Assembly: GCA_973895155.1 (NCBI GenBank)
Contig: OZ316893.1
Span: forward strand, 23,458,015-23,522,014
Length of the DNA: 64,000 nt
Source of the DNA: Marsupella aquatica
Lineage: Eukaryota > Plantae > Marchantiophyta
Reading direction: 5' to 3'
Part shown: positions 1 to 64,000 of the stretch, piece after piece
Layout: the number at the start of each line of letters is the position of its first letter
Position numbering within the stretch: position 1 is the stretch's first letter
Notes under the pieces: generated by a model
What the model was told of the DNA's origin: nothing
What the model saw: the letters and a program-made list of their open reading frames with translations, nothing else
Database searches by the model: none
Program-made: the position numbers and the translations under genes

Positions 1-2565
1 TGCGTCCGGACATGAGGGAGGACATCCGAGCAAAGTGGTAGTTTTGAGTAAAGTTCTGGGTCGTTTGTTTCAATGTTAATAAAATACCTTGGGGCTTGGT
101 GCTATTTCAAGTAGCAGCGAAGAAGAGTTTTATTGAAGAAATTCTGTACGACTTTGCAGTTAGTCCAAGGCTCATCTGAACCGGACGAGCACGAAATTGA
201 ATCCTATCCTGTGAGCTATATTGGCAGTTGTCGCAAATCTTTTGGTGATGTTACAATGTCAGATGGTTTGTTGGGCTTGGAAATGTAGTAAACAATCGAT
301 CTTCGTACGTCCGTGCATATTCCTGAGCTTGCCGTGCTCGGGGTCTTTGTAAATTCTTACCAGTCTTTTCAGTACGGCTGCCTGGCTTCAGAAGAAGACT
401 CGCCAGTTCCGTGATCATTGAAACAATTGCATCCCAATTGTCTATGACGGGTGGATCGTAACTGATGTTTCCTTTGAGGCATTGGTATGGATGTCGGGAA
501 GGGGGAAAAGGTAACATTGTTTTACTAGATTAGGCGTATTCGGCCTCTTCCAAGAAGTCAAGGATGATTTTCACTTGGCGATGTGAGCGATGCTTTTGGA
601 GGGAACTCTCGACGTATAGCTGTCGAATATATTGAGAGCCAATCTCGGGCTGGTGGTGCAATTGTAACTCTGGAAACGCACGTCACTGGCACTAAGAGAT
701 TGTGAGTCGCTTCACTCTAAGAAAAGGGTACAGTCTTAACACTTTCGGGATTCTGGTTGCCTCGTCCAAAGAACTGATTGCCTTTTTCTGCACATGTAGC
801 ATGCGAAGGCATATCCTCTTACATTGGGAAGAGATTCCCCAGCAGATTGTATTGCCGAGCACTTTCTTTCCATAACCACACATCTATGCAAGAAAAACGA
901 GATATAAAGCATTTCCTAATGTGTTCACCGGTGCCTCTCTTCCACAAAGACGAGCATTACAACATTCAGTGAGCTTTAGAAATGGACAATGGGAGAGGAG
1001 GCAATGTGGGAATTAGTCCGCCACGATCAACTCATCCTTGTAGATGATATAGTAATCGCGATGGGCCCTGAATGATCTTGTGTTGCCCACCGGCAGTCTC
1101 TTTTCGATCTGGGCCATTGCGTGAATACTTGTTCTAACCAAGGGTGCCTATTGATTAAATCGACTAAAACCCTTGAATTGTAGTCTTGTGGTAAGCAGAG
1201 ACAGGAATGTGTCAAACGCCGGATCGAGGCAGAGCATTCCTACATTCTTCGCTGTATTGTGATTTTGTGTTAGTGGAACTGTCACCACCCTGTGGGTATC
1301 TTACAATTCAAATTGAGGATCGGAAAGACAAACGCCGCAAAGATGGAGGACTTGAAATTGCAACGGCATAGTGAATCTTTAGACGTGAACATGATCAAGC
1401 AGAGAGAGACGCTCGAGCTGAAGTAGAAGCTACGGGAGAGCTATGACAACGCCTTGTGTGTCTCAAGCAACTCGGGAATGCTCTTCCAATGTCCAGACTA
1501 TATTTGTCATAGCGTGGAAAACATTCTTAAAAACTTTGGTTGACAGTTGAGAGCTTTTGGATACTGTCTGCTTGGCAGATTCAAAGGACCATCGTTCAGT
1601 TTCAAAGGGTTGGTATGTAATATGGTTGAAAACTCAAATTGTGTTACCCTTTTATCATACTAACGCACTTTAAATCGAGGCTGGAACAAGAGCCTGACAC
1701 ACTCGATCATGTCGGTGGAATTGGTTTGTGGATTGTGGGCTATCTCCCGGTTACTACATATAAAACCCTTTGTCTGTGTTGCTGCCCATTGTAGTGACGA
1801 TAAGGAGAATCGGCATCGAGGCTCCATAGAAGCAGACTAGAGGGCATGGACTTTTCATGCTGAGACAAGTTCTGGAGACTGCTGTTCATGTCTACTGCTC
1901 AAACGTTAGAGAATGTAGTCTTATGGTTTGCCACTTTGTATCTAACGTCAGGGCCCGAATCTTGAAGATCTGCGATATTTTGTTGGATGAGGACTCCAGT
2001 CTGTCATCAAGCTGATCGAAGCGTGTCAAAATTGCTGTCAGTTAGAATTCATTGGCTGATGGTATTTGTGTCCTGCATGTGCGGTTCGGAACCCACCTGC
2101 ATTGCTGGTATGTGTCACTGGCAAATGAAAGTGATTGGAAGAAAATTAACTAATTCCTATCACCTGTCGAGCTCTCTGGTGAAATGAGCAGCAGCTGATA
2201 TTGCTGCGTCTGTAGTCAGTCTCACTTCCTGTCCTGCTGCATCCAACCCTATGCGGAATGCCATATTTATATAGTATCAACACCGTATGTAAGGAGCTAG
2301 TAGCATTCTTATCTTCCTCATTATTCATTCTTCACATCCTCTTCTTTCTGTCTCGCTTTGTCCAGCAATCGCTCCGTCCACTGCAGCCCTGTTGTCGGCA
2401 GGTCTCACCAATTTGTGAGCTTGCAGCGGTTCTACCTACATCTTTGTTGGACCCTATTTCATTCTTGTATCTTTCGACGTCTCCCTACAATTCTCTTCAA
2501 GGCAATCGATTTCTTTCAATTGAAATTTGAATCCAGCTTTGGTGCTTCACCACGTTGTAAGCTTA

Positions 2566-2681
2566 CAATTCCATTAACTTCGGGTTTGACGCAGTATTCA
2601 ATTCCATTAACTTCGGGTTTGACGCAGTATTCAATTCCATTAACTTCGGGAATACTGCGTCAAACTTCGGGTTTGACGCAG
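2566..2681. repeat. 33-bp tandem repeat (~2.5 copies plus a partial copy)
   Basis: Unit CAATTCCATTAACTTCGGGTTTGACGCAGTATT at 2566 and 2599, partial at 2632, and AACTTCGGGTTTGACGCAG again at ~2663. Confidence 0.9.
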
Positions 2682-3013
2682 GAATTCTTTTGCGTCCCTC
2701 TTGTAGTGGAGTTGATTACGAATCAGTCGATGTCCTGTGTTATTCAGCCTGCCATTGGCCCCCAGAAACTAGGAATCTATGACGTTTGCTACACTGTAAA
2801 CATACATTGGCACGGTTTTTAGTAACAAATTTAGAAGTCCGAATTTCTGAAAGTTGTTTGACTTGCACTGGAGCTAGTCTAGGGTTAGAGGAATTATTGT
2901 AATCAGGACATTTATTATTTTCACTCATGGGGAAGATCTGGAGGTATCTGACCATGATAAAAATCCGATTTTTCGATTTTATTCTTTCCACGACAATTAT
3001 ACGCAAGTTTACA

Positions 3014-4108
3014 ATGGAATCTCAAAATGTTTCTTCAGTGTGGGAGAAACTTCTTCCTGGCATCCCGGATGACGTTGCTTTGGCCGAGATTGCTACAAAG
3101 ATCACAGCGAAAGATGTTGGTATCTTGTCTTTAGTAAGTCCTCGATGGCGACAAGAAATTCAGCATCGAGTGGTCTACAATTCGAGACTTCGCTGCTGTT
3201 CAACAGAGACTTATGTAGTCCTTCAAATTTGGGATCGTGGTCCCGGTGGACTCTGTCGCAGTGAACACTGTCTTTATTCCTTGAGCGACGACACTCTGCA
3301 TCGACTCCCTCGAATCCCAAAGTTCCGCTTTCCCTACGGGTTCATAGCATTGGATGGTAAATTATACGTCTTGGGAGGAGGAAGCCCGTGGATTGAGAGC
3401 GATCGACAAACTGACTCCAGAAGAGTATTTGTCTTGGATTTGGCTGGACACCAGCAGTGGAAGCAATGTGCAAGTATGCTGCAACCACGAGGAGATTTTG
3501 GATGTGGTGTCATGAATGGGAAGATTTATGTGTTCGGTGGTAGTTCTGTTGGCTACGGGGATCATCCAGAAGGTGCATCAGAGGTGTATGACCCGGAGCT
3601 GGATTCTTGGTTCCCGGTTAAGAGCATGCCACAAGGGAAAATGAGCGATATAGTTACACCTGTAGGTGCAGAGCTCTTTGTGCACGGTCGGGATGCATCT
3701 CCATTTCAAGTTTATCATGCAGGTAAGGATCAGTGGCGAGTCGTGGAGCTGAGACGCTATGCGAGACAAATATTCATTTTCCGCGGAGAATTCTATAAGT
3801 TCAGTGCATATGGCATTGACATCTACGATACTGAAAACAATATGTTTTGGACGCATTGGTGTTCAATCACATGTGATGAACTTGGACCGGTTCACTCTGT
3901 AATGATTTTCCCCAAGTTTATTTTACCTGTGAAGAACGAGCTGTTAGTGAACGTGAGTTGGATCAAAATGGATCTTACCAGCAGGGGAGATTGTCTCCTT
4001 CTGAGTTCGGGGTTCGGGAGCAAGGACCACGAGGTAGTGTGGCGGAAAGCACCATGCGCTTTTGGATATCAAAGGCTCGAGAATTTCATGTGCCTTGTTG
4101 AGCTTTGA
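3014..4108 (+). CDS. F-box/kelch-repeat protein (array copy 1)
   Basis: N-terminal F-box LLPGIPDDVAL...LSLVSPRWR; kelch motifs LDGKLYVLGG, MLQPRGDFGCGVMNGKIYVFGG, EVYDPELDSW. ATG 3014 chosen by alignment with paralogs (the ORF is open from 2927). Single exon. Confidence 0.92.
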   Translation: MESQNVSSVWEKLLPGIPDDVALAEIATKITAKDVGILSLVSPRWRQEIQHRVVYNSRLRCCSTETYVVLQIWDRGPGGLCRSEHCLYSLSDDTLHRLPRIPKFRFPYGFIALDGKLYVLGGGSPWIESDRQTDSRRVFVLDLAGHQQWKQCASMLQPRGDFGCGVMNGKIYVFGGSSVGYGDHPEGASEVYDPELDSWFPVKSMPQGKMSDIVTPVGAELFVHGRDASPFQVYHAGKDQWRVVELRRYARQIFIFRGEFYKFSAYGIDIYDTENNMFWTHWCSITCDELGPVHSVMIFPKFILPVKNELLVNVSWIKMDLTSRGDCLLLSSGFGSKDHEVVWRKAPCAFGYQRLENFMCLVEL

Positions 4109-5083
4109 ACACGTACTTGACGACAATTTGATGACCAATACTGTTTTTGGGACTGTTGTATCGCCAAAGTTCCTGATCAACTCGTGGTTTACATCTGCGT
4201 TTGGTTAGAGTGAGAAGTGACGGTCCGGAATGGAGGGAGGACATTCCAGCAAGGGGAAGTTTCAAATAAATTCTTGTATCGTTTGCTTCCATGTATATAA
4301 ATAATACCTCTGGTTTGGGGCTAATTCAAGTAGTAGCAAAGAGTCATATTGAAGCTAATTTGTACGACTTTGAAGTTTATCCAACTGAGGCTCATCGGAA
4401 CTCGCAGAGAACGAGCGAAATTGAAGTTTATCCTCTGAGCTATATGATTGGGCAGTTCTCGCAATTCGGTGTTGTTACAATGTCACAGGGTCTTTTTGGT
4501 ATTGACAGGTGCATTAAACAAATTGATCTTCGTACGTCCGTCCATACTCGATCCTGATGGTACCGTGCTCAAGGTCCTTGTAAAATTCTTACCAGTCTTC
4601 TCATTGCCGCTGTATGGCTTCAGAACAAAGCTTGCCAGTTCCGTTATTTGCTAAACGGTAGCGGGGTGTCCCTTAAGGTCTATGATGGGTTGATCGTGAG
4701 GATGTTGCCTTTGTCTATTGGTAGATGTCGTGAAGGGGGAGAAGGTAACGATTGTTTACTTAATTATGCATGTTAGGCCACATCCAAGCTCTAGAAAATC
4801 TCCAGGAGCGAAGCAAAGGATGATTGTCACTTGCCTAGGGCAGCCATGCTTTTGGAGGGTACTCTCAATGAGCAGTTGTCGAATATAGTGAAAAGCCATT
4901 CTCGGGCTGGTGGTGTAATTGTGACACTAGTACCGCACATCAGTGCCATTAAGAGCTTATCACTCGCTACATTCTAACAAAGGAGTACACTTTGAACACT
5001 TTCGGGATTCTGGTTGCCTCCTCCAAAGTGGGAGAAGAGCTTCAACAATTTCCCGCCAATCTGCAAGAATACCCATACGAACT

Positions 5084-5382
5084 ATTCAGCACGATTGGCA
5101 ATATCGATGCACATTAATGCATCGACATTGCCCATTGACAGTCAGGCTCCGGGGGTTACACCTTATTAATCCTTATTAGTGTCTTGGGCAGTTTGGGGAC
5201 GGTTCGGGCAGACTGTCCCTCCCGGACCATTGGCCCAAGCCACCTCCCCTGAAAGGCAGGACCGGGCTGTCCCTATCGCCCAGCCCCCCAAGTCTGGCCA
5301 CCGGTGCCGGGCCACTTCTGCGCGACCGGCGACCATCCCTCTTCTCGGGTCGGCTCGCGCAATGCCCTGGAATGGCCATATC
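5084..5382 (+). repeat. MULE left TIR
   Basis: Near-perfect reverse complement of 29512-29792 apart from a ~17-bp indel. Contains an internal hairpin GCAATATCGATGCA-CATTAA-TGCATCGACATTGC. Confidence 0.93.
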
Positions 5383-5786
5383 GTATTGAGCATGAGGTTA
5401 CGTTTTGATTTTTTGCGTGTAGCGCAGCGCAGCCCATTGAATCCATTGGCCAAACAATTCCCTAAAATGCCATTCCCGCCTCCCGCCAGTTGCAGGTTGC
5501 TTACATACTCATCCTGTCCTTACTATTGCTTACCCTGGCAGGCGACGTTCACTCGCGAAGCGCAACGTAAGAGTGTGTATGATCTTCATTCAACGTTTTG
5601 TTAGTGAAATGTATTTCAATGTTTAGGTATTTTTTTATAAGTGGATTCTGAAATCGCTGCCTCTATATCGAGCTCATTGTGCTCTTCGCTTTTTGCAGAG
5701 AGCTTACTACTTGCTCAGTCGAATAGCGAGACCATAGCGAGAACGTACATAGCAAGAAGCACCAAAGGACGGTAAGGCAGCTCTAC

Positions 5787-6689
5787 ATGTCGACCACAAC
5801 CCTTTTCGATGTTCACAGTGTTGTCATGAAAGAGGAAACAGGTTTCCTGGGACCGTGTAGTGTTGAGGTCTTAAATTTCATTGCCAGCAATCCTTTTCCA
5901 AAGAAATTTGTGTATCGGGGTTGTACAGAGGTCATTCCCCGAGGCATGTGTAAGATCTCCATCGAAGGTCCCAGAGGGAACCATTGTGAGCATGATGCCA
6001 TTCAAAATGGAACCTATACTGAATTCTTCCGTTTTGAGGTATTGTTGACGGATGGTACTTTGCATTCTTCATACGGCAAGCCTGCCTTGCGAGCGGCAAT
6101 TTGGGATGCTGCCAAAGACTTGGTGGGTCTCTCCGCAAGTGCATTAGCATCTATGGAGCCAGTGGATCAGTTCCAGGCCATCCATGATTCAGTGAAGCAT
6201 GCGCCACTTTGCAATGTAACGTTTCGGATCAATCATGGAATTTTGTCTGTCCACGAGTTGGCAATTGTTTCATCAAATAGCACATTGCCGCCATCCCGTT
6301 TGTGGACCCAAACGCGGACACCTGGGCGGCCTGGGCGCCAAGGATTGCGAGGACCACAGTCACCGCATCCTCCACGCGCTTGGACTCCGTCAAGGCCACA
6401 TTTTAATGTGGTTACTGCCACATCTGGAAGCCAACATTCATCCCCTTCCCCAGTCATCACGCAAAAACCACTTGCAACTTCGGCGCTTGTACCGACGATG
6501 AAGACCCCGACATCCTCCTCTTACACCACAGCTACATCAAGCCAAGGAGACATGTCAGAGGTGGTACAGGATGATTGCAATGTCGATGTCGATGACTCCA
6601 GCCAGCAGGGCACCATCTCTTCCATCATTCGACGCCTAGCAGAAGTTTTGAATACATCGTTAGATGCATACTCTGGGTGGACCCGATAG
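5787..6689 (+). CDS. MULE accessory ORF: RPA70 C-terminal-like OB-fold/zinc ribbon plus S/T/P-rich tail
   Basis: Intact 300-aa ORF. FVYRGC...C...CEH...FRFEVLLTDGT...AIWDAAKDLVGLSASAL resembles the Rep_fac-A_C pattern (YxAC..C..C..C; Y.L...I.D.TG; F...AE.ILG.SA.EL). Confidence 0.6.
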   Translation: MSTTTLFDVHSVVMKEETGFLGPCSVEVLNFIASNPFPKKFVYRGCTEVIPRGMCKISIEGPRGNHCEHDAIQNGTYTEFFRFEVLLTDGTLHSSYGKPALRAAIWDAAKDLVGLSASALASMEPVDQFQAIHDSVKHAPLCNVTFRINHGILSVHELAIVSSNSTLPPSRLWTQTRTPGRPGRQGLRGPQSPHPPRAWTPSRPHFNVVTATSGSQHSSPSPVITQKPLATSALVPTMKTPTSSSYTTATSSQGDMSEVVQDDCNVDVDDSSQQGTISSIIRRLAEVLNTSLDAYSGWTR

Positions 6690-9569
6690 ATTGTTGCATG
6701 CAGAATAACTCTAGCGCAAATCATTGCAATGCCATGTATGCATACAGTTAGCCATTTTGCGATGAACAGCCAAAGTTGAACAATATTGCTGGTTTTGTAA
6801 ATTTGTTCCTCGGGCTGAAGATGGACCGCTAGCTTCACTATACAGTATGATGATAAACAAATTATATGTTGTTTCCCTCTTATGTGTTGCGTCAAGCATG
6901 CTCTTCAATGTTTTATTCAATCTTGGAATGTTTGTTTACTGTAGTAAAATTGTACTGTACCCGAGTGGCTTCCCCAATTGCATTTCACTGCATGCAGTGA
7001 TGCAGGCTTCGTCTGCACAACATAATCACAACAGGCCCTACGCGTTTGTATCTCATGTTCTACAATCATTGGCAGAAACGCCTAGTAAGGTACAATGTAA
7101 AAAAGATCGTACGACACTGTTATCCTTCATTCATTCACCAACACTAAGTCGTGGCATGCCGTTGCACTATTCATGTTGCAGGTGTCAGGACCCAATGCCG
7201 CGCAGAAAGACCCAAGTACTTCCTAAGTACTTACCAGTATGTGAAAACCTCATTTACAGTTTCAGTTCTTGCTTTACATGTTGAGCCTGCTTACTGCATG
7301 CGTTGCCCACTGAATCATTCCTTCTCTTATTATAGGGTCCTGCCAAAAGCCAAACTATCTTGGAGGCAGACAAAGAGATTATTCCTGCTATAGTTATGGT
7401 GGATTCCAGTATGGTCCCGATACTGGCACTGCCAGCACCACCTGGCACAACCCATGGTCTGGCTTTAAGGAATACTTTAGGGCCACCTGTTGAAGCTTCC
7501 GGACCTCCTATTGTAATTCCAGTGGAAAGCCCCAAAGCCGCGTCATCTGAGCCCACAGCCCGCATGGCAAACCTAAACAGCAGTGATGCCAATGCCTGTG
7601 ACGACAATGAAACTGAGGCTGTCCGCCCACATGGAAAGAGAAGAAAGTCTAAGGAGGCTGATGTAAACCCTGTTCAAAGCAACCCGGTTTACCCCCCGAC
7701 AAGCTAAGGTTGGTGTTGAATACAGGAACCAGTCCCGCTATACTCCAAGAAAACCAAAGGTTGGTCTTCAATATTTAGATAACGTGCTTGAAGAGACCGA
7801 CGTGGAGGACAGGCATCCTACCCGCAACGACCAAGTTGCCAAGACACATGCACCATGTCCTCAGGGGAATTTGCAGCCAAAGCCTGCAGATTTTTGCAAA
7901 TGTGCTGCATTACGTGAACCATGTGCCCACTGCAAAGCGGTAACGTGCCTATCATTCATTTTCTTGGAGTTGTTTTTGTGCATGTTGAATTACATGTTGG
8001 ACTCTAAATGAGTAATACTGCATGGTTTATACTTTTGAACAGGAGTCTGCAGTGACCGGTGAAGTGACATGTGAAGCTAAGGAGGGAGTTCATTTTTCTC
8101 GACACGGCATTGGTGCTGTTTGCAAGATGCTGCCTTGCAGAAATGTTGTGTTTAAGAACCTGCACACGTATGGTTGTCATGTTTACAAAAAGCATGGACT
8201 AATCAGTGAAGGCACCCCAAGATCATTGTATACAAAAGACCCACTTGCACAGCACCAACGCGAAATGAGGAATGCAGCTCGGCGAAAGCAACCAGGAGCA
8301 CAACTGTCAGCCAATTACTACAGTGCACGGGGAACACTACGACAGAGATGGAGCATGGCAAAAAGAAGGATGAAGTGAGTACTGTTCAAGCCTTTCTTCA
8401 TGATGCAAGCCTATGCTATTCAGTAGCAGTCCCGGGCCTGGCTATGATTTCTTGCTGCCACTGACAACTAATTTCCAATTCATTGGTGCAGGGCAACAAC
8501 TCAAAGCAAGTGGGTCACCCAATTTGAAGAGAGCCGTCTAAATCACCCCCCACCTATAATTGCGCCTCCGAATATCTTCATCATGTTCTTTGAATTTTTC
8601 ATGCCAAAACTTGGGTTCCACGCCTGGGACAGTCTAATGAACGTTCGCGACTGGGCTTGCTTGCAAGCCTTGATTTCGCAGTGCCCACATGCGTCATATG
8701 TATGTTCATGGACCAACCAAGCTCTTGCTGACATCAAAGATAATGCATATGGCCACTTGGACGAATCTGGAGTTGGGCGATTGTCCCGCACTGCCACTGC
8801 TCTTCAGAATTTTTTCGAACCATTGGATGGCTCCTTTGGTGTAGTTGAAGTCCACGACGCCATGGCGGTGCTTTGGAACCACCTATCACTACAACACTAC
8901 CCACACCTTTTGCGAACTTGAAAGCATCGCAAACAACAAAGGAAATCAAAAAACAAAACTCGCCTTTGCGAAGTATCGCGCATCGCAATAGAATCGCAAA
9001 CTGCGAAGCCCAAAGGTTCGCATCCGGTCTTTCGCAAGACCTTCGCAACGCCTTTGCAACTTGCGACACTAATAGAATCGCAAAGGACTCACATTTAAGC
9101 GACTCCGTGGGCGTCGCGAGAGGCTTATGATAATAATCAAGCAGTTAAATATTTGCAATCCCAGAAGTTTGGTAATCGGTTTGCGATATTAAGTTAATGG
9201 TAGTTATGCCATGAACATGGCTTCGCATTTTTGTGAACGTATGTGGTTTGCATAATGTTTGCGATACCTTCAATATGGTAAATATGCGAATTGGGTTGTT
9301 CGCATAGGTTTCGCAAGATGTCTTGAGGCTAGGGTTTAGATTTAGAGTTTTGAATTATGGTTGGGGTCTTGTCGTCCAACACGGAGAATGAGGTCTGAAT
9401 CAAAATTGCTTTATAGAAAATTGATAGGTACACAAAAATTAGGGTTTCCTAAACCCTAAACCCTAGATGGGTGTCATATGACAAGCTAGGTCCCTATAAG
9501 ACTACCCATATCAAAACTATATACTACATTAAGTAAATGGGCATCCCATAGGCACTACACCACCAAGCT

Positions 9570-11545
9570 CTAGAATGGGGTCCTCCTACTCCTTGTCGCC
9601 GGCCTCTTCCCCTTGTCCCTCTTGCGACGATCCGGACGTGGCACAGGAGGTGGTGCTGGCTGCTCCTCCACATCTGGTTCCTCCTCGTCCTCGTCCTCAT
9701 CCTCTTCCTCCCCCTCCTGCTGGGAAACTCCTCCTACTGGTCCAGATCCACTACTCCCTCCTACCTTGGGCCCCTTTGTCGTGGTCCCCTCATTGTTCTC
9801 ATCGGTGCTGCTGGTATCACTGGCATCCTCATCATCCTGTTTGCACAGCACAACGCCAAATTGGTTTAGGTTTACGGAATGAAAAGATAAGTGGATTGGG
9901 TGGGAAAAACTGAAGGGGATACATGCACTTACAGTCGCCAACTCTGCGTCAACCAAGTCAAAGAGATGTTTGGCTCCATGCGCAACTCCTATCTCCATCT
10001 CTTTTGCTGTTATCTTCCTGCGGTACCTCTTATACTACCACAACCAAACATTCCAAAACCAAAATAGATCGAGGTTAATATGCTATAAACCCAAGAAAAA
10101 TGCATGGAGGTGCTAATAGGGTGCCCCCTAACACAAAACTGGGCTCAATAACCCTTAGCGGTTTTTTTAAAACATAATACACACTTGCGAAACTCCCCAC
10201 TTCGCAAATTCAAATAAATTGGCTGTTTGCGAAGTAGTTTGCGAAGCGAGTTATTTCGCAATAGCTTCGCATTTACAACTTTAAAAAATGCCATGATAGA
10301 CTTTGCGAAACATTTGCGAAGCAACCCGCATCGCAAAAGCTTCGCAAACTCTATTTTTAAAAAATTCCGAGAAATCTCTAAGGCACGCAATGTGTCAGGG
10401 TGACCTAAAGTACAAGGCAGGCCGTAAGAAAGAAACAAGAGGTATGCAGGGGGGCATTGCAGGTTTGGATAGCAATTGAAAGCAAGGAAACAGAAGCAGG
10501 GGAGGAGAGGAGAGGGCCCACTCACAAAGTGTGCTTTGAGGCCGGGAAGTCCACCTTGGCCCATCTTGTGCGTGGTCTTGGGCCGTTTGCTGACTCGCTC
10601 AGCTGCAAGGATGAATTTTTGGGTTGGTGCACCCACTTCATCCACAATGTGCTGCATGTGAGACACTTTCTCAGCCATTGCCTTGAGCTCTCGGTCGGAC
10701 TTCCCGGCCTTCTGTGCCTTGGCTTCCATCTCCTTCCAGAAGAGAAGGTTCCTGGCAGCTCTCATCTGCACCTCCACTTTGTAAAAGGCATTCCACACGT
10801 CCTCAGTGAATTGCAGTGGCCTCCTCACGTTTCTGTACTCCTCCAAGTTTGCCAGGTAGGCCCTTACCTTCTTCCTATCATGGTACCGTGCTTGAGACAT
10901 TGAATTGGAAATTCTATCTGCAAGCCACTGTTCATCAATCTCTGCTCCATTTCGAAATGAATCTTTGATTTGACTCATTACTTTCTTCTAGTCTGCCTTG
11001 CTGAGTTTCCCCCACTCAACTCCTCGTGCAAAATTGGAGCGCACCATAAGCCTGATAGTGCTCTTTGCCCCAGTGTAGGCCAGTTCAGTAGGAATGCCTT
11101 CGATCAAGGCAATCATAGGCAGCTTCTTCCTCTCTTCCTCCTTCTTTCGCTGCTCCTCCCGCTGTGCTCTTATCTCATCTCGTTCCTCTCTCCTCCTCTT
11201 CTTTTCTAGGGCAACAGGTGAGACTACTCCTGCCTTGGCCCTCTCCTCCTTCTTACGCTTCTTCTCTCTTGCCTTCTGTTGAGCTGCACTCCTTTGCTCC
11301 TCCTCCCTTGCAATGTTCCCTGCATCTACTCCCGTTTGCAAGGTTTGCCCAAGGATTGCACTCAAAGAAGCAATCCCTGCTGGTGTAGTCAAATCTAAGT
11401 GGCTCAACTGTGCTGCATTGAGGTGCTCAGCCATCAAATCGGTCCATCGATTCCTCACCTGCTCCCCATTGCCTTCATTCCCATTGTCACTCTCACTCAC
11501 CCCTGCCCTATCACCTCCATTTGCTCCACTGGAATCCATAGCCAA
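9570..11545 (-). pseudogene. CACTA TnpA-like (Ptta/En/Spm-like) second gene with an in-frame stop
   Basis: ORFs 10988-11545 and 10145-10978 share a frame and are split by one TAG (10988-10990). Motifs RRPLQFTEDVWNAFY and HKMGQGGL resemble Transposase_24. Acidic/basic C-terminal exon at 9570-9870. Confidence 0.55.
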
Positions 11546-12837
11546 GCCACCCCCCGAGCGCGCGCGAGCTCCCTTCTCCCTCCCTACGCTTGAAATTTGT
11601 CAAATGCCGCTGAGTACGCCGCGGCCGAGTGCAAAAGTACAAGCGGGAAAGACTTGCGAAGCAACCCGTTTCGCAAGTTGCGATTCTTCTTGTTTCGCAT
11701 ATAGTTTCTCAATTTTGCGAAACCATTGCGACGTGAAAGGCTTCGCAACACCTTCGCTCTCTCGCAGAAATGCTCTCGGGCTCTGTTTTTCTGAAGGTCT
11801 TGCGAAAGCAGTAGCTTCGCAAACCTCAATTCTAATTTGTGATGGTATTTGCAAAGGAAGCGGCTTCGCAAGACATTGGCAACTCGTCCTGGGGGAATGT
11901 TGGTTTCATTTGAAAGGGTTTTTTTCAAAGGTGAAGTGGACCCCTCTATGCTCATATTTGGAATGCTTTTTGGCCATGTTTTGGGTGTTAGATAATAGTT
12001 GAAGGCGGGTTTGAATGGTTAGGCAGATTTCAGGTTAATGGGTTATGTATGGTGTTGGTTTAGGCTAAGGTTTGGGTTTACATTAGTTTAGAAGAAATAA
12101 TAAAGGTGTGGGATTTGGTTTACAAGAAATAAGTAAGGTTTGGGTTTAGGGTTTTAGGGTTTGGGGTTTTTAAATAGAAAGGTCTCTAGGGTTGAAGAAA
12201 GGTTTGGGTTTGTGTGTAAGTCAGATTTAGGTTTAATAGGTAGGATGCGGTTTGGGGTTGAAGGTTTGGATAAGACAAAGCAAGGTTTCATGAGATTTAT
12301 ATTGCAGCCTTTTGGGTTTAAGAGAGGTTCATTGGGTTTATGAATCAAAAGGGGATTGGCATGGGTTTTGCTAACAAAGGAGGGGAATATATGATAGCTT
12401 GCAGGGTGCGGCACTTTTTGATGATTTGATACTAATGCATATGCATTGTGAGAGCCCGGGCATCTGAAAGGTAAACATTGCATGATCGGCTAAAGTGTTC
12501 CTTTCATGTACTTAACACTTTTGGTTGCCACTATGTATAAAGGGGACATGTATATAGGGTTTTTTGTTCTTGTCTGGTCCAGATTATTGTGCTTACATAT
12601 ACATGGAATGGTTGCAGCTTTTCCCTCATACTTTCAGATTGGGTTCATTAATTATCTTAGAGCCACAAGAGCTATTGGCACTGCTGAGCCCGGGTCTCAT
12701 AAAGGTACCTTTTTTATTGCTATGGTCATTTTGGTTTGGGTTTCTTGTCATCATTATTTGGGAACTTTGATTTATATCATTTTGTGGTATGTTTTGGTCA
12801 TAACATGCCCATTTTAATTATATCTTGTTACAGGGAT

Positions 12838-13990
12838 ATGTCTTCATCTTCTGAAATCTCCACCACAGACTCGTCCTCCTCTGATGAAGATACACCACCT
12901 CCACCTCAACATCACACGACCGCACCTCCTCCTCGCGGTCCACCCCGTCAACTTTGTGAATGTTCCAGATGTGTGGGTCAGGTTTCCCAAAAATCTTACA
13001 TATGTGCCCAACATATTGAGAGATATGGGCGTTGTGGACGTCATACGGCAGGGGCTTCTTCATCTCATATGGTAAGTGTTATGCCTTAGTTTTCCTACCC
13101 TATTCCCATTACTCAATGGTTGAAGGTTTGCAATTTCACACCTACTTTTGTTTGTTTTGGTTTCGGTGGAATAGGTATCCAATAGGCCTAGACCTGCGGC
13201 ACAAGCACCCTATGTCCCATCACAAGGTGTTCTAGATGCTATAGGCAATGCATTCTCAAAAGCCTTGGGTCTAGCGGCAAGGCCCACCAGTCCTAGGGAA
13301 GTTGGGGTTGAGGCTATTGTCCCAAGAGGGAGAAAGCGTTCCAAGAGGCGGGCCCGAGGGGATACTGATTTGTACAAGGCAGTGGTTACGGGTCGGTGGG
13401 GTGATTGTGAGTTCACTGGCAGATGTGTCCCTATCATCAAGGACTGGGATCCTGAGACTCTTGGTTTGCCACAACAGCTTTCCTACGGTGCGGAGGTAGA
13501 GGTTTGGGGTAGACGTTGGGTTATCAAACCTTCCACACTTGGGGATAGACATGGCTATGGAGTTTTTGCCTGTGAGGACATCATTGTGGATGCCGAGAGT
13601 GGTAGAGGTGGACGCGGCCGAGAGGGGCCTACTTTGTTTCCTTATGGTGGACCCATCTACAAGAGAAGACATTGGAACATGATCCTTGCACAACACCCTG
13701 AGTGGAAGACTTATGCATTGGACATGGATACTTTTGATGGAAACACTAGAAGGTATAGTGAGCAGCGTGTCATAGATGGGGACCCCATACGGACTGGGAA
13801 TATTGCTGGTTTCATAAACAGTACCGTGGGGACTCGCCCTAAGCGTAGGCAAAATTGTGAGTGGGTTTTCATTGAGGGTCCTCCACCAGCACCTTATGGC
13901 CAGACATATCATCATGACCATTGCCTAGTTGTAGCAACAAGGACCATTAACTCAGGGGATGAGTTATTTACTCACTATGAGTGGGATTAG
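12838..13990 (+). CDS. CACTA-encoded SET-domain protein (exons 12838-13071 and 13175-13990, ~349 aa)
   Basis: SET motifs: GYGVFACEDI, LFPYGG, IDGD...GNIAGFINS, NC, VVATRTINSGDELFTHY. Exon 1 (CECSRC...HIERYG) ends ATG|GTAAGT in phase 0. Acceptor TAG|GTA at 13174/13175 is in frame with the SET ORF. Confidence 0.85.
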
Positions 13991-14166
13991 GGTTAAGTTA
14001 AGGGTCATAGGTGGTATGTTGCATATCAAAGGGCACTACATATGGCCTTTGGCCACATTTTGTATTTGCACCACAACCAATATTATTTCATTTTTGCACA
14101 CCCCTAGCCCATTTTTGTGTGTGTTCTCTTTGCAATATAACTTTCAATTGTTTGCTTTGTTTTTAG

Positions 14167-17100
14167 AATGTGCGACCCTCTCCAAATATGTTACCACGGA
14201 GATTGAGAGCAACATATCGAGAAATGGGTATGCCAGAAGAAGGACATGGATCAGAGTCACACTCCTCATCAAGTGCTAGTGGAAGCAGTAACCCTGATGA
14301 AGAGGTACCTCGGACGGATGAACAAGTAACTGATGACCAGGATAGAGCCATGGATGACTTTATGGTTGATTGGTTTGGTGCCGACAACCTTGGTGATGAC
14401 CTTCCCAATGAAGGGCAGGTGCCCCCCAATGATCCACGCCCAAGGCATACCCCTGAGGGACAACGCCAATGGGAAGAAGCAGAGGAACATGCCCGAACAC
14501 CTATCTATGAGGGTGCTCGTTTGAGTCGTCTTTCAGCCATCTTGGGGTTGATGAACCTACAGGCCAAACACAAGGCAAGCAATGCCTTGTTATCTGATAT
14601 GTTTGCACTTTGCCATGACCTTATGTTGCCCACTGAGAATGTGTTGCCAGCAACTTGGAAGGAGGCAAAGAGTGTTCTCTCATCTATTGGCATGGAATAT
14701 CATATTGTTCATGCATGTGTGAATGATTGCATGTTATTTCATGGGGCCAATGCAAACATGACACAATGTACAACATGTGATGAGCCTCGCTATGACCCCA
14801 ACATGCTAACAAAGAAGGTGCCAAGGAAGGCTGTTCGTTGGTTTCCCATCATTCCTCGGTTGTTGCACATGTATCGGTGTTCTGACTTGGCAGAGTTGAT
14901 GGTATGGCATAAGACTCATCGATCAGAGTCTGGTGTCATGTGGTTGCCAGTTGACTCCCCTGCTCACAAACATATTGAGGCAACATGGCCAGACTTTGCA
15001 CATGATCCTCGCCATGTGAGGCTAGGATTGGCATCTGATGGAGTTAGCCCTCATTCACTTGGAGGAAAGGGGCAACCTACATCAGTTTGGCCTGTGGTTG
15101 TCATGAATTATAACCTCCCACCATGGCTATCCATGAAGAAGGGGTTCCTTTTATTGTCTTTGATTATCCCAGGTCCAAAAAAGGTGAAGAACTTTGACAC
15201 TTACTTGGCACTATTGGTTGGAGAACTTCAAAAATTATGGAATGGAGTGTGGGCATATGATGGCAGGAAAATTACAGGAGGTTTTCCACGTGTCTTTCAA
15301 TTGAGAGGGATCATTTGTTGGACAATGCATGACTATCCTGGTAAGATGACTTCCATGCCATTTGCAACCCTTCAATAATGTGTAGTTCCTATTGATGTTT
15401 CTCATGTGACAACCCTAACATAAAGTTTGCATGGTTTGATTTCTTCTATGTAAGCAGGGTTTGGTTTTGTCTCTGGATTGCAAACTCAGGGGTACAAAGC
15501 TTGCTCTACTTGTGGCCCAAGCTTAGAGGACATGGCCACATATTGTTCATGGATTAGAAAGATTGTTTATATTGGGCATACAAAGTTTCTTCCCATGGGG
15601 CATGAGATGAGGTTTGACCCACTTCTATTCTCCTCCTTTGACATGCCATTTGGTGATGAGCGTGAAATTCCTGATGCAACAAGTTTTGCACATTGGAAGT
15701 CACTAGCTAATAGGGTGGCAGACCCAAATGATTCCTTCACCTTTGATAGGACAGGTTTGACCAGGTGGAGTGTACTAGCCACTTTGCCCTATTGGTCTGA
15801 GTTGAAGATCCGCCATCTTTTAGACCCCATGCACATAGAGGGAAATGTGGGGAAGGCTTTGATAAAGCATTTTTATGGGGAGAAGGACACTAATTTTAGG
15901 GAGGCATGCGAGGAGATGGAAATGCATCCAGATGTTTGGGTGACAATTGATCCTATCACAGGTGTGGAGAATCGTCCTTCTGCTCCTTGGGTGTTGAGTG
16001 TTGGCCAAAGACGTGAATTTCGGAACCGTATAGGAGAGATGCGGTTTCCTACAGGCTATGGTGCCAACCTTTGAAAAGCTTTTGGGATGGAGGACAATCA
16101 CAAGTGGCCACGATATCTGAAGACACATGACTATCATCGCCTATTGCAGCATATATTGCCAGTGGCAATTATAGGTATAGGGAGTGAAGAAGTGCAAGAT
16201 GCCATCTGGTCATTGGGTCGTTTGTTGAGATGGATATGCTCAAAGGAGATATATGTAGAAGAGATCCCTGGGATGGAGGTATTGGCAGCTGAGGTGGTAT
16301 GCAAGTTGGAGAAAGCCCTTCCTCCTTCCTTCTTTGATTGTCAGGTTCATTTACTTGTGCATCTTGTGCGGGAGGTTGCCATTGCAGGTCCAATGCATTG
16401 TAGATGGATGTATTGGCTTGAGCGTTACATGGCGGTGTTGAAGGCTTATGTACGTAACCGTGCACGGGTGGAGGGAAGCATAGCTACAGGATACTTGGCA
16501 GCAGAGAGTATGTTTTATTGTAGTAACATCTTGGCCACCATTGATCCTACTTGTCCACGTACTTGGATGGAGGAAAGAGAAGAGGAGGAGGACTGTTTAA
16601 CAGGTGCCACAAAAACACGCATGTTGACATCAACAGAGTGGTCATAGTTGACAACATTTATGTTGAGTAATAGTAATATCATGGAGAAATGGAGAGAGTT
16701 TTATGAGAATGCCAAGAGAACAAGTCAAAGAGCAAGAATTTTTCCTAAGATGCATGAGTATATGAAGCAAAAGTTGCTTGAGTTGGATGACATGGTGACA
16801 CAAGGAGGAGATGTGTCCCACTTTCCTACCATCACAGATGACGTTCGGACCATTGTTCATGGCCCTTTGAGAGTGGTGACATCCAAGACGGCTATGTGGA
16901 CACAAGGGAGACACTTCAGGTCCACTAGTACCTAACCTTTCTTCCTCTATTAATTCATGTAGACCTTATTTTGATTAGTTATTTCTATTGTTTAAAAACT
17001 TTCTATTATCATTAATGACATCCATAACTGTAATGTTGGCTTCTATATTTATGCCATAGGCCATGTGGGTTTTGGCTATTTAGGGATGGGTGTCATATTT

Positions 17101-17659
17101 TGATGATTATTACATTAATGGTATCTTTTACAGTGTAATAAAAATTTGTGGGTTTTGTTAATTTTAGGGGGTTTCTTCCCTTGATGAGAAGAGGGGTCGT
17201 ACTTTTGATTGTGGAGTTCAAGGGGAATTTTCTCAAGACTCCAGAAGCAGCCGCCATGACAGGAACATTGTTAGAGATGTTGTGCCACACTATGGGAAGA
17301 TAGAGGAGATCTTGGTGGTATCATATGACAACCATTCAAAGTTTGAGGAATATGTCTTCAAGTGCAAGTGGTTCAAAGTGAACCTTGTTGGTCAAAATTG
17401 CACTGTACTTCAAGATGAGAGTGGGTTTACACGGTTGAAGACAAGTGCCACTAGTGTTCAAGCATCTCATTGGCAAACGTCAGAACCATTTGCTTTCCCA
17501 TCACACTTGGAGCAATGTTTCTACATTCCATACCCCTTAGACACCGAGTGGTCAATTGTCATCACCTATGTGCCACGTTCTCGTTCCATTGTTTCTGAGA
17601 AGCCAGATGTTATTGTATCAGACCTAGATGACCTTGAGGCCGATGAGGACCAAGTGTGA
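14167..17659 (+). pseudogene. CACTA TnpD/Tnp2 transposase (Transposase_21 + DUF4218 + DUF4216), with two nonsense codons
   Basis: Motifs HACVNDCMLF, WFPIIPRL, RHVRLGLASDGVSP, WPVVVMNYNLPPW, MHDYP|G, LDPMHIEGNV, LKTHDYH, PPSFFDCQVHLLVHL, RWMYWLER, HYGKIEEI, EPFAFP. Introns at 15341-15457 and ~16920-17167. In-frame stops at 16072-16074 and 16645-16647. Confidence 0.93.
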
Positions 17660-18335
17660 GGGACATATTTATATGCACTTGGGTCCAGCCTAGACATTTG
17701 TTCATGTTATATTTGATTTGTTCATGTTTGGTGATATAAAAAAAAGGATTGTCTATATTTATATTTGCCATTCACTTTTGAATGAGTCATACTCATGACA
17801 TATGTATTGTATTGTTTTATTGTGATCACTTGTGAATTTTACATGCAACTTTCTATCTAACCTCTGTTGCTCAATATAACTTTATTTCCTACTTATTCCA
17901 TAATTTTCATTCTCACCCTCGTGTTTCCCTCCTTCGTGGTACGTCTGTCCCTCCTCCTCCCTTCCTCTTTCTCCTCCCTCCTTCCTCTTCCATTGTACTC
18001 CCTCCCTTTTCCATCCTTCATTGTACCTCCCTCCATCCTCCCTTCCTCTTCCCTCCTGCCCCATCCATATATTGGACCATCCACCCTCTTTATTGTCTCA
18101 CCTCACAATAACCTTAATTTTTAGTTTGCGAACAATTTGCGAAGCTCACAAACTCTCACCGGACTCGCAATTTATATGAAGCTTCTCGTTTCTCAATATT
18201 TCCATACTACACTCTTCGCAAACTTGTGATGCAAAATCAATCACAAATTTCATATTTTCAGCGTTTCGCAAATCTTCCATCCTTCAACATTTTTAAACTT
18301 GTCAAACAACTACTATCGCAAAACATTTTCAATCC

Positions 18336-18532
18336 TGTTGTAATAGACAACTAAAGGAACACTCAAAGATACTCCAACAAGATAGATTCATTACTATTGA
18401 TGAGGGGATATATATATCCCCTTGGTTACATGGTAGGCAAATGCCCTTATACTGGTCCTATGGTTAGGAGTTCTCATACTATGGTTAAGGGTTCTCGCCC
18501 TATGGTTAAGGGGTAAACTAGGGTTTACAACA
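18336..18532 (-). repeat. copia 3' LTR
   Basis: Identical by eye to 24013-24209. Confidence 0.95.
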
Positions 18533-19036
18533 CTCCCCCTTGGTTAGTTTATGGAGGAGCATAAAGTAACCACATCTCTTGAACCTAGGGTATAATCCGG
18601 TTTAGGGGTCCACCTGTGTGATGTAGCCTCATTAAAACCTCGCCGCTTTCTTCTCGAGGAAAGAGTGCTACCATCACTTATATAGGTGGTTTCCCATATC
18701 TAATGTCCTGGTTAAGCCTTTTTGCCATGTCTTAGTTAGTGTTAATCGTATGTGCTAAGTGGGGTTATGTGAATGTTCCTAATGGGTGTCTAGTCTCCCC
18801 CTCAGCTCGTTGCCTGGTGTGCGCCTCGTGTTGTTCTTCATGTCGTTTTGCGTATTGCGCTTCGCTTCGTGTTGTGCTTTGGGTTAGTGAGGCCAAGTCG
18901 GGCGTTTTTGCGTTGGTTTGCGTTGTTTCACGTCGGGGATGTGGTGTGGCGCTCGCCGAGTGTGGTGGTCGGGCATCTGGAGGCGGCTTCATCGGGCGAC
19001 AGCTTCGTCGTTGGGTAATCCTTTCGAGCTTCAGTG

Positions 19037-20614
19037 TTATGAGGTGGGCTTGATCGTGGACAATCTGCTCATGCCTATGCCTTCGAGGTGCGCTCTGTGC
19101 AATCCGGCTGGTAGTGGTTTCGTAAACATGTCTGCTCGATTGTCCTGAGATTTGATCCATGCAACATTGATACTTTTCCCTTGTTGTTCTTGCGTGAAGA
19201 AATACTTGGGGTCAATATGCTTGGTCCTCTCGGTCTTCAGGATTCCGTTGGTTATCTGGTCGATACACGCCTTATTGTCTTCGTAGATTGTGGTTGGCTC
19301 TGTTATCTGTGGTTTACCGGTGCTGGACCTAATATGATTGATAATGCTTCGTAGCCATACAGCTTCTCTGCACGCCTCGTATAACGCTATGATTTCCGAG
19401 TGGTTGGATGACGTTGTGGTCATTGTTTGCTTTGAACTTCGCCAAGATATTGCTGTCGTCCCCTGTAAGAACACGTACCCAGTCTGTGATTTGGAGTCCT
19501 GGGGGTCCGACAGGTAGCCGGCATCAGTGTAACCGGTAAGCGTATCGGGGCTATTCTTAGGAAAGAATAGTCCAAGGTCGATCGTCCCTTGTAGGTATCT
19601 CATGATCCTCTTGATGCCGTTCCAATGCCTGATGGTGGGCTGTGCTCTGTGTCTCGCTAAGAGACTGACGGCGAACGATATGTCAGGTCTCGTCTGGTTC
19701 GCTAGATACATAAGGGCGCCCACCGCTGATAGGTACGGTTTTTCTGATCCCAGTATGGGTTCGTCTTCTTGGCGCTTCCGAAACATATCTTTGATCGGGT
19801 CTAGAGATCTGAGTTCCATCGGGGTGGAGACAGGGTAGGATTTCTGCATGTTGAATTGATGAAGTATCTTCTGCGTGTATGTCGATTGGTAAAGGAATAT
19901 GCCTGTTTCTAAGTGTTCGATCTGCAGGCCTAGGCAGTGGTTGGGTCTTCCAAGGTCCTTCATCTCGAAGACTCCTTTCAGTGTATGTATTGTGTCTTTC
20001 ATCATCTGTTTAGTCCCGAATAAGTTCACATCGTCCACGTACAGTGCTAGTATCAGGACTTCGTCCATATGCTTTTTGATGAAGATGCAGGGGGCCAGTC
20101 CGCTATTTGTAAATCCGAGGGCGAGCATCTCTGTCTGGAATTTCTGATACCAGATTCTGCCGCTCTGTTTAAGTCCGTTGATGGAACGTAACACTTGGAC
20201 TGTAAGTTTTGTTGTTAATTTCTTTCCTCTGGTATGCATTGCCTGTGTATTTCCACTTTGCATCAAGAGGGCCTTTGTATCCCCATCAGGTATTATTTGG
20301 CTGATGCCCTTTTTAATCTCTGTATTCAGGTTCTGGGACGTCTCCCCCTGAATGTGCTGCTTGACCCTCTCTATCAGTTCCGGGGGGGCAGTCATGTATA
20401 TCTCAGTATCGAGTGTGCCGTAAAGGTACGCGGTTACCACGTCCATAAGGTTATTAACCAGTTTATGGTGGACTGAATGTGCTGTGAGATAGCGATATGT
20501 AGTAGCGTCCATTACTGGTGAGTATGTTAAATCGTAGTCCCTGCCCGGGATTTGTGTGTAGCCTTTGGCTACTAGCCGGGCTCGATATCTTACTACTATG
20601 CCTTTCTCATTTCG
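19037..20614 (-). CDS. copia reverse transcriptase-RNase H (separate frame)
   Basis: RYRARLVAKGYTQ, MDVVTAYLYG, LYVDD, GYTDAGY, SSNHSEIIAL, YEDNKAC, RTKHI, ADMFTK. Confidence 0.92.
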   Translation of the reverse strand, partial: RNEKGIVVRYRARLVAKGYTQIPGRDYDLTYSPVMDATTYRYLTAHSVHHKLVNNLMDVVTAYLYGTLDTEIYMTAPPELIERVKQHIQGETSQNLNTEIKKGISQIIPDGDTKALLMQSGNTQAMHTRGKKLTTKLTVQVLRSINGLKQSGRIWYQKFQTEMLALGFTNSGLAPCIFIKKHMDEVLILALYVDDVNLFGTKQMMKDTIHTLKGVFEMKDLGRPNHCLGLQIEHLETGIFLYQSTYTQKILHQFNMQKSYPVSTPMELRSLDPIKDMFRKRQEDEPILGSEKPYLSAVGALMYLANQTRPDISFAVSLLARHRAQPTIRHWNGIKRIMRYLQGTIDLGLFFPKNSPDTLTGYTDAGYLSDPQDSKSQTGYVFLQGTTAISWRSSKQTMTTTSSNHSEIIALYEACREAVWLRSIINHIRSSTGKPQITEPTTIYEDNKACIDQITNGILKTERTKHIDPKYFFTQEQQGKSINVAWIKSQDNRADMFTKPLPAGLHRAHLEGIGMSRLSTIKPTS

Positions 20615-23600
20615 TTTTTTTTCAAGAATGTAAATCGAGAGTCGGTGTAATGTGTACCTGGTAATGCCATTTTAAATGGTCCGAATACTTGTCGCTTGAT
20701 GAGGGCGTCCATCTCGGTATGTATTGCTGCTTGCCACTTTGGCCAATCTGGTTGTTTCTTTGCCTCGTTTATAGTGAGCGGATCAGGAATATCGTTGGTG
20801 ATTTCCTGTATTACGTTATAGGCAAATTGTTCATCAATTTGGGTTGTCGGTCGTTTATATATGTTACCTGTTTGCATGTATGTGATTGACATTTCCTCGT
20901 TTTCTTCACTCAGTGGGTCGTTTTGATTTATCGCTGTCACGTTAAGTGTGATCGCTGGTTCCAGCGCGGGTGTACCCAAGTTTGCTGCTGGAGTTTTACG
21001 TTGGCGAGGCTGGGAGTCCTTGATCCCTGGTGGTCTGCCTCGCTTTGCTCTGGGGGCTGTTACATTGGCCGGTGTCGAGGAGGTTTGTACTCGCGATGGC
21101 GCATTAGCTGCTAAGTTGTGGGATCTTGTGACATTTGCAGCGTCGTTAAATGAGTCTGGAATCTTTTCGAGCATTTCATGTAGGTGGAGAAGTCTTCTGA
21201 CTTCTTCGTCTGCCTGCTTGGTTCTGGGGTCATTTCTGTTTTGGTCTGCTTTCCAATTTATGGGCATTTTCGTTGTGTCCTTGGATTGTGTTGATGCTGT
21301 ATTCGTGAGCTGTGGGAATTGATCTTCATAAAAATGGCAGTCCTGATGTCTTGCCTTGAACAGGTCTGCCGTAGTCGGTTCAAGGTATCTAATGATCGAA
21401 GTAGAGTCAAACCCAACATAGATACCTGCATTCCGTTGGGGTCCGAGTTTTGTTCTCTTTGGTCCTAAGATAGGCACCATTACCTGGCATCCGAAAATGC
21501 GTAGGTGGGACAGGTCCGGTGGTATGCCGAACGCCAGGTGGTATGTTGTCTTAGAGTTATATGCTGACGGTCTATATTGGATTAGTGCAGCTGCGTGAAG
21601 GATGGCATGTCCCCATGCTGATGTGGGTAAGTTTGACTTCATTAACAGTGGTCTTGCCACCATTTGAAGTCTCTTAATAACCGACTCAGCTATACCGTTC
21701 TGAAAATGAACGTGGGGAACTGGATATTGAGTATCGATGCCCGCTGCCCAGCAAAAGTCGTCGAATGTTCTTGATGTGAACTCGCCAGCTCCATCTACTC
21801 TTAATCTTCTTGTAGGATACTCTGGGAACTGTGCTCTTAATTTAAGAATATGTGCTAAGATCCGCGCAAATGCCAAGTTGCGGGTAGATAGCAATGAAAT
21901 CTGCAGCCATTTAGTTGATGAGTCGATGATTACCAGGAAATATTTGAAAGGGCCGCTCGGGGGGTCTATAGGTCCGCAGATATCTGCATTGATCTGCTCT
22001 AGGAACTGTGGTATTGAAAATATTGTTTTTGGTATTGATGGTCGTATGGTCATTTTTCCTTGTGAGCACGCTATGCAGGCTGTTTTTACCTTTGGCTTGA
22101 CTGTCTTGGGGATTCCTTTGGAGTCCCTTATAATCCTGTTGTACATAGTGGTACCCGGGTGGCCCAGTCGACAGTGCCAGATGTATGTCATATCCTCTGA
22201 TTCTTGGTGTATATGGAATGTTTGGATACTGGTTGCGTATAGGCCTGGGGGGATCAATGCAAATGTTTCTTTAATGGATGGCTTACCCTGTATGTCTTGT
22301 ATGATCTGTAATGTCTCTGTTTTGCCCTGAGTATTCGTGCGCAGTTGGAGGTTATTGGATCTGATATCCTGGAAGCTGATGAGGTTTCGGGTTGCTTTCG
22401 GGGCATAAATTGCTGACTTCACGGTGATTTTAGTTCCTCCTGGTAGTATAAATGTGGCTCGTCCTTTGCCTTCTTCTATATGATTAAGTCCTGCTATGGT
22501 GGTGATAGCGCGGGATGATGGGGTGATGGCCTCGAAATACTTGCTGTGTTTTAAGATAGTATGTGAGGTTCCGCTGTCGATGATGCCCGTATCGGGGTCG
22601 TCTAATGTCGGGTATTTCCAGTCAGTAAGAGAGGTATGTACTTCTATCTGTTCTTGTGTTTCTTCTCTCTGAGAGGCAATCAATTCTTCTTCTATCTCCA
22701 TATAATGTCCTTGGGGGTTTTGTCTGGACTTATTTCTGTCGTTTATGTATCTGTGGGCCTCTTGTTCTGTGGCTGCACATGCGTTTCTAATGTGGCCAAT
22801 TTTGCCACATCGGTAACACATTTTCTGGGAATTGTTTGCAGTGTCGTATTGGTTGCTTCGTCCTCTTCCTCTATTATTCATGGTGCCTCTGCGCCACGTG
22901 TTATTGGATCCGGAGGGTCGGTTATAAGGTTTGCCTTGTCCTCTGAATTGATTTCTCCCGCCCCTGAATTGGTTTCTTCCGCCTCTGAATTGAGTTCGTC
23001 CGCCCCGGTAATTTCCTCGTTGTTTGTCTTCATAATTGGTGTAGTGGGTTTCAGGTCGATGTGGTGGGGGGTCTGATCCTGCTGGGCGCTTTCTGGCGTT
23101 TTGCAAGGCCACGATCTGTTGCTTCTCTTCCACAAGTAAGTGAGCAATCAGATCTGAGTACTTAGTGAAACGCATGTTCCTATATTGTGTACCTAATGTG
23201 ATATTAGATTCAGGGAATGTCGATAGTGTCTTATCGATTCTATCTATGTCATTTATTGGATGTCCACACATTTCTAATTGAGATGTAATTCTGCACAGTG
23301 CGCTATTGTAATTGGCAATTGTGGTGTGGTCCATGACGCGCAGGTTATGCCAATCCCTTCTTGCCTCTGGGAGCCATATCTCCCTCATATGATCAAATCG
23401 GGCTTTGAGGAGATCCCATAGTTTTCTTGGATTAATTTCGTTCATATACTCATTCTTTAGTTGAGGGGTTAGATGTTGCCTGAGTAGAAACGCTGCCTTA
23501 GCCTTTTGTTTGAGCGTGACATCGATGTCGGTATCTAAGGTGTCTTCAAGGTCTTGTGATGTAAAGTAAGTTTCGACATCTGTGATCCACGTCAAATAGT

Positions 23601-23766
23601 TGGATCCGTCGACTTTAAGTGCTGGCCATAATAATTTTTCGACTGTATTCATTATTCGGGATGTCAGTTGATTTAAGAACTTTGGTGAAGATTGAATCGA
23701 GTGAAGTATCTCGATTGTACAATTGACCGGTTGGAAGCTTGTATATGGAGCTGAGGGAGCTTTCAA
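20596..23766 (-). CDS. copia gag-protease-integrase polyprotein (first ATG at 23652)
   Basis: CCHC knuckle CYRCGKIGHIRNAC, protease IIDSGTSHT, HHCC WHCRLGHPG...CIAC, integrase core RVDGAGEF / QNGIAE. The frame is lost at an A8 run at the start of RT. Confidence 0.92.
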   Translation of the reverse strand: MKAPSAPYTSFQPVNCTIEILHSIQSSPKFLNQLTSRIMNTVEKLLWPALKVDGSNYLTWITDVETYFTSQDLEDTLDTDIDVTLKQKAKAAFLLRQHLTPQLKNEYMNEINPRKLWDLLKARFDHMREIWLPEARRDWHNLRVMDHTTIANYNSALCRITSQLEMCGHPINDIDRIDKTLSTFPESNITLGTQYRNMRFTKYSDLIAHLLVEEKQQIVALQNARKRPAGSDPPPHRPETHYTNYEDKQRGNYRGGRTQFRGGRNQFRGGRNQFRGQGKPYNRPSGSNNTWRRGTMNNRGRGRSNQYDTANNSQKMCYRCGKIGHIRNACAATEQEAHRYINDRNKSRQNPQGHYMEIEEELIASQREETQEQIEVHTSLTDWKYPTLDDPDTGIIDSGTSHTILKHSKYFEAITPSSRAITTIAGLNHIEEGKGRATFILPGGTKITVKSAIYAPKATRNLISFQDIRSNNLQLRTNTQGKTETLQIIQDIQGKPSIKETFALIPPGLYATSIQTFHIHQESEDMTYIWHCRLGHPGTTMYNRIIRDSKGIPKTVKPKVKTACIACSQGKMTIRPSIPKTIFSIPQFLEQINADICGPIDPPSGPFKYFLVIIDSSTKWLQISLLSTRNLAFARILAHILKLRAQFPEYPTRRLRVDGAGEFTSRTFDDFCWAAGIDTQYPVPHVHFQNGIAESVIKRLQMVARPLLMKSNLPTSAWGHAILHAAALIQYRPSAYNSKTTYHLAFGIPPDLSHLRIFGCQVMVPILGPKRTKLGPQRNAGIYVGFDSTSIIRYLEPTTADLFKARHQDCHFYEDQFPQLTNTASTQSKDTTKMPINWKADQNRNDPRTKQADEEVRRLLHLHEMLEKIPDSFNDAANVTRSHNLAANAPSRVQTSSTPANVTAPRAKRGRPPGIKDSQPRQRKTPAANLGTPALEPAITLNVTAINQNDPLSEENEEMSITYMQTGNIYKRPTTQIDEQFAYNVIQEITNDIPDPLTINEAKKQPDWPKWQAAIHTEMDALIKRQVFGPFKMALPGTHYTDSRFTFLKKNEMRKA

Positions 23767-23995
23767 TCATGCCAATAAAGTATTAGTCCTTTGGACTCTC
23801 GATATGCTGGTCCCGAATTGGTGCTCTATGTGAAATTTCGTGTTTTGTAAAAAAAATTCAACTCTGAGGCAAAAGAATGGAGACCAAGAAAAAAAACGGT
23901 TATGGCAGTTTCTAAAAAAAAATGCCACTTTACGAGCATTCTCCTCGTGTAAAACTCGATTGCATCTGCTTGAAAAAAAATGATTTTTAGAGACT

Positions 23996-24012
23996 GGCTC
24001 GTGCTGATAACG
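23996..24012 (-). other. Primer-binding site CGTTATCAGCACGAGCC
   Basis: Lies immediately inside the 5' LTR. It is not a TGG-type PBS and resembles the Bianca-type PBS. Confidence 0.7.
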
Positions 24013-24209
24013 TGTTGTAATAGACAACTAAAGGAACACTCAAAGATACTCCAACAAGATAGATTCATTACTATTGATGAGGGGATATATATATCCCCTT
24101 GGTTACATGGTAGGCAAATGCCCTTATACTGGTCCTATGGTTAGGAGTTCTCATACTATGGTTAAGGGTTCTCGCCCTATGGTTAAGGGGTAAACTAGGG
24201 TTTACAACA
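24013..24209 (-). repeat. copia 5' LTR
   Basis: Identical by eye to 18336-18532. Followed on the minus strand by the PBS. Confidence 0.95.
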
Positions 24210-25688
24210 AATCCAATATTCTTCGCAAATATTTACATGAGTTAGTTTCGGAGTTGGCGAGCGATTTTTCCGTCTTCGGAAGGTGCCTTTCCATTCGACG
24301 CATTTCGGTAAAAATTGCAAAACCACTTACTTCACAATTTATTAGCGATATAATGCGCTTCAGCTATTATATTTGCGATAGGGATAGAATCGCAAATTGC
24401 GATGCGGGTTGATTCGCAAAATATGCAAAGCGCCGCCCATCGGAAATACAAGAGCGTCGACAAAAATACCTTCGCAAAAGTGTCAAATATGTTGTAGTGT
24501 ATGCGACGACGCTCTTATTTGGATGCGTTCAAAACGCGACAATCTTATTTGGGAGGGAGAGCACGGCTGGCCACGATTTCAGACCTTGGGAGAGAACGAG
24601 TACAAGCAGTGGAAGACAGACCGTAAAGCAAAGGCCATTCAGAGTTACATGACGAACATGATATATATGTACAAGAAGCTTCTCTCTTGTACTGACGAAT
24701 TTGCATAGAAGCAGGTCCATGTTATCTCAGACCCCCAATCCACAACCATAATTCCCAATAATTTGTTTTTGTAATGTTGCATGCTTCACTAACAATCCAT
24801 CTCACAAAATGGTGTGTTGCATTACAGCTTGAAGCGGAGGCTATTTGGACTGACACTTCAGACGAGGACCCAATTTCTGAGTCCAATGCTGAACGCAAGG
24901 ACGAGGAGCGCTTCCTTGACGATGTTGCTGTTGACATGTTTGCAATCACAACGACACAGAAGGAAACTTAGAGTCTGAGGAATTTCAGCATGCACAGAGT
25001 GATATTTGTGCAGGTGGAGTAGTTTTGTTTGTGACTATGTAAGAGCCATTGTAGAGTAGTGTCCAGTTGAAGTCCAACTGGTACCATGCCTTATATACTT
25101 GGCATTTTGTACAAGTGTGTAGCCTCCCGTCGGTAGGAAACTTGTGCTACAAAATTTTGGCAACAGGTCCATTGCGCATATGCTTCATACTCATACTCCA
25201 CATAGTCTATTTTGGAAATTATAGTAAGTACGTCTTCCATTAGTGTTCCCTGTTGGTGAGCCCATTTTCAGAATAAATATATGATCCATGTTACATTGTG
25301 TCAATGAATGACACTCCGAGCACTAAGTTCCATGTAAGGCATCACTAATGGGGAATTTCATAGTGTTGCTTGGGAATGCATGTTGCTTCAGACGAAGCAT
25401 CCGTTCAGTGCAAGGGCGAGGCAACATGTTCGCAAAAAGCATTGGCAGAAACTGATGGATATTATATTGACACAAGCCATAATTAAATGACAAAGCAAAT
25501 TAAAAGTCACTCAATGCTAAAAACATCCATCGCCAGAAATTAAGTATGTCAGTAAATGTTTTTTACAAAGTATTGTGACACAGCCATAAATGCTCTACTC
25601 ATCAACGATGGACACTACCTCCTCCAACGTATGTGTGGGTGGACAGCTTCCTGACGCGCTGAATCCTACCGAGAACGCCTGAACAAGC

Positions 25689-28600
25689 TCACTGAAGTTT
25701 GGTGACATGGCCCAGGCTTGGCTGGACCCAATCTGGATTTTCCCAATCGTGTCCACGGTTGACTGGCTGAGCGGCACTGTCAAGCCCAAGGGTGACTGTA
25801 AAGCTTGGGTCAGTAATTTGCTTGGCGGAAATGGTGGCGTTGCTGGGTTCTTTCTCATCCTTCTTGCCTTTGATGGGGGGGGGGGCATTTACTTTATCGC
25901 CTACCATATGAGGGCGATTTGAGATGGCTTGGCACATGTCTGCCAAGGCGCCCATGGATTCAGACTCGAATTTAGCTTGGAAAGATAGTTGCTTTGGCTT
26001 ACGTTTGATGTGGAGTTTCTCTGGCGCATTGGGTCCACTGACCAAATTGTGCAAGTCCCCCTGCACAAATGGGGCTTCATTTTCTTTGTTTGCACAGTTT
26101 GACGCGGCCATCCCGTTGTTGGCAGCGTCATTGAACGGCACCCCCTTGCGCTTGGTTGTCCTCCTTGATCCCATCAATTTGTCGACCCATCCTTGTTTCT
26201 TGACAGTAGTCTTGTCTATTCCTGCTGCAGCCATGAGTGCCTCACATGCCGACTCCCGCTCAAGCTTTGCCACATTAAGTTGAGCTTCTCGTTTCAACAT
26301 TGACTCCATCCAATGACCAAGTTCAATGAACGCTTGTTTTGCAAGAGTCGGGTGGTATGAAATCTTCATATAACATTTGGTTATAATTGCTTCAATTTTC
26401 TCTAGAGGCGGAGCAAATTCAATGTCCTCAGTTGCCTCGGGCTACGATGTGTCCCAAATGTCGTCATTATTTGAGCACAAAGTGATATTGGCAACTGCAC
26501 CCGGCAATTGCGAGGTTTCGCCATGCACAACATTGAAATGGTAGTCAAGACCACTTGCAAATGACCCCATCTTTGTCCCAAGTTGATGGAGTACTTCCAA
26601 TTCAGTCATCTTCTTTGTAAACAGCAAAACTTTTATCTGCACGGACAAACAAGGCACCGTCCATAAGCGGGAGAGCATTCCCAATTGTCCCAATGTTATG
26701 GTGGCTCCAATAGAGGTGCTGTACTTACCTGATGTTTGCAGGCGTTTCCCTGAAGCGAATAGCCACATGTACAATGACAAGCGTCTTTGTCCCAGTCAGT
26801 AACAAGGTGCTCCTTTGTGGCCAAATTTTTGGAAGAGGTGCTTCGAACGCATGCACATTGGGCCAGCCCGCACTGAAAGATTTGTACAAAATCATCTGGG
26901 ATTGCCTTGGCCCTATTCAGAGACTTATGCACATGGCCTTCAATTGTCTTGTTCCTGATACATCCCTGGAATTTCTTGGGACCAATACACCAGTAATGAT
27001 TCTCCAGCACCCTCAAACAACCTAGCAGCCATGGTATCTAGATCGACCTGTAATGCTATACCTGCCGGCCTTTAACTCCATCTTCAGAGTGTGATGCCAA
27101 CGCTCGATACCACCATTTGTATTCTGGTTAGCATGACGGTATGCTCTCAACTTTATTGCCCAACTGCAAACCTTCCCGTGCCATTCTCTTCTATAATAGG
27201 CAACAAACACAGGTTGGGAGTGTATCCATCGATCCATGAAGGCTTGAGACTCTTCAGTGATGTCTGTACAAAAACACAATTCTTTCAGCACTGTACATAT
27301 GAAGAGGCAAAGTGCACAACTGCAACCTGTCATCAATGGGACCAATGTGTATGAGCGCGATTGTACAGGAAACTCACCAGTGACATCACTATTTGAATAC
27401 ATGATTGCTCCCAAATCCGAATTTATTTGGGCTTTGGCGAATGGACAAAACACCTTCGATATAATATTTTTTGTCCACGCTCTTCGAACGTGCCATGTAC
27501 AATAGGTGATATGCACATTCGGGAATACTTGCCTGTAAACATGACATATTAATATTCAGTTTGTCTGTCACTCAGTGTGTGCATGTAGCAGTCTAACATC
27601 GAATAGCGAGTCTGGATGTAGCAATTATGAACACATTAATATGAATATGGGATTTTTGTACCTGATGGCAAGTTGCTCCTCGTCTGCTACATCCACAATC
27701 CAGCAGTTAGGAGTCCAAGGGACTGGCAAATTGACTTGTAACCTTTGGGTATTTGCACAATCCTTCAAGGCGGTCAACACCTGGCTCACTTGCAGTGCTT
27801 TGTACATTTGCAACAGAGCAAATGCTACAGGAATAGCATTCTGGAATCTGTCGAAAACAACGACCGTGTAAAATGGGAACTGCCAAATATACACAACTGA
27901 CGTTAATTAGTTCTTATTACATAAGCATGTTGTGGTGTCAATGATGTGATGATGAGTAAGGATTGAAGGCAAAGGAGAAACACGTAAGGCAACACTCCTT
28001 ACACCAAGGTGGTTGGTGCCAAAAGTAGCATCGAATGCTACTGGTCCATCGTGCCCGAGTTCCGCTAGCTTCTTCTGTTGCTAAGGAGATGACCACATGA
28101 GAATGAAAGGCTGATTTTCAGATGTGATTTGTGGTTGATATAATAGAACTTGCTCCTCGTTTTGAAGGACCCACATTTTAGTGGCTTGAGCTTTGTCAGA
28201 GCAGTAATCTGGTTACCGTCGTCTCATAGAATCCCTCACTGTTTGCACATCTCTTGGCGTCAGTTGCATATCCCTGGACATGATGACATCGGCATCTTCA
28301 TCTGGGTGTTCTTTCCGCCATCTTGTAAGAATTTCTTCAAAGTGGGCATCAACAATTGCCCGGGCAGTCAACCCTGCCCGAAAGTACCGCTCAATTTTGC
28401 GACGTAGCTTCAATGATATTCTTGGCGCAATGTGTGCATTTGCCTAGAAAGCTGTGGGGTCTTGGAGGCCATGGCAGACCTTGTTCTCCCTATCCAGATG
28501 CTCTTTGCGTATCCATTTTAGCATCACAGCCCCTGGGCGGTCCTCGTATTTAGTGCAAGTGAAGGAGCATCTACAACCGCGATGTATAGACATGCCTGCA

Positions 28601-29279
28601 AAAACAGAATATATGGATCATGGGAACAAAATAAATAGGCATACTAAAATACTAGGATGCGATAAAGTGAGTATGAGTGCGCTGCAGCAACAATCACCAA
28701 AGGGGTAAAGAGTAAAAAAAATTACCTGTCACTATTTTTCTCTTGAGGAACACCGTTCCCTCCTTGGATTTAAGATTCTTAGGGACTTTCGTTGATTTCC
28801 AACCTTGATAGTCTTCCGGGCCAAAACAACAACAGTACAGAGTTGTGGTCTTCACCAAAGGCCCAGTTTTGTAAATACGGTTCTCTAGCATTTGTCGGGT
28901 GGCAAATTGTGTATGACAATCCTGCCTCATGTTCTCGCCCCATATGAAATCCAAGCATAATTGCTCTTGGATCCATACCACTGAAGAGCAGTGTACTCAA
29001 ATTCCCGTGGAGGAGGAATCTGGATGTTATCGCATTTGGCGTATTTGGAGCGGCTTTTGCGCAAAGAGGGCAATTTTCATGGCAACTCAAAATTGTTAGA
29101 ATGTACATCATGAACATCATCATCGATATTGAGGCCACGCAATTCATCCAAGAAACATCTAGGGCATCTGGATCACCGTTCGCAACTGGCACAGGCGGAG
29201 CATGTTGTGGCTTGAAAGCATTGAGGTGAGCTTCCAAGTGTGCAAGATCAAACACAGAAGTTGGATTAAAATTGGACAT
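25689..29279 (-). pseudogene. MULE (MuDR/FAR1-like) transposase with SWIM zinc finger, multi-exon, premature stop
   Basis: GCRCSF...H..CHG zinc module, VAFDATFGTN (first D), WIVDVADEE, YCTWHVRRAW (CxxH), TNGGIERWHHTLK (E), SWIM CHCTCGYSLQGNACKH. TAG at 28081-28083 in place of the expected Trp. Confidence 0.88.
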
Positions 29280-29511
29280 GACAGCAATCCTGAGGTTACG
29301 CACGAGACAAACACAAGGTGGCAGATTGCACGAGGCAAACGGAAATTCGGTAATTGCACGACATTCCACTCCATTCCTGACTACATAATGAACTGCCAGG
29401 GAATGGAATGTGCACAGGTTAGGTTCCCCCGATGACAGTACATCCCGCTCAAACATTTCAAAGCGTATTGACACACAATTTTGAATGCGTAGAAGGGGAG
29501 TAAGTATGAGA

Positions 29512-29792
29512 GATACGGCCATTCCCGGGCATTGAGCGAGCCGACCCAAGAAGAGGGATGGTTGCCGGTCGCGCAGAAGTGGCCCGGCACCGGTGGCCAA
29601 ACTTGGGGGCTCGGTCCTGCCTTTCAGGGGAGGTGGCTTGGGCCAATGGTCCGGGAGGGACAGTCTGCCCGAACTGTCCCCAAACTGCCCAAGACGCTAA
29701 TAAGGATTAATAAGGTGTAACCCGCAGAGCCTGACTGTCAATGGGCAATGTCGATGCATTAATGTGCATCGATATTGCCAATCGTGCTGAAT
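29512..29792 (-). repeat. MULE right TIR
   Basis: Reverse complement of 5084-5382. Confidence 0.93.
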
Positions 29793-30639
29793 TACGAACT
29801 GATGTCTATTTAATCACATGTGGCATGAGGTCATATCCTCATCCATTGGGAGGACTCCCCCGGTAGATTCTATTTCTGAGCACTTTACTTTTATCTCCAT
29901 GACCACACATCTATACGCATGGTGAACACAAAATGAAATCCTTTTCTTGTGAAAACAAAATTCTTTTATCATGAAAACGATAAAAAATCTAGTAATGCGT
30001 TCACCTGTATTAGAAACCTGAGAGGAGGCAATGTAGGAATTGGAAATTGTAATTGCAATGTAGGAATTGGAAATTTATGAGCCCAAGAATATGGAAATGT
30101 GGGATAATTGTCATTAAGTTGTGAGAGGTTTTATACATGGAACCACGTCCCCTTGGTGACCCGGTCAAGTCAAATAAGAATATCATGTATTCTCTCATAC
30201 CACATATTCACTCCTATGTGCCTATTGCATAACTCACCTCATAGTCTAGTTTAAATCATTCGCTTTGGATGGTGACCTACCACTTTGGACAACGGCCTAC
30301 CAAACCTTTTCTAATACTCCCACTTTAGAGACTAAAGTAGGACCCTAATAAAACCCTAACATTTTTCTCAAATAAATGTGCTTAATTGTCCTTTGGAATA
30401 GTTCTGGTTTACCATGAAGTAAGGTATATAACTAGTTTGAAACTCTGGAAAGCTAGAATTCCTGCCTGCGTGCTTGTTAATTAGATCGATGAAATCTAAA
30501 TCTCATCAAAGTAGAAAAGAAATGTTGGAGCAGACCCAAGATTTGGAATACTTCAACAATAAATATATCTGGAATTGCCAAAATTAAATCAAACAACAAC
30601 CTCTCTGCTATCTCTAAACCCAAAGACAAAGTGGGAGAG

Positions 30640-31750
30640 GACTCAAGATCTCAAGTATTTGGATGAGAATGTCGCTGCCATTTCATCAATGAAACAATAG
30701 ATTACTTCTATGTCACCGCTTTCAACTAGCTTCCTACTACAGTGAGATTGAATATCAATGTGCTTGCTCCTATTGTGAAGCCGAGATGCTTCAAGCAAGC
30801 TAAAAGCACTTTGGTGATCACAATGAATGACGGCTCTTGCTTGCTGATGATGCAAGTCTCCAAGAAATCTTTTCAAGGTTCCACACTATCTTAGTGCATG
30901 CCTTTGATAAGACCATGTATTCTGCTTCGGTGCTAGACAAGGCTACAATTTTTTCCTTTTTGCTTGCCCAATTCACTATTGCATTTGAGAGCATGAAGCA
31001 GTAAGCAGAGGTTGATCTTGTTGTGTCAATATCTCCTTCCCAATCAGCATCAGTATATCCATGTAAAGGAATCAAAGATTTTGATCTTTTATACACCAAA
31101 CCCATACTTGATGTGCCTTTCAAGTATCAAAAAATCCGTTTCACAGTCACCCAATGCTTTGCACCGGGATTGGACATGAATTGTGTCAATGACCCAACTG
31201 CATAGAAAAAGTCAAGCTTTTTGCATATCATAGCCCACATGAGGCTTCCAACTGCATTTTGGTATGAAATATAGCCTCCATTTGCAACTTTTCATCTTTA
31301 GTTTGTGGGCTATCCTCCTTGCTTAGCTTTAAGCCTGACTCAACTGGAGTATGTACCACCTTGCAATTCTCCATGTTGAAAGTGCTTAATTTGTCCAAGA
31401 TGTATCTCTCTTGAGACATCTTGAGCCAACCCTCTATTTTGTTGCGAGAGATTTCCATACCATGACAATTATGTATATTGTCTGAGTCACTTATCTTGAA
31501 TTCCTTCATGAGTGCCCGCATGAGTGTCTTTTTGACTTTAGCTAACATGTTGGTGTCATTGCTTGCAAGTATGCAATCATCAACATATAGAGCTAATATC
31601 ACCAAATTTTCCTCCTGACTCATAATAGTACACATTTGAGTCAACTATGCACTTTCTAAAGCCAATGCTTAACAAGAAAGTGTCAATCCCCTTATACCAC
31701 AACCTAGAGGATTGCTTGAGGCCATATAATGCCCTCAATAGGAGGCAAGC
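30640..31750 (-). mobile_element. Decayed Ty1/copia remnant: RT C-terminal half and RNase H
   Basis: ALYGLKQSSRLWY, LALYVDDC, GYTDADW, ALSSTEAEY, RSKHIDI, with frameshifts. Confidence 0.85.
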
Positions 31751-34077
31751 CATACCATTTCAAGGTCAACAATTTTCTCCAACCACTTCCAACATAGTGA
31801 CGGACCAAACGGGAAGTGTGACCACCCAACAAGAAGTGTGTTTTGGATTTTGCCAAAAATGGCAAAAAATCCCATAAATTTATCTAAAAAACATGAATTT
31901 TAGTAAGAATCTGAAATTGGATCCAACATCGGATTCCAACTCGAGATACTTTCTAACCAAAACTGGCAAATCTCTATAATTTCTAATTTCTAACACTTCA
32001 TCTCTAAAATTAGGAAAAACTTTGAAACGCCTATAGCAACTAGTCCTCTCTCTTGTCACACCATTTTAGGTAGTGTTAGAGTGTATCGTACTATCTAGAT
32101 CCGTATGTTTGGTATGTGTGCTATATGAGCCAATAAGGTTCTGTTAGGTTTGTGTGAGAGAGTAGTTCTCTCTTGTGAGGCATTGAAAGGTTATCTTTCA
32201 ATGTTGAGCCTTGGAGAGGGGAGCTTGTGTGGTGGCTATGGTGGCTGAGAGCTCTCTCTATGTAGCGTGGATTCCTTGAGTGCAAGGTGCGTTGGCTCGA
32301 CATATGTGTGTGATCGGATCGGACGGGATTGAGTGCATATTGTTGGCGTCGATTGTTGTTTGGATTCTATTGAGATTACATTGAAAGATCAGATGCAAAC
32401 TCTGTTGTGCGGACTGTGCAAACAGAAGTTTGATACATATTGATTGAATTGGCAACGGCTCGTGGAAATCGTTTGAAGCTATTGAGTGGATCCATGGTAG
32501 CTTGGATTGTACTAAATAGATTGTTAGTATTTCAATCTGCTGCTGTTTGTGTCTTGTTGCCGAGCTGTTTTGAGAAGAGAAATTGCAGATCGCTCATTGT
32601 TTCGCCATATCTGTAAGGAGACTATATTGATCTGGGCACATGATGCTGCTGTTGAATGGGTAGCCAACTTTGAATGTTGTTTTTCGTGAAGGAAAGCACT
32701 TTGCAAATGTTTGCAAATCATTGAGTAGACGTTGGGCAGGCGCAGGTGAAGCGAGGGGTTGCTGCCAAACCCGAAGTTTCATGAAAGGGCCAAAGTCTAT
32801 CTGCGTTTTTCATAAAGGAAATGACTCGCAAATATTGCCAAATTTGTGAGGGCTGCAATCCGTAGATTCGGTTCGACAGGGCACTGCATTGACGCAATAG
32901 GCTGTCCGCTGCATTTCCGTGAAGGAAACTCAAGGCCGAAGTGTGGATGTTGCCGAATCTGGAAGTTGAGTCCGGAGTAGCGGGCGTGAAGGGCTCATCT
33001 CAGCGTTTTGAGGCTTCGAGGCAACTTGTGGTTACTCGGGACATGAGGGCGAAGCAAGAGCAGGCGGGCGAGCAAGCCAGCAGCAAGCCTGGTACGTGAG
33101 GAGAATTGCAAATGCTACCATTTTGGAGTGACAGATTTGGTGCATAATGACAAGTGAGAGGTCACCCATCCCAAAGTTATTCCTCCCCTCATGAGCTTAA
33201 CTAGCAAGTTCCTATGTGGTGCATTGTACATGCTTCCTTACACACTTGGTGTCTAAGGAATGAGGCCCTAGGGGTTTTATGCACTTTTGAATTCATCTAG
33301 CTACTCTATTTGAACTGTGATGGATTCTTGAATATTTGACGCGAGATTCTTGAGGCCTATTATGAAGGCCCTACATTGAACTATATGAACATTATTTTCA
33401 CGTATTTTTGATTGATGTGGAGAGTTGTGGTAAATCCGCTTCTTGTTGTTGGATCCTCTCCACACATGCTTCCTACCCATGCGCCATGTTTGTGTTGTGT
33501 GGCCGGGCGCTTGATTCCAGAGGAGTGATTTGCAACCGAACACTCTAGCTGTGCTATGTATTTCTCTCATGGTGATGTTGGAGTGATGCCCAACACACCA
33601 TGGTGAGTGCTTGTGGTGTTGGCAGGGACATATTGCCCTTAGAGTTAGCACATAGATTAGGTTAGGTTGATCACCATGGATTCTTCTGGTGCTGCTAGGC
33701 TACCCGATGGACGATGGACCGGTTTCACTCGGAGTGGGGCGCAGTTTCAGCCAGTGGCATTGGTAGCAGTCAGCGGTGCAGCTTCAGACAATGATTCCGA
33801 TGAGGACTTAGTGACCAATTCTCCTCGTCATCAGGTGGTTGCACCTTTGTTGTGGGATATGGAAGAGATGTACGGGGCTACAAAGGGCCCACGACGATAC
33901 TCTGGTGTAGTTGTCATGATTGATATGGTGTCACCTGCTTATCAAATGACTAACACAACAAACACCACATGGTTCCACTAAAAATTGTTTGTATCGTATG
34001 ACGGGGACGTGGAGGGACGCTATATGGATCAATTTCATACTAAGGATGAGTAGATTCGTTTTCGCTTCCGGAAATGT

Positions 34078-37000
34078 ATTTTTTGATCAAGTCTACCGAC
34101 TATACGTAATTTGCTTTTGATCAAGTCCCGTGGACTACCTTGCTTCTACTCCTCCTGGCCTTTGGCAAAGTGCTGTCACCACTCTCCCACTCACAGGGTC
34201 GACCAAGCCATGTAAGTTTCTCTAAATACTCATACTAAGGGAAGAACACAATCGTGCAACCAAGAGAGGGAACAACACACAAGAAGTCATGAAAATCCAA
34301 CCGAATCCATATCTATTAGTGGCCAAGGTAACACATTGCATGGGCAACCCGGTCTCCTATCGTCTACCCAACTCCTATCTCACGGGACAATGCGCCTCTC
34401 CACCTCAATACTCCGGATCAATTCCCTACTCTTGTTGAAGGCTAATCCTCACAAAAACAACACTAGACTGAGTTCCCCCTTGCTCCTACCGGGGGCTGCT
34501 GGTTAAATACTGAAAACAACAATACGTGAACACACAAGCCCTAGGGTGTGGCGGCGGTCACTGCCCTGGCTGGCCGCCATCCATTGGCGGCGCCGCTAAC
34601 CTAAAAGTTTCTACACATGCGGCACACACATGCACCCCTAATCCTATTGCTACCTAAGTGAGGCCAACGGTGCCTTCGTCGGCCATCACATCACCTAAAC
34701 CAAACTAAACTAAGTCCTATATGAGTAGGCCATGGCCTACCTTCCAACACCTCCCACTACTCTGGCCATGGAAATAGCCGAAAGTCGAAGTTGATCGAAA
34801 TCTGGTCCTGAGAAATTTTATGAGTAGCCACGGCCATCCTGATCGTAACCCTGAAAACGGCTCCCAAAACGGACATCAGACGCCCGAGATATGGCCTACC
34901 GAGTCCCAAACTCTAACCTGGCCACTACCGCGTCCAAATAGTCCGTACGGTCCCGGCCTCCCATCACGACATCAAAATGAAGTACCCTGGCCATGGCCAC
35001 ATGCCCTGACTTGGCCGGGTCACTTTCCTGAAGGTTGTACGGACGTCCGTACGGCGTCGGACCCTAATTCTTCACCAAAATGTTCCGGTCCGTATCTCTC
35101 TCATTTTAACTCCGTTTGAGGCGTGTCTTACATCGTTAGATTCAGCTCGACGAGCTCCTTCCAATAAGCCCATGATTTGGCCAGTTGGACATGTGCCCAA
35201 AACCAACCTCCGTACGGTCAACCTCCGTACCACTACTCATCCTCCTCGGACTCACTTACGGTGCCGGGGCTCCATCCCCGAGAGTCATCACTGGCCTCAC
35301 TGCCCCCTGGGTAGATGCAACACCTCCTCCCCTACTCTTCCCCGGGGTTGCCCTTCCCAACGTTTGGCCCGAGGTTCCTTGCTTCCGTAATGCCGCCAAA
35401 GCCTACCAAGCCCTGATGTATCCGTGACCGATGGTGTCCTTCCACAACGTTGTCTCCTCATCACCCCGCAATTCCAGTGGCAAGACTTGGCCCATGGCCA
35501 TGGGAGTCCCCGGGGTCACCGACCTAGGTGGCATACCAGCGGTTCCCTGGCCAGACGTTGCGTTCCTTAGTGCTTTGCGGGTTGACTTCAACTTACTTTC
35601 CAGGCTCTTGCACTTCTCCTTGTCCTTCTTGGTCGCTTCCAACATTGGCCCGTAAGTCTTGGTTACTTCGATGACCATTGCATCAATGGCCTTGGCCAAC
35701 ATCCCTGGTGAAGCAACGGGAGTAACACCGGGGGGACAGGGCTTCTTCCTCTTCCCTAGACTTAGGGCGTCGGCTCTCTTGGCCCTTGTCTCATAAGCAC
35801 TCACCTGGCCACGCAACTCTGAAATCTGCTTTTTGAGGGCATCCACGCCCTTTTCGGCTTGCTTCATCGTTACCAGCTCCTTTCTCAAAGCAACTACTTC
35901 CTCGGCCTCCTTGGCCTTTGTGGACAGGGCTCCTTGCAAGTGGCCAACTTGGTCATAGGCCTGCTTCAACAACCTACTCCTCTCTTGAATAGTCTCCTCC
36001 TTGGACAGTATGACCTCCTTCAGCGACTTGTGCCCAACTTGCAAGGTGGCCACCTTTGCATTGGCCCTACTCAGAGCCCACTTCATGGCTTTGCACAATT
36101 GCCAGCCCTCGTTAATAGCATCACGGTACTCTTGCAATTTTGCCAAGTATACCTCTGGAATGTCATACACAATGGGCTCCTCGGGATTACCAATCAAGGA
36201 CTCCAACCACTGCATGGTAAACTCTTCATCCATATCCTCCTCTTCATCCGGTGCCCCCTCCACCACGGGCTCAGTGGCCAGTTCCTTGGTGGGATCCGTG
36301 GTCAAATTCTGTACGACGGTGGTGGCAATCTTTCGTAAGACGGTGGGGAAGGAGGGCAATACTCCTTCCTCTGGTTCGGGCACTGAGATGAGCCCCTCCA
36401 TCCTGTTCAAGAGAAATGACCCAAGAAAATGGATGATTCCTCCAGGCTTGTGGCCTTTGGGATCTGCGGTCAGCGTTTTCCTCAAACCAAACACCCACCA
36501 TCCGTACGTGTGCTCCGGGTGCTGCTTGATGTCCAATGCAATGGCCAAGTGTTCCCTGTAATTATACTTGATTGCACCCGGCTGAGTATCCGTTGATGGA
36601 CCTTTCCAACAAAACCCCTGAGCGCTGGGTCCTTGAAGGATGCAAGGGAAATGTGTACCACAGAGGTAGCCTCCTTCACGTACATGGCCAGCTCTTCCAA
36701 TGTGAGTGTCCCTGGTGGCTCCATGGGGTAGAATGTCAGGTCCTGGTTGTGCAACATCAGCAACCGAGTCAATTCGTCACGAGGGAGGGTGCGCTTGATG
36801 CATGCAAAGTACAATCCATCATCCCGTAAGTCCATCCCATCCTCAATGTTCCAATGCCTATCCATTGGAGCACGCATGTCCACTCGCATTAAATTGATAA
36901 TCCCGGTGGATTCAAACAATTCACGGCTATCGTCCAGAAGCTTGGCCAATGTCTTGGGGTATGAACGTCGTTGAGTCCTTCGTGACATGGGTGCTTCACT

Positions 37001-38507
37001 GGTCCCTGACATTGTGGCCCTGGTTGCCAATTTCTCTTCTTCTTCTCTAGCTAGCTGCAAAGCGATGTACTCCCGGTAGGCCGCCTTGTACCTCCTAATG
37101 CGAGCGTTGGTGAACTCAGGTTTGTCTTGAGATCTCATCCACTCCACTCCCCCTCAAGAGCACAACCGGTGACCAATTCTCGTTCCTCAATTCCCAGAGC
37201 TTGGCCTCGTGCGGCCCCGTACCCAACCACGATAAAATAAATCAGGTTCCCTCTCCAAGTCCTTGTCAATCCCCACTCCAGCTCACTCCATGGCCACTCT
37301 CAGAATCACTCAAGGAAAATAGAGGTAGAACATGGCACCAAGAGGAAGGTTGATGAGGAGAAAAAATGAGGTTCGGCAATGAGTGAGGAGCGCAAAAAAA
37401 CTGAGAAAAAAGAGTTGGACAGGAGCACTTATGTAGGCCGCTCCTCCCCCTAGTTTCGCTCCTAATGGCCAAGGCCTCCCTTCCTGCCCTGCGTACCTGC
37501 TCAGCCCCAAATTTGGGGGGATCCCCTGGGATCCAAGGACCTTAACTGCCCCCTCCCCCTCGGACCTTCTCCACCAGGTTTGGGGGGATTTTAATCCCCC
37601 TTCCTCCTTACGCACCTGCTCCCCCAGGGTTGGGGCATTTATTATCCCCCTCCCCCTCATCTTCGCCCTCTCTCACTCCCTTTGGCGCGCATCCCTATGG
37701 GCGCCTTAATGGCCAACCCCCGTCCACCACCTTGGGGCCCGGTGCCCTATGCTCCCGAGTTTGAGGATCCCCCTGGGATCCAGGGGCCCTTAACTGCCCC
37801 CCCTACGTACCTTCTCCTCTAGGTGTGGGGGATTTTATTACTCCCCTCCCCCCTTACGCGCCACCTGCCCCTATGGCCGCGGCCTCCCCTTGGAAGGGGG
37901 ATTTAATCCCCATTGTGCCCCCTCCTAAGTCCGGGCCTCCCCTTGGCCGGCTCCTCCTTGCGCCTTCTTGCTCGCTCCTTACCGGGCTGGCTCCACTTAT
38001 GCTCCTCCTGGCCGGCTCCCTCTCCCGGGCCTTCTTTCCTGCCCCTGGCCAACTCCTTTTGAAAGGGGAATTTAATCCCCCCTTTGTACCCCTACAAGCT
38101 AAGGCCGGGCCTCTCTTTGGTCGGCTCCCTCTCCCGGGCCTCCTGCTTGCTATGGCCAGCTTCTTTTGGCCGGGGCTAATTTGTGTTGGGGTCCGTGTTG
38201 CTGGCCGGGGCACCTCATGCGACGCTTGGCCACTAACTTCTTTGACCGGCCCCCATACGTAAATACTAGGGTTGGTGATAAAAAATTTAAAGCTAGATAA
38301 TCCCCCGGCTCCAGCATGGAATGGCAATAGGGCACATGCCTTGGCCCGGACCGGCCAGCGGCCAACCCCCCAACTCTGAGGCTTGGCCAACAACTAAAAT
38401 TAAGAGGACATAAAAACCATCAATACTCACCTCATCTTATTGTACGTAAACTATCTTTTGGCGAGGTTGTAAGAGAACAAAAACTTGACACAAATCTATT
38501 TATTTAC
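34078..38507 (-). mobile_element. Unclassified 4.4-kb insertion in gypsy gag, flanked by ATGT direct repeats
   Basis: ATGT at 34074-34077 and 38508-38511. Removal restores gag FRFRKC-VRHYYPLK. Confidence 0.7.
35403..37147 (-). pseudogene. Coiled-coil protein of unknown function (221-aa and 381-aa ORFs joined by a frameshift near 36550)
   Basis: Two overlapping long ORFs with an acidic patch and a heptad-rich coiled coil. Resembles accessory/antisense ORFs of Tat/Athila-type retroelements (inference). Confidence 0.5.
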
Positions 38508-40007
38508 ATGTGTGCGTCACTACTACCCTTTAAAATCATTCTTTGGGACCATTGGCCCCGTCACATCTGGATGCTTCATACAGGAGTTTGATACGTGGTG
38601 CGATATGCAGACATTGCGTAACGCCACGTTGGTTACCCCTTTCATGGCATGGAAGGGATTATTTCAACATTTGGAGGGGCCACCCATGAATGACTACCAT
38701 GAGTTTTGGAAAGCTCATTTGGTTGAGATTGAGGGATGGAGGCAGCATATATTGGTCGCCTAAGTACGTGTCCATCACCTATGGCACTAGTGCAGCTGCC
38801 CAACCCATTGCCACAGCTGTTGCTTCTTCTAGCAACACTAGCAAGAGTGGCACACCATCCACCAGTAGCACTCCAGCAGCATCCACCGCTACTCCTGCCG
38901 GTGTGATTGTGACAGGGACTGGAGTTGTGAGGTGGAATTCTTTGAGGTGGAACTCCTGTGGTGGAATTCTTTGAGATATTAATTGAAGCAGAACTATCAG
39001 GGTGTGAGAACTAATAAGTTGAAGGGTCTCCAGGAGTTTCAGCGCAAGGCTAGAGAGAGTCTACGGGAGGCATACACTCGTATGCACAGATTGATCATTG
39101 TCACCAAGGGAGTGATAGAGGCTCAGACAGTCCAATTTTGGTATGCAATTCTGGACAAAGAATTGCGACGCAGAGTGAGAGATGTCACTTTGCTTAGGGA
39201 TGCAGATCTCACATTAGCAGTTGTTTTTACACTTTCTGAGCGCATTGAGCTCAATATGGTGAATGAGAGGGTGATGACTTCCGGATTTGCCAAGGAAGCA
39301 CCAAAGGTTGCATCTACATCCACACCACAACCTATTGCATGGAAGAGCCAAAGGGAGAAGCCTACTATACGAGAGTCTACCAGCTAGAGACCTGTGCCCT
39401 CTTATGCTGGACAACAGTCAGGATGTTGGACCTGTGGTGGGGATCATGCACAGAGAGATTGCTCAGATCATAGAGGATCAAGGGGAGCATCAGCAACAAT
39501 GTGATCATTGTGGAGCTCCTAGACACACCAAGGATAGGTGTTTCTCACTCCATCTTGAGTTACGAAGAGGAGGATCCCGTACACATGATCAGGGAAGAGG
39601 AGGAGGAGGTAGAGGTGGTGGACGTGGTCGTGGCATGCCACATGGAGGGAGACAAGGAGGTGACGCTGCCCCTGCTATAACCATAGATCCAAAGGATGCC
39701 TAGGATTGCTCAATTGGAGCAACAGCTAGCTGCACGCTATGGCTAGTTCCCAAATGAGACCTACTTTTGGTGATGGGGCATCTACATCCTATGGACCTTC
39801 CACATCTCATGGTCCTTCTACATCTTATGGAGTTGATGGAGACCTTGCCACCATGGGATTCATGTGTGGCACTACACATATTGATGCATCAGCAGCTTTG
39901 ACACGTGGAGCCAAAGCTCTTGAGCCCCAAGGAGTAGTAGTGGAGCTAGATCCACAGAGGAGGGATGCATGTCGGCAGACAAAGCTTACTCAGTCTTTTA
40001 CATTGAT

Positions 40008-40350
40008 CAATCTATTCATTAAAAGTGAATTATTATTCAATTTATGAACATTTGGGCAATAGAAAGTGCACATTTGGCCTTCAAAAAGTGTACTATTAGG
40101 CAAGAAATAAAGTTGATGGCCATCATATGTACCACCATGTTCATCCTTTATAAATGAACTAGGATGAGACTCCTTCTAGTCATTCAAGATCATTTTTGTG
40201 ACCTCAAGTTTACAATTGATCATTTAGGTGTATAGTATTATACCATAGTGTACCTTTTGGGTTTAAAAAGTGTACATTTAGAGACCAAAAAGTGAACATT
40301 TACAGGCCTAAAAGTGAACAAAATAAAATACACTTTTAATGAATAGGGTG
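40008..40350. mobile_element. MITE (~340 bp) in the gypsy
   Basis: TIR CTATTCATTAAAAGTG / CACTTTTAATGAATAG, AT-rich interior with AAAAGTG repeats. The TSD is ambiguous (AT or TGAT). Confidence 0.75.
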
Positions 40351-41510
40351 ATATTGTGAGAGACAGTTCAGACTATCTCTATGAACCCGGTTCGGACAAA
40401 CCCTAGCATTGGTAAGTTGACAGAATCAGGTAGTGATGCAGCAGGGATGACAGGTACCCTGCTGGGGGCGGCTACTGCCATAGTACGCACCGCATTATTT
40501 TCAACAACAGACATGCTGAACTTGGGAGTTGGTTTTGTAGAAATGTTCAGATTGACAGCTACAATCTATGAGGACACTCTAGTTGTTGCTTCCCATGCAG
40601 AAGCAACTTGCAGTGTTCAAGCAGTGAACACCATGCCACCTACTACTACTAGTGAGACATGGCATGCAACAGCAGCGAGGTTGGTGGATTTACCAGCACG
40701 CCCTGCATTTGAGAGGACTAGGTTTAAACCTAGTGTTGTGTCATTGGATAATCGGAGTGGTATCTTCCAATTAGTTGGGTCATCTGGAACAATATACAAG
40801 CCAGAGAGAGTGTTATTGGATACTGGTGCTCAGCCCTTGATGTTGGGGAAGTCTGCCATACATGGATTATGATTGCGTCCAAAGAATTTGGAGGATTGTC
40901 CCTTTCCCATTCAGACTTTATTGGGGGGACCTACACCTACACAGCATATCACTAGGAAACCACTTGATTTGAGGATTCAGGAAGGTCATGCGGTAGATAA
41001 CTCATAGATACAGGCGCAAGCTATTTTGACTAAAGTAGAGTCATATGATGTGTTGGTGGGATGTACAGTGCTCTACCCCATGGGATTTATTCTTGATTTT
41101 TGGGATGAATCAGTGTCATATAGACCTGATTGGCAGTCAGGAGATGCTCGATTGAGCAGGTTGCCAATGAAATTCAATGGACCTGTGGGAGGCCCTAAAT
41201 CCACACTATTGTCTTTGGCAGCATTCAATGGTGTAATTACTGGACCTGATAATTTGATTGAGGGTAATGCGCATGCAGCACATGTTCCACCATTGGAGGA
41301 GTCACATGAGGAGCAGAGATCATGTGGAGATTACCTGTTGGTAGTGTGATGCCACCAGTGTGGGGCATTGGACAGGCCTTGCCACAGGCAGCAGCACGAT
41401 TGGTACATGACGCATGGCGTCATGCTTTTACACCATAGTCAAGAGTAGAGCAGTCTTGTGCAGATGGACCGGTGACTCTTTCACCATTGGATACCACTCC
41501 TATTGCTTGG

Positions 41511-41886
41511 CAGGAGGGTTTTCACCGTGACAGCAAATAGCAAACAGATTTACTGTTACGAGCAAAAATTTTCCTGTTACGAGCAAAAGTTTACTGTTAC
41601 GAGCAAACTAGACAATCTAAAAATGTGTCATTAAAAGTCACAATTTTCAAAATAATTTAAAACATGACAACTTTTTGCTAGTGTAAGGCGATACTATTAC
41701 TAGCTCCGGGCGCTAGCCAAAAAATATCGACTCACAAAAAAAATTTAATATTTTTTCCCCAAATTTTTTTTCAAAATTTTGTTTTAGAAAAAAAGTTCCC
41801 AAAAAAGTTCCAAATTTTTTTCCACCCGTTTGCTGTTACGAGTAACTATTTGCTGTTTGTTGTTTGCTGTCACGGTGGTTATACCC
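41511..41886. mobile_element. MITE (~375 bp) just upstream of the DNMT domain
   Basis: Inverted CACCGTGACAGCAAA / TTTGCTGTCACGGTG, internal CTGTTACGAGCAAA x3, flanking CTTGG direct repeat. Removal restores PIAW-KYPSEG. Confidence 0.75.
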
Positions 41887-41889
41887 CTT

Positions 41890-42871
41890 GGAAGTATCCA
41901 TCGGAGGGTATTTGCTTGTTAGATCTATTTGGTGGGATTAGCACTAGATTGGCTACTGTTCTTCAGGCAGGAATTCCTATGCGTTGTTATTTGTATGTGG
42001 AGACAGATGAGACAGCACGAAGGGTCTCCTTGCGGCATGTAGCTATGTTGGTGGATAGATATCCATAGTTGCTGCCAGTGGATGTTGTTTGTGGTTATCA
42101 GCATGCACTACTTGCTAATATTTCATTGTTAGGGGCGGATCATTTGCATCGTGTTGGCCTCATTGATTTGGTGATTGCTGGTTGGCCATGTCAGGGCCAA
42201 TCTAGAGCTGGCGTTGGGCATGGCTTCATGATCCACGCTCTGCATTGTTTTGGGAGATGTTACGGGTGCTACATCATCTCCAGACACATCAGACACAGTC
42301 TCCAACATACACTTTGGAGAATGTGCCATTGTTAGGTGATGATCGTAGTCAGATTGTTGCCAATGTTCACCAGATGCGGTCTTGGATTGGACCTACTATG
42401 TTATTGGATGCTGCATGTGTGGGTTCTTGTGCACATTGTCCATGCTTATGGTGGACTAATTTGATCCCATGTGAGGTGCTGAAGTGCGCATTTGACAGCA
42501 TTTCACGCTCACTAGCCTTAGTGGTGGATGACATTTTGGATCCAAGGCATCGTGCACAGGGTGTGATCCAACCTGATAGACCTCCATTGGCAGTGGTCAA
42601 TGTAGTTGGGCGCCCACGTTGTGCATTACCCACTCTTGTGAGCCACTCTGCTTCATATGCATTCAGAGTAGGTGGTCCTGGACTTGTGTGGAACATAGCT
42701 CTCCAGCGGTTAGTGGAGCCTACTGCTGATGAGAGGAAGCGTGCTATGGGATTTTTGATAGGCACCACTATAGTTGCCTCAGTATCTCAGAGTTCACGCC
42801 GCCAGGTCCTTGGTCAAGCAATGGATTTGAATTGCTTGACTTGGATTATCAGCTTGGGAGTAGCTGAATAG
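41890..42871 (+). pseudogene. DNMT3-like C5 cytosine methyltransferase domain within gypsy pol
   Basis: Motif I LDLFGGIS, motif II YVETDE, motif IV DLVIAGWPCQGQSRAG (PCQ at 42186-42194), motif VI ENV (42317-42325), motif VIII-like AHCPCLWWTN, ERKRAMGF, motif X RRQVLGQAMD. One stop (42066-42068) and one frameshift (~42230). Confidence 0.88.
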
Positions 42872-43093
42872 TTGCGGATGCACTCTACTGGTGTTCCTGA
42901 TCGTCCATTAGTGAGCTTGCGGTCCATTGAGATAATGATGACCACAGCTGGGGGTGAGCAGACAGTCCATGGACCTATGGCAAGAGTGACCAAGGTTGGA
43001 CAGATTGTTGAGCAAGAAGAGACTGCTCAATCTACTACTAAATAACAATCATCGGCTATCTCTTCTACCCTACAAAAAGATATTAAGGATTTT

Positions 43094-46000
43094 GTGGAGA
43101 GTTGGGAGCCACAGATTGGTCCTAAGTTGACAAGGGAGGAGAGATGTCGCATGCATCAATTCCTGAAGAGTTACTGGAATTGTTTTGCATTCAGCATGAA
43201 GGATTTGGGGACATTGAAGGGCCCTGGTATTCAGATTGAATTGGCTAGTGATGCGCTAATCTTTTGTAGACCATACCATTATAGTGACATGGAGAGAGCT
43301 CTGATTCAAAGCAGAACTCAAGATTTGTTAGAGGCTGGATTGGTGGAGATTTCATATGGGGAATATGCATCTGCCACAGTGATGCCAGCCAACTAAGAAA
43401 GATGTGCATGGCGCGACAATTACACAGATAGGCGCATGTGTGGTGATTACAGACCTATTAATTGCCAAACAAATCTGATCGATATGCCATGCCCACACCT
43501 GAGGAGATCTTTGATGTTGTGGGGCATGCAAAGGTTTTCAGTTCATTGGGTCTGAGGGTAGGGTACCATCAACTTCCAATTAGGCATGCTGACAGGTCCA
43601 AGATAGCATTCTGGGGAATTGATTCTTATGATAAAGATCGTTTGTATTAGTGGTTGTTCTTACCATTTGAGTTGAAGAATGCACCAGCTGAGTTCCAAAG
43701 AGTCATGGATCGAATCCTTGCAGATTTGGATTTTGTCAAATGTTATATTGATGATATTTTGGTCTATTCTTGTACTGTGGAAGAACATCGACAACACTTG
43801 CAGATTGTGTTGGAGAGATTGAGAGCACATGGGTTGAAGCTCCATCCTGGCAAGTGTAAGTTCTTCGAAGACTAGATTGAGTATTTGGGCCACACTATAT
43901 ACCCAAGGGGATTGGGTGTACAACAGACTAAAGTGGAGGCCATTACACAGATTCCTCGTCCTACTGATGTGAGTAGAGTTTGTGAATTCTTGGGATTGAC
44001 GAGCTACTATAGGAGGTATGTTAAAGGATTTAGCCAGCTTGCTAAACCTTTAACCATACTCACTAACTAGATCAGGAATGGATTTGGGGTGATGATCAGG
44101 AGCATGCCTTTCAGGAGTTGAAGCAAAGGTTGGCATCATCCCCTATTTTGAGAAGACCCATTTTAGGTAGACCATTTCGATCAGCTACACACTGATTGGA
44201 GTGGAGTAGCACTTGGAGCAGTGCTGACTCAGAAAGATGATGAAGGGCATGAGTTTGTTGTGGCATATGCTAGTAGATCAAACAATTCAGCTGAGGCTAA
44301 AACAAGAAGCCTTAAAGGGTGAGTAACAAGCCCAAACTCTAAGCACTCTCGTAAAAAAATTGCAGAAACAAAGAAAATGGCAAAAAAGTGGCCAAAAATA
44401 CTACCTGTTTTTTGACAAAATTATAAAACAAACTGAAAGTATTAAAATGACACACTTTTTTCACCATCTCCTAATTACAAAATGATCTCAACTTACTTTT
44501 GATAAAATTACTACCTATAATTTTACTATGCCATTTTAGCAATTTTTACCAAAACATGATTTGTATTTTTAACAAATGATCAAATTACCTCCATAATTTA
44601 TTAGACTTGGGAAATTTTCAAATTCATAAAATATGATCTCTTTTTGACTCTCCAACATGCGCCCCTTCACTCTTTGAGGAAGACTTTTCAATGGAAGATG
44701 ATATCTCCACAAATTCACCACCTACGCTTCCAGATGTACCCGTTCTGATCCAAATCAGATCACTCAATGGCTCCTCTTTTACTCTCAACCTGGCTCTCAA
44801 CATGCCTGAGTTTGATTTGTTAGGCAACATCTGAATTTCACAAACATATTGACCCAACTGGGCTCCCCCAACCTCTTCTTGGGGACCTCTTCCAAATTCT
44901 TATTCTTCCCCTTCAAGTTAATTTCTTGATATTGATTGGCTTCCAATCTCAGCCAAATGATGCAAGTGTGCCCGGGTGACCTTCTTGTGATGATCCTTTC
45001 CTTGCCGGAATTATTTGCAGCCTCAGTAGGTCTTCTTGTGTCCCCGCTTGTGTCAGCGCTCTTACACCTTCCTGGAATTTGAGAGATGTCAGACGACCAT
45101 ATTCACTCTCTCCCCTTGGTGCTTGTTGCAATGCTTGACCTTTCCAAAATGCACAACAATCTGGTTTTGAGACAGGACTTAGTGTTTTTAGAAACTTGTT
45201 ACAATCGGTCTTCATGAATTCATGAGTCCGCTTTCTCAACTGTCCACTATCTTGAAGACCCTTGAGTCGGACACCCAAATTAACACTAGTCTCAACCACA
45301 TGGGATAGAACTTAACGCCCGGGGAGGCTAGTGCTCTCAAATGAGTGGGAAGAACTTAATGTAGACAAAACACACAAAAGAGCAAAAACCCTTTAACTTG
45401 AAACAAATGAAATAACATGTTTTCATGAATAGAGGACGCCTATTTGAACTTAATTGGTCCTTTCTCTAATTTAAATGAATAAGAAATGCTTAAATCATTT
45501 TTCAATAATTAAGCCAATCCTTTCATGACATAGATGAACAAGTCAAGGAAAAAGTTGAAAAAATTATATTTCCAAAAGTTTTTTATGACACAACACTTTA
45601 TTAATTAGTCTTCTTGGCTACTAGGTGGTATCCTAGTCCTTTGACTTTTTGGCTTGTTGGGCAACTTAGGGCTTCTTTGGGCCTTTTCCCTTCCCCATAC
45701 CTCCCTTTACTAGATTGCTCAATTATTAATCTCACAATATTGTTTGGACTACGCAATCCAGTTTACTTGGAGAAATAAATCATTTTTAGGTTTGCATTCC
45801 CACGTTTCATGAGGATAAACATTGGCATTAAAAACCCATATGTTTTTGCCCACCAGTAAAAACCCATATGTTTTTGCCCACCAAGATACGTACTTCCATG
45901 ACTCATGATTGGAGAGTTTGTCTTGTTGACCTACTGTTTCCATATGCTTTTTGGAATATTGGCATTTGGAGCACTTTTTGCTTTTATTTCACCATATTTT

Positions 46001-49000
46001 TTGCATTTCTTGAGATTGAGTGGTTTGTCTTTATCCCCTTTTCTTTCACTTTTGAAGTCTTTCTTTTGGCTATTCTGGAGATTCTCTCCCTAAGATACCT
46101 TATTCTCTTTCATGAATTCATGAAGGGGCTACCACCTGGGAAACTGAGAAACCAAAAGCTTCATGAATTCATGAACCCCAAAACTGGTTGTGACAAAATA
46201 CAAAGGGCAAAGACTCTGTTGCAGGCTCAATGACCTACAAAGGGCTAGGGTAGCCAATTGGCTATGGCAAAGGAGGCTGCGGCCTGGAGAGGGCTATTGC
46301 CCCTCACTTAAGCTCAAGTCGCATCAAGGTGCTGTCATCAGCTGCCGATTGAGGTCAGGCCTAATTTATGGTCTGGGAACGACTGCTAATCTCTGCTGTC
46401 GCCTTCAAAATCCTGAAGCTGAAATTTTGAATTCCTGGTTTGATGTTGATGCTTTGATTGCTGGATTTCACCTGAGTGTTGGACTTTGATTTCTCAGATT
46501 TGGTTATTGAATGAGCTTCTACTGTGATTGACTGCTGCTTGAATTAGCTGTGGTAGACTCTGATTAAATGAGACAGATTCCAATTAGGGGAGATAGCCAC
46601 AAAGGATCAGGGATAATTTGTGAAAAATTGAGCTTGAGAGCTAGATCTCAATCGAGCAGACCTAAGGATTGAAGGGGGAGCGAGTGGAGGATGGGAGAGG
46701 GAGCAAGGGAGATTGGAATGGGATTGATAAGGATTGGAAGGGGATTGGAAGGGGATTGGAAGGGGGGCCATTTAGGGATTGGAGGAGGGTGGACAATCGA
46801 CCGTCAGGGGAACGATCAACCATCAGAGGGGGATGGAGCACCGGAGGAGGGCAGTCGAGCATCAAGGGGATGATCAAACATTGGAGGGGGAGCGGTAAAA
46901 GATCGGGGGGGGGAGGGTTTAGGATTGGGGAAGGGTTTCACTAATCAGGGACCGGGGGAGGGCCGATCGGGAATCAAGATTGATCCAGGGAGGATTAAGG
47001 GTTGACCAGGCCTGGTCTGGGTCAAAATTGAGTCCAAGGTGGGTGGATTGGGAGCAGAAGCAAAGAGAACTATCGAGCTTGGGGGAACTAACTGGAGGGA
47101 GCTAGGAGGATCAGGTAGCTTCTTTCAGGTGAGAACCCGGCTTCATGATTTCATGAAGCCAGGTGGCTGCCCAAATCAAACTCGATGTACATTTCAATAT
47201 TGGTATGGATCAAGAGAGTGGGGAGGACGTGAAGCGCACCAGAGTAGAGGGTGCAACAGAAGATGTAACTATTGAGCTAGCTCGGATTGAAGCAAGGATC
47301 TTCTAGAAGTGGAGAGGAGGTTAGAGAAGCCTTAGATTAGTTGAGTTGCATTGTATTTAGAGATTTAGTGGACTTAGATGCACACCTACAATGGATAGTG
47401 GCATTCTAATTAAGATTTTGAGTTTGTAATTAAGTATGGATTTGTTGTTTTTGGTAATTGTGAAAATGATGTTGAAAATATCCCAAGATTTTCATTGAAA
47501 GAATTATAATAGCAAAGTTCACAAAACATGTTTCATTTTTATATGTTTTTTTAAAGCACTTTTGGAAAAATCATGAAAATCTTGAAAAAGGAATTCGGGC
47601 CTTGGACTCATCCCTTAAGGCTCCATGTTCTAAGTATAGCTCTTATGAGGGAGAGTGTTTGGCAGTAGTGTGGACTGTGGAACACTTCTGCTATTACTTG
47701 TTTGGTAATCCTTTCACTTTGATCACTGATCATCAGCCTCTCAAGTGGTCATCAGCCTCTCAAGTGGTGAATGGAGTCTGACAAGCTTACTCGAAAGCTT
47801 GCAAGATGGGCACTGTTGTTGCAGGAGTATGATTTCCAGATTGTACATAGACCTGGAAAGGTGAACTTGGATGCAGATGGGTTGAGCTGCAACCCATGTA
47901 CCAGTCAACAGGATGAGACTGGAGCCAAATGGCATGATGAGTTAGATAAGGAGATGGTGCCAGGATGGCATATATGCATCTGCCTTTCTTTGTTGGGTGC
48001 CAACATACAATGGATCTGTGGACTCTACCTCATTGGATGGAGTGGACGAGGCTTCAGATGTGGATGTTGGTGAGGTAACTTCTGGACAACAAGATATTCA
48101 CAATGATGTGAGAGTGTTGGAATATTTGCATAGTGGTTCTATTGTTGGCAGTGTTGATGCCAAGGAACGTGACAGGGTTCTACAGAGAGCCAAGAGGTTT
48201 TGATGGGAGGGAACCATCTTCTAAGAGTACTGCGTGATGGTAGGGTGTTCGTGGTACCAAAACCATCACAACGAGTACATTTGGTGCGACATGCGTACGA
48301 GGAGTTGGGTCACTTTGGTGTGAAGCGCACTTACAGCTTGTTGCAAACACAGTATTGGTGGCGTGGTATGCACACTCATGTCAAACAATTGATAGCTAAG
48401 TGTGTGGTATGTGATAGAGTGAGAGCATCATTTAATGCTCCCACTCCCCAGTTGCATTTGTTGCCGATCATGGGTTTGGGATATCGTTGGAGTTTGAATT
48501 TTATTGGTCCATTACCTGTTACCCAACGTCATAATCGGTATGTTTTGGTCATGGTGGAGCACTTCTCCAAGTTGATTGAGCTAGTGGCGTTGCCAGATAA
48601 AGCCAATGGAGGAGTTGCTGCTACATTTTTGGATTGCATACTCAGTCATTTTGGAGCACCAGCTGAGGTGTTGACTGATCAGGGAACTGAGTTTCATGGA
48701 GAGTTTGAGAATTTGTGTGAGCAAGCTCTGATTGATCATCGTACTACCTCTTGTGATCATCTTGAGGCAGATGAATTAGCTGTAAGAGTTGTGCAAACTA
48801 TGAAGAGAGGATTGCGTAAGTATGGCTTGCAAGTTGGTCATCTGGGAGATTGGGATCTCCAACTACCTTGGTTAGCTATGGGCTACCGTTTCAGTTGGCA
48901 AACATCACTTGCATCCTTCTCACCTTACTTTTTGCTCTATGGTAGAGAGCTAGATTTGCCAGCAGCCATTTGTCGTGATGCATTAGTTGTGAACTTGGAT

Positions 49001-49153
49001 GATCCTGATGTTTGGGTCAAGGTGTGTTCAGAGAGAGCACGGGTATTTCAGCGAGTGATGCCCATGGCTTTTGACAACCTTGCCATTGCCCAACATCGTG
49101 ATACTTTGAAGTATGCCACTATTCGTGGAGGAGGTTATCGTGCAAGCATTTGA
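43094..49153 (+). pseudogene. gypsy RT-RNase H-integrase, decayed and split by the 44301-47629 insertion
   Basis: RMCGDYRPIN, GYHQLPI, PFELKNAPAEFQRVMD, YIDDIL, FLGLTSYYRRYVKGF, TDHQPL, LARWALLLQEYDF, and an integrase core. Confidence 0.92.
44301..47629. mobile_element. Non-autonomous TIR DNA transposon (3.3 kb) with 4-bp TSD CTAA
   Basis: Imperfect ~33-bp TIRs AACAAGAAGCCTTAAAGGGTGAGT / ACTCATCCCTTAAGGCTCCATGTT. CTAA at 44297-44300 and 47630-47633. Removal restores RNase H NSAEAK-YSSYEGE. Confidence 0.85.
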
Positions 49154-49395
49154 TGATTTTATCCTATTGATTATGTTTATTTGCAGCAAACAGCACCCAC
49201 AACACTTGATGTGACCGTAGGCCGGACAATCTTACATGTGCGTGAAGTGTTGCCTTCTGGTGTCCTGATTTTGGAGGGACGCGATGGTATGGTTTGGAAG
49301 GATCATGTGCGCAACTGTGCACCATGTCACCTTCCCAACATTGATGGTACGGTAGATCTAATTCAAGCTTGGCACATGTTTGTGCTGGCTTGAAA

Positions 49396-49536
49396 TGTAT
49401 GTTGTGTGGATCTTCTCAGGGAGCAGCTACTATGTTGATTTGTGATAAGTGTTCTAGAGGATGGCACATGTCGTGTTTGACACCACCATTGCAGGTGATT
49501 CCTAGTGGATCATGGTTGTGTTCTCAATGTTGGTGA
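49396..49536 (+). pseudogene. PHD finger at the C-terminus of the gypsy integrase
   Basis: Hand translation CMLCGSSQGAATMLICDKCSRGWHMSCLTPPLQVIPSGSWLCSQCW* gives a canonical C4-H-C3 with the conserved W. Confidence 0.9.
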
Positions 49537-49713
49537 ATCCGACTAGTTATCAGTTTGTGTTCTCTTGGAAGATATGGATTGCAGGTAGGTGATCGATGGG
49601 GCTCACTTGCACCCGACCTCCTGATCTTCACACCTAAAAAGGTGTATATCAACCTTGTAGAACTCATGGCTAGCTAGAATTAGGGGACTTTATTCCCAGC
49701 TAGGGGGGGCGAT

Positions 49714-50172
49714 TGTGGGTTTTGGACATGTGTGGACATGAGTTCCACTTGTATTCCATTATCTTGTGTTTGTGATGTGGCAGTGTGACTATGTGTGGAT
49801 GTATGTGACAAGCGATGTATGTTGTGTAGCGATGTGTATGCGCACGACAACTGTCACACCATTCTAGGTAGTGTTAGAGTGTATCGTACTATCTAGATCC
49901 GTATGTTTGGTATGTGTGCTATATGAGCCGATAAGGTTCCTTATGTGAGAGGGTAGTTCTCTCTTGTGAGGCATTGTTCAAAGGTTATCTTTCAATGTTG
50001 AGCCTTGGAGAGGGGAGCTTGTGTGGTGGCTATGGTGGCTGAGAGCTCTCTCTATGTAGCGTAAATTCCTTGAGTGCAAGATGCGTTGGCTTGACATATG
50101 TGTGTGATCGGATCGGACAAGATTGAGTGCGTATTGTTGGCGTTGATTGTTGTTTGGATTCTATTGAGATTA
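49714..50172 (+). repeat. gypsy 3' LTR (5' LTR copy at 32054-32380 is 5'-truncated; extra partial copy at 50174-50276)
   Basis: Starts TGTGGG just after the PPT. About 320 bp are highly similar to 32054-32378. Confidence 0.75.
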
Positions 50173-50276
50173 TTGTGGGTTTTGAACACGTGTGGACATG
50201 AGTTCCACTTGTATTCCATTCTCTTGTGCTTGTGATGTGGCAGTGTGACTATGTGTGGATGTATGTGACAAACGAT

Positions 50277-51538
50277 ATAGATTGACCGTTCCCTAAGTAT
50301 ACCATTCAGGAATGTTGTCTTCACCTCTAAAAGGATGGCCTCAAGGTCATAAAAAACCACCAAGGATAGAATGAGCCTTATAGATGTGATTTTCACTACT
50401 GGCGAAAAAGTATCCAAATAAAAAACCCCATAGACTTGAGAGTAGCCTTTGTATCTAACTTGCAATACTTCCATCCGGGTTATACTTCAACTTGAAAACC
50501 CACTGGCAACCCATCACTTTTTAATTCTGACTATGGCCATGTGTTGTTTTCCTTCAATGAGTGTAACTCATCATTAATGGCTTTCCTCCAGTGTTCTGCA
50601 TCTAGTCTTGTAAGTGCCTCCTTCAAAGAAATAAGTTCTACCGTTCTTGGACCAGATTCAGTCACTAAGGCCACAATGGCTGAATTGGAGTCAAAACCAT
50701 ATCTTCTCATTGTATCTTCTTCATCTTTCCCCTTCCAAATTTTGGTTCTGAAAATTCAATGTGAGTAGAGGTATCATCTTCTATTGAACGTTCAAATTCA
50801 TCAAAAGGTGTTGCAAAATGATTCTGTGGACATGGATCATGGTAGTGGACTATAACTTGGTTGTGGTTCTCTTGTAGTAGATGTGCCTGAAATTTCAAGA
50901 GCCTCTTCTCTAACATAACCTGGTGCATTAGCTCCCACTTGAGCTATTTAAGGTCGGCTAGTGCTAGTGTTGGTGCTCCCACTGGACCTGATGCCGGTGC
51001 TAGTACTGGTGCTCCCACTGGAGTTGGTGTTGGTGCTAGTGCTATTTGAAGATCGAATAGCATCGGATCATCCAACTTTGAAGTAACTGGTCCTTTTCCA
51101 CCGGGTTGGTCCTCTTTAAATCAAACGTCTCTTATCACAATCACCTTGCGATCGGTTGTTCGTTGAACCCTATAGACATCTCTTGATGTTGAGTCTTCTG
51201 GATATCCCAAAAAAGATGCAATCTTCGGGATGATTGACTTCCCTCGATGGTTTTTGTTGATGTTAAGATGCATTATACATCCAAAAACCCTGTGATGTGA
51301 TAAGTTTGGTTTTTTCCCATACTAAGTTAAGCTCATATGGTGTCTTGTTGACATCTAGTGCTTTTGTGAGTGTTCAATTTTGAAGGTAATTAACTGTATG
51401 AATAGCTTCCCCCAATAGGATTGAGACAGACCTGAATGATTCAACAAAGATAGAATCGACTCCACTAGTGTTCTATTATTTCTTTTAGCTAATCCATTTT
51501 GATGAGGAGCCTTTGCAACTGTAAATTGCCATCAATGT
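50277..51538 (-). mobile_element. Decayed Ty1/copia remnant: integrase 3' part and RT N-terminal half (same element as 30640-31750)
   Basis: KGYSQVYG..YLDTFSPVVKITSIRLIL, EVKTTFLNG, PHQNGLAKRNNRTLVES. Collinear with the fragment on the other side of the gypsy. Confidence 0.8.
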
Positions 51539-51590
51539 GACACCATATGAGCTTAACTTAGTATGAGCTTAACTTAGTATGAGCTTAACT
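51539..51590. repeat. 16-bp tandem repeat ATGAGCTTAACTTAGT (~3 copies), an inverted copy of 51318-51344
   Basis: GACACCATATGAGCTTAACTTAGTATG is the reverse complement of 51318-51344. Confidence 0.85.
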
Positions 51591-52306
51591 CAGGGTGCAT
51601 AAAATTTCTTAAAACTTTGGTGGACAGTTGAGAAAGGTTTTAAACACTGTCTGCTTGGTCGCCCGCTCGGCAGATACGAAGGCTTATGGTTCTGTTCAAA
51701 GATTTCGTAAGTAATGCAGTTGAAACTCAAATTGTGTTGCCCTTCTAATATAAATAGTCTTCTTGGAATCGAAGCCGGACAAGAGCCTGACACAATCTAT
51801 CATATCGGTGCAATATGTTTGTGAACTGAGCCAAATCTCCCGGTTACTACAGAATATTTAAACCCTTCGTCTGTGTTACTGCACATTTCAGTGCCGATGA
51901 GGAGAATCGGCATCAAGCCATCCACAGAAGCAGACCGGATCGCATGGACTTTGCATGCTGAGACAAGTTCTGGAGACTGCTGTTCATGTCTACTGCCTTC
52001 AAACGTTAGCGAATGAAGTCTAATGGGTATTGTCAACTTTGTATCTAACGTCAGGGCCCGAATCTTGAAGATCTTCTGTATTTTATTGGATGATGACTCC
52101 AGTCTGTCATCAAGCTGATACAAGCATGTCAAGAATGCAGTCAGTTAAAATTGATTGGGTGATGGTATTGGCGTCCTGTATGTGCGGTTCGGAACCCACC
52201 TGCAATGCTGGTATTGTCACTAGGAAATAAAATTGATCGGAGGTAAGTAAACCAATTCCTAACACCTGTCCAGCTCTTTGGAGAAATGAGCAGCTGCTAT
52301 TGCTGC

Positions 52307-52445
52307 GTCTGTAGTCAGTCTCACTTCCTGTCGTGCATCTAGCTCTCTGGGGAAGAGCAACAGCGATGGTTCTGCAGTCTGTAGTCAGTCTCACTTCCTG
52401 TCGTGCATCCAGCTCTCTGCGAAAGAGCAACAGCGATGGTTCTGG
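52307..52445. repeat. ~70-bp tandem duplication
   Basis: TCTGTAGTCAGTCTCACTTCCTGTCGTGCATC...GAGCAACAGCGATGGTTCTG occurs twice. Confidence 0.85.
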
Positions 52446-53144
52446 CGTCTCTAGTCACCATTTTCCGTCATCTGCCACACACACTATCAGCAATCTATAT
52501 AAGGAGCTAGTAGCATTCCCATCTTCCTCATTCTTCATTCTTCACATCCTCTTTCATTCTCTCTCGCCTTGTTCTGCAATCGTTCCGTCCACTGCAGCCC
52601 TATTGTCGGCAGATCTCAACAACTTCGTGAGCTTGCTTTGGTGGACCCATTCCCGTTGTTGTATCTTTCGACATCTCTCTACAATTCTCTTCAAGATAAT
52701 TGAGTTCTCTCAATCGAATCTGGAATCCAGTTTTGGTGCTTCACACGTTGTAAGCTTCTTGCACGATTGTAGATAAAGTATTCAATTTAACTTAATGTAG
52801 TACTTTGGGGTTTAGCAGGTCGATTTGCGTTCCTATTGTTGAGAGGTTGAAGGCAAGTCAGTCGATATTCTGTGTTATTCAGTCTGCCATTGGCTGTCCA
52901 GAAAGTAGTCATCTGCGCCGTTTGCTACACTGTAAACAGACATTGTCACGGTTTTAGTAACCAAGTTTTAAGTCCGAATCTGTCAACGTTTTTTGGCTTG
53001 CGCTCGAGCTAGTACAATTGTATTCACTGCATTTATCTGCTTTCAGTCATAGGGAAGATCTGGAGGTACCTGATCACGGTGAGAATTCGATTTTCTCTTT
53101 GATTTTGCTAGGTTTCTTTCCAGGAAATTATACCCGACTTTACA

Positions 53145-54221
53145 ATGGGCTCTCAAGGCATTTCTTCTGTGTATGAGGAACTTCTTCCTGGCATCCCGGA
53201 TGACGTTGCTTTAAACGAGATTGCTACAAAGATCGCAGGAAAGGATGTGGGTACCTTGTCTTTAGTAAGTCCTCGATGGCGACAAGAAATTCAGCATCGA
53301 GTGGTCTATGACTCGAGACTGCGAAGGTGTTCCACAGATACTCACGTAGTCCTTCGAGTGTGGGGTCGCTGGTTCAATGGATTTTGTCTTTATTCCTTGA
53401 CCGACCACACTCTGCATCAATTTCATCGACTCCCAAACCGTCGCTTTTCGTTCCAGTTCATTACCTTGGATGGTAAATTATATGTCTTAGGAGGAGAAAG
53501 CTGGTGGACCGAGAGAAATCCTGAAAATGATTCCAGAAAAGTATTTGTCTTGGATTTGGCTGGACAACAGAAGTGGAAGGAATGTGCAAGTATGCTGCAA
53601 CCACGACGAGAGTTTGGATGTGGTGTCATGAATGGGAAGATTTATGTATTTGGTGGTAGTTCTGTCGGCTACGGGCATCATCCAGAAGGCGCATCAGAGG
53701 TGTATGACCCGGAGCTGGACGCTTGGTCCCCGGTAAAGAGCATGCCACTAGGGGAAATGAGCCATATCGTTAGACCCGTAGGTGAAGAGCTTTTTGTGCA
53801 AGGTCGGGATCCATCTCCATTTCAAGTTTACCATCCAGGTAGTGATCAGTGGCGAACCCTGGAGCTGAGAGGATATGCGCGACGAATGTTCATTTTCCGC
53901 GGAGAATTCTATAAGTTCAGTGAGCATGGCATTGAAATCTACGACAATGAAAACAGTTTGTGGATACTTCGGTGTTATATCTCATGTGATGAACTTGGAC
54001 CGGTTCATTCTGTAGTGATTCATCCCAAGTTTATTTTACCTGTGAATAACGAGCTGTTAGCGAACATGAGTTGGTGCAATGCAGCGAACCGAACCCAGGG
54101 AAACTCTCTGCTTCTAAGTTCCGGCTTCGGGGGCAGGGGCCAGGACGTAGTGTGGCGGAAAGCACCACTCACTTTTGAATATCAAACGTTGAGTGATTTC
54201 ATGTGCCTTGTTGAGCTTTGA
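53145..54221 (+). CDS. F-box/kelch-repeat protein (array copy 2)
   Basis: Intact 358-aa paralog of 3014-4108 with the same F-box and kelch motifs. Confidence 0.92.
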   Translation: MGSQGISSVYEELLPGIPDDVALNEIATKIAGKDVGTLSLVSPRWRQEIQHRVVYDSRLRRCSTDTHVVLRVWGRWFNGFCLYSLTDHTLHQFHRLPNRRFSFQFITLDGKLYVLGGESWWTERNPENDSRKVFVLDLAGQQKWKECASMLQPRREFGCGVMNGKIYVFGGSSVGYGHHPEGASEVYDPELDAWSPVKSMPLGEMSHIVRPVGEELFVQGRDPSPFQVYHPGSDQWRTLELRGYARRMFIFRGEFYKFSEHGIEIYDNENSLWILRCYISCDELGPVHSVVIHPKFILPVNNELLANMSWCNAANRTQGNSLLLSSGFGGRGQDVVWRKAPLTFEYQTLSDFMCLVEL

Positions 54222-55252
54222 ATACGTACTTGACGACAATGTTATGATCATGTTGTGGAGAGTACTGCTTGATCGCTAAAGATCCTGAACTCGTGGTTTA
54301 GATCTGGTTCTGTTTAGCGTAAGTACTGATTGTCCGGAAATGAAGGAGGACATATATCCCGGCGAGGAGGGATTCTGAATAAATGTCTGTGTCGTTTGAT
54401 TCCTTGTAAATAAAATGTCTTTCGTATGGCGCCAATTCAAAAAGCAACAAAAGCCTCTATTGAAGCACCCAGCCCCCTGCGGAAGAGGGTATGTATGGGT
54501 CTGCCGTCAGACCCATACCTGCCAGACCCATACCTGCCGTCTCGTCACTACTAGATATAGTAAGCGCGGATATAAGGGCTGGTAGCATGCACATCTTCCT
54601 CGTTATTCATTCTTCAGATCCCCTTCTTTCTCTCTCGGTTTGTTCAGCAATCGTTCCGTCCACTGCAGCCCGGTTGTCGGCAGGCCGGTCACATCCAAAC
54701 CGTGAGCTCGCTGCGGTTCCACGTGAATCTTTGCTCGACCCCAGTTCCATTCTTATGTTTCGACTTCTCCAGGCTATAATTGTCTTCAAAATAATCGATT
54801 TCTTTCAATCGAATTTTGTCTCCAGCTTTCGTGCTTCACTTCGTTGTAAGCTTCTTGCAGGATTTGTGAATAGAGTATTCAATTCAGTTTAATATAGTAC
54901 TTTAGCAGCAATTGTAACTGCGTCCATTTTGTAGTGAGGCTAAATGCAAGTCTGTCGATGTCCTGTGTTATTCCGTCTACCTTTGCCTGTCCAGAAACTA
55001 GGAATCAGCGCCGTTTGCTACACTGTAAACATGCATTATTAGGGCTTTAGTAAACAATTTCTAGGTCCGAATTTCTGAACGTTGTTTGGCTTGCGCTGAA
55101 GCTAGTTTACGGTTTAAGGCATCATTGTATTCATGTCATTTATTTGTTTCCACTCATGGGGAAGAGCTGGTGGTACCTGATTATGGTGACAATTCGATTG
55201 TTTCTTTGACTTTTCTAGGTTTGTTTCCACCACACTTATACACAAGTTTACC

Positions 55253-56332
55253 ATGGACTCTCAGCAAATTTCTTCTTCGCGGGAGGAACTTCTTCCTGGC
55301 ATCCCGGATGACGTTGCTTTGGACGAGATTGCAACAAAGATCGCAGGGAAGGATGTGGGTACCTTGTCTTTGGTAAGTCCTCGATGGCGGAATGAAATTC
55401 AGCATCGAGTAGTCCACAACTCGAGGCTTCGCAGGCGTTCCACAGAAACTCACGTAGTCCTTTATATTTGGGGTCGTGGTTTGAAGAATGGATTGTGTCT
55501 TTATTCCTTGAGCGACCAAACTCTGCGTCAACTTCCTCGAGTCCCAAACCGTTCGCTTTTCGTACCAGTTCATATCATTAGATAGTAGAGTATATATCTT
55601 GGGAGGAGAAAGCTGGTTGGGTGAGGGATGTCCCGAACTTGATTGCAGAAAAGTATTTGTGTTGGATTTGGTTGGACAACAGCTGTGGACCTAATATGTA
55701 TTCGTTAGCCACTAAGACGAGACTTTAAATGTGGTGTCATGGATGGGAAGATTTACGTATTTGGTGGTACTTCTGTCGGCTACGAGCATCATCCTGAAGG
55801 CGTATCAGAGGTCTATGACCCGGAGGTCGACGCTTGGTTCCCGGTGAAGAGCATGGCACCAGGGAGAATGAGCGCTATCGTTACACCTGTAGGTGAAGAG
55901 CTCTTTGTGCAAGGTCGGGATGCATCTCCATTTCAAGTTTATCATCCAGGTAAGGATCAGTGGCGAGCCGTGGAGCTGAGAGAGTATGCGCCACAAATAT
56001 TCAATTTCCGCGGGGAATTCTATCAGTTCAGTGAACATGGCATTCAAATCTACGATACTGAAAACAGTTTGTTGTGGACACATCGGTGTTCAATCAGATG
56101 GGATGAGCTTGGACCGGTTGGCACGAGAATTTCCCCCAAGTTTATTTTACCTGTGAATAATGAGCTCTTAGCGAACGTGAAGTAGATCAACGCAACGAAC
56201 TTAACCCATGGACACTGTCTGCTGCTGAGTTCCGGGTTCGGGAGCAAGGGCCAGGACGTAGTGTGGCGGAAAGCACCACACTCGTTTGAATCTCAAACGT
56301 TGAGTAGTTTCTTGTGCCTTGTTGAGCTTTGA
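55253..56332 (+). pseudogene. F-box/kelch pseudogene (array copy 3)
   Basis: Collinear with the paralogs. Frameshift near 55560, disruption near 55690, stop at 56183-56185, conserved FLCLVEL* end. Confidence 0.88.
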
Positions 56333-56664
56333 ATACGTACTTGACCACAATTTTATGATCTTTTATTACAGAGTAGAGTACTGTTTGATCGCTAAAGTTC
56401 CTGATCAACTCAATCATGGTTTAGATCTGGTTTTGGTTAGCGTAAGTAGGATGGGCTCACGCAGGACATCTCGGCAAAGAGGGAGTTCTGAATAAATTTA
56501 TGTGTCGTTCGTTTCCATGTCAATAAAATATATTTTATATGGTGCCAGTGCAAGTAGCAGCACAAGCACTATTGAAGCGATTCTGCAGACTTTGAAGTTT
56601 GTCCAAGGCTCATCTGAACTCGAAGAGAATGAGTGAAATTGAATTCTATCCTGTGAGCTATATG

Positions 56665-58845
56665 TATGGGCGGCGGATGGAGAGCGGAGCTATAACAAGT
56701 GCGGAAGGGGAAAGTGTAATAAATGTAGTAAAGTAGTAAAAGGTGGGGAAAAAATGAGAAGTAAATTTGTGCACACCAAAAATTGAAATTGAAATTAAAA
56801 AATTAAAACAAAAACTCTCCCTCTGCGAGACCATGCTTGGTGAGAGCATGAGATGCAAGATTGGTGATGATAATCATTTATTATCTACAAAACTAAATCT
56901 TTTACACCAAGACATATTTATGCAATGAAACCCTAAATGTAACAACATCATTTACACAATGAAATTTTTTCTACATCACCTCTTTTGTTAACAATATTTT
57001 TTCCACAAGGACATCTTTGGTGCATATGATCTTTAGCACAACAATAGTTTTATGCAATATATGACATCTTTTGCCCAGCAATTTTTTGGGTGCAAATCAA
57101 GGAGAAGAAGCTTGCCCATATTCATTTGGATTGCTTTGACATCTTTGTCTCTCCTTAGTTGACATTTGTTTCTCGCCTTGACATCTTTGCCTTGTCTTGA
57201 CATCTTTTCCTCGCCTCAAAACTGTTTCCTCCCTCAACATACTTTCCTCACCTCTACTTTGCGCGCCTTCACATCTTTTCCTTGCCTCAAAATCTTTTGT
57301 GCAATGCTTGCCTACATTTCTTTGCATTTCCTCGACGTCTTTGTCTCACCTTGACATCATTTGCTCCCTTCAACATTTTGTCCTCACCTCAACATCATTT
57401 TTCCTCACTCCCATATCTTTTGTGCAACACACAGACATTAAGGTTTTGCTTCCAGATTCCGAGGAGGATCTTGCAAGGTTGACCAAAAATGTTGTATATG
57501 ATGTTCTTTATTGAGCATCAATAAACTTGCATGAGTGTTGTATTAATATCTTCAACATGTACTCATCTTTTTATTAAGCATCTTAATATGTATTCATTAG
57601 CTCAATACCTGTGCGTTGCACAAAAGAAGTCATGTCGGCCAAGATGTCGTTGAGAAAAAAAGATGTCGTGTCTGCCAAGAGGTTGTTGAGAGAAAAGATG
57701 TAGTGTCAACCAAGAGGTCGTGGAGAGAAAAGATGTTGTGTCGGCCAAGAGGTCATGGAGAGAAAAGATGTTGTGTCAGCCAAGAGGTCGTGGAGAAAAA
57801 AGATGTAGTGTCGGCCAAGAGGTTGTTGAGAAAAAAAGATGGCCAAGAGGTCGTTAAGAGAAAAGAAGTCATTGAGGAAAAAATTTGTCATGTCGGCCAA
57901 GAGGTCGTTGAGAAAAAATATGTCGTCTTGGCCAAGATGTCTTTGAGAAAAAAATGTCATGTCGGCCAAGATGTTGTCAAGAAAACAATTGTCATGTCGG
58001 CCAAGATGTCGTTGAGAAAAAATATGTTGTGTCGGCAAAGATATCATTGAGGGAAAAGATGTCATGTCAGCCAAGACATCGTTGAGGGAAAATACCCGTG
58101 CATTGCACAAAAGATGTCCTTGAAGTCATTTTGCCAAAGAAGTCATTTTGCCAAAGATGCCATTATGTGAAAGATGTTGAATGATAAGAAAAATGTGTCA
58201 TTTTGCCAAAGATATCGTGAAGTAAAAGATGTTATAAAGAAAAAAAAGGTGTCGTTTCATCCAAGTTGTCATTATGTGAAAGATGTTATGAAGTAAAAAG
58301 TCAAGGAGAGAAGGAGCAAGTCTTTTTCTTTGTTTGTATATTACCCAAAATGCCCTTGCATTTGAATGGAGACCACTCTATACATTGGCGCAATGTTATA
58401 TTATCGGATTCAGGTTTAAGGTTTTAGGGTTTAGCAAAGATGACCATTTTATCACTATCCTTTCAATCCCCGTGCGTTGCATAAAAGATGTTGTTTGGTT
58501 AAAGATGTTGTTGAGAAATAGCTCATGGTGCAAAAGATATCATTGAATAAAAAATTGCACAAAACTTTTTGTTGAATGAAAGATATCATTGTGCAAAGTA
58601 CTGGCCACGGCAGCCACAAAAGTTCCCTTTTTCTTTTTTTCTCCTTGCACAAAAAAATTCTTTGAATAAAAGATATCATTGCACAAACCACTGGCTATGA
58701 CAACCACAAAAGTATAACAAAATGAGAGGTGTTTTCCCCCCCTTTTAAACTTTTTTTCCTCTTATGTTCCTTTTAAACCTTAACCTCCCCCTTTTCCCCA
58801 TTTCACCATCACTCCACTCGCTCGCCGCCCCCTCCCTCCCCACCC
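56665..58845. repeat. AT-rich foldback-like repeat block, probably a non-autonomous DNA transposon
   Basis: ~32-bp units GTCGGCCAAGAGGTCGTTGAGAAAAAAGAT at 57630-58090. Related units in inverse orientation (CTTGACATCTTT) at 57130-57420. GC-rich ends are loosely inverted. Confidence 0.5.
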
Positions 58846-60029
58846 GTGCGCGACTGGAGCCCTTCGAGGGGCTGCCCTACATTGCAAGTGTGCCCCTTGC
58901 CCAACAACTTGCCATCAACGTCCGTGTCATGCGTTTCACTATGTCTTTGGGCCTTATTACTGTTGTTTTTTGGCATTGAAAATGATAGTGCAAATGACTC
59001 TAAAAATCACCACAAATATTGGGACAATAATTTTTTATTGATCAAGTGACTAAAATATTATTAGCAATTAAACTCCTCTTACCACTATTATACAAAACTA
59101 TGTTGCACTGTATAATATTGAATATGTAGAATACTCTGAGTATGTACAATACAGATCATGGAGGCCCGAAGGGAGTATCCTCCTTGATCCTCGTGCATTG
59201 ATTCTCGTGCATTAATTAAAGTCTTTCACTTTTTGGGGTGTCTGGTGTGATTATTTGGCTTGTGTTGGACAATGGTGTAACTTTTTGTGTCACACAAAAC
59301 TCAATTCACATTTTGATTTTATTACTTACCTTTCATCACATTTTTAAATTTTTATGCCCTGCAAATTTGAATGACGACCACTCTAAAAAGTGACGCAACT
59401 GTGTATTATACTTTAGGATCTTCATCATATTTGCCATATCCCATGACATATGTGCCTTGCCTATTAAACATATTTATTTATTTATCTCAAAATGTTTTTA
59501 TCTCCTCCTCATCTTTTCTCTCATGAACATCTTTTGCTCATCTCAATATCTTTGCATCCAAAAGCTTCATGAATTCATGAACCTGGTTTCGAGATTCCTT
59601 AATCTTGATCCAAGTTTTTTTTTATGAATTCATGAAGGGAATCTTGCATCAAGTTCAAGAATCTTGAAAAGAGAGAAAAAAGTGCATACAAACATAAAGA
59701 AAATGATTAAAAGAATGTCTACTCAAGACAAAGAAAATGACAAAAAAATGAAATGGCACCGCACACAACAATTTATGAGTTTGGTGACTTTCTTGTTATT
59801 TTATCTCACAAGCACAAACTCAATATTGGCCTTCATATTCTCGTTGAAAAATACTGAGCCAGTTTCAGATTCACTATATGGACCAATCCCAAAAATCACA
59901 AATTACCGACCCATACTACTTACTTCAATTACAAAAAACCTGATAATGAGACCTGCTTCAATTCCTGAATCACTCCTGAGAGCACCTACATCATAGTTGT
60001 AGAATCAAGTTAATGAGTAGAAAACTCTA

Positions 60030-60330
60030 ACTCACCTGGGGCATATATCCGAAGGTGCCACAAATAGTTGAAGTAGATACTTGTCCATTGTCCACATTCT
60101 GGTATGCCACAAAGTAACTTGGAAATGCCTTAGTCAGAGAGTTTTGGTTCCAAATCTGCATCCAAAAGTATGGCACCTAGCTTCAAATCTCTATGGATGA
60201 TATGATCTGGAAATTTGTGGTGCAGGTACACCAATCCATGGGGTCACACCCAACAGTATTAATCTTTCAGCCTAGACGAGTCACAAAGAAAATACAGCTC
60301 ATATGTTGTTGCAGCCTGTTTACCTTAGCC
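60030..60330 (-). pseudogene. Receptor-like protein kinase domain fragment
   Basis: Hand translation HGLVYLHH...IIHRDLK(60181-60195)[22 protein letters not shown]...GTFGYMP followed by a GTGAG donor. It has a stop in the DFG position and a frameshift. Confidence 0.8.
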
Positions 60331-61726
60331 AAAGGAGCATAGAGATTAATCCCCGTCCTTTCCGTAGTCCATGCTAGGCTACTATCCCAATCAAACTCCA
60401 GCCCAAGTTCGGGTATAGCAATCAAAGCACCCTCGAATGCAACAACAAGAATGTTTCATCGGCCATGATTGAATGTGAGGATCGGAAAGACAAACGCCAC
60501 AAAGATGAGATGGACTTAAAATTTCAACGGCATCGCGAATCTTTAGAGATGAACATGATCAAGCAATGAGAGAAGGTCGAGCTGAACCAGAAACTCGGAG
60601 AGAGCTATGTCACCGCCTTGTGTAGAATTGGGGAAGCTAGGTCTCAAGCAGCTCGGGAAAGCTCTTCAAATGTGCAGCCGACATTTGTGATAGGGTGCAC
60701 TGTTTTCTTCAGACTCGGGTGTAATTTTGAGAGAGCTTTTCTATACTATCGGCTTGCGGTGTACGTAATAACATATGTTGATTCAGATGATATTTGCTTT
60801 CCTCTATATGCTGTTCGGAACCCATCTGTAATGCAGCTCCTTAAGTTGGAATAGAACTTGATGGGAGTTAACTCCACCACTTCCCATCACCTGTCCAGCT
60901 GGCAGGGGAAGAGCAGCAGCGCGCTACAGCTGCGTCCCTAGTTAGTCTCACTTTCAGTAGCAGGAATCGAACCCTCTGGTCAAGAGCAGCAGCTATATAT
61001 CGATCTACCGTCTGTATCACATCTGGTTCTCTGTCAACTATTATTTGGGTCAGGCGCAGCAGAGTATATAAGGAGCTCTTGGCATGCTCATCTTCCTCAT
61101 TATTCATTCTCGAGATCCTCCTTCTTTCTCTCTCGCTTTGTTCAGCAATCGGTTCCTCCACTGCAGTCCTGGTGTTGACAGCTCTCATCAGATCAATTCG
61201 TAAGCTCGCTGCGGTGTTACTTAAATCTTTGCTGGACTTACTCCAATTTCATTCTTGTAATTTTCGACATCTCATTACAATTATTCTCTTTCTTGCAATC
61301 GAATTTTGAATCCATCTTTGGTGCTTCACCACGTTGTAAGCTTCTTGTAGGCTTTGTAGATACAATATTCAACTCAATTCAGTTGTTTTTGGGTTTAGAA
61401 GGAACTGTTTTGCGTCTGTTTTGTAGTGCAGTCGAATACAGACAATTCGTTTTCCTGTGTTATGCAGTCTGGCATTGGCTGTCTAGAAACTAGGAATCTG
61501 CGCCGTTCGTTACACTGTGAACATACATTTGTCACGGTTTTAAAAACCAGTTGTAGGTCCAAACATATGATCGTTATTTAGCTCGCGCCGGAGCTAGTTT
61601 AGGGTTTGCAGAAGAGAAATTTATTAATTATGGCATTTCTTTGTTTTCACTCATGGGGAAGAGGAGGCACCTGATTATGCTGAAAATTCGATGTTTCTTT
61701 CCAGGACCATTATACACGAGTTTGCA

Positions 61727-62800
61727 ATGAACTCTCAAGACATTTCTTCTTTGTGGGAGAAACTTCTTCCTGGCATCCCGGATGACGTTGCTTTGGACGA
61801 GATTGCTACGAAGATCGCAGCGAAAGATGTTGGTACCTTGTCTTTAGTAAGTCCTCGATGGAGACAAGACATTCAGCATCGAGTAGTCTATACTTCGAGA
61901 CTTCGCAGGCGTTCCACAGACACTCACGTAGTCCTTCGAGTGTTGGGTCCTGGTTTCAATGGATTTTGTCTTTACTCCTTGAGCGACCACACTCTGCATC
62001 AGCTTCCTCGAGTCCCAAACCGTCGTCTTTCGTACCAGTTCGTAGCATTGGATGGTAAATTATATGTCTTAGGAGGAGAAAGCTGGTCGATCCAGAGAAA
62101 TCCAGAACATGATGCCAGAAAAGTATTTGTCTTGGATTTGGCTGGACAACAGCTGTGGAAGGAATGTGCAAGTATGCTGCGACCACGACGAGAGTTTGGA
62201 TGTGGTGTCATGGAAGGGAAGATTTATGTATTTGGAGGTAATACTGTAAGCTACGGGCATCATCCAGAAGGCGCATCGGAGGTGTATGATCCGAACCTGG
62301 ACGCTTGGTTCCCGTTACAAAGCAGGCCAACAGGGATAATGAGCGATATCGTTATACCTGTAGGTGAAGAGCTCTTTGTGCAAAGCCCGTTTATATCGTC
62401 ATTTCAAGTTTATCATGCAGGTAAGGATCAGTGGCGAGTCGTGGAGCTGAGAGGCTACGTATTTCAAATGTTCATCTTCCGCGGACAATTTTATACGTTC
62501 AGTTCACATGGCATTGACGTTCACGATAATTTGTCGTGGAGACATCGGTGTTCGATCACATGTGATGAACTTGGACCGGTTGACTCTGTAGGGATTTTCC
62601 CCAAGTTTGTTTTACCCGTGAATAACGAGCTGGTAGTGAACGTGAATTGGACGAACGCAGCGAACAAAACCCAGGGAGATTGTCTCCTTCTGAGTTCCGG
62701 ATTCGGGAGCGAGGGCCAGGACGTGGTGTGGCGGAAAGCACCCGGCCACTCTTTTGAATCTCAGACGTTGAGGCCTTTCATGTGCCTAGTTGAGCTTTGA
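61727..62800 (+). CDS. F-box/kelch-repeat protein (array copy 4)
   Basis: Intact paralog. ATG 61727 chosen by alignment (the ORF is open from 61691). Confidence 0.92.
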   Translation: MNSQDISSLWEKLLPGIPDDVALDEIATKIAAKDVGTLSLVSPRWRQDIQHRVVYTSRLRRRSTDTHVVLRVLGPGFNGFCLYSLSDHTLHQLPRVPNRRLSYQFVALDGKLYVLGGESWSIQRNPEHDARKVFVLDLAGQQLWKECASMLRPRREFGCGVMEGKIYVFGGNTVSYGHHPEGASEVYDPNLDAWFPLQSRPTGIMSDIVIPVGEELFVQSPFISSFQVYHAGKDQWRVVELRGYVFQMFIFRGQFYTFSSHGIDVHDNLSWRHRCSITCDELGPVDSVGIFPKFVLPVNNELVVNVNWTNAANKTQGDCLLLSSGFGSEGQDVVWRKAPGHSFESQTLRPFMCLVEL

Positions 62801-64000
62801 GTACGTATTTGACTCCAGTTTTATGATCATTGTTGTACATAGGAGGCTTTGATCGCCAAAGTTACTGATCACTCTATCGTAGTTTAGATCTGGTTTTGGT
62901 TAGCGTAATTAAGTAGTATGGGTCCGGAAACCAGGGAGTACATCCAAGCGATCTGAGATCTCACAATAATCGGGCGTGAATTCTTGTACAACCAAATTAA
63001 GGGTGCATAGCTACTGTTAAAATCGAATAAACCCCTTGAATTGCAGTCCTGTGGTAAATAAGAGACAGGAATGTCTGAAACACCGGATCGAGAGCCTCGA
63101 GCTGAGCATCTGCATTGTTCGCTGTATTGTGATTTTGTATTAGCTAGTTTAACTGTCACCACCCGTATACGTAGTGTCTTACAAGCCAAGGTGAGGATCG
63201 GAAAGACAAACGCTGCGAAGATGGAGGACTTGAATTTGCGACGGCGTAGTGAAAAACTTAGAGATGAACATGATTAAGCAGCACAGAGACACGCTGGAGC
63301 TGAACTAGACGTTCGGAGAGACCTATGTCAACGCCTTGCGTGTCTCGAGCAGCTCGATCGGGAATGCTCTTCAAAAGTTTGGACTAAATTTGTGATAGGG
63401 TCGATATAGTTACTTCAAACTTTCGTGGACAGTTGAGAGAGTTTTTTGATACTATCGGCTTGGTCGCCCGCCTGGCAGATGCAAAGAATAATCGTTCAGT
63501 TACGAGGATATCGTATGTAATGTAGCTGAAGACTCAAGTTGTGTACCGTTCCATCGTACTAACATACTTTGAATCGAAGGTGGAGCTAGAACAGCCTGAC
63601 ACAGTATGATATATGTGCAATTGTTTTTGTGTATATATTGAGTGCAATCTCTCGGTCACTACATAATATCTAAACCCGTCGTCTGTGATGCTGCCCATCG
63701 TAGTGCCGATAAGGAGAATCCGCATAAAAATCCATGGAAGCAGACTAGATGTACTTTTCATGCTTTGACAAAGTTCTGGATACTGCTTTTCATGTCTACT
63801 GCCTTAAAACCTAAATAAAAGAACGTAGTGAACGGCCTAAAGGGTATTGTCAACTTTGTATCTAACTTCAGAGTAAGAATCTTAAATACCTGCTACATAT
63901 TGTTGCGTGAAGCCTTGACTCATCAAGTTAATACAAAAGTGTCAGGAATGCAGTCAATCAGAATTGATTGGAAGATGACGATTAATTCTGGGCTGTCCCA

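Follow-up and report, generated by a model that had tools for sequence, protein, structure and literature searches.

Intron 1 of the transposase gene in a CACTA/EnSpm transposon of the liverwort Marsupella aquatica contains an exon that encodes a SET domain, and the splice signals indicate that this one gene likely yields two proteins, the transposase or a zinc-motif-plus-SET protein, via alternative splicing. Our preferred reading, to which we assign a probability of about 0.45, is that the SET protein is an element-encoded lysine methyltransferase, so far predicted, which would modify the histones of cognate copies and thereby counteract their silencing. We regard this as the best explanation because of the SET fold and family, the splice signals, purifying selection and co-divergence with the transposase.

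The CACTA element and its genes

The element lies in the window, by which we mean the whole 64-kb stretch of DNA that was analyzed. Its features are given below in window coordinates.

8887–24499: complete CACTA/EnSpm element, 15.6 kb (9.7 kb minus the nested Copia)
8909–9317: left subterminal motif cluster, TCGCAA / TTTGCGAA in both orientations
9570–11539 (−): orfM, divergent second gene; predicted exons 11539–10526, 10034–9933 and 9836–9570
10185–10348: internal motif cluster within the first intron of orfM; at the corresponding position in L005, L007, L010, L025 and L029
11654–11872: motif cluster between the divergent genes, likely promoter; same place in L005, L007, L010, L015, L025 and L029
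12838–13071 (+): shared coding exon 1 of 78 codons with the ATG, a zinc motif (C-x-C-x2-C-x13-H) and a phase-0 splice donor (GTAAGT)
13175–13990 (+): SET exon; phase-0 acceptor 13173–13174, linker with basic patch (RGRKRSKRR), SET core 13364–13987, stop TAG
14167–15340 (+): transposase exon 2 (Transposase_21, E 8e-38); phase-0 acceptor competing for the exon 1 donor
15458–16919 (+): third exon of the transposase, with the last part of Transposase_21, the C2C and H motifs and DUF4218
17168–17659 (+): last transposase exon, predicted (DUF4216, E 2e-8)
18125–18321: right subterminal motif cluster, resuming at 24222–24478 past the Copia
18336–24209 (−): nested Copia LTR retrotransposon with identical 197-nt LTRs, no part of the CACTA family

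The element is bounded by perfect 10-bp TIRs (CACTACAACA at 8887 and TGTTGTAGTG at 24499), which start with CACTA and end with TAGTG as is typical of CACTA/EnSpm, and by a target site duplication (TAT; 8884–8886 and 24500–24502) of the 3 bp expected for this superfamily. The empty site, in which 8883 is joined to 24500 with three letters in common, was found in contigs of three of the four runs (X1, X2 and X3). Contigs of run X1 that match the element almost exactly had a depth of 530–596, compared with 18 in the empty-site contig; these contig depths do not equal copy number, and they are compatible with a young multi-copy CACTA family. The motif TTTGCGAA occurs 18 times in the 64-kb window versus 2.1 expected, and 17 of the occurrences fall within the element. 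With its clusters at both ends, the element has the subterminal repeated motifs of CACTA/EnSpm. The observed/expected CpG ratio was 0.29–0.44 in the coding parts of the element versus 1.4–1.9 in the motif clusters; this depletion in coding sequence, with CpG kept in the clusters, suggests that the element has long been under silencing or methylation pressure. The Copia is inserted in the right end of the element, and its absence was evident from a Copia-free junction (18330 to 24210) in contigs of all four runs. This retrotransposon is young, has long and open gag-pol frames, and sits in the right subterminal repeats.

The transposase is of the TnpD type, combining Transposase_21, DUF4218 and DUF4216. 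Acidic D, D and E residues, which would be the catalytic ones, and the C(2)C and H motifs were located in it. Exon 3 contains two premature stops (16072–16074 and 16645–16647), and contigs of all four runs carry a different letter at 16645. The second gene, orfM, points away from the transposase gene and encodes a basic, helical product; it is interrupted in the window by a premature stop (10988–10990), and its exon 1 is open in L029. orfM is a conserved three-exon orphan (L029, 485–1477, minus strand; 59% to the Sphagnum-type family) and lies upstream in 7 of the 11 close loci with sufficient flank. No Pfam match was found for its product, and the AlphaFold model was uninformative (pLDDT 55). 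The orfM product may be a TnpA-type binder of the TCGCAA motifs, a candidacy suggested by its position and by a sequence motif. TnpA-like proteins are described as restricted to flowering plants in the available part of a preprint (10.64898/2026.08.24.746577), and orfM is a candidate for such a protein outside them.

Fold and active site of the SET exon

The open frame at 13175–13990 comprises 271 codons, in which GYGVFACEDI, FPYGG, IDGDP, GNIAGFINS and ATRTINSGDELFTHY follow one another in this order, and it ends three residues past the conserved Tyr (Tyr-Glu-Trp-Asp-stop), as a sequence-only reading of the window had described. The profile and structure checks proposed in that reading both confirmed the domain: the Pfam SET profile matched with 27.0 bits (E 6e-6), above its cut-off of 22.4, and an AlphaFold model of residues 64–271, the 208-aa core, built on 74 homologues, adopted a SET fold with pLDDT 91.9 and pTM 0.87. 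Foldseek with this model returned 320 PDB chains at E ≤ 0.001; the top matches listed were all SET domains, led by SET8, LegAS4 and MLL1 at 16–23% identity. VIA-align scores amounted to a tie (Set1 Z 12.1 with rmsd 2.7 over 124 aligned residues, EZH2 11.9, SET7/9 11.8, SET8 11.7, LegAS4 11.1), and SETD6, SMYD enzymes and the SET domain of SETMAR (row 38) were also among the matches. The tied structures include H3K4, H3K27, H4K20, H3K36 and non-histone enzymes; this tie across enzyme classes gives no pointer to an activating mark, and the target lysine is not readable from structure. PDB profile matches of the SET family were weak, the best being LegAS4/RomA (E 5e-6), and a single SET protein searched against PDB with phmmer gave no match at E 10. 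In NCBIfam there was no match for P0001, P0002 or P0205, and P0189 had one sub-threshold chance match.

As had been noted for the window copy, pre-SET and post-SET Cys clusters are absent from the SET frame, and neither pre-SET, AWS/CXC or post-SET clusters nor reader domains were found in any of the 64 homologues scanned. Neither the Cys clusters nor the close kinship of the host histone methyltransferase classes (SUV39, SET1, SET2, E(z)) was found; the SET domain cannot be assigned to any one host class. In 42 of 50 homologues the SET core is preceded by a basic patch, compared with 45 of 227 control windows. Also in the linker (13229–13270), a short amphipathic helix-like stretch, VLDAIGNAFSKAL, is kept in many homologues while the rest is variable; this stretch is a possible partner-binding motif.

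Active-site conservation was counted in 74 aligned homologue rows, with residues numbered from the start of the SET exon. The counts were 66 for G127, 68 for G129, 72 for Y/F157, 72 for Y162, 70 for N209, 67 for N215, 69 for S216, 74 for N227, 65 for E263 and 61 (with 9 gaps) for Y268, and position 270 is aromatic or Leu in 52 rows. The GxG SAM motif (G127/G129), the motif III Asn (N215) and the motif IV catalytic Tyr (Y268) are present, and they are among the best-conserved residues in a family with an overall identity of 25–40%. The Arg and His of RxxNH(S) are replaced by Gly in 69 of 74 and by Ser in 69 of 74 rows, respectively, resulting in GxxNS. The NS in place of NH that the first reading had pointed out is therefore family-wide, which indicates a family trait and not decay. 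The chain stops three residues past Tyr268, leaving no post-SET lid. Two positions ahead of Tyr268 there is always a small side chain (T, A, V, C or I), and since a small residue at this place accompanies multiple methylation in other SETs, this hints by analogy at di- or tri-methylation. LegAS4/RomA, the best PDB profile match, likewise lacks the His, and it trimethylates H3K14 and is thus an active histone enzyme according to the available part of PMC10653858. The same source describes the LegAS4 SET domain as inactive alone, without the ankyrin part, which calls for caution because a short SET may need a partner. We consider it probable that the SET protein is an active enzyme.

Splice sites, relatives and descent

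The sequence-only reading had placed the SET frame within the TIR/TSD limits and within the transposase gene, and this position was borne out: it is the first intron of the transposase gene, in the element at 8887–24499, that harbors the frame. It is, however, an exon and not the gene of its own that had been supposed, since it contains no ATG/Met upstream of residue 169, its first Met, and starts exactly at a splice acceptor. The accompanying picture of a bare minimal SET enzyme holds for the SET part, with its missing pre- and post-SET clusters, but not for the predicted product, which is 349 aa long and includes the zinc-motif exon 1. The exon 1 donor at 13071 fits in frame onto both the SET acceptor at 13175 and the transposase acceptor at 14167. 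Among the close loci that could be assessed, the donor GT was present in 11/11, an in-frame SET acceptor in 10/10, an AG where the transposase acceptor should lie in 18/20, and the SET stop at the identical codon in 22/22. The same three phase-0 sites are readable in L033, where SET identity is 33%, and the donor and both acceptors in L031. NCBI gene models also fuse exon 1 to SET in Calypogeia fissa P0002, Sphagnum P0005 and others. Homologues of exon 1 match Pfam Transpos_assoc below the cut-off (L031, E 5e-4; L033, 0.03; P0087, 0.03), suggesting that exon 1 is probably the native transposase start; exon 1 at 12838–13071 itself has no Pfam match. With SET followed by a stop in all 22 loci, no in-frame fusion to the catalytic domain of the SETMAR type was found. 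A SET–transposase fusion through an internal donor was ruled out by the conserved stop and a phase mismatch, and the fused gene models P0029, P0086, P0124 and P0130, which have a truncated SET or no exon 1, look like prediction artefacts.

Successive searches found 42, 97 and 68 relatives, in agreement with the multi-copy nature that was to be checked. Those with a named host come from Calypogeia fissa, from five species of Sphagnum and from Riccia sorocarpa; the nearest relative, Calypogeia P0002, is 73% identical over the SET exon and 85% over the core. The same order of exons is seen in gene models of Sphagnum, Calypogeia and Riccia as well as in loci of 26–36% identity. Of 29 close metagenome loci, 20 have the transposase behind SET; where 280 nt or more of downstream sequence was available this held for 20 of 21, L022 being the exception, and exon 1 was detected in 13 of the 29 (13 of 16 with sufficient flank). 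Among 14 distant loci, the transposase was found in L033 (33%) and L043 (26%) and the zinc exon in four, three of which were used in, or are nearly identical to, the profile. Eight proteins contain both SET parts and transposase-exon parts. SET is the sole domain on P0001, P0002, P0005, P0043 and P0047, with no N6-adenine methylase partner. In the distant SET clade L035–L042, neither transposase nor zinc exon was found in any of the eight loci within flanks of 0.2–4 kb. This clade (L035–L042 / P0184–P0301) comprises 874 proteins, is AT-rich and mostly decayed, and is related to the CACTA SET family. Three divergent Calypogeia fissa proteins (P0109, P0144 and P0123) have long Cys/His-rich N-termini, fall each in two-member clusters, and are possibly domesticated or on another element. 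Among the 97 relatives of the second search, the repeat protein P0070 is a spurious match.

No close host SET was found among 97 matches from 1.84 billion representatives. With patterns from close relatives, none of 162 candidates in viral contigs was confirmed, and one of 76 in prokaryote genomes, a 36-residue match, was set aside. Viral SETs resemble the SET model by fold, at 16–23% identity, and the SET may still be of viral or bacterial origin.

Comparison with the window copy revealed dN/dS values of 0.15–0.36 for the SET core, 0.08–0.16 for the transposase and 0.16–0.30 for exon 1 across 29 close loci, 28 of which belong to one family, so that these values amount to about two comparisons. 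The proposed dN/dS check came out in favor of purifying selection on SET, and the two outcomes named beforehand as refuting, the lack of a SET fold and a single-copy, neutrally evolving fragment of a host SET, both failed to appear. Among young copies, dN/dS was about 1 (1.25 in 72 pairs with dS < 0.05) and stops were present in 17 of 29 close copies; this is the normal decay of insertions and no proof of current use. Among subfamily variants within two runs, 29 of the 40 listed (of 137) were at third codon positions (p 5e-7), and none was a stop. SET and transposase identities were correlated across seven lineages (rho 0.83, exact Mantel p 0.0006), in a test that includes two SETs from 91%-identical family members and overlaps of unequal length. 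This co-divergence points to one old capture followed by joint descent. In a quick tree, Sphagnum SETs nested with the window SET and Calypogeia P0002 (support 98), placing moss among liverwort-type SETs, and dS was unsaturated (0.7–1.3). Horizontal transfer between moss and liverwort is one possible origin of the nesting, and old paralogous lineages would explain it too. We conclude that SET is almost certainly a selected, functional part of the CACTA element.

Roles, precedents and surroundings

Under the preferred reading, the donor at 13071 would join either the acceptor at 13175, giving the 349-aa SET form, or that at 14167, giving the transposase, both in phase 0. The SET protein would enter the nucleus through its basic patch, and would bind SAM and transfer methyl groups, for which GxG, Asn215 and Tyr268 are kept. 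Recruitment to the element could rely on the zinc exon common to both proteins, or on orfM product sitting on the TCGCAA clusters, and the resulting mark would counter host silencing (H3K9me, H3K27me3, DNA methylation). In the available parts of the sources, transposons in bryophytes are reported to be silenced by PRC2 (10.1101/2022.10.24.513474), and VANC (PMC5735166) and TnpA (10.64898/2026.08.24.746577) provide precedents for anti-silencing at repeated motifs. Against this reading stand the structural tie across enzyme classes, the replaced Arg and His of RxxNH, the missing post-SET lid, the L035–L042 flanks without transposase, and the broken transposase and orfM of the copy at 8887–24499. 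More broadly, and tentatively, an old land-plant CACTA clade might possess its own histone methyltransferases, captured once, splice-switched in intron 1 and writing an activating or as yet unknown self-mark; the SET family may have persisted across mosses and liverworts and moved between them.

It seems unlikely that an active methyltransferase instead modifies a non-histone protein (the transposase, the product of orfM, or a host factor for silencing or repair) and so tunes transposition. SET7/9, SETD6 and SMYD are among the structure matches, all 64 scanned homologues are free of reader and pre-/post-SET domains, exon 1 could recruit SET to the transpososome, and the transposase and orfM product are rich in Lys/Arg; however, histone enzymes provide the best profile and structure matches, and the conserved basic patch before the SET core recalls the basic nucleosome anchors of SET8-type enzymes. 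Self-restraint, in which a repressive mark (H3K27 or H3K9 methylation) is placed on the element or its promoter and splicing switches between jumping and dampening, would suit the structural tie of EZH2 with Set1 (Z 11.9 versus 12.1) and the PRC2 silencing of bryophyte transposons (10.1101/2022.10.24.513474, available part), and two acceptors vying for one donor would in itself reduce transposase output. We nevertheless judge it improbable, because the CpG depletion indicates that the host silences CACTA elements already and because transposon chromatin factors in print, in the parts available, oppose silencing. An equally low probability is given to a SET without catalytic activity, serving to bind a histone tail or as a decoy for a methyltransferase or demethylase of the host: the family-wide GxxNS for RxxNH and the lack of a lid would fit, but few residues are conserved as well as GxG, the SAM-site Asn and the catalytic Tyr in a family of 25–40% identity.

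SETMAR (Metnase) is a domesticated single host gene, an in-frame fusion of a host SET and a mariner transposase, and a role in break repair has reportedly been proposed for it. As in SETMAR, SET and transposase here come from one locus; unlike SETMAR, the locus is a mobile multi-copy element with two separate products. A comparable helper that labels the chromatin of the donor or target site after cutting, for repair by the host, would be favored by the co-presence of SET and transposase from one transcript and by their common N-terminal exon, but SET is never fused to the catalytic core (stop kept in 22/22 loci) and the motif clusters lie at the promoter, not just at the ends, so that we hold this role to be quite improbable. 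The notion of a passive host-gene fragment without a role, in the manner of Pack-CACTA, draws on the frequent capture of gene pieces by CACTA elements and on the many broken copies, but it is largely refuted by the lack of a close host SET among the 97 matches in 1.84 billion representatives, by purifying selection, by co-divergence with the transposase, and by the fixed position and splice phase.

Comparisons with published systems refer to the available parts of the cited sources. The sequence-only reading had mentioned no awareness of SET as a described component of CACTA elements, a view that is superseded by Plavaka PAG2 of red algae, a SET cargo in the EnSpm/CACTA superfamily already in print and proposed to be a chromatin modulator (10.1101/2025.02.11.637652). 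Both cases share a SET methyltransferase domain on a CACTA-superfamily transposon and a proposed chromatin role. PAG2, however, is a gene of its own in which SET is joined to an N6-adenine methylase, and it belongs to a cassette of three genes that moves between transposon families, whereas the SET described here occupies an intron of a Transposase_21/DUF4218/DUF4216 gene as an alternative exon, comes with no methylase partner and co-diverges with the transposase. SET is also carried by HarbingerS and Phytophthora MuDR (cited in PMC12730594) and by a Phytophthora proto-Helentron, where it is Clr4-like and intronless (PMC4067079). These are likewise stand-alone SET cargo of DNA transposons, but in other superfamilies and hosts, whereas the CACTA SET family lacks a close host subfamily and has the NS motif.

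Alternative splicing of one CACTA gene to a transposase and an accessory factor is classic (PMC13547354; 10.64898/2026.08.24.746577). In maize En/Spm and in Arabidopsis ENSPM3 (TnpA/TnpD), as is likely here, one gene gives rise to both, and the accessory product acts against silencing through repeated motifs. TnpA binds DNA by a helix-turn-helix and is no enzyme, whereas the predicted splice partner here is SET, and the TnpA-like candidate is separate and on the opposite strand; the wording "SET domain" is absent from the main text of both sources in the parts available. VANC of VANDAL elements (PMC5735166) is similar in being element-encoded and acting on its own chromatin through short non-coding motif arrays, but it belongs to the Mutator superfamily, is no SET, and has a demonstrated effect where ours is proposed. 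Fungal EnSpm elements with TET/JBP (PMC12730594) also carry an epigenetic enzyme, but one with DNA demethylation chemistry, and the genes are often exchanged between superfamilies. Nothing further on SET cargo was found in the available parts of a Spirogyra preprint and of PMC11982613. A SET exon in a land-plant CACTA element was not found in the literature searched, whose scope excluded Repbase and most subscription journals; by that measure the land-plant, shared-exon form is the new part, SET cargo as such being known.

Transposon escape from silencing is understood in few systems (VANC, TnpA), none of them a histone writer with demonstrated activity. The CACTA SET, being small (208-aa core), intact and well modeled, with candidate target motifs and hosts that have tractable relatives, makes it testable whether transposons write their own histone marks. 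It may also be a compact methyltransferase of new specificity, and it accounts for the orphan "SET domain" gene models that number in the hundreds in genomes of mosses and liverworts, which are transposon products by this reading.

The CACTA element is itself enclosed by a larger TIR element (5083–29790) with 184-nt TIRs of 97% identity and an 8-bp target duplication. This element contains transposase remnants (26696–27555, minus strand) with a SWIM-type Cys/His motif and no Pfam match, which we take to be MULE-like, and a multi-exon accessory gene (5727–8921, plus strand), also without a Pfam match, that was broken by the CACTA insertion and is possibly a VANDAL-like cargo. A Gypsy-type integrase fragment (H2C2, rve) is located at 48173–49153, and inverted arrays with units of 19 nt and 35 nt at 57136–58299 are perhaps the ends of a small non-autonomous element. 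The nested transposons are flanked by tandem F-box/Kelch genes (2903–4108, 53112–54221, 55181–56400 and 61628–62800), three of them confirmed by Pfam and one a partial copy, a family that fits a land plant.

Follow-up and report, generated by a model that had tools for sequence, protein, structure and literature searches.

A DNMT3-like methyltransferase as a family trait of split-repeat Ty3/gypsy retrotransposons in liverworts and other green plants

Introduction

Why retrotransposons keep DNA methyltransferases is a question that has stood since 2018, and the known hosts are hard to work with. That DNMT-bearing retrotransposons exist, as the original prediction stated, is on record: by the published account, KnitGypsy-Dnmt3 of Klebsormidium nitens combines DIRS-type repeats with Gypsy domains, and SymbioDIRS-Dnmt3 is a further case (de Mendoza et al. 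2018, PMC5890265). In yeast the SymbioDIRS-Dnmt3 domains gave de novo CG methylation; the KnitGypsy-Dnmt3 domain gave none, a result that the authors call inconclusive (PMC5890265). Later papers cite the Klebsormidium case under "streptophytes". One of them, a recent preprint, describes EpiLTR and DAM-LTR, LTR elements with captured DNA methyltransferases and a chromatin reader, and sets "streptophytes (Gypsy-DNMT3)" apart from these as something found earlier (bioRxiv 10.64898/2026.05.21.726589). The supplement of PMC12344493 gave no match for the Gypsy-DNMT3 case, and the passages on Phygy and Selgy that were searched contain no mention of a methyltransferase.

Here we analyse a Ty3/gypsy element in the window, the whole 64-kb stretch of DNA under study. 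It resembles KnitGypsy-Dnmt3, as described in the accessible text, in its intronless, unrearranged DNMT3-like domain within a Gypsy element, its DIRS-type repeats and the purifying selection on the domain, and the K. nitens protein GAQ93235 has the order CCHC-PR-DNMT and lies on the same side of the unrooted DNMT tree. It differs in its land-plant host and in an apparently far higher copy number. It also differs in that, where those authors place the DNMT in one ORF with reverse transcriptase (RT) and RNase H, the domain here ends ORF1 at a conserved stop, in the same frame as RT and joined to it in one protein only by readthrough. Target-site duplications (TSDs), a junction palindrome and a PHD finger are absent from the accessible text of PMC5890265.

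Other comparisons are partial. The A1-B1-A2-B2 split direct repeats recall PAT, Ngaro and TOC (PMC4157794, in the text available), and the DNMT3-like domain recalls SymbioDIRS-Dnmt3, but unlike these tyrosine-recombinase elements the family has a DDE integrase, TG..CA ends and 4-bp TSDs. The order PR-RT-RNase H-integrase, the PPT-like tract, the TG..CA ends and the TSD are those of canonical Ty3/gypsy elements (Metaviridae), which nevertheless have a pair of full LTRs and lack the extra DNMT and PHD domains. EpiLTR and DAM-LTR share the pairing of a methyltransferase with a chromatin reader, but by the preprint's text they carry DAM, a DNMT4-related domain and a chromodomain. Troyka was rejected as the identity of the element, having CG..CG ends and a 3-bp TSD and occurring only in animals. 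The gypsy-DNMT3 concept is thus already published. In the literature searched, which falls short of most subscription journals and of Repbase, there is no report of land-plant members, of DIRS-like split repeats combined with TG..CA ends, of their TSDs, junction or post-DNMT stop, or of an integrase PHD finger in KnitGypsy-Dnmt3-type elements, so that the land-plant members and their repeat-end and translation anatomy are unreported within that coverage.

Anatomy of the element

The Ty3/gypsy element spans 32054-50279 and carries gag, protease, DNMT, RT, RNase H, an H2C2/rve integrase and a PHD finger. Its coding parts and later insertions are as follows.

33676..33912, + strand: start of ORF1 (gag N-terminus), by translation; its end matches the start of Marchantia protein P0003
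33913..38544 (limits approximate), unstranded: later nested insertion or insertions splitting gag; gag homology restarts at 38533, and depth is low
38545..40001, + strand: body of gag, frameshifted, with two CCHC-type knuckles (39424, 39500); tblastn to P0003
40002..40353, unstranded: small AT-rich insertion, skipped by sister contigs (joint 40001-40353)
40354..41513, + strand: end of gag, aspartic protease (LLDTGAQ, 40813-40833) and linker; tblastn to P0001/P0003
41514..41886, unstranded: MITE with terminal inverted repeats and a near 8-bp duplication on either side, by sequence; skipped by sisters
43046..44296, + strand: RT and the beginning of RNase H, interrupted by stops and frameshifts; RVT_1 E 5e-22, RT_RNaseH E 4e-9
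44297..47630, unstranded: 3.3-kb TIR-bounded insertion splitting RNase H; joint 44296-47630 in 4/4 runs, X1 depth 1.1-1.9k
47631..49390, + strand: rest of RNase H, H2C2 zinc domain and DDE integrase; Integrase_H2C2 E 1e-15, rve E 1e-11
49396..49533, + strand: PHD finger at the integrase C-terminus; PF00628 E 1.4e-12

The nested block within gag has a depth of mostly 1-4k in run X1, against 130-280k over the coding parts. Pfam finds Asp_protease_2 in the relatives P0022 and P0023; in L040 it is below cut-off. The RT region begins at ~43100 and contains CYIDD at 43741 (YIDD at 43744), and Ty3 Gag-Pol is the nearest solved structure of the family pol (E 4e-98). The DDE triad of the window integrase is damaged: when its translation is set against relatives, the first Asp is replaced by Asn and the Glu position by Val. 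The PHD finger has DPF3, CHD4, PHF12, KDM5B, PHF21A and AIRE as its nearest solved neighbours, and the fingers of DPF3, CHD4, KDM5, PHF21A and AIRE are readers of unmethylated H3K4. Pfam matches to BMF, Med13_C and Laminin_II in the window were below cut-off and were taken as chance.

Two observations concern the surroundings of these parts. Within the GC-rich gag insertion, a 457-codon coiled-coil-like ORF (35403-36776, - strand) matches no Pfam family above cut-off. The element as a whole interrupts an older Copia remnant (30818-31787 and 50280-50640), and one contig of run X3 joins 31787 to 50288 across the entire element.

The methyltransferase domain

Translation of 41800-44400 places motifs I-X of a C5-methyltransferase on the + strand in canonical, unpermuted order from 41919 to 42826; the motif numbers below follow the C5-methyltransferase convention.

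41895..42870, + strand: DNMT3-like C5 cytosine methyltransferase domain, intronless; broken by two stops and one frameshift, with the motif VIII arginines lost
41919-41936, + strand: motif I, LDLFGG (translation)
41994, + strand: motif II, YVETD (translation)
to 42194, + strand: motif IV, IAGWPCQ (translation)
42314, + strand: motif VI, LENVP (translation)
42422, + strand: motif VIII, GSCAHCPCLWW, with Cys in place of both R-x-R arginines in the window copy
42731, + strand: motif IX, ERKRAMGF (translation)
42809, + strand: motif X, LGQAMD (translation)

The original prediction, an intronless domain with its motifs in order between protease and RT, is confirmed by this translation, with LLDTGAQ at 40813 upstream and RT from ~43100 downstream. 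Its placement of the domain in pol stands only in part: the DNMT does share the strand and does lie between protease and RT, but it ends ORF1 at a family stop at 43043 and does not simply belong to pol. The small MITE (~41514-41886), a TIR element skipped by sister contigs, is indeed the sole insertion adjoining the DNMT, and the copy is dead as claimed, with stops at 42066 and 42869, a frameshift near 42223-42236 and both motif VIII arginines changed to Cys.

The proposed profile search with a PF00145-type model was weak on the broken window DNMT, with DNA_methylase at E 0.014 (below cut-off) and no match for the second piece. It was clear on the closest relative, P0001 (E 5.8e-12), which is 77% identical to the C-terminal piece of the window DNMT. 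In phmmer searches of the PDB, P0001 matched DNMT3A (4e-11), DRM-type enzymes (1e-6) and HaeIII (5e-5), its best solved relatives being DNMT3A/3B. An AlphaFold model of the relative P0007 (pTM 0.76) gave DNMT3A/3B as best Foldseek matches (DNMT3A E 2e-18). Among phage enzymes of IMG/VR there were only distant C5 methylases, with short matches at E 6e-12 or weaker. Sequence and predicted fold alike thus support the DNMT3-like identity first proposed, the domain being nearer to DNMT3 than to DRM or bacterial enzymes.

A family trait

The search for relatives retrieved 30 longer ones, among which Marchantia polymorpha contributes at least ten gene models and Calypogeia fissa and three species of Sphagnum are also represented; a wider search with P0001 as query returned 280 proteins with E-values of 1e-30 or below. 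PR-DNMT members with a named source also occur in Closterium, K. nitens (GAQ93235) and Mesostigma. Metagenomes yielded 65 loci, of which L062-L065 were left out as short weak matches, leaving 61; where the flank sufficed, protease lay upstream in 37/45 and RT downstream in 33/39, although these counts overstate independence because many loci are near-copies of one moss-type family or the same insertion. Sister elements therefore carry the DNMT at the same position, both in Marchantia, Calypogeia and Sphagnum and at the metagenome loci, as the original prediction needed them to. Across 197 domains, the catalytic Cys motif is kept in 178, the E-N motif in 167 and R-x-R in 187.

The DNMT domain is under purifying selection between families, as judged from dN/dS values of 0.09-0.18, similar to those of the protease (0.09-0.33), with RT lower (0.03-0.10). 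Between near-identical dead copies the DNMT value is 0.86-0.94, with one close pair at 0.43. Trees of DNMT and of RT-RNase H agree on 15/21 and 19/27 strong splits, and both group L040 with L049 (whose DNMTs are 47% identical to the query), then L050, then the bryophyte rows. In the DNMT tree the window domain groups with Calypogeia, Marchantia and moss-type sequences, in a starred clade of 10 rows. All 29 PR-DNMT rows lie on one side of a starred branch and 14 type II rows on the other, with the basal forks open and no outside root; the RT tree does not exactly repeat this type I/II split, because the divergent P0227 groups with two type II rows.

Could a single dead element simply have received a host DNMT3 retrocopy, or some other chance insertion? 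The DNMT3 likeness, and nothing further, speaks for this, and we find it scarcely credible. The domain holds the same position from Mesostigma to mosses, the DNMT and RT subtrees are concordant within the clade, selection on the DNMT is purifying, and the host enzyme MpDNMT3b (Mp5g09290) is absent from the matches. A nested host retrocopy is excluded by shared position, concordant trees and purifying selection, and on this comparative evidence the predicted DNMT is a trait of the family.

Sister copies in sequencing runs agree with this. In 4/4 runs the summed contig depth over the DNMT was similar to that over RT and integrase (in X1, 161-196k against 178-194k and 223-285k), and about a hundredfold that over the RNase H insertion (1.1-1.9k). 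Such sums do not measure copy number, and the source sample may be X1. Sister contigs lack the RNase H insertion in 4/4 runs and the MITE 5' of the DNMT in 2/4. Their differences from the window copy in X1 are mostly A>G (219) and T>C (185), against 70 and 74, as expected if the window copy decayed by cytosine deamination. The family is apparently very abundant and may occupy a large part of some bryophyte genomes.

A second architecture, RT-RNase H-DNMT-integrase-PHD, was also seen (P0026, P0029, P0030, P0045, P0060 and others). It accounts for 97/222 DNMT-bearing rows, cluster members included, and has its own side of the DNMT tree.

The stop closing ORF1

Between the DNMT and RT lies an in-frame stop.

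43043..43051, + strand: family-wide in-frame stop ending ORF1, TAA-CAA-TCA in the window copy, in a readthrough-type context

Such a stop occurs at 36/36 pattern-found DNMT-RT junctions (35 loci and the window), 16-20 codons 5' of the RT start motif. CAA follows it in 34/36, and two junctions show double stops. The contexts vary by lineage: TAA-CAA-TCA in the window, TAG-CAA-CCA/CTA in L023 and L054, TAG-CAG-TTA in L039 and L040, and TAG-CAA-TCA in L049. This pattern agrees with the TMV-like readthrough motif UAG-CAR-YYA (PMC3542737, in the text available); the exact CARYYA fit is found in only 4/36 pattern-found junctions, and 30 moss-type copies end in C, not A. A search after the stop and in B found no conserved RNA structure (z -1.8 to +1.1).

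The uninterrupted copy L040 has an ORF1 of 1369 codons (PR, DNMT) and an ORF2 of 1047 (RT, RNase H, integrase, PHD), and 64/74 PR-DNMT proteins have no RT match after the DNMT. The stop is not universal, since in six ENA proteins (e.g. P0036) one frame runs through DNMT and RT with no stop. In four gene models from Marchantia and Sphagnum the DNMT is fused to RT, apparently through a predicted splice that bridges the stop. On this pattern the DNMT ends ORF1 (Gag-PR-DNMT) and would be made at Gag levels, and pol likely needs readthrough.

Four PR-DNMT proteins, the Klebsormidium protein and three related ones (P0074, P0095, P0375 and P0061 in all), end 12-13 residues past the DNMT, hinting that ORF1 stops right after the DNMT in those four as well; P0074 is marked partial.

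Split repeats, junction and target duplications

The ends of the element are built from two repeats, A and B, each present twice.

32054..32378, + strand: repeat A1, the 5' end of the element, starting TGTCACAC; 93% to A2 (blastn)
49700..49711, + strand: CTAG(G)n purine tract, PPT-like, directly 5' of B1; the same tract stands before B in L035, L041, L040, L049 and others
49712..49849, + strand: repeat B1, ending ...CACGACA; 94% to B2 (blastn)
49846..49855, + strand: internal B1/A2 junction GACA-AC-TGTC; most sister depth has GACA-GC-TGTC, a perfect palindrome
49852..50171, + strand: repeat A2 (blastn)
50172..50279, + strand: repeat B2, ~30 bases short at its 3' end (blastn)

A1 and A2 differ by 13 substitutions in 317 aligned bases, every one a transition. 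This DIRS-like A1..B1-A2-B2 layout is present in the window, with B2 short, is complete in L035 and is seen in part in L041 and L003; split repeats thus replace two complete flanking LTRs. L035 reads AAGG, TGTC-A1, genes, purine tract, B1, GACA-GC-TGTC, A2, B2-GACA, AAGG. All three insertions with both ends visible have 4-bp TSDs (AAGG in L035, and TGTG and CACA between L013 and L032), whereas no target duplication is readable in the window copy because its B2 is shortened at the 3' end. Relatives have TG..CA termini, apart from L013, which starts TC. The 5' A copies run into the leader in 15/15 cases and never into B (three pairs are the same insertion).

At the junction, 49850 reads G instead of A in 101k of 115k summed depth (X1). 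Among six junctions the central bases are GC in three and GT, AT and AC in one each, all of them C>T/G>A changes of GC. L040 and L049 have the purine tract and the junction as well, and the distance from pol to junction is under 500 bases. At 49849, just past CACGACA, sister contigs part from the window sequence and continue in unrelated DNA; three runs show 42, 21 and 48 such contigs, with an agreement of 0.37-0.38. L008, L013, L024 and L007/L014 have a single B, with no A2-B2, at their 3' end. We rejected cutting at the internal junction as the source of these ends: the 3' flank common to L013 and L041 occurs both with and without A2-B2, which later B1xB2 recombination or assembly collapse is enough to explain. 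Pfam found no tyrosine recombinase in 12/12 leader frames, and the 64-kb window contains no tRNA genes.

Proposed role and mechanism

We infer, from sequence and models, that the DNMT, a predicted enzyme, is packaged with Gag and methylates the element's own new cDNA before integration, probably at CG; on balance this is the reading we lean towards, if only slightly. RT-RNase H-integrase-PHD would be made by UAG readthrough, leaving the DNMT far more abundant than RT and integrase, and protease would free the DNMT inside the particle. Plus-strand synthesis would start at the purine tract 5' of B1. Transcripts would lack the outer stretches of both A1 and B2, and the B1-GC-A2 block inside the element could be the template restoring both ends, as in PAT/Ngaro. 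The DDE integrase may then cut after CA on both strands of GACA-GC-TGTC to give ordinary processed ends, the staggered cut of the palindrome leaving CA-3' ends with two-base overhangs. Such ends are described as the usual integrase substrate (PMC1636480), and foamy-virus integrase is reported to cleave a palindromic LTR-LTR junction (PMC1180852). The PHD finger would tether integration to nucleosomes with unmethylated H3K4, and the new copy would arrive already methylated in TE-like chromatin, for host MET1 to maintain. Depletion of CpG is no sign of self-methylation, because the o/e of the window element (0.26-0.36) is matched by a neighbouring CACTA element without a DNMT (0.29).

At Gag-level amounts, the enzyme could act in trans as well. 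That it acts mainly there or at the target, methylating genomic copies or flanks and so damping its own family or competing elements, or causing heterochromatin to spread where the element inserts, seems unlikely to us. The ORF1 position implies large amounts of DNMT, the integrase bears a chromatin-reading PHD, and host-benefit and slow-down models appear in the text of de Mendoza et al. (PMC5890265). However, Pfam finds no targeting domain on the DNMT itself, and an abundant untargeted de novo enzyme should be costly, yet nearby host genes have a CpG o/e of 0.80-0.97.

It is less probable again, in our estimation, that the DNMT serves the split-repeat replication route. In that role it would bind or methylate cDNA, for instance at the palindromic junction, and thereby direct integrase to the regenerated ends and away from the internal copy, or else it would protect a long-lived circular or single-stranded intermediate. 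By the published descriptions, a methyltransferase and split or DIRS-type repeats do come together in KnitGypsy-Dnmt3, SymbioDIRS-Dnmt3 and DAM-DIRS, the junction centre varies only as C>T/G>A of GC, and the foamy-virus precedent applies here too. Yet the central C stands in a CHG context that host CMT could methylate, and Ngaro is reported to have split repeats without a methyltransferase (PMC4157794). A job other than DNA methylation, be it RNA methylation, nucleic-acid binding or particle structure, would fit the negative yeast result reported for the Klebsormidium domain (PMC5890265); with the catalytic motifs broadly kept and the fold closest to DNA-bound DNMT3A/B, we give it a slim chance.

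Beyond the favoured self-methylation of cDNA, it is tempting to speculate on the family as a whole. It may represent an ancient green-plant lineage of hybrid replicators, from Mesostigma to liverworts and mosses, with DIRS-style split repeats and no LTR pair, a DDE integrase cutting a regenerated palindromic GACA-GC-TGTC junction, a DNMT3 at Gag stoichiometry via a leaky stop methylating cDNA within the cycle, and a second branch in GC-rich hosts with the DNMT moved beside integrase. We offer this combined picture tentatively, and think it rather more apt to fail than to hold in full.

Split repeats, a DDE integrase and TSDs together point to an undescribed route to integrable ends, and LTR-finder pipelines would miss elements with split repeats. 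At least ten annotated loci of Marchantia polymorpha belong to the family, while the accessible text of the published DNMT inventory lists host enzymes only. With its methylation mutants and methylomes, Marchantia would allow a direct test of cDNA self-methylation.

Neighbourhood of the element

A SET-domain ORF (13175-13990, + strand; PF00856 E 6e-6, 27 bits, above cut-off) lies 177 bases 5' of a CACTA Tnp2 transposase ORF (14167-16647, PF02992) and is possibly a transposon-borne histone-methyltransferase-like gene. A very young Copia element occupies 18336-24209 (- strand), with 100% identical 197-nt repeats and ORFs of 1056 and 544 aa. Long inverted repeats at 5084-5382 and 29512-29792, 94-97% alike and 24 kb apart, lie on either side of the CACTA and Copia elements and probably form the TIRs of one large DNA transposon that contains both.

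Four F-box/kelch paralogues are present (2903-4108, 53112-54221, 55190-56400 and 61628-62800). The one searched has its best named matches in Calypogeia fissa (48%, E 2e-102), which bears out the suspicion that the host is a land plant. Together with the clade in which the window DNMT falls, this makes a leafy liverwort the likely host. A tandem-repeat array of ~35-nt units lies at 57619-58127.

What the first reader, a model, noticed from the sequence alone, without database searches (positions are those of the whole stretch)
49396..49536. PHD finger in the place of the chromodomain at the end of the DNMT-gypsy integrase
Seen: a complete C4HC3 PHD, missed by the ORF track, directly after the integrase tail and ~170 bp before the PPT. 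Established: chromoviruses put a chromodomain here for target selection, and PHD fingers read the H3K4 state, as the PHD-like ADD domain does for animal DNMT3. Inference: one polyprotein couples a histone reader (targeting) with a DNA-methylation writer.
Basis: partly seen in the sequence, partly recalled or inferred. Interest (0 to 1): 0.72.

Follow-up and report, generated by a model that had tools for sequence, protein, structure and literature searches.

The report
Histone-reading finger on retrotransposon integrase
A dead copy of a plant jumping gene ends its integrase gene with a real PHD zinc finger that likely steers new copies to chromatin lacking active-promoter marks; the finger is standard across a large green-plant family that also carries a DNA methyltransferase, but it appears to serve the integrase rather than the methyltransferase.

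Summary
The C4HC3 PHD at 49396-49533 is real (PF00628, 48 bits). In this decayed copy two stops and a frameshift cut it from the integrase core; both breaks are private to this copy. 104 of 120 integrase homologues carry the PHD in the same ORF, from chlorophytes to liverworts. It lacks the methyl-lysine cage Trp and resembles readers of unmethylated H3K4. In the closest intact relatives a conserved stop with a readthrough-type context (39 of 46 loci) separates Gag-PR-DNMT3 from RT-RH-INT-PHD. In algae the DNMT sits elsewhere, and one subclade lost it and kept the PHD. Best reading: an integrase tether that avoids H3K4me3 promoters (0.6). The element is a Gypsy-DNMT3 (KnitGypsy-Dnmt3 kind). 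PHD in Gypsy Pol is published (Gypsy-7a_cRei), and this scan noted the same pairing before on other DNA. The odder feature is the ends. The LTR used in replication (PPT to self-priming site) is circularly permuted against the integrated ends, which carry 4-bp target duplications. This suggests integration from a circle.

The parts
32054..32377 (+). A1: left terminal repeat part; begins with TG, the left integrase end of the element
   Evidence: 93% identical to 49852-50172; same end carries 4-bp target duplications in relatives
32193..32204 (+). 12-nt stretch inside A1, about 30 nt behind a TATA-like box in relatives, complementary to the site just behind A1; likely self-primer at the 5' end of the transcript
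   Evidence: 12 of 12 complementary; none of 2000 shuffles reached 12; matching pairs with unrelated letters in two other LTR families
32378..32389 (+). primer-binding site of self-priming type
33787..40005 (+). gag region, broken, interrupted by a nested insertion at about 33927-38533
   Evidence: tblastx to L001 and L009
40441..41178 (+). aspartic protease region, broken
   Evidence: tblastn with P0178 and P0028; own profile
41523..41877 (.). small AT-rich insertion with inverted ends (MITE-like) between protease and DNMT
   Evidence: sequence
41878..42868 (+). DNMT3-like C5 cytosine methyltransferase domain, broken (stop and frameshift); motifs I, IV (PC) and VI (ENV) still readable
   Evidence: intact relative L001 hits PF00145 and DNMT3A/3B structures first
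43043..43051 (+). conserved in-frame stop followed by a CARYYA hexamer between ORF1 (Gag-PR-DNMT) and ORF2 (RT-RH-INT-PHD); likely readthrough signal
   Evidence: stop + CARYY in 39 of 46 records examined, background 0.7%; single stop in intact loci L001, L002, L031, L035
43097..47775 (+). reverse transcriptase and RNase H, many stops; RNase H split by a 3.3-kb insertion at about 44320-47628
48251..49357 (+). integrase: H2C2 zinc domain, DDE core (first catalytic Asp reads Asn in this copy), helical linker and beta-rich C-terminal domain; two stops at 49151-49156
   Evidence: Pfam PF17921, PF00665; model of an intact relative matches foamy-virus and Ty3 integrases
49396..49533 (+). C4HC3 PHD finger (the finding); type without a methyl-lysine cage
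49698..49711 (+). polypurine-like tract directly before B1, conserved in relatives; likely plus-strand primer
49712..49849 (+). B1: first part of the 3' repeat; ends with CA, the sequence at which sister copies end
   Evidence: loose ends with unlike flanks behind 49849 in 4 of 4 runs
49845..49857 (+). internal CA-NN-TG junction: right end and left end of the element joined head to tail with a 2-bp spacer
   Evidence: same motif behind the PHD in relatives from several families
49852..50171 (+). A2: second copy of A
50172..50279 (+). B2: second copy of B, cut about 30 bp short by a Copia RT fragment on the minus strand
   Evidence: 94% to B1; RVT_2 hit

Best explanation
The stretch is the PHD finger at the C-terminus of the integrase of a dead Ty3/gypsy retrotransposon of the Gypsy-DNMT3 kind, and in active copies it likely works as a chromatin tether that binds the unmethylated tip of histone H3 and steers integration away from H3K4me3-marked promoters. 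Shown: the fold signature, the in-frame fusion in relatives, the fixed position behind the integrase C-terminal domain, the lack of a cage Trp, and independence from the position or presence of the DNMT. Inferred: ORF1 (Gag-PR-DNMT3) is made in excess and ORF2 (RT-RH-INT-PHD) by stop-codon readthrough; the protease then leaves the PHD on the integrase. The DNMT3 would then be a separate, capsid-level component that likely methylates the element's own cDNA or new copy; it would not be an enzyme aimed by this finger.
For: PF00628 complete match. PHD in the same ORF as the integrase in 104 of 120 homologues. Of the 16 without it, 9 have no match to the integrase tail, and 7 keep the tail but end early or run into other sequence. 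In an RT-RNase H tree 61 of 70 clade members carry it and 0 of 66 distant sequences do. The distance from integrase start to PHD is 359-388 aa throughout; mean pairwise identity is 47% in the PHD, 50% in the integrase, 31% in the linker. Two residues before the zinc-binding His the family has Gly in 96 of 104 and Trp in none; Asp follows the third Cys in 97 of 104; the Pro-x-Gly-x-Trp loop is kept. The best solved relatives are DPF3, CHD4, ATXR5, KDM5 PHD1, BHC80, AIRE, BAZ2A and UHRF1 fingers. ATXR5 binds H3 A1 through Pro60/Gly62 and R2 through Asp41/Asp44 (PMC5499861 section 14), and unmodified-H3 readers lack the aromatic cage (PMC4291147 passages). The DNMT sits before RT in the streptophyte-type group, between RNase H and integrase in the chlorophyte-type group, and is absent in a nested subclade (support 0.999; P0050 and P0068 run from protease to RT and from RNase H to integrase without it) that keeps the PHD. 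Stop + CARYY lies before RT in 39 of 46 records; CAR YYA is the TMV readthrough consensus with about 10% efficiency (PMC2754532 passages). A PHD-bearing Chlamydomonas Gypsy inserts between genes 2.6 times more often than chance (PMC9940879 passages).
Against: No binding or insertion-site data exist for this family; nothing here measures targeting. The second R2-binding acid of ATXR5 is Asp in only 6 of 104 (Asn 37, Gly 31), and the subgroup closest to the window has no acid before the first Cys, so H3 binding may be weak or indifferent to K4. The mapping to ATXR5 rests on motif spacing and an ungapped hit range; that alignment was not printed. 42 of 120 proteins do hold DNMT, integrase and PHD in one ORF, and in the chlorophyte layout the DNMT match ends only 100-245 aa before the integrase match, which leaves room for coupling there. 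The full CARYYA hexamer is present in only 8 of 46; most records belong to one family whose sixth base differs, and several records are the same insertion. The window copy lies inside an array of kelch-repeat genes, which does not by itself look like heterochromatin. The Chlamydomonas bias could be selection after insertion, as its authors say, and that element was not shown to belong to this clade.
Confidence: 0.6

Rival explanations
1. The PHD and the DNMT3 act as one reader-writer unit, like ADD and the catalytic domain of animal DNMT3: the finger senses unmethylated H3K4 and licenses methylation of the new insertion. This could happen in an uncleaved readthrough protein, within the integration complex, or as a DNMT-INT-PHD product in the chlorophyte layout.
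For: Both domains are kept together from chlorophytes to liverworts; 42 of 120 proteins carry DNMT, integrase and PHD in one ORF, P0178 as a single 2811-aa ORF. The DNMT is DNMT3-like and keeps the catalytic Cys in 31 of 34 proteins checked. The predicted H3K4me0 preference is the same as that of ADD (recalled).
Against: No ADD match. A conserved stop lies between the two domains in the closest relatives. The DNMT changes place or is lost while the PHD stays with the integrase. A related element puts a PHD before the integrase and carries an adenine methylase instead (P0452). The isolated KnitGypsy DNMT gave no methylation in yeast, a result its authors call inconclusive (PMC5890265).
Confidence: 0.15
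2. The finger is a general nucleosome anchor that binds the free H3 N-terminus (A1, R2) with little regard to K4 methylation; it raises integration efficiency on chromatin, and any bias between genes comes from later selection.
For: The A1 pocket (Pro 100, Gly 80, Trp/Phe 102 of 104) and the first R2 acid (97 of 104) are conserved, while the positions that would read K4 vary. TIP5 binds K4me0 and K4me1 equally and K4me3 only about tenfold worse (PMC4291147).
Against: The closest structural class discriminates against K4me3 (PMC5499861).
Confidence: 0.15
3. The finger does not read histones; it is a structural or protein-binding module of the integrase, for example for the complex that opens the circular intermediate.
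For: An almost invariant Cys and His (103 and 94 of 104) lie about 20 residues before the finger and could tie it to the integrase C-terminal domain. The family has an unusual end structure.
Against: The conserved surface residues beyond the zinc ligands are those that bind H3 in solved relatives. The model gives a confident finger (pLDDT about 87-93) but no fixed arrangement of domains (pTM 0.45).
Confidence: 0.1

Closest known systems
KnitGypsy-Dnmt3 of Klebsormidium nitens / streptophyte Gypsy-DNMT3 (de Mendoza et al. 2018, PMC5890265; passages read, supplements searched, figures not seen)
   Same: Gypsy Pol with a DNMT3-like domain before RT; repeats arranged 'as in a DIRS retrotransposon'. 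A K. nitens protein (P0028) has the same order, is 52% identical to the window integrase and falls in the same RT-RNase H clade.
   Different: The text and the three supplements held do not mention a PHD; Fig. 4c could show one. There the DNMT is in the Pol ORF; here a conserved leaky-type stop separates it from RT. The paper treats the capture as one of the K. nitens lineage; relatives here span liverworts, Sphagnum, Coleochaete, Closterium and chlorophytes.
Gypsy-7a_cRei and REM1 of Chlamydomonas reinhardtii (PMC9940879 passages; REM1 only as cited in PMC6673714 and PMC8557442, the paper itself not held)
   Same: PHD finger in a green-algal Gypsy polyprotein, with the proposal that it limits harmful insertions; intergenic bias of 2.6-fold.
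   Different: No DNMT is named in the passages. The figure legend lists RT, RH, PHD, INT, which matches a neighbouring layout found here (P0452, P0473: PHD before integrase) and not the C-terminal one. Membership in this clade was not tested.
Chromoviruses (Neumann et al. 2019, PMC6317226, passages)
   Same: A small histone-reader domain behind the integrase C-terminal domain; self-priming as in the Tcn1 and Tf1/Sushi groups.
   Different: PHD instead of chromodomain; predicted to read the absence of an active mark rather than the presence of H3K9 methylation; permuted ends.
EpiLTRs (bioRxiv 10.64898/2026.05.21.726589; section 8 and passages read)
   Same: An LTR element that joins a histone reader with a cytosine methyltransferase.
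   Different: Chromodomain plus DAM plus a DNMT4-related DNMT there; PHD plus DNMT3-like here.
Split-direct-repeat tyrosine-recombinase elements (PAT, Ngaro, TOC1; search listing only, mechanism recalled)
   Same: A ... B-A-B arrangement of terminal repeats.
   Different: DDE integrase, TG/CA ends and 4-bp target duplications; no tyrosine recombinase in intact ORFs.

Membership tests
PHD finger (PF00628) | Cys4-His-Cys3 zinc ligands with the late Trp | tested here: met
   seven of the eight ligands in 102-104 of 104 relatives, the last Cys in 97 (His in 4)
Unmethylated-H3K4 type PHD (ATXR5, KDM5 PHD1, BHC80, TIP5) | no aromatic cage; no Trp two residues before the zinc His | tested here: met
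   Gly 96, Ala 6, Trp 0 of 104; the position of the cage Trp is recalled, the absence of a cage in this class is from PMC4291147
Unmethylated-H3K4 type PHD (ATXR5, KDM5 PHD1, BHC80, TIP5) | A1 pocket (Pro-x-Gly) and Asp after the third Cys for R2 | tested here: met
   Pro 100, Gly 80, Asp 97 of 104; ATXR5 contacts
Unmethylated-H3K4 type PHD (ATXR5, KDM5 PHD1, BHC80, TIP5) | second acid after the fourth Cys | tested here: not met
   Asp in 6 of 104; Ser in the window
Unmethylated-H3K4 type PHD (ATXR5, KDM5 PHD1, BHC80, TIP5) | measured binding to unmodified H3 tail | not testable with these tools
   needs peptide binding assays
Gypsy-DNMT3 (KnitGypsy-Dnmt3 kind) | DNMT3-like domain with Gypsy RT, RNase H and DDE integrase | tested here: met
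Gypsy-DNMT3 (KnitGypsy-Dnmt3 kind) | DIRS-like (split) arrangement of terminal repeats | tested here: met
Gypsy-DNMT3 (KnitGypsy-Dnmt3 kind) | groups with the K. nitens element in an RT tree | tested here: met
   P0028 lies with the window's closest relatives inside the clade of support 0.986 (FastTree)
Gypsy-DNMT3 (KnitGypsy-Dnmt3 kind) | DNMT in one open frame with RT | tested here: inconclusive
   true for P0028, P0017, P0178; in the window's subgroup one conserved in-frame stop intervenes, likely read through
Chromovirus | chromodomain at the integrase C-terminus | tested here: not met
   no chromo family in the annotations of 120 hits or in scans of 28, 12 and 23 proteins
Chromovirus | RT-RH-INT placement inside the chromovirus lineage | tested here: inconclusive
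   no named chromovirus references were available; the outgroups were unlabelled multi-copy gene models
ADD-DNMT3 reader-writer unit | ADD domain next to the catalytic domain | tested here: not met
   no ADD family at E <= 0.1; PHD about 1,000 residues from the DNMT with RT, RNase H and integrase between
DIRS/PAT/Ngaro (tyrosine recombinase elements) | tyrosine recombinase | tested here: not met
   none in both ORFs of L031 or in P0178; perfect 4-bp target duplications in 8 of 12 two-ended loci
Phygy (moss non-chromovirus) | tRNA-Trp primer site and NCGN target duplication | tested here: not met
   definition from the supplement of PMC6317226; 0 of 8 perfect duplications are NCGN and the primer site is of self type

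The most novel reading that the evidence does not exclude
This is an old green-plant Ty3/gypsy clade with its own life cycle. It reverse-transcribes like a self-priming LTR element, joins the cDNA into a circle, and its DDE integrase opens the circle at a CA-NN-TG site in the middle of the LTR, as IS3/IS30-type transposases do. The PHD (with a Tudor-like partner in chlorophytes) docks the complex on H3K4-unmethylated chromatin. A DNMT3 made at capsid level, ahead of a leaky stop, methylates the new copy, so the element both chooses silent chromatin and arrives pre-marked.
Probability: 0.25. Interest if true: 0.8.

Novelty: new variant of a known kind. Interest (0 to 1): 0.47.

Why it matters
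Chromodomains are the known targeting readers on LTR integrases. A PHD that reads the absence of H3K4 methylation would be a second solution, kept across chlorophytes, streptophyte algae and bryophytes, and it can be tested with one peptide array. The leaky stop tells where a transposon-borne DNMT3 likely acts (at capsid level, on the element's own DNA), a question that the 2018 description left open. The permuted ends with target duplications point to circle-based integration by a retroviral-type integrase, whereas circles are usually taken as dead ends (recalled). They also mean that ordinary LTR finders would misplace or miss this family. The PHD-on-Gypsy idea and the Gypsy-DNMT3 family are each already in print, which caps the surprise.

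Tried and rejected
No genome is held for the window, so sister copies in the same assembly and insertion-site statistics could not be studied. The sequencing-run search listed no RNA holder. The REM1 paper and the Sanchez and Zhou PHD review were not held. The Chlamydomonas repeat library was not in the supplement held, so Gypsy-7a_cRei was not placed in the tree. Figures of de Mendoza 2018 were not seen, and its Fig. 4c may bear on novelty; supplements of the two bioRxiv preprints could not be seen. The RT tree could not name the nearest outside lineage: its outgroups were mostly multi-copy gene models, two of them checked and from animals. A first motif count suggested that most chlorophyte-type DNMTs lack the catalytic motif (9 of 33); this came from too narrow a pattern, and the catalytic Cys is there in 31 of 34 (PC 10, EC 17, SC 4). 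Rejected: chance motif or host gene fragment (fixed place in 104 relatives); ADD origin; Phygy; tyrosine-recombinase element; ordinary LTR pair with a truncated 5' LTR (target duplications flank the start of A and the end of B). The reciprocal product expected if a two-LTR circle were cut at either site (A-B-A-internal-B) was not seen in the 19 records that show A1, so the simple circle model is incomplete. No complex with histone H3 was modelled. No tRNA gene lies in the window. Searches that found no paper on PHD plus DNMT3 in one Gypsy, on readthrough in this family or on its permuted ends; the library lacks most subscription journals and theses.

Full report
OBSERVATION. The stretch 49396-49533 translates to a complete Cys4-His-Cys3 finger and matches Pfam PHD over the whole profile (E 1.2e-12, 48.1 bits, cut-off 24). 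It follows the integrase tail, and the G-rich tract lies about 165 bp behind its stop. In this copy the finger is not in frame with the integrase core: two stops at 49151-49156 and a frame change near 49357 intervene. The pol region holds 11 stops in the pieces aligned to a relative, and the first catalytic Asp of the integrase reads Asn. Contigs from 4 of 4 public runs laid on the stretch show a high-copy family (319 to 4,256 pieces laid per run). Most depth in these runs differs from this copy at both breaks, so the breaks are decay. A1 and A2 differ by 13 substitutions, all transitions, and CpG is depleted in the element (0.31-0.45 of expected, against 0.81 in a neighbouring kelch gene), as expected of an old methylated copy. 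The closest named relatives are from the liverworts Riccia, Calypogeia and Marchantia and from Sphagnum, so the host is likely a bryophyte.

THE ELEMENT. It spans 32054-50279: A1, gag, protease, DNMT, RT, RNase H, integrase, PHD, PPT, B1, A2, B2. Later insertions lie in gag (about 33927-38533), before the DNMT (41523-41877) and in RNase H (about 44320-47628). The DNMT of an intact relative matches human DNMT3A and 3B first among solved structures (E 5e-11), ahead of DRM-type and bacterial enzymes (the DRM label is recalled).

IS THE PHD FUSED TO INTEGRASE? Yes, in relatives. A search with the window integrase for longer proteins listed the best 120 of 210 hits; 104 of the 120 carry a PHD in the same ORF. 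Of the other 16, nine have no match to the integrase tail and seven keep it but end early or continue with other sequence; one of these (P0023) ends in a degenerate Cys-rich stretch. Named hits include Coleochaete, Klebsormidium, Closterium, Haematococcus, Volvox, Tetrabaena, Scenedesmus and liverworts. Among 62 DNA records with both tail and finger (61 loci and the window), 54 keep them in one stop-free frame and 6 keep core, tail and finger in one frame; many of these loci are one family and some are the same insertion. In an RT-RNase H tree of 139 of 165 proteins (26 lacked a full RT-RNase H pair), 61 of 70 members of the clade carry the C-terminal PHD and none of 66 distant sequences has one; two of three neighbouring sequences have a PHD before the integrase. 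A model of an intact integrase-PHD (62 sequences, mean pLDDT 81.7, pTM 0.45) gives zinc domain, core, long helix, beta-rich C-terminal domain and finger, and matches foamy-virus and Ty3 integrases. The position is thus equivalent to that of a chromodomain. No chromodomain was found in any relative scanned, so replacement of one by the other is not shown.

WHAT DOES IT READ? Across 104 fingers, identity (47%) is close to that of the integrase (50%) and above the linker (31%). The residue two before the zinc His is Gly in 96 and never Trp; this is the site of the cage Trp of H3K4me3 readers (recalled). Asp follows the third Cys in 97, and the Pro-x-Gly-x-Trp loop is kept. The best solved matches are DPF3, CHD4, KAT6A, ATXR5, BHC80, KDM5 PHD1, AIRE, UHRF1 and BAZ2A fingers. 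In ATXR5 the equivalent Pro and Gly hold H3 A1, two Asp residues hold R2, and K4 sits in a shallow pocket (PMC5499861, section 14 read); unmodified-H3 readers lack the cage (PMC4291147, passages). Against this, the second Asp is present in only 6 of 104, and the window's subgroup has no acid before the first Cys. Binding of the unmethylated H3 tip is therefore a prediction, and its sensitivity to K4 methylation is uncertain.

DOES IT SERVE THE DNMT? Probably not directly. (i) In the intact loci L001, L002, L031 and L035 the DNMT ends ORF1 and a single in-frame stop precedes RT. The nearest in-frame stop before RT is followed by CARYY in 39 of 46 records examined, against 0.7% of all stop triplets. 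The full CARYYA is seen in 8, the window among them; the 7 misses are decayed copies; most records are one family, but about six divergent groups agree. CAR YYA is the TMV readthrough consensus, with about 10% efficiency (PMC2754532, passages). The DNMT would then be made with Gag in about tenfold excess over INT-PHD (inference). Some members have no such stop (P0028, P0178). (ii) The DNMT lies before RT in one group and between RNase H and integrase in the other, and the two groups separate in an integrase tree of 126 sequences (midpoint root). (iii) A nested subclade (support 0.999) lacks it and keeps the PHD; P0050 and P0068 show protease-RT and RNase H-integrase without it. (iv) The finger is not an ADD. 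In favour of coupling, 42 of 120 proteins do hold DNMT, integrase and PHD in one ORF, the DNMT lies close before the integrase in the chlorophyte layout, and its catalytic Cys is kept in 31 of 34.

THE ENDS. The repeats read A ... B-A-B in the window and in five two-ended loci, and A ... B in seven more. Perfect 4-bp target duplications flank the TG of A and the CA of B in 8 of these 12; two more match at 3 of 4 bases and two do not match. Sister copies of the window's own family end at 49849, the CA of B1, with unlike flanks. B1 and A2 are joined by CA-NN-TG. Yet the replication signals mark another unit. The purine tract sits directly before B. The bases directly behind A are complementary to a stretch inside A about 30 nt behind a TATA-like box: 12 of 12 in the window, up to 17 in L009, and 14 of 14 for L001 against L003, with unrelated letters in the three families. 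Other copies match at 9-14 of 14, and none of 2,000 shuffles reached 12. This is the self-priming pattern known from Tf1/Sushi and Tcn1 elements (PMC6317226, passages). The A2|B2 joint is the exact union of the end set by the primer site and the end set by the purine tract in most of the 15 records printed, with about 20 extra bases in L022. The simplest reading is that reverse transcription makes B-A ... B-A, the ends are joined, and the integrase opens the circle at the internal CA-NN-TG (inference). The reciprocal product was seen in 0 of 19 records that show A1, and A ... B copies could also arise by later recombination between B1 and B2, so the model is not complete.

COMPARISON WITH WHAT IS KNOWN. 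KnitGypsy-Dnmt3 (PMC5890265; passages read, three supplements searched, figures not seen) has the DNMT3, the Gypsy domains and DIRS-like repeats, with no PHD in the text. PHD fingers in retrotransposons and the targeting idea are in print (PMC6673714, PMC8557442 and bioRxiv 2021.11.30.470311, passages). Gypsy-7a_cRei has a PHD in Gag-Pol and a 2.6-fold intergenic bias (PMC9940879, passages). Chromodomain plus DNMT plus DAM elements are described as EpiLTRs (bioRxiv 2026.05.21.726589, section 8). The survey of plant LTR lineages does not mention PHD or methyltransferase (PMC6317226, text and supplements searched). Nine searches found no paper that states the PHD-DNMT3 pairing, the leaky stop or the permuted ends for this family. 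This scan has noted the PHD-DNMT pairing twice and the permuted LTRs once on other genomes; these are AI notes and not independent evidence.

VERDICT. The finger is real and standard for its family. It most likely tethers the integrase to H3K4-unmethylated chromatin (0.6). Direct reader-writer coupling is a minority reading (0.15). The element is a variant of a known kind with undescribed details; interest 0.47.

Noticed in passing
proteins P0041, P0050, P0068 and others (tails behind the PHD): Chlorophyte-type members carry a further small domain behind the PHD (45 of 57 tails of 85 aa or more, own profile seeded with 10 of them). It weakly matches the PTM/DIR17 Tudor family (E 3e-4, below cut-off; atlas score 0.83, a lead only): a possible PHD-Tudor double reader on an integrase.
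   Followed up: partly
protein P0452: A neighbouring Gypsy with the order Dam adenine methylase, RT, RNase H, PHD, integrase; the DAM-LTR preprint text does not mention PHD domains. P0473 also has the PHD before the integrase.
   Followed up: partly
window 49321-49335 and relatives: A C-x-x-C-H motif at the end of the integrase C-terminal domain, about 20 residues before the PHD, with Cys in 103 and His in 94 of 104; possibly an extra zinc site. Unexplained.
   Followed up: no
chlorophyte-type DNMTs: The Pro of the catalytic PC motif is Glu in 17 and Ser in 4 of 34 proteins checked while the Cys is kept.
   Followed up: partly
window 32178-32204; L009 about 1830-1858: The presumed self-primer is also one arm of a short hairpin inside A, whose other arm resembles the primer-binding site; it could mask the primer sequence in the 3' repeat.
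   Followed up: no
protein P0343 (Marchantia Mp_7g09570): A gene model labelled as a PHD-type protein is made of pieces of this element (DNMT, integrase tail, PHD); such models can inflate host PHD and DNMT counts.
   Followed up: partly
window 2903-4105, 53112-54218, 55190-56277, 61628-62797: An array of kelch-repeat genes (likely F-box/kelch) on both sides of a block of transposons.
   Followed up: no
window 18336-24209: A young Copia-type element on the minus strand with identical 197-bp repeats and long ORFs.
   Followed up: no
window 33927-38533 and 44320-47628: Two nested insertions; the first holds minus-strand ORFs of 457 and 223 codons without a Pfam match above cut-off.
   Followed up: no
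window 57619-58558: An array of 35-bp and 17-bp tandem repeats.
   Followed up: no
window 5084-5382 and 29512-29792: Long inverted repeats (94-97%) 24 kb apart, likely ends of a DNA transposon.
   Followed up: no
proteins P0166, P0246: Pieces of this plant element are filed under cyanobacterial names in public databases, likely plant or algal DNA in metagenome bins.
   Followed up: no
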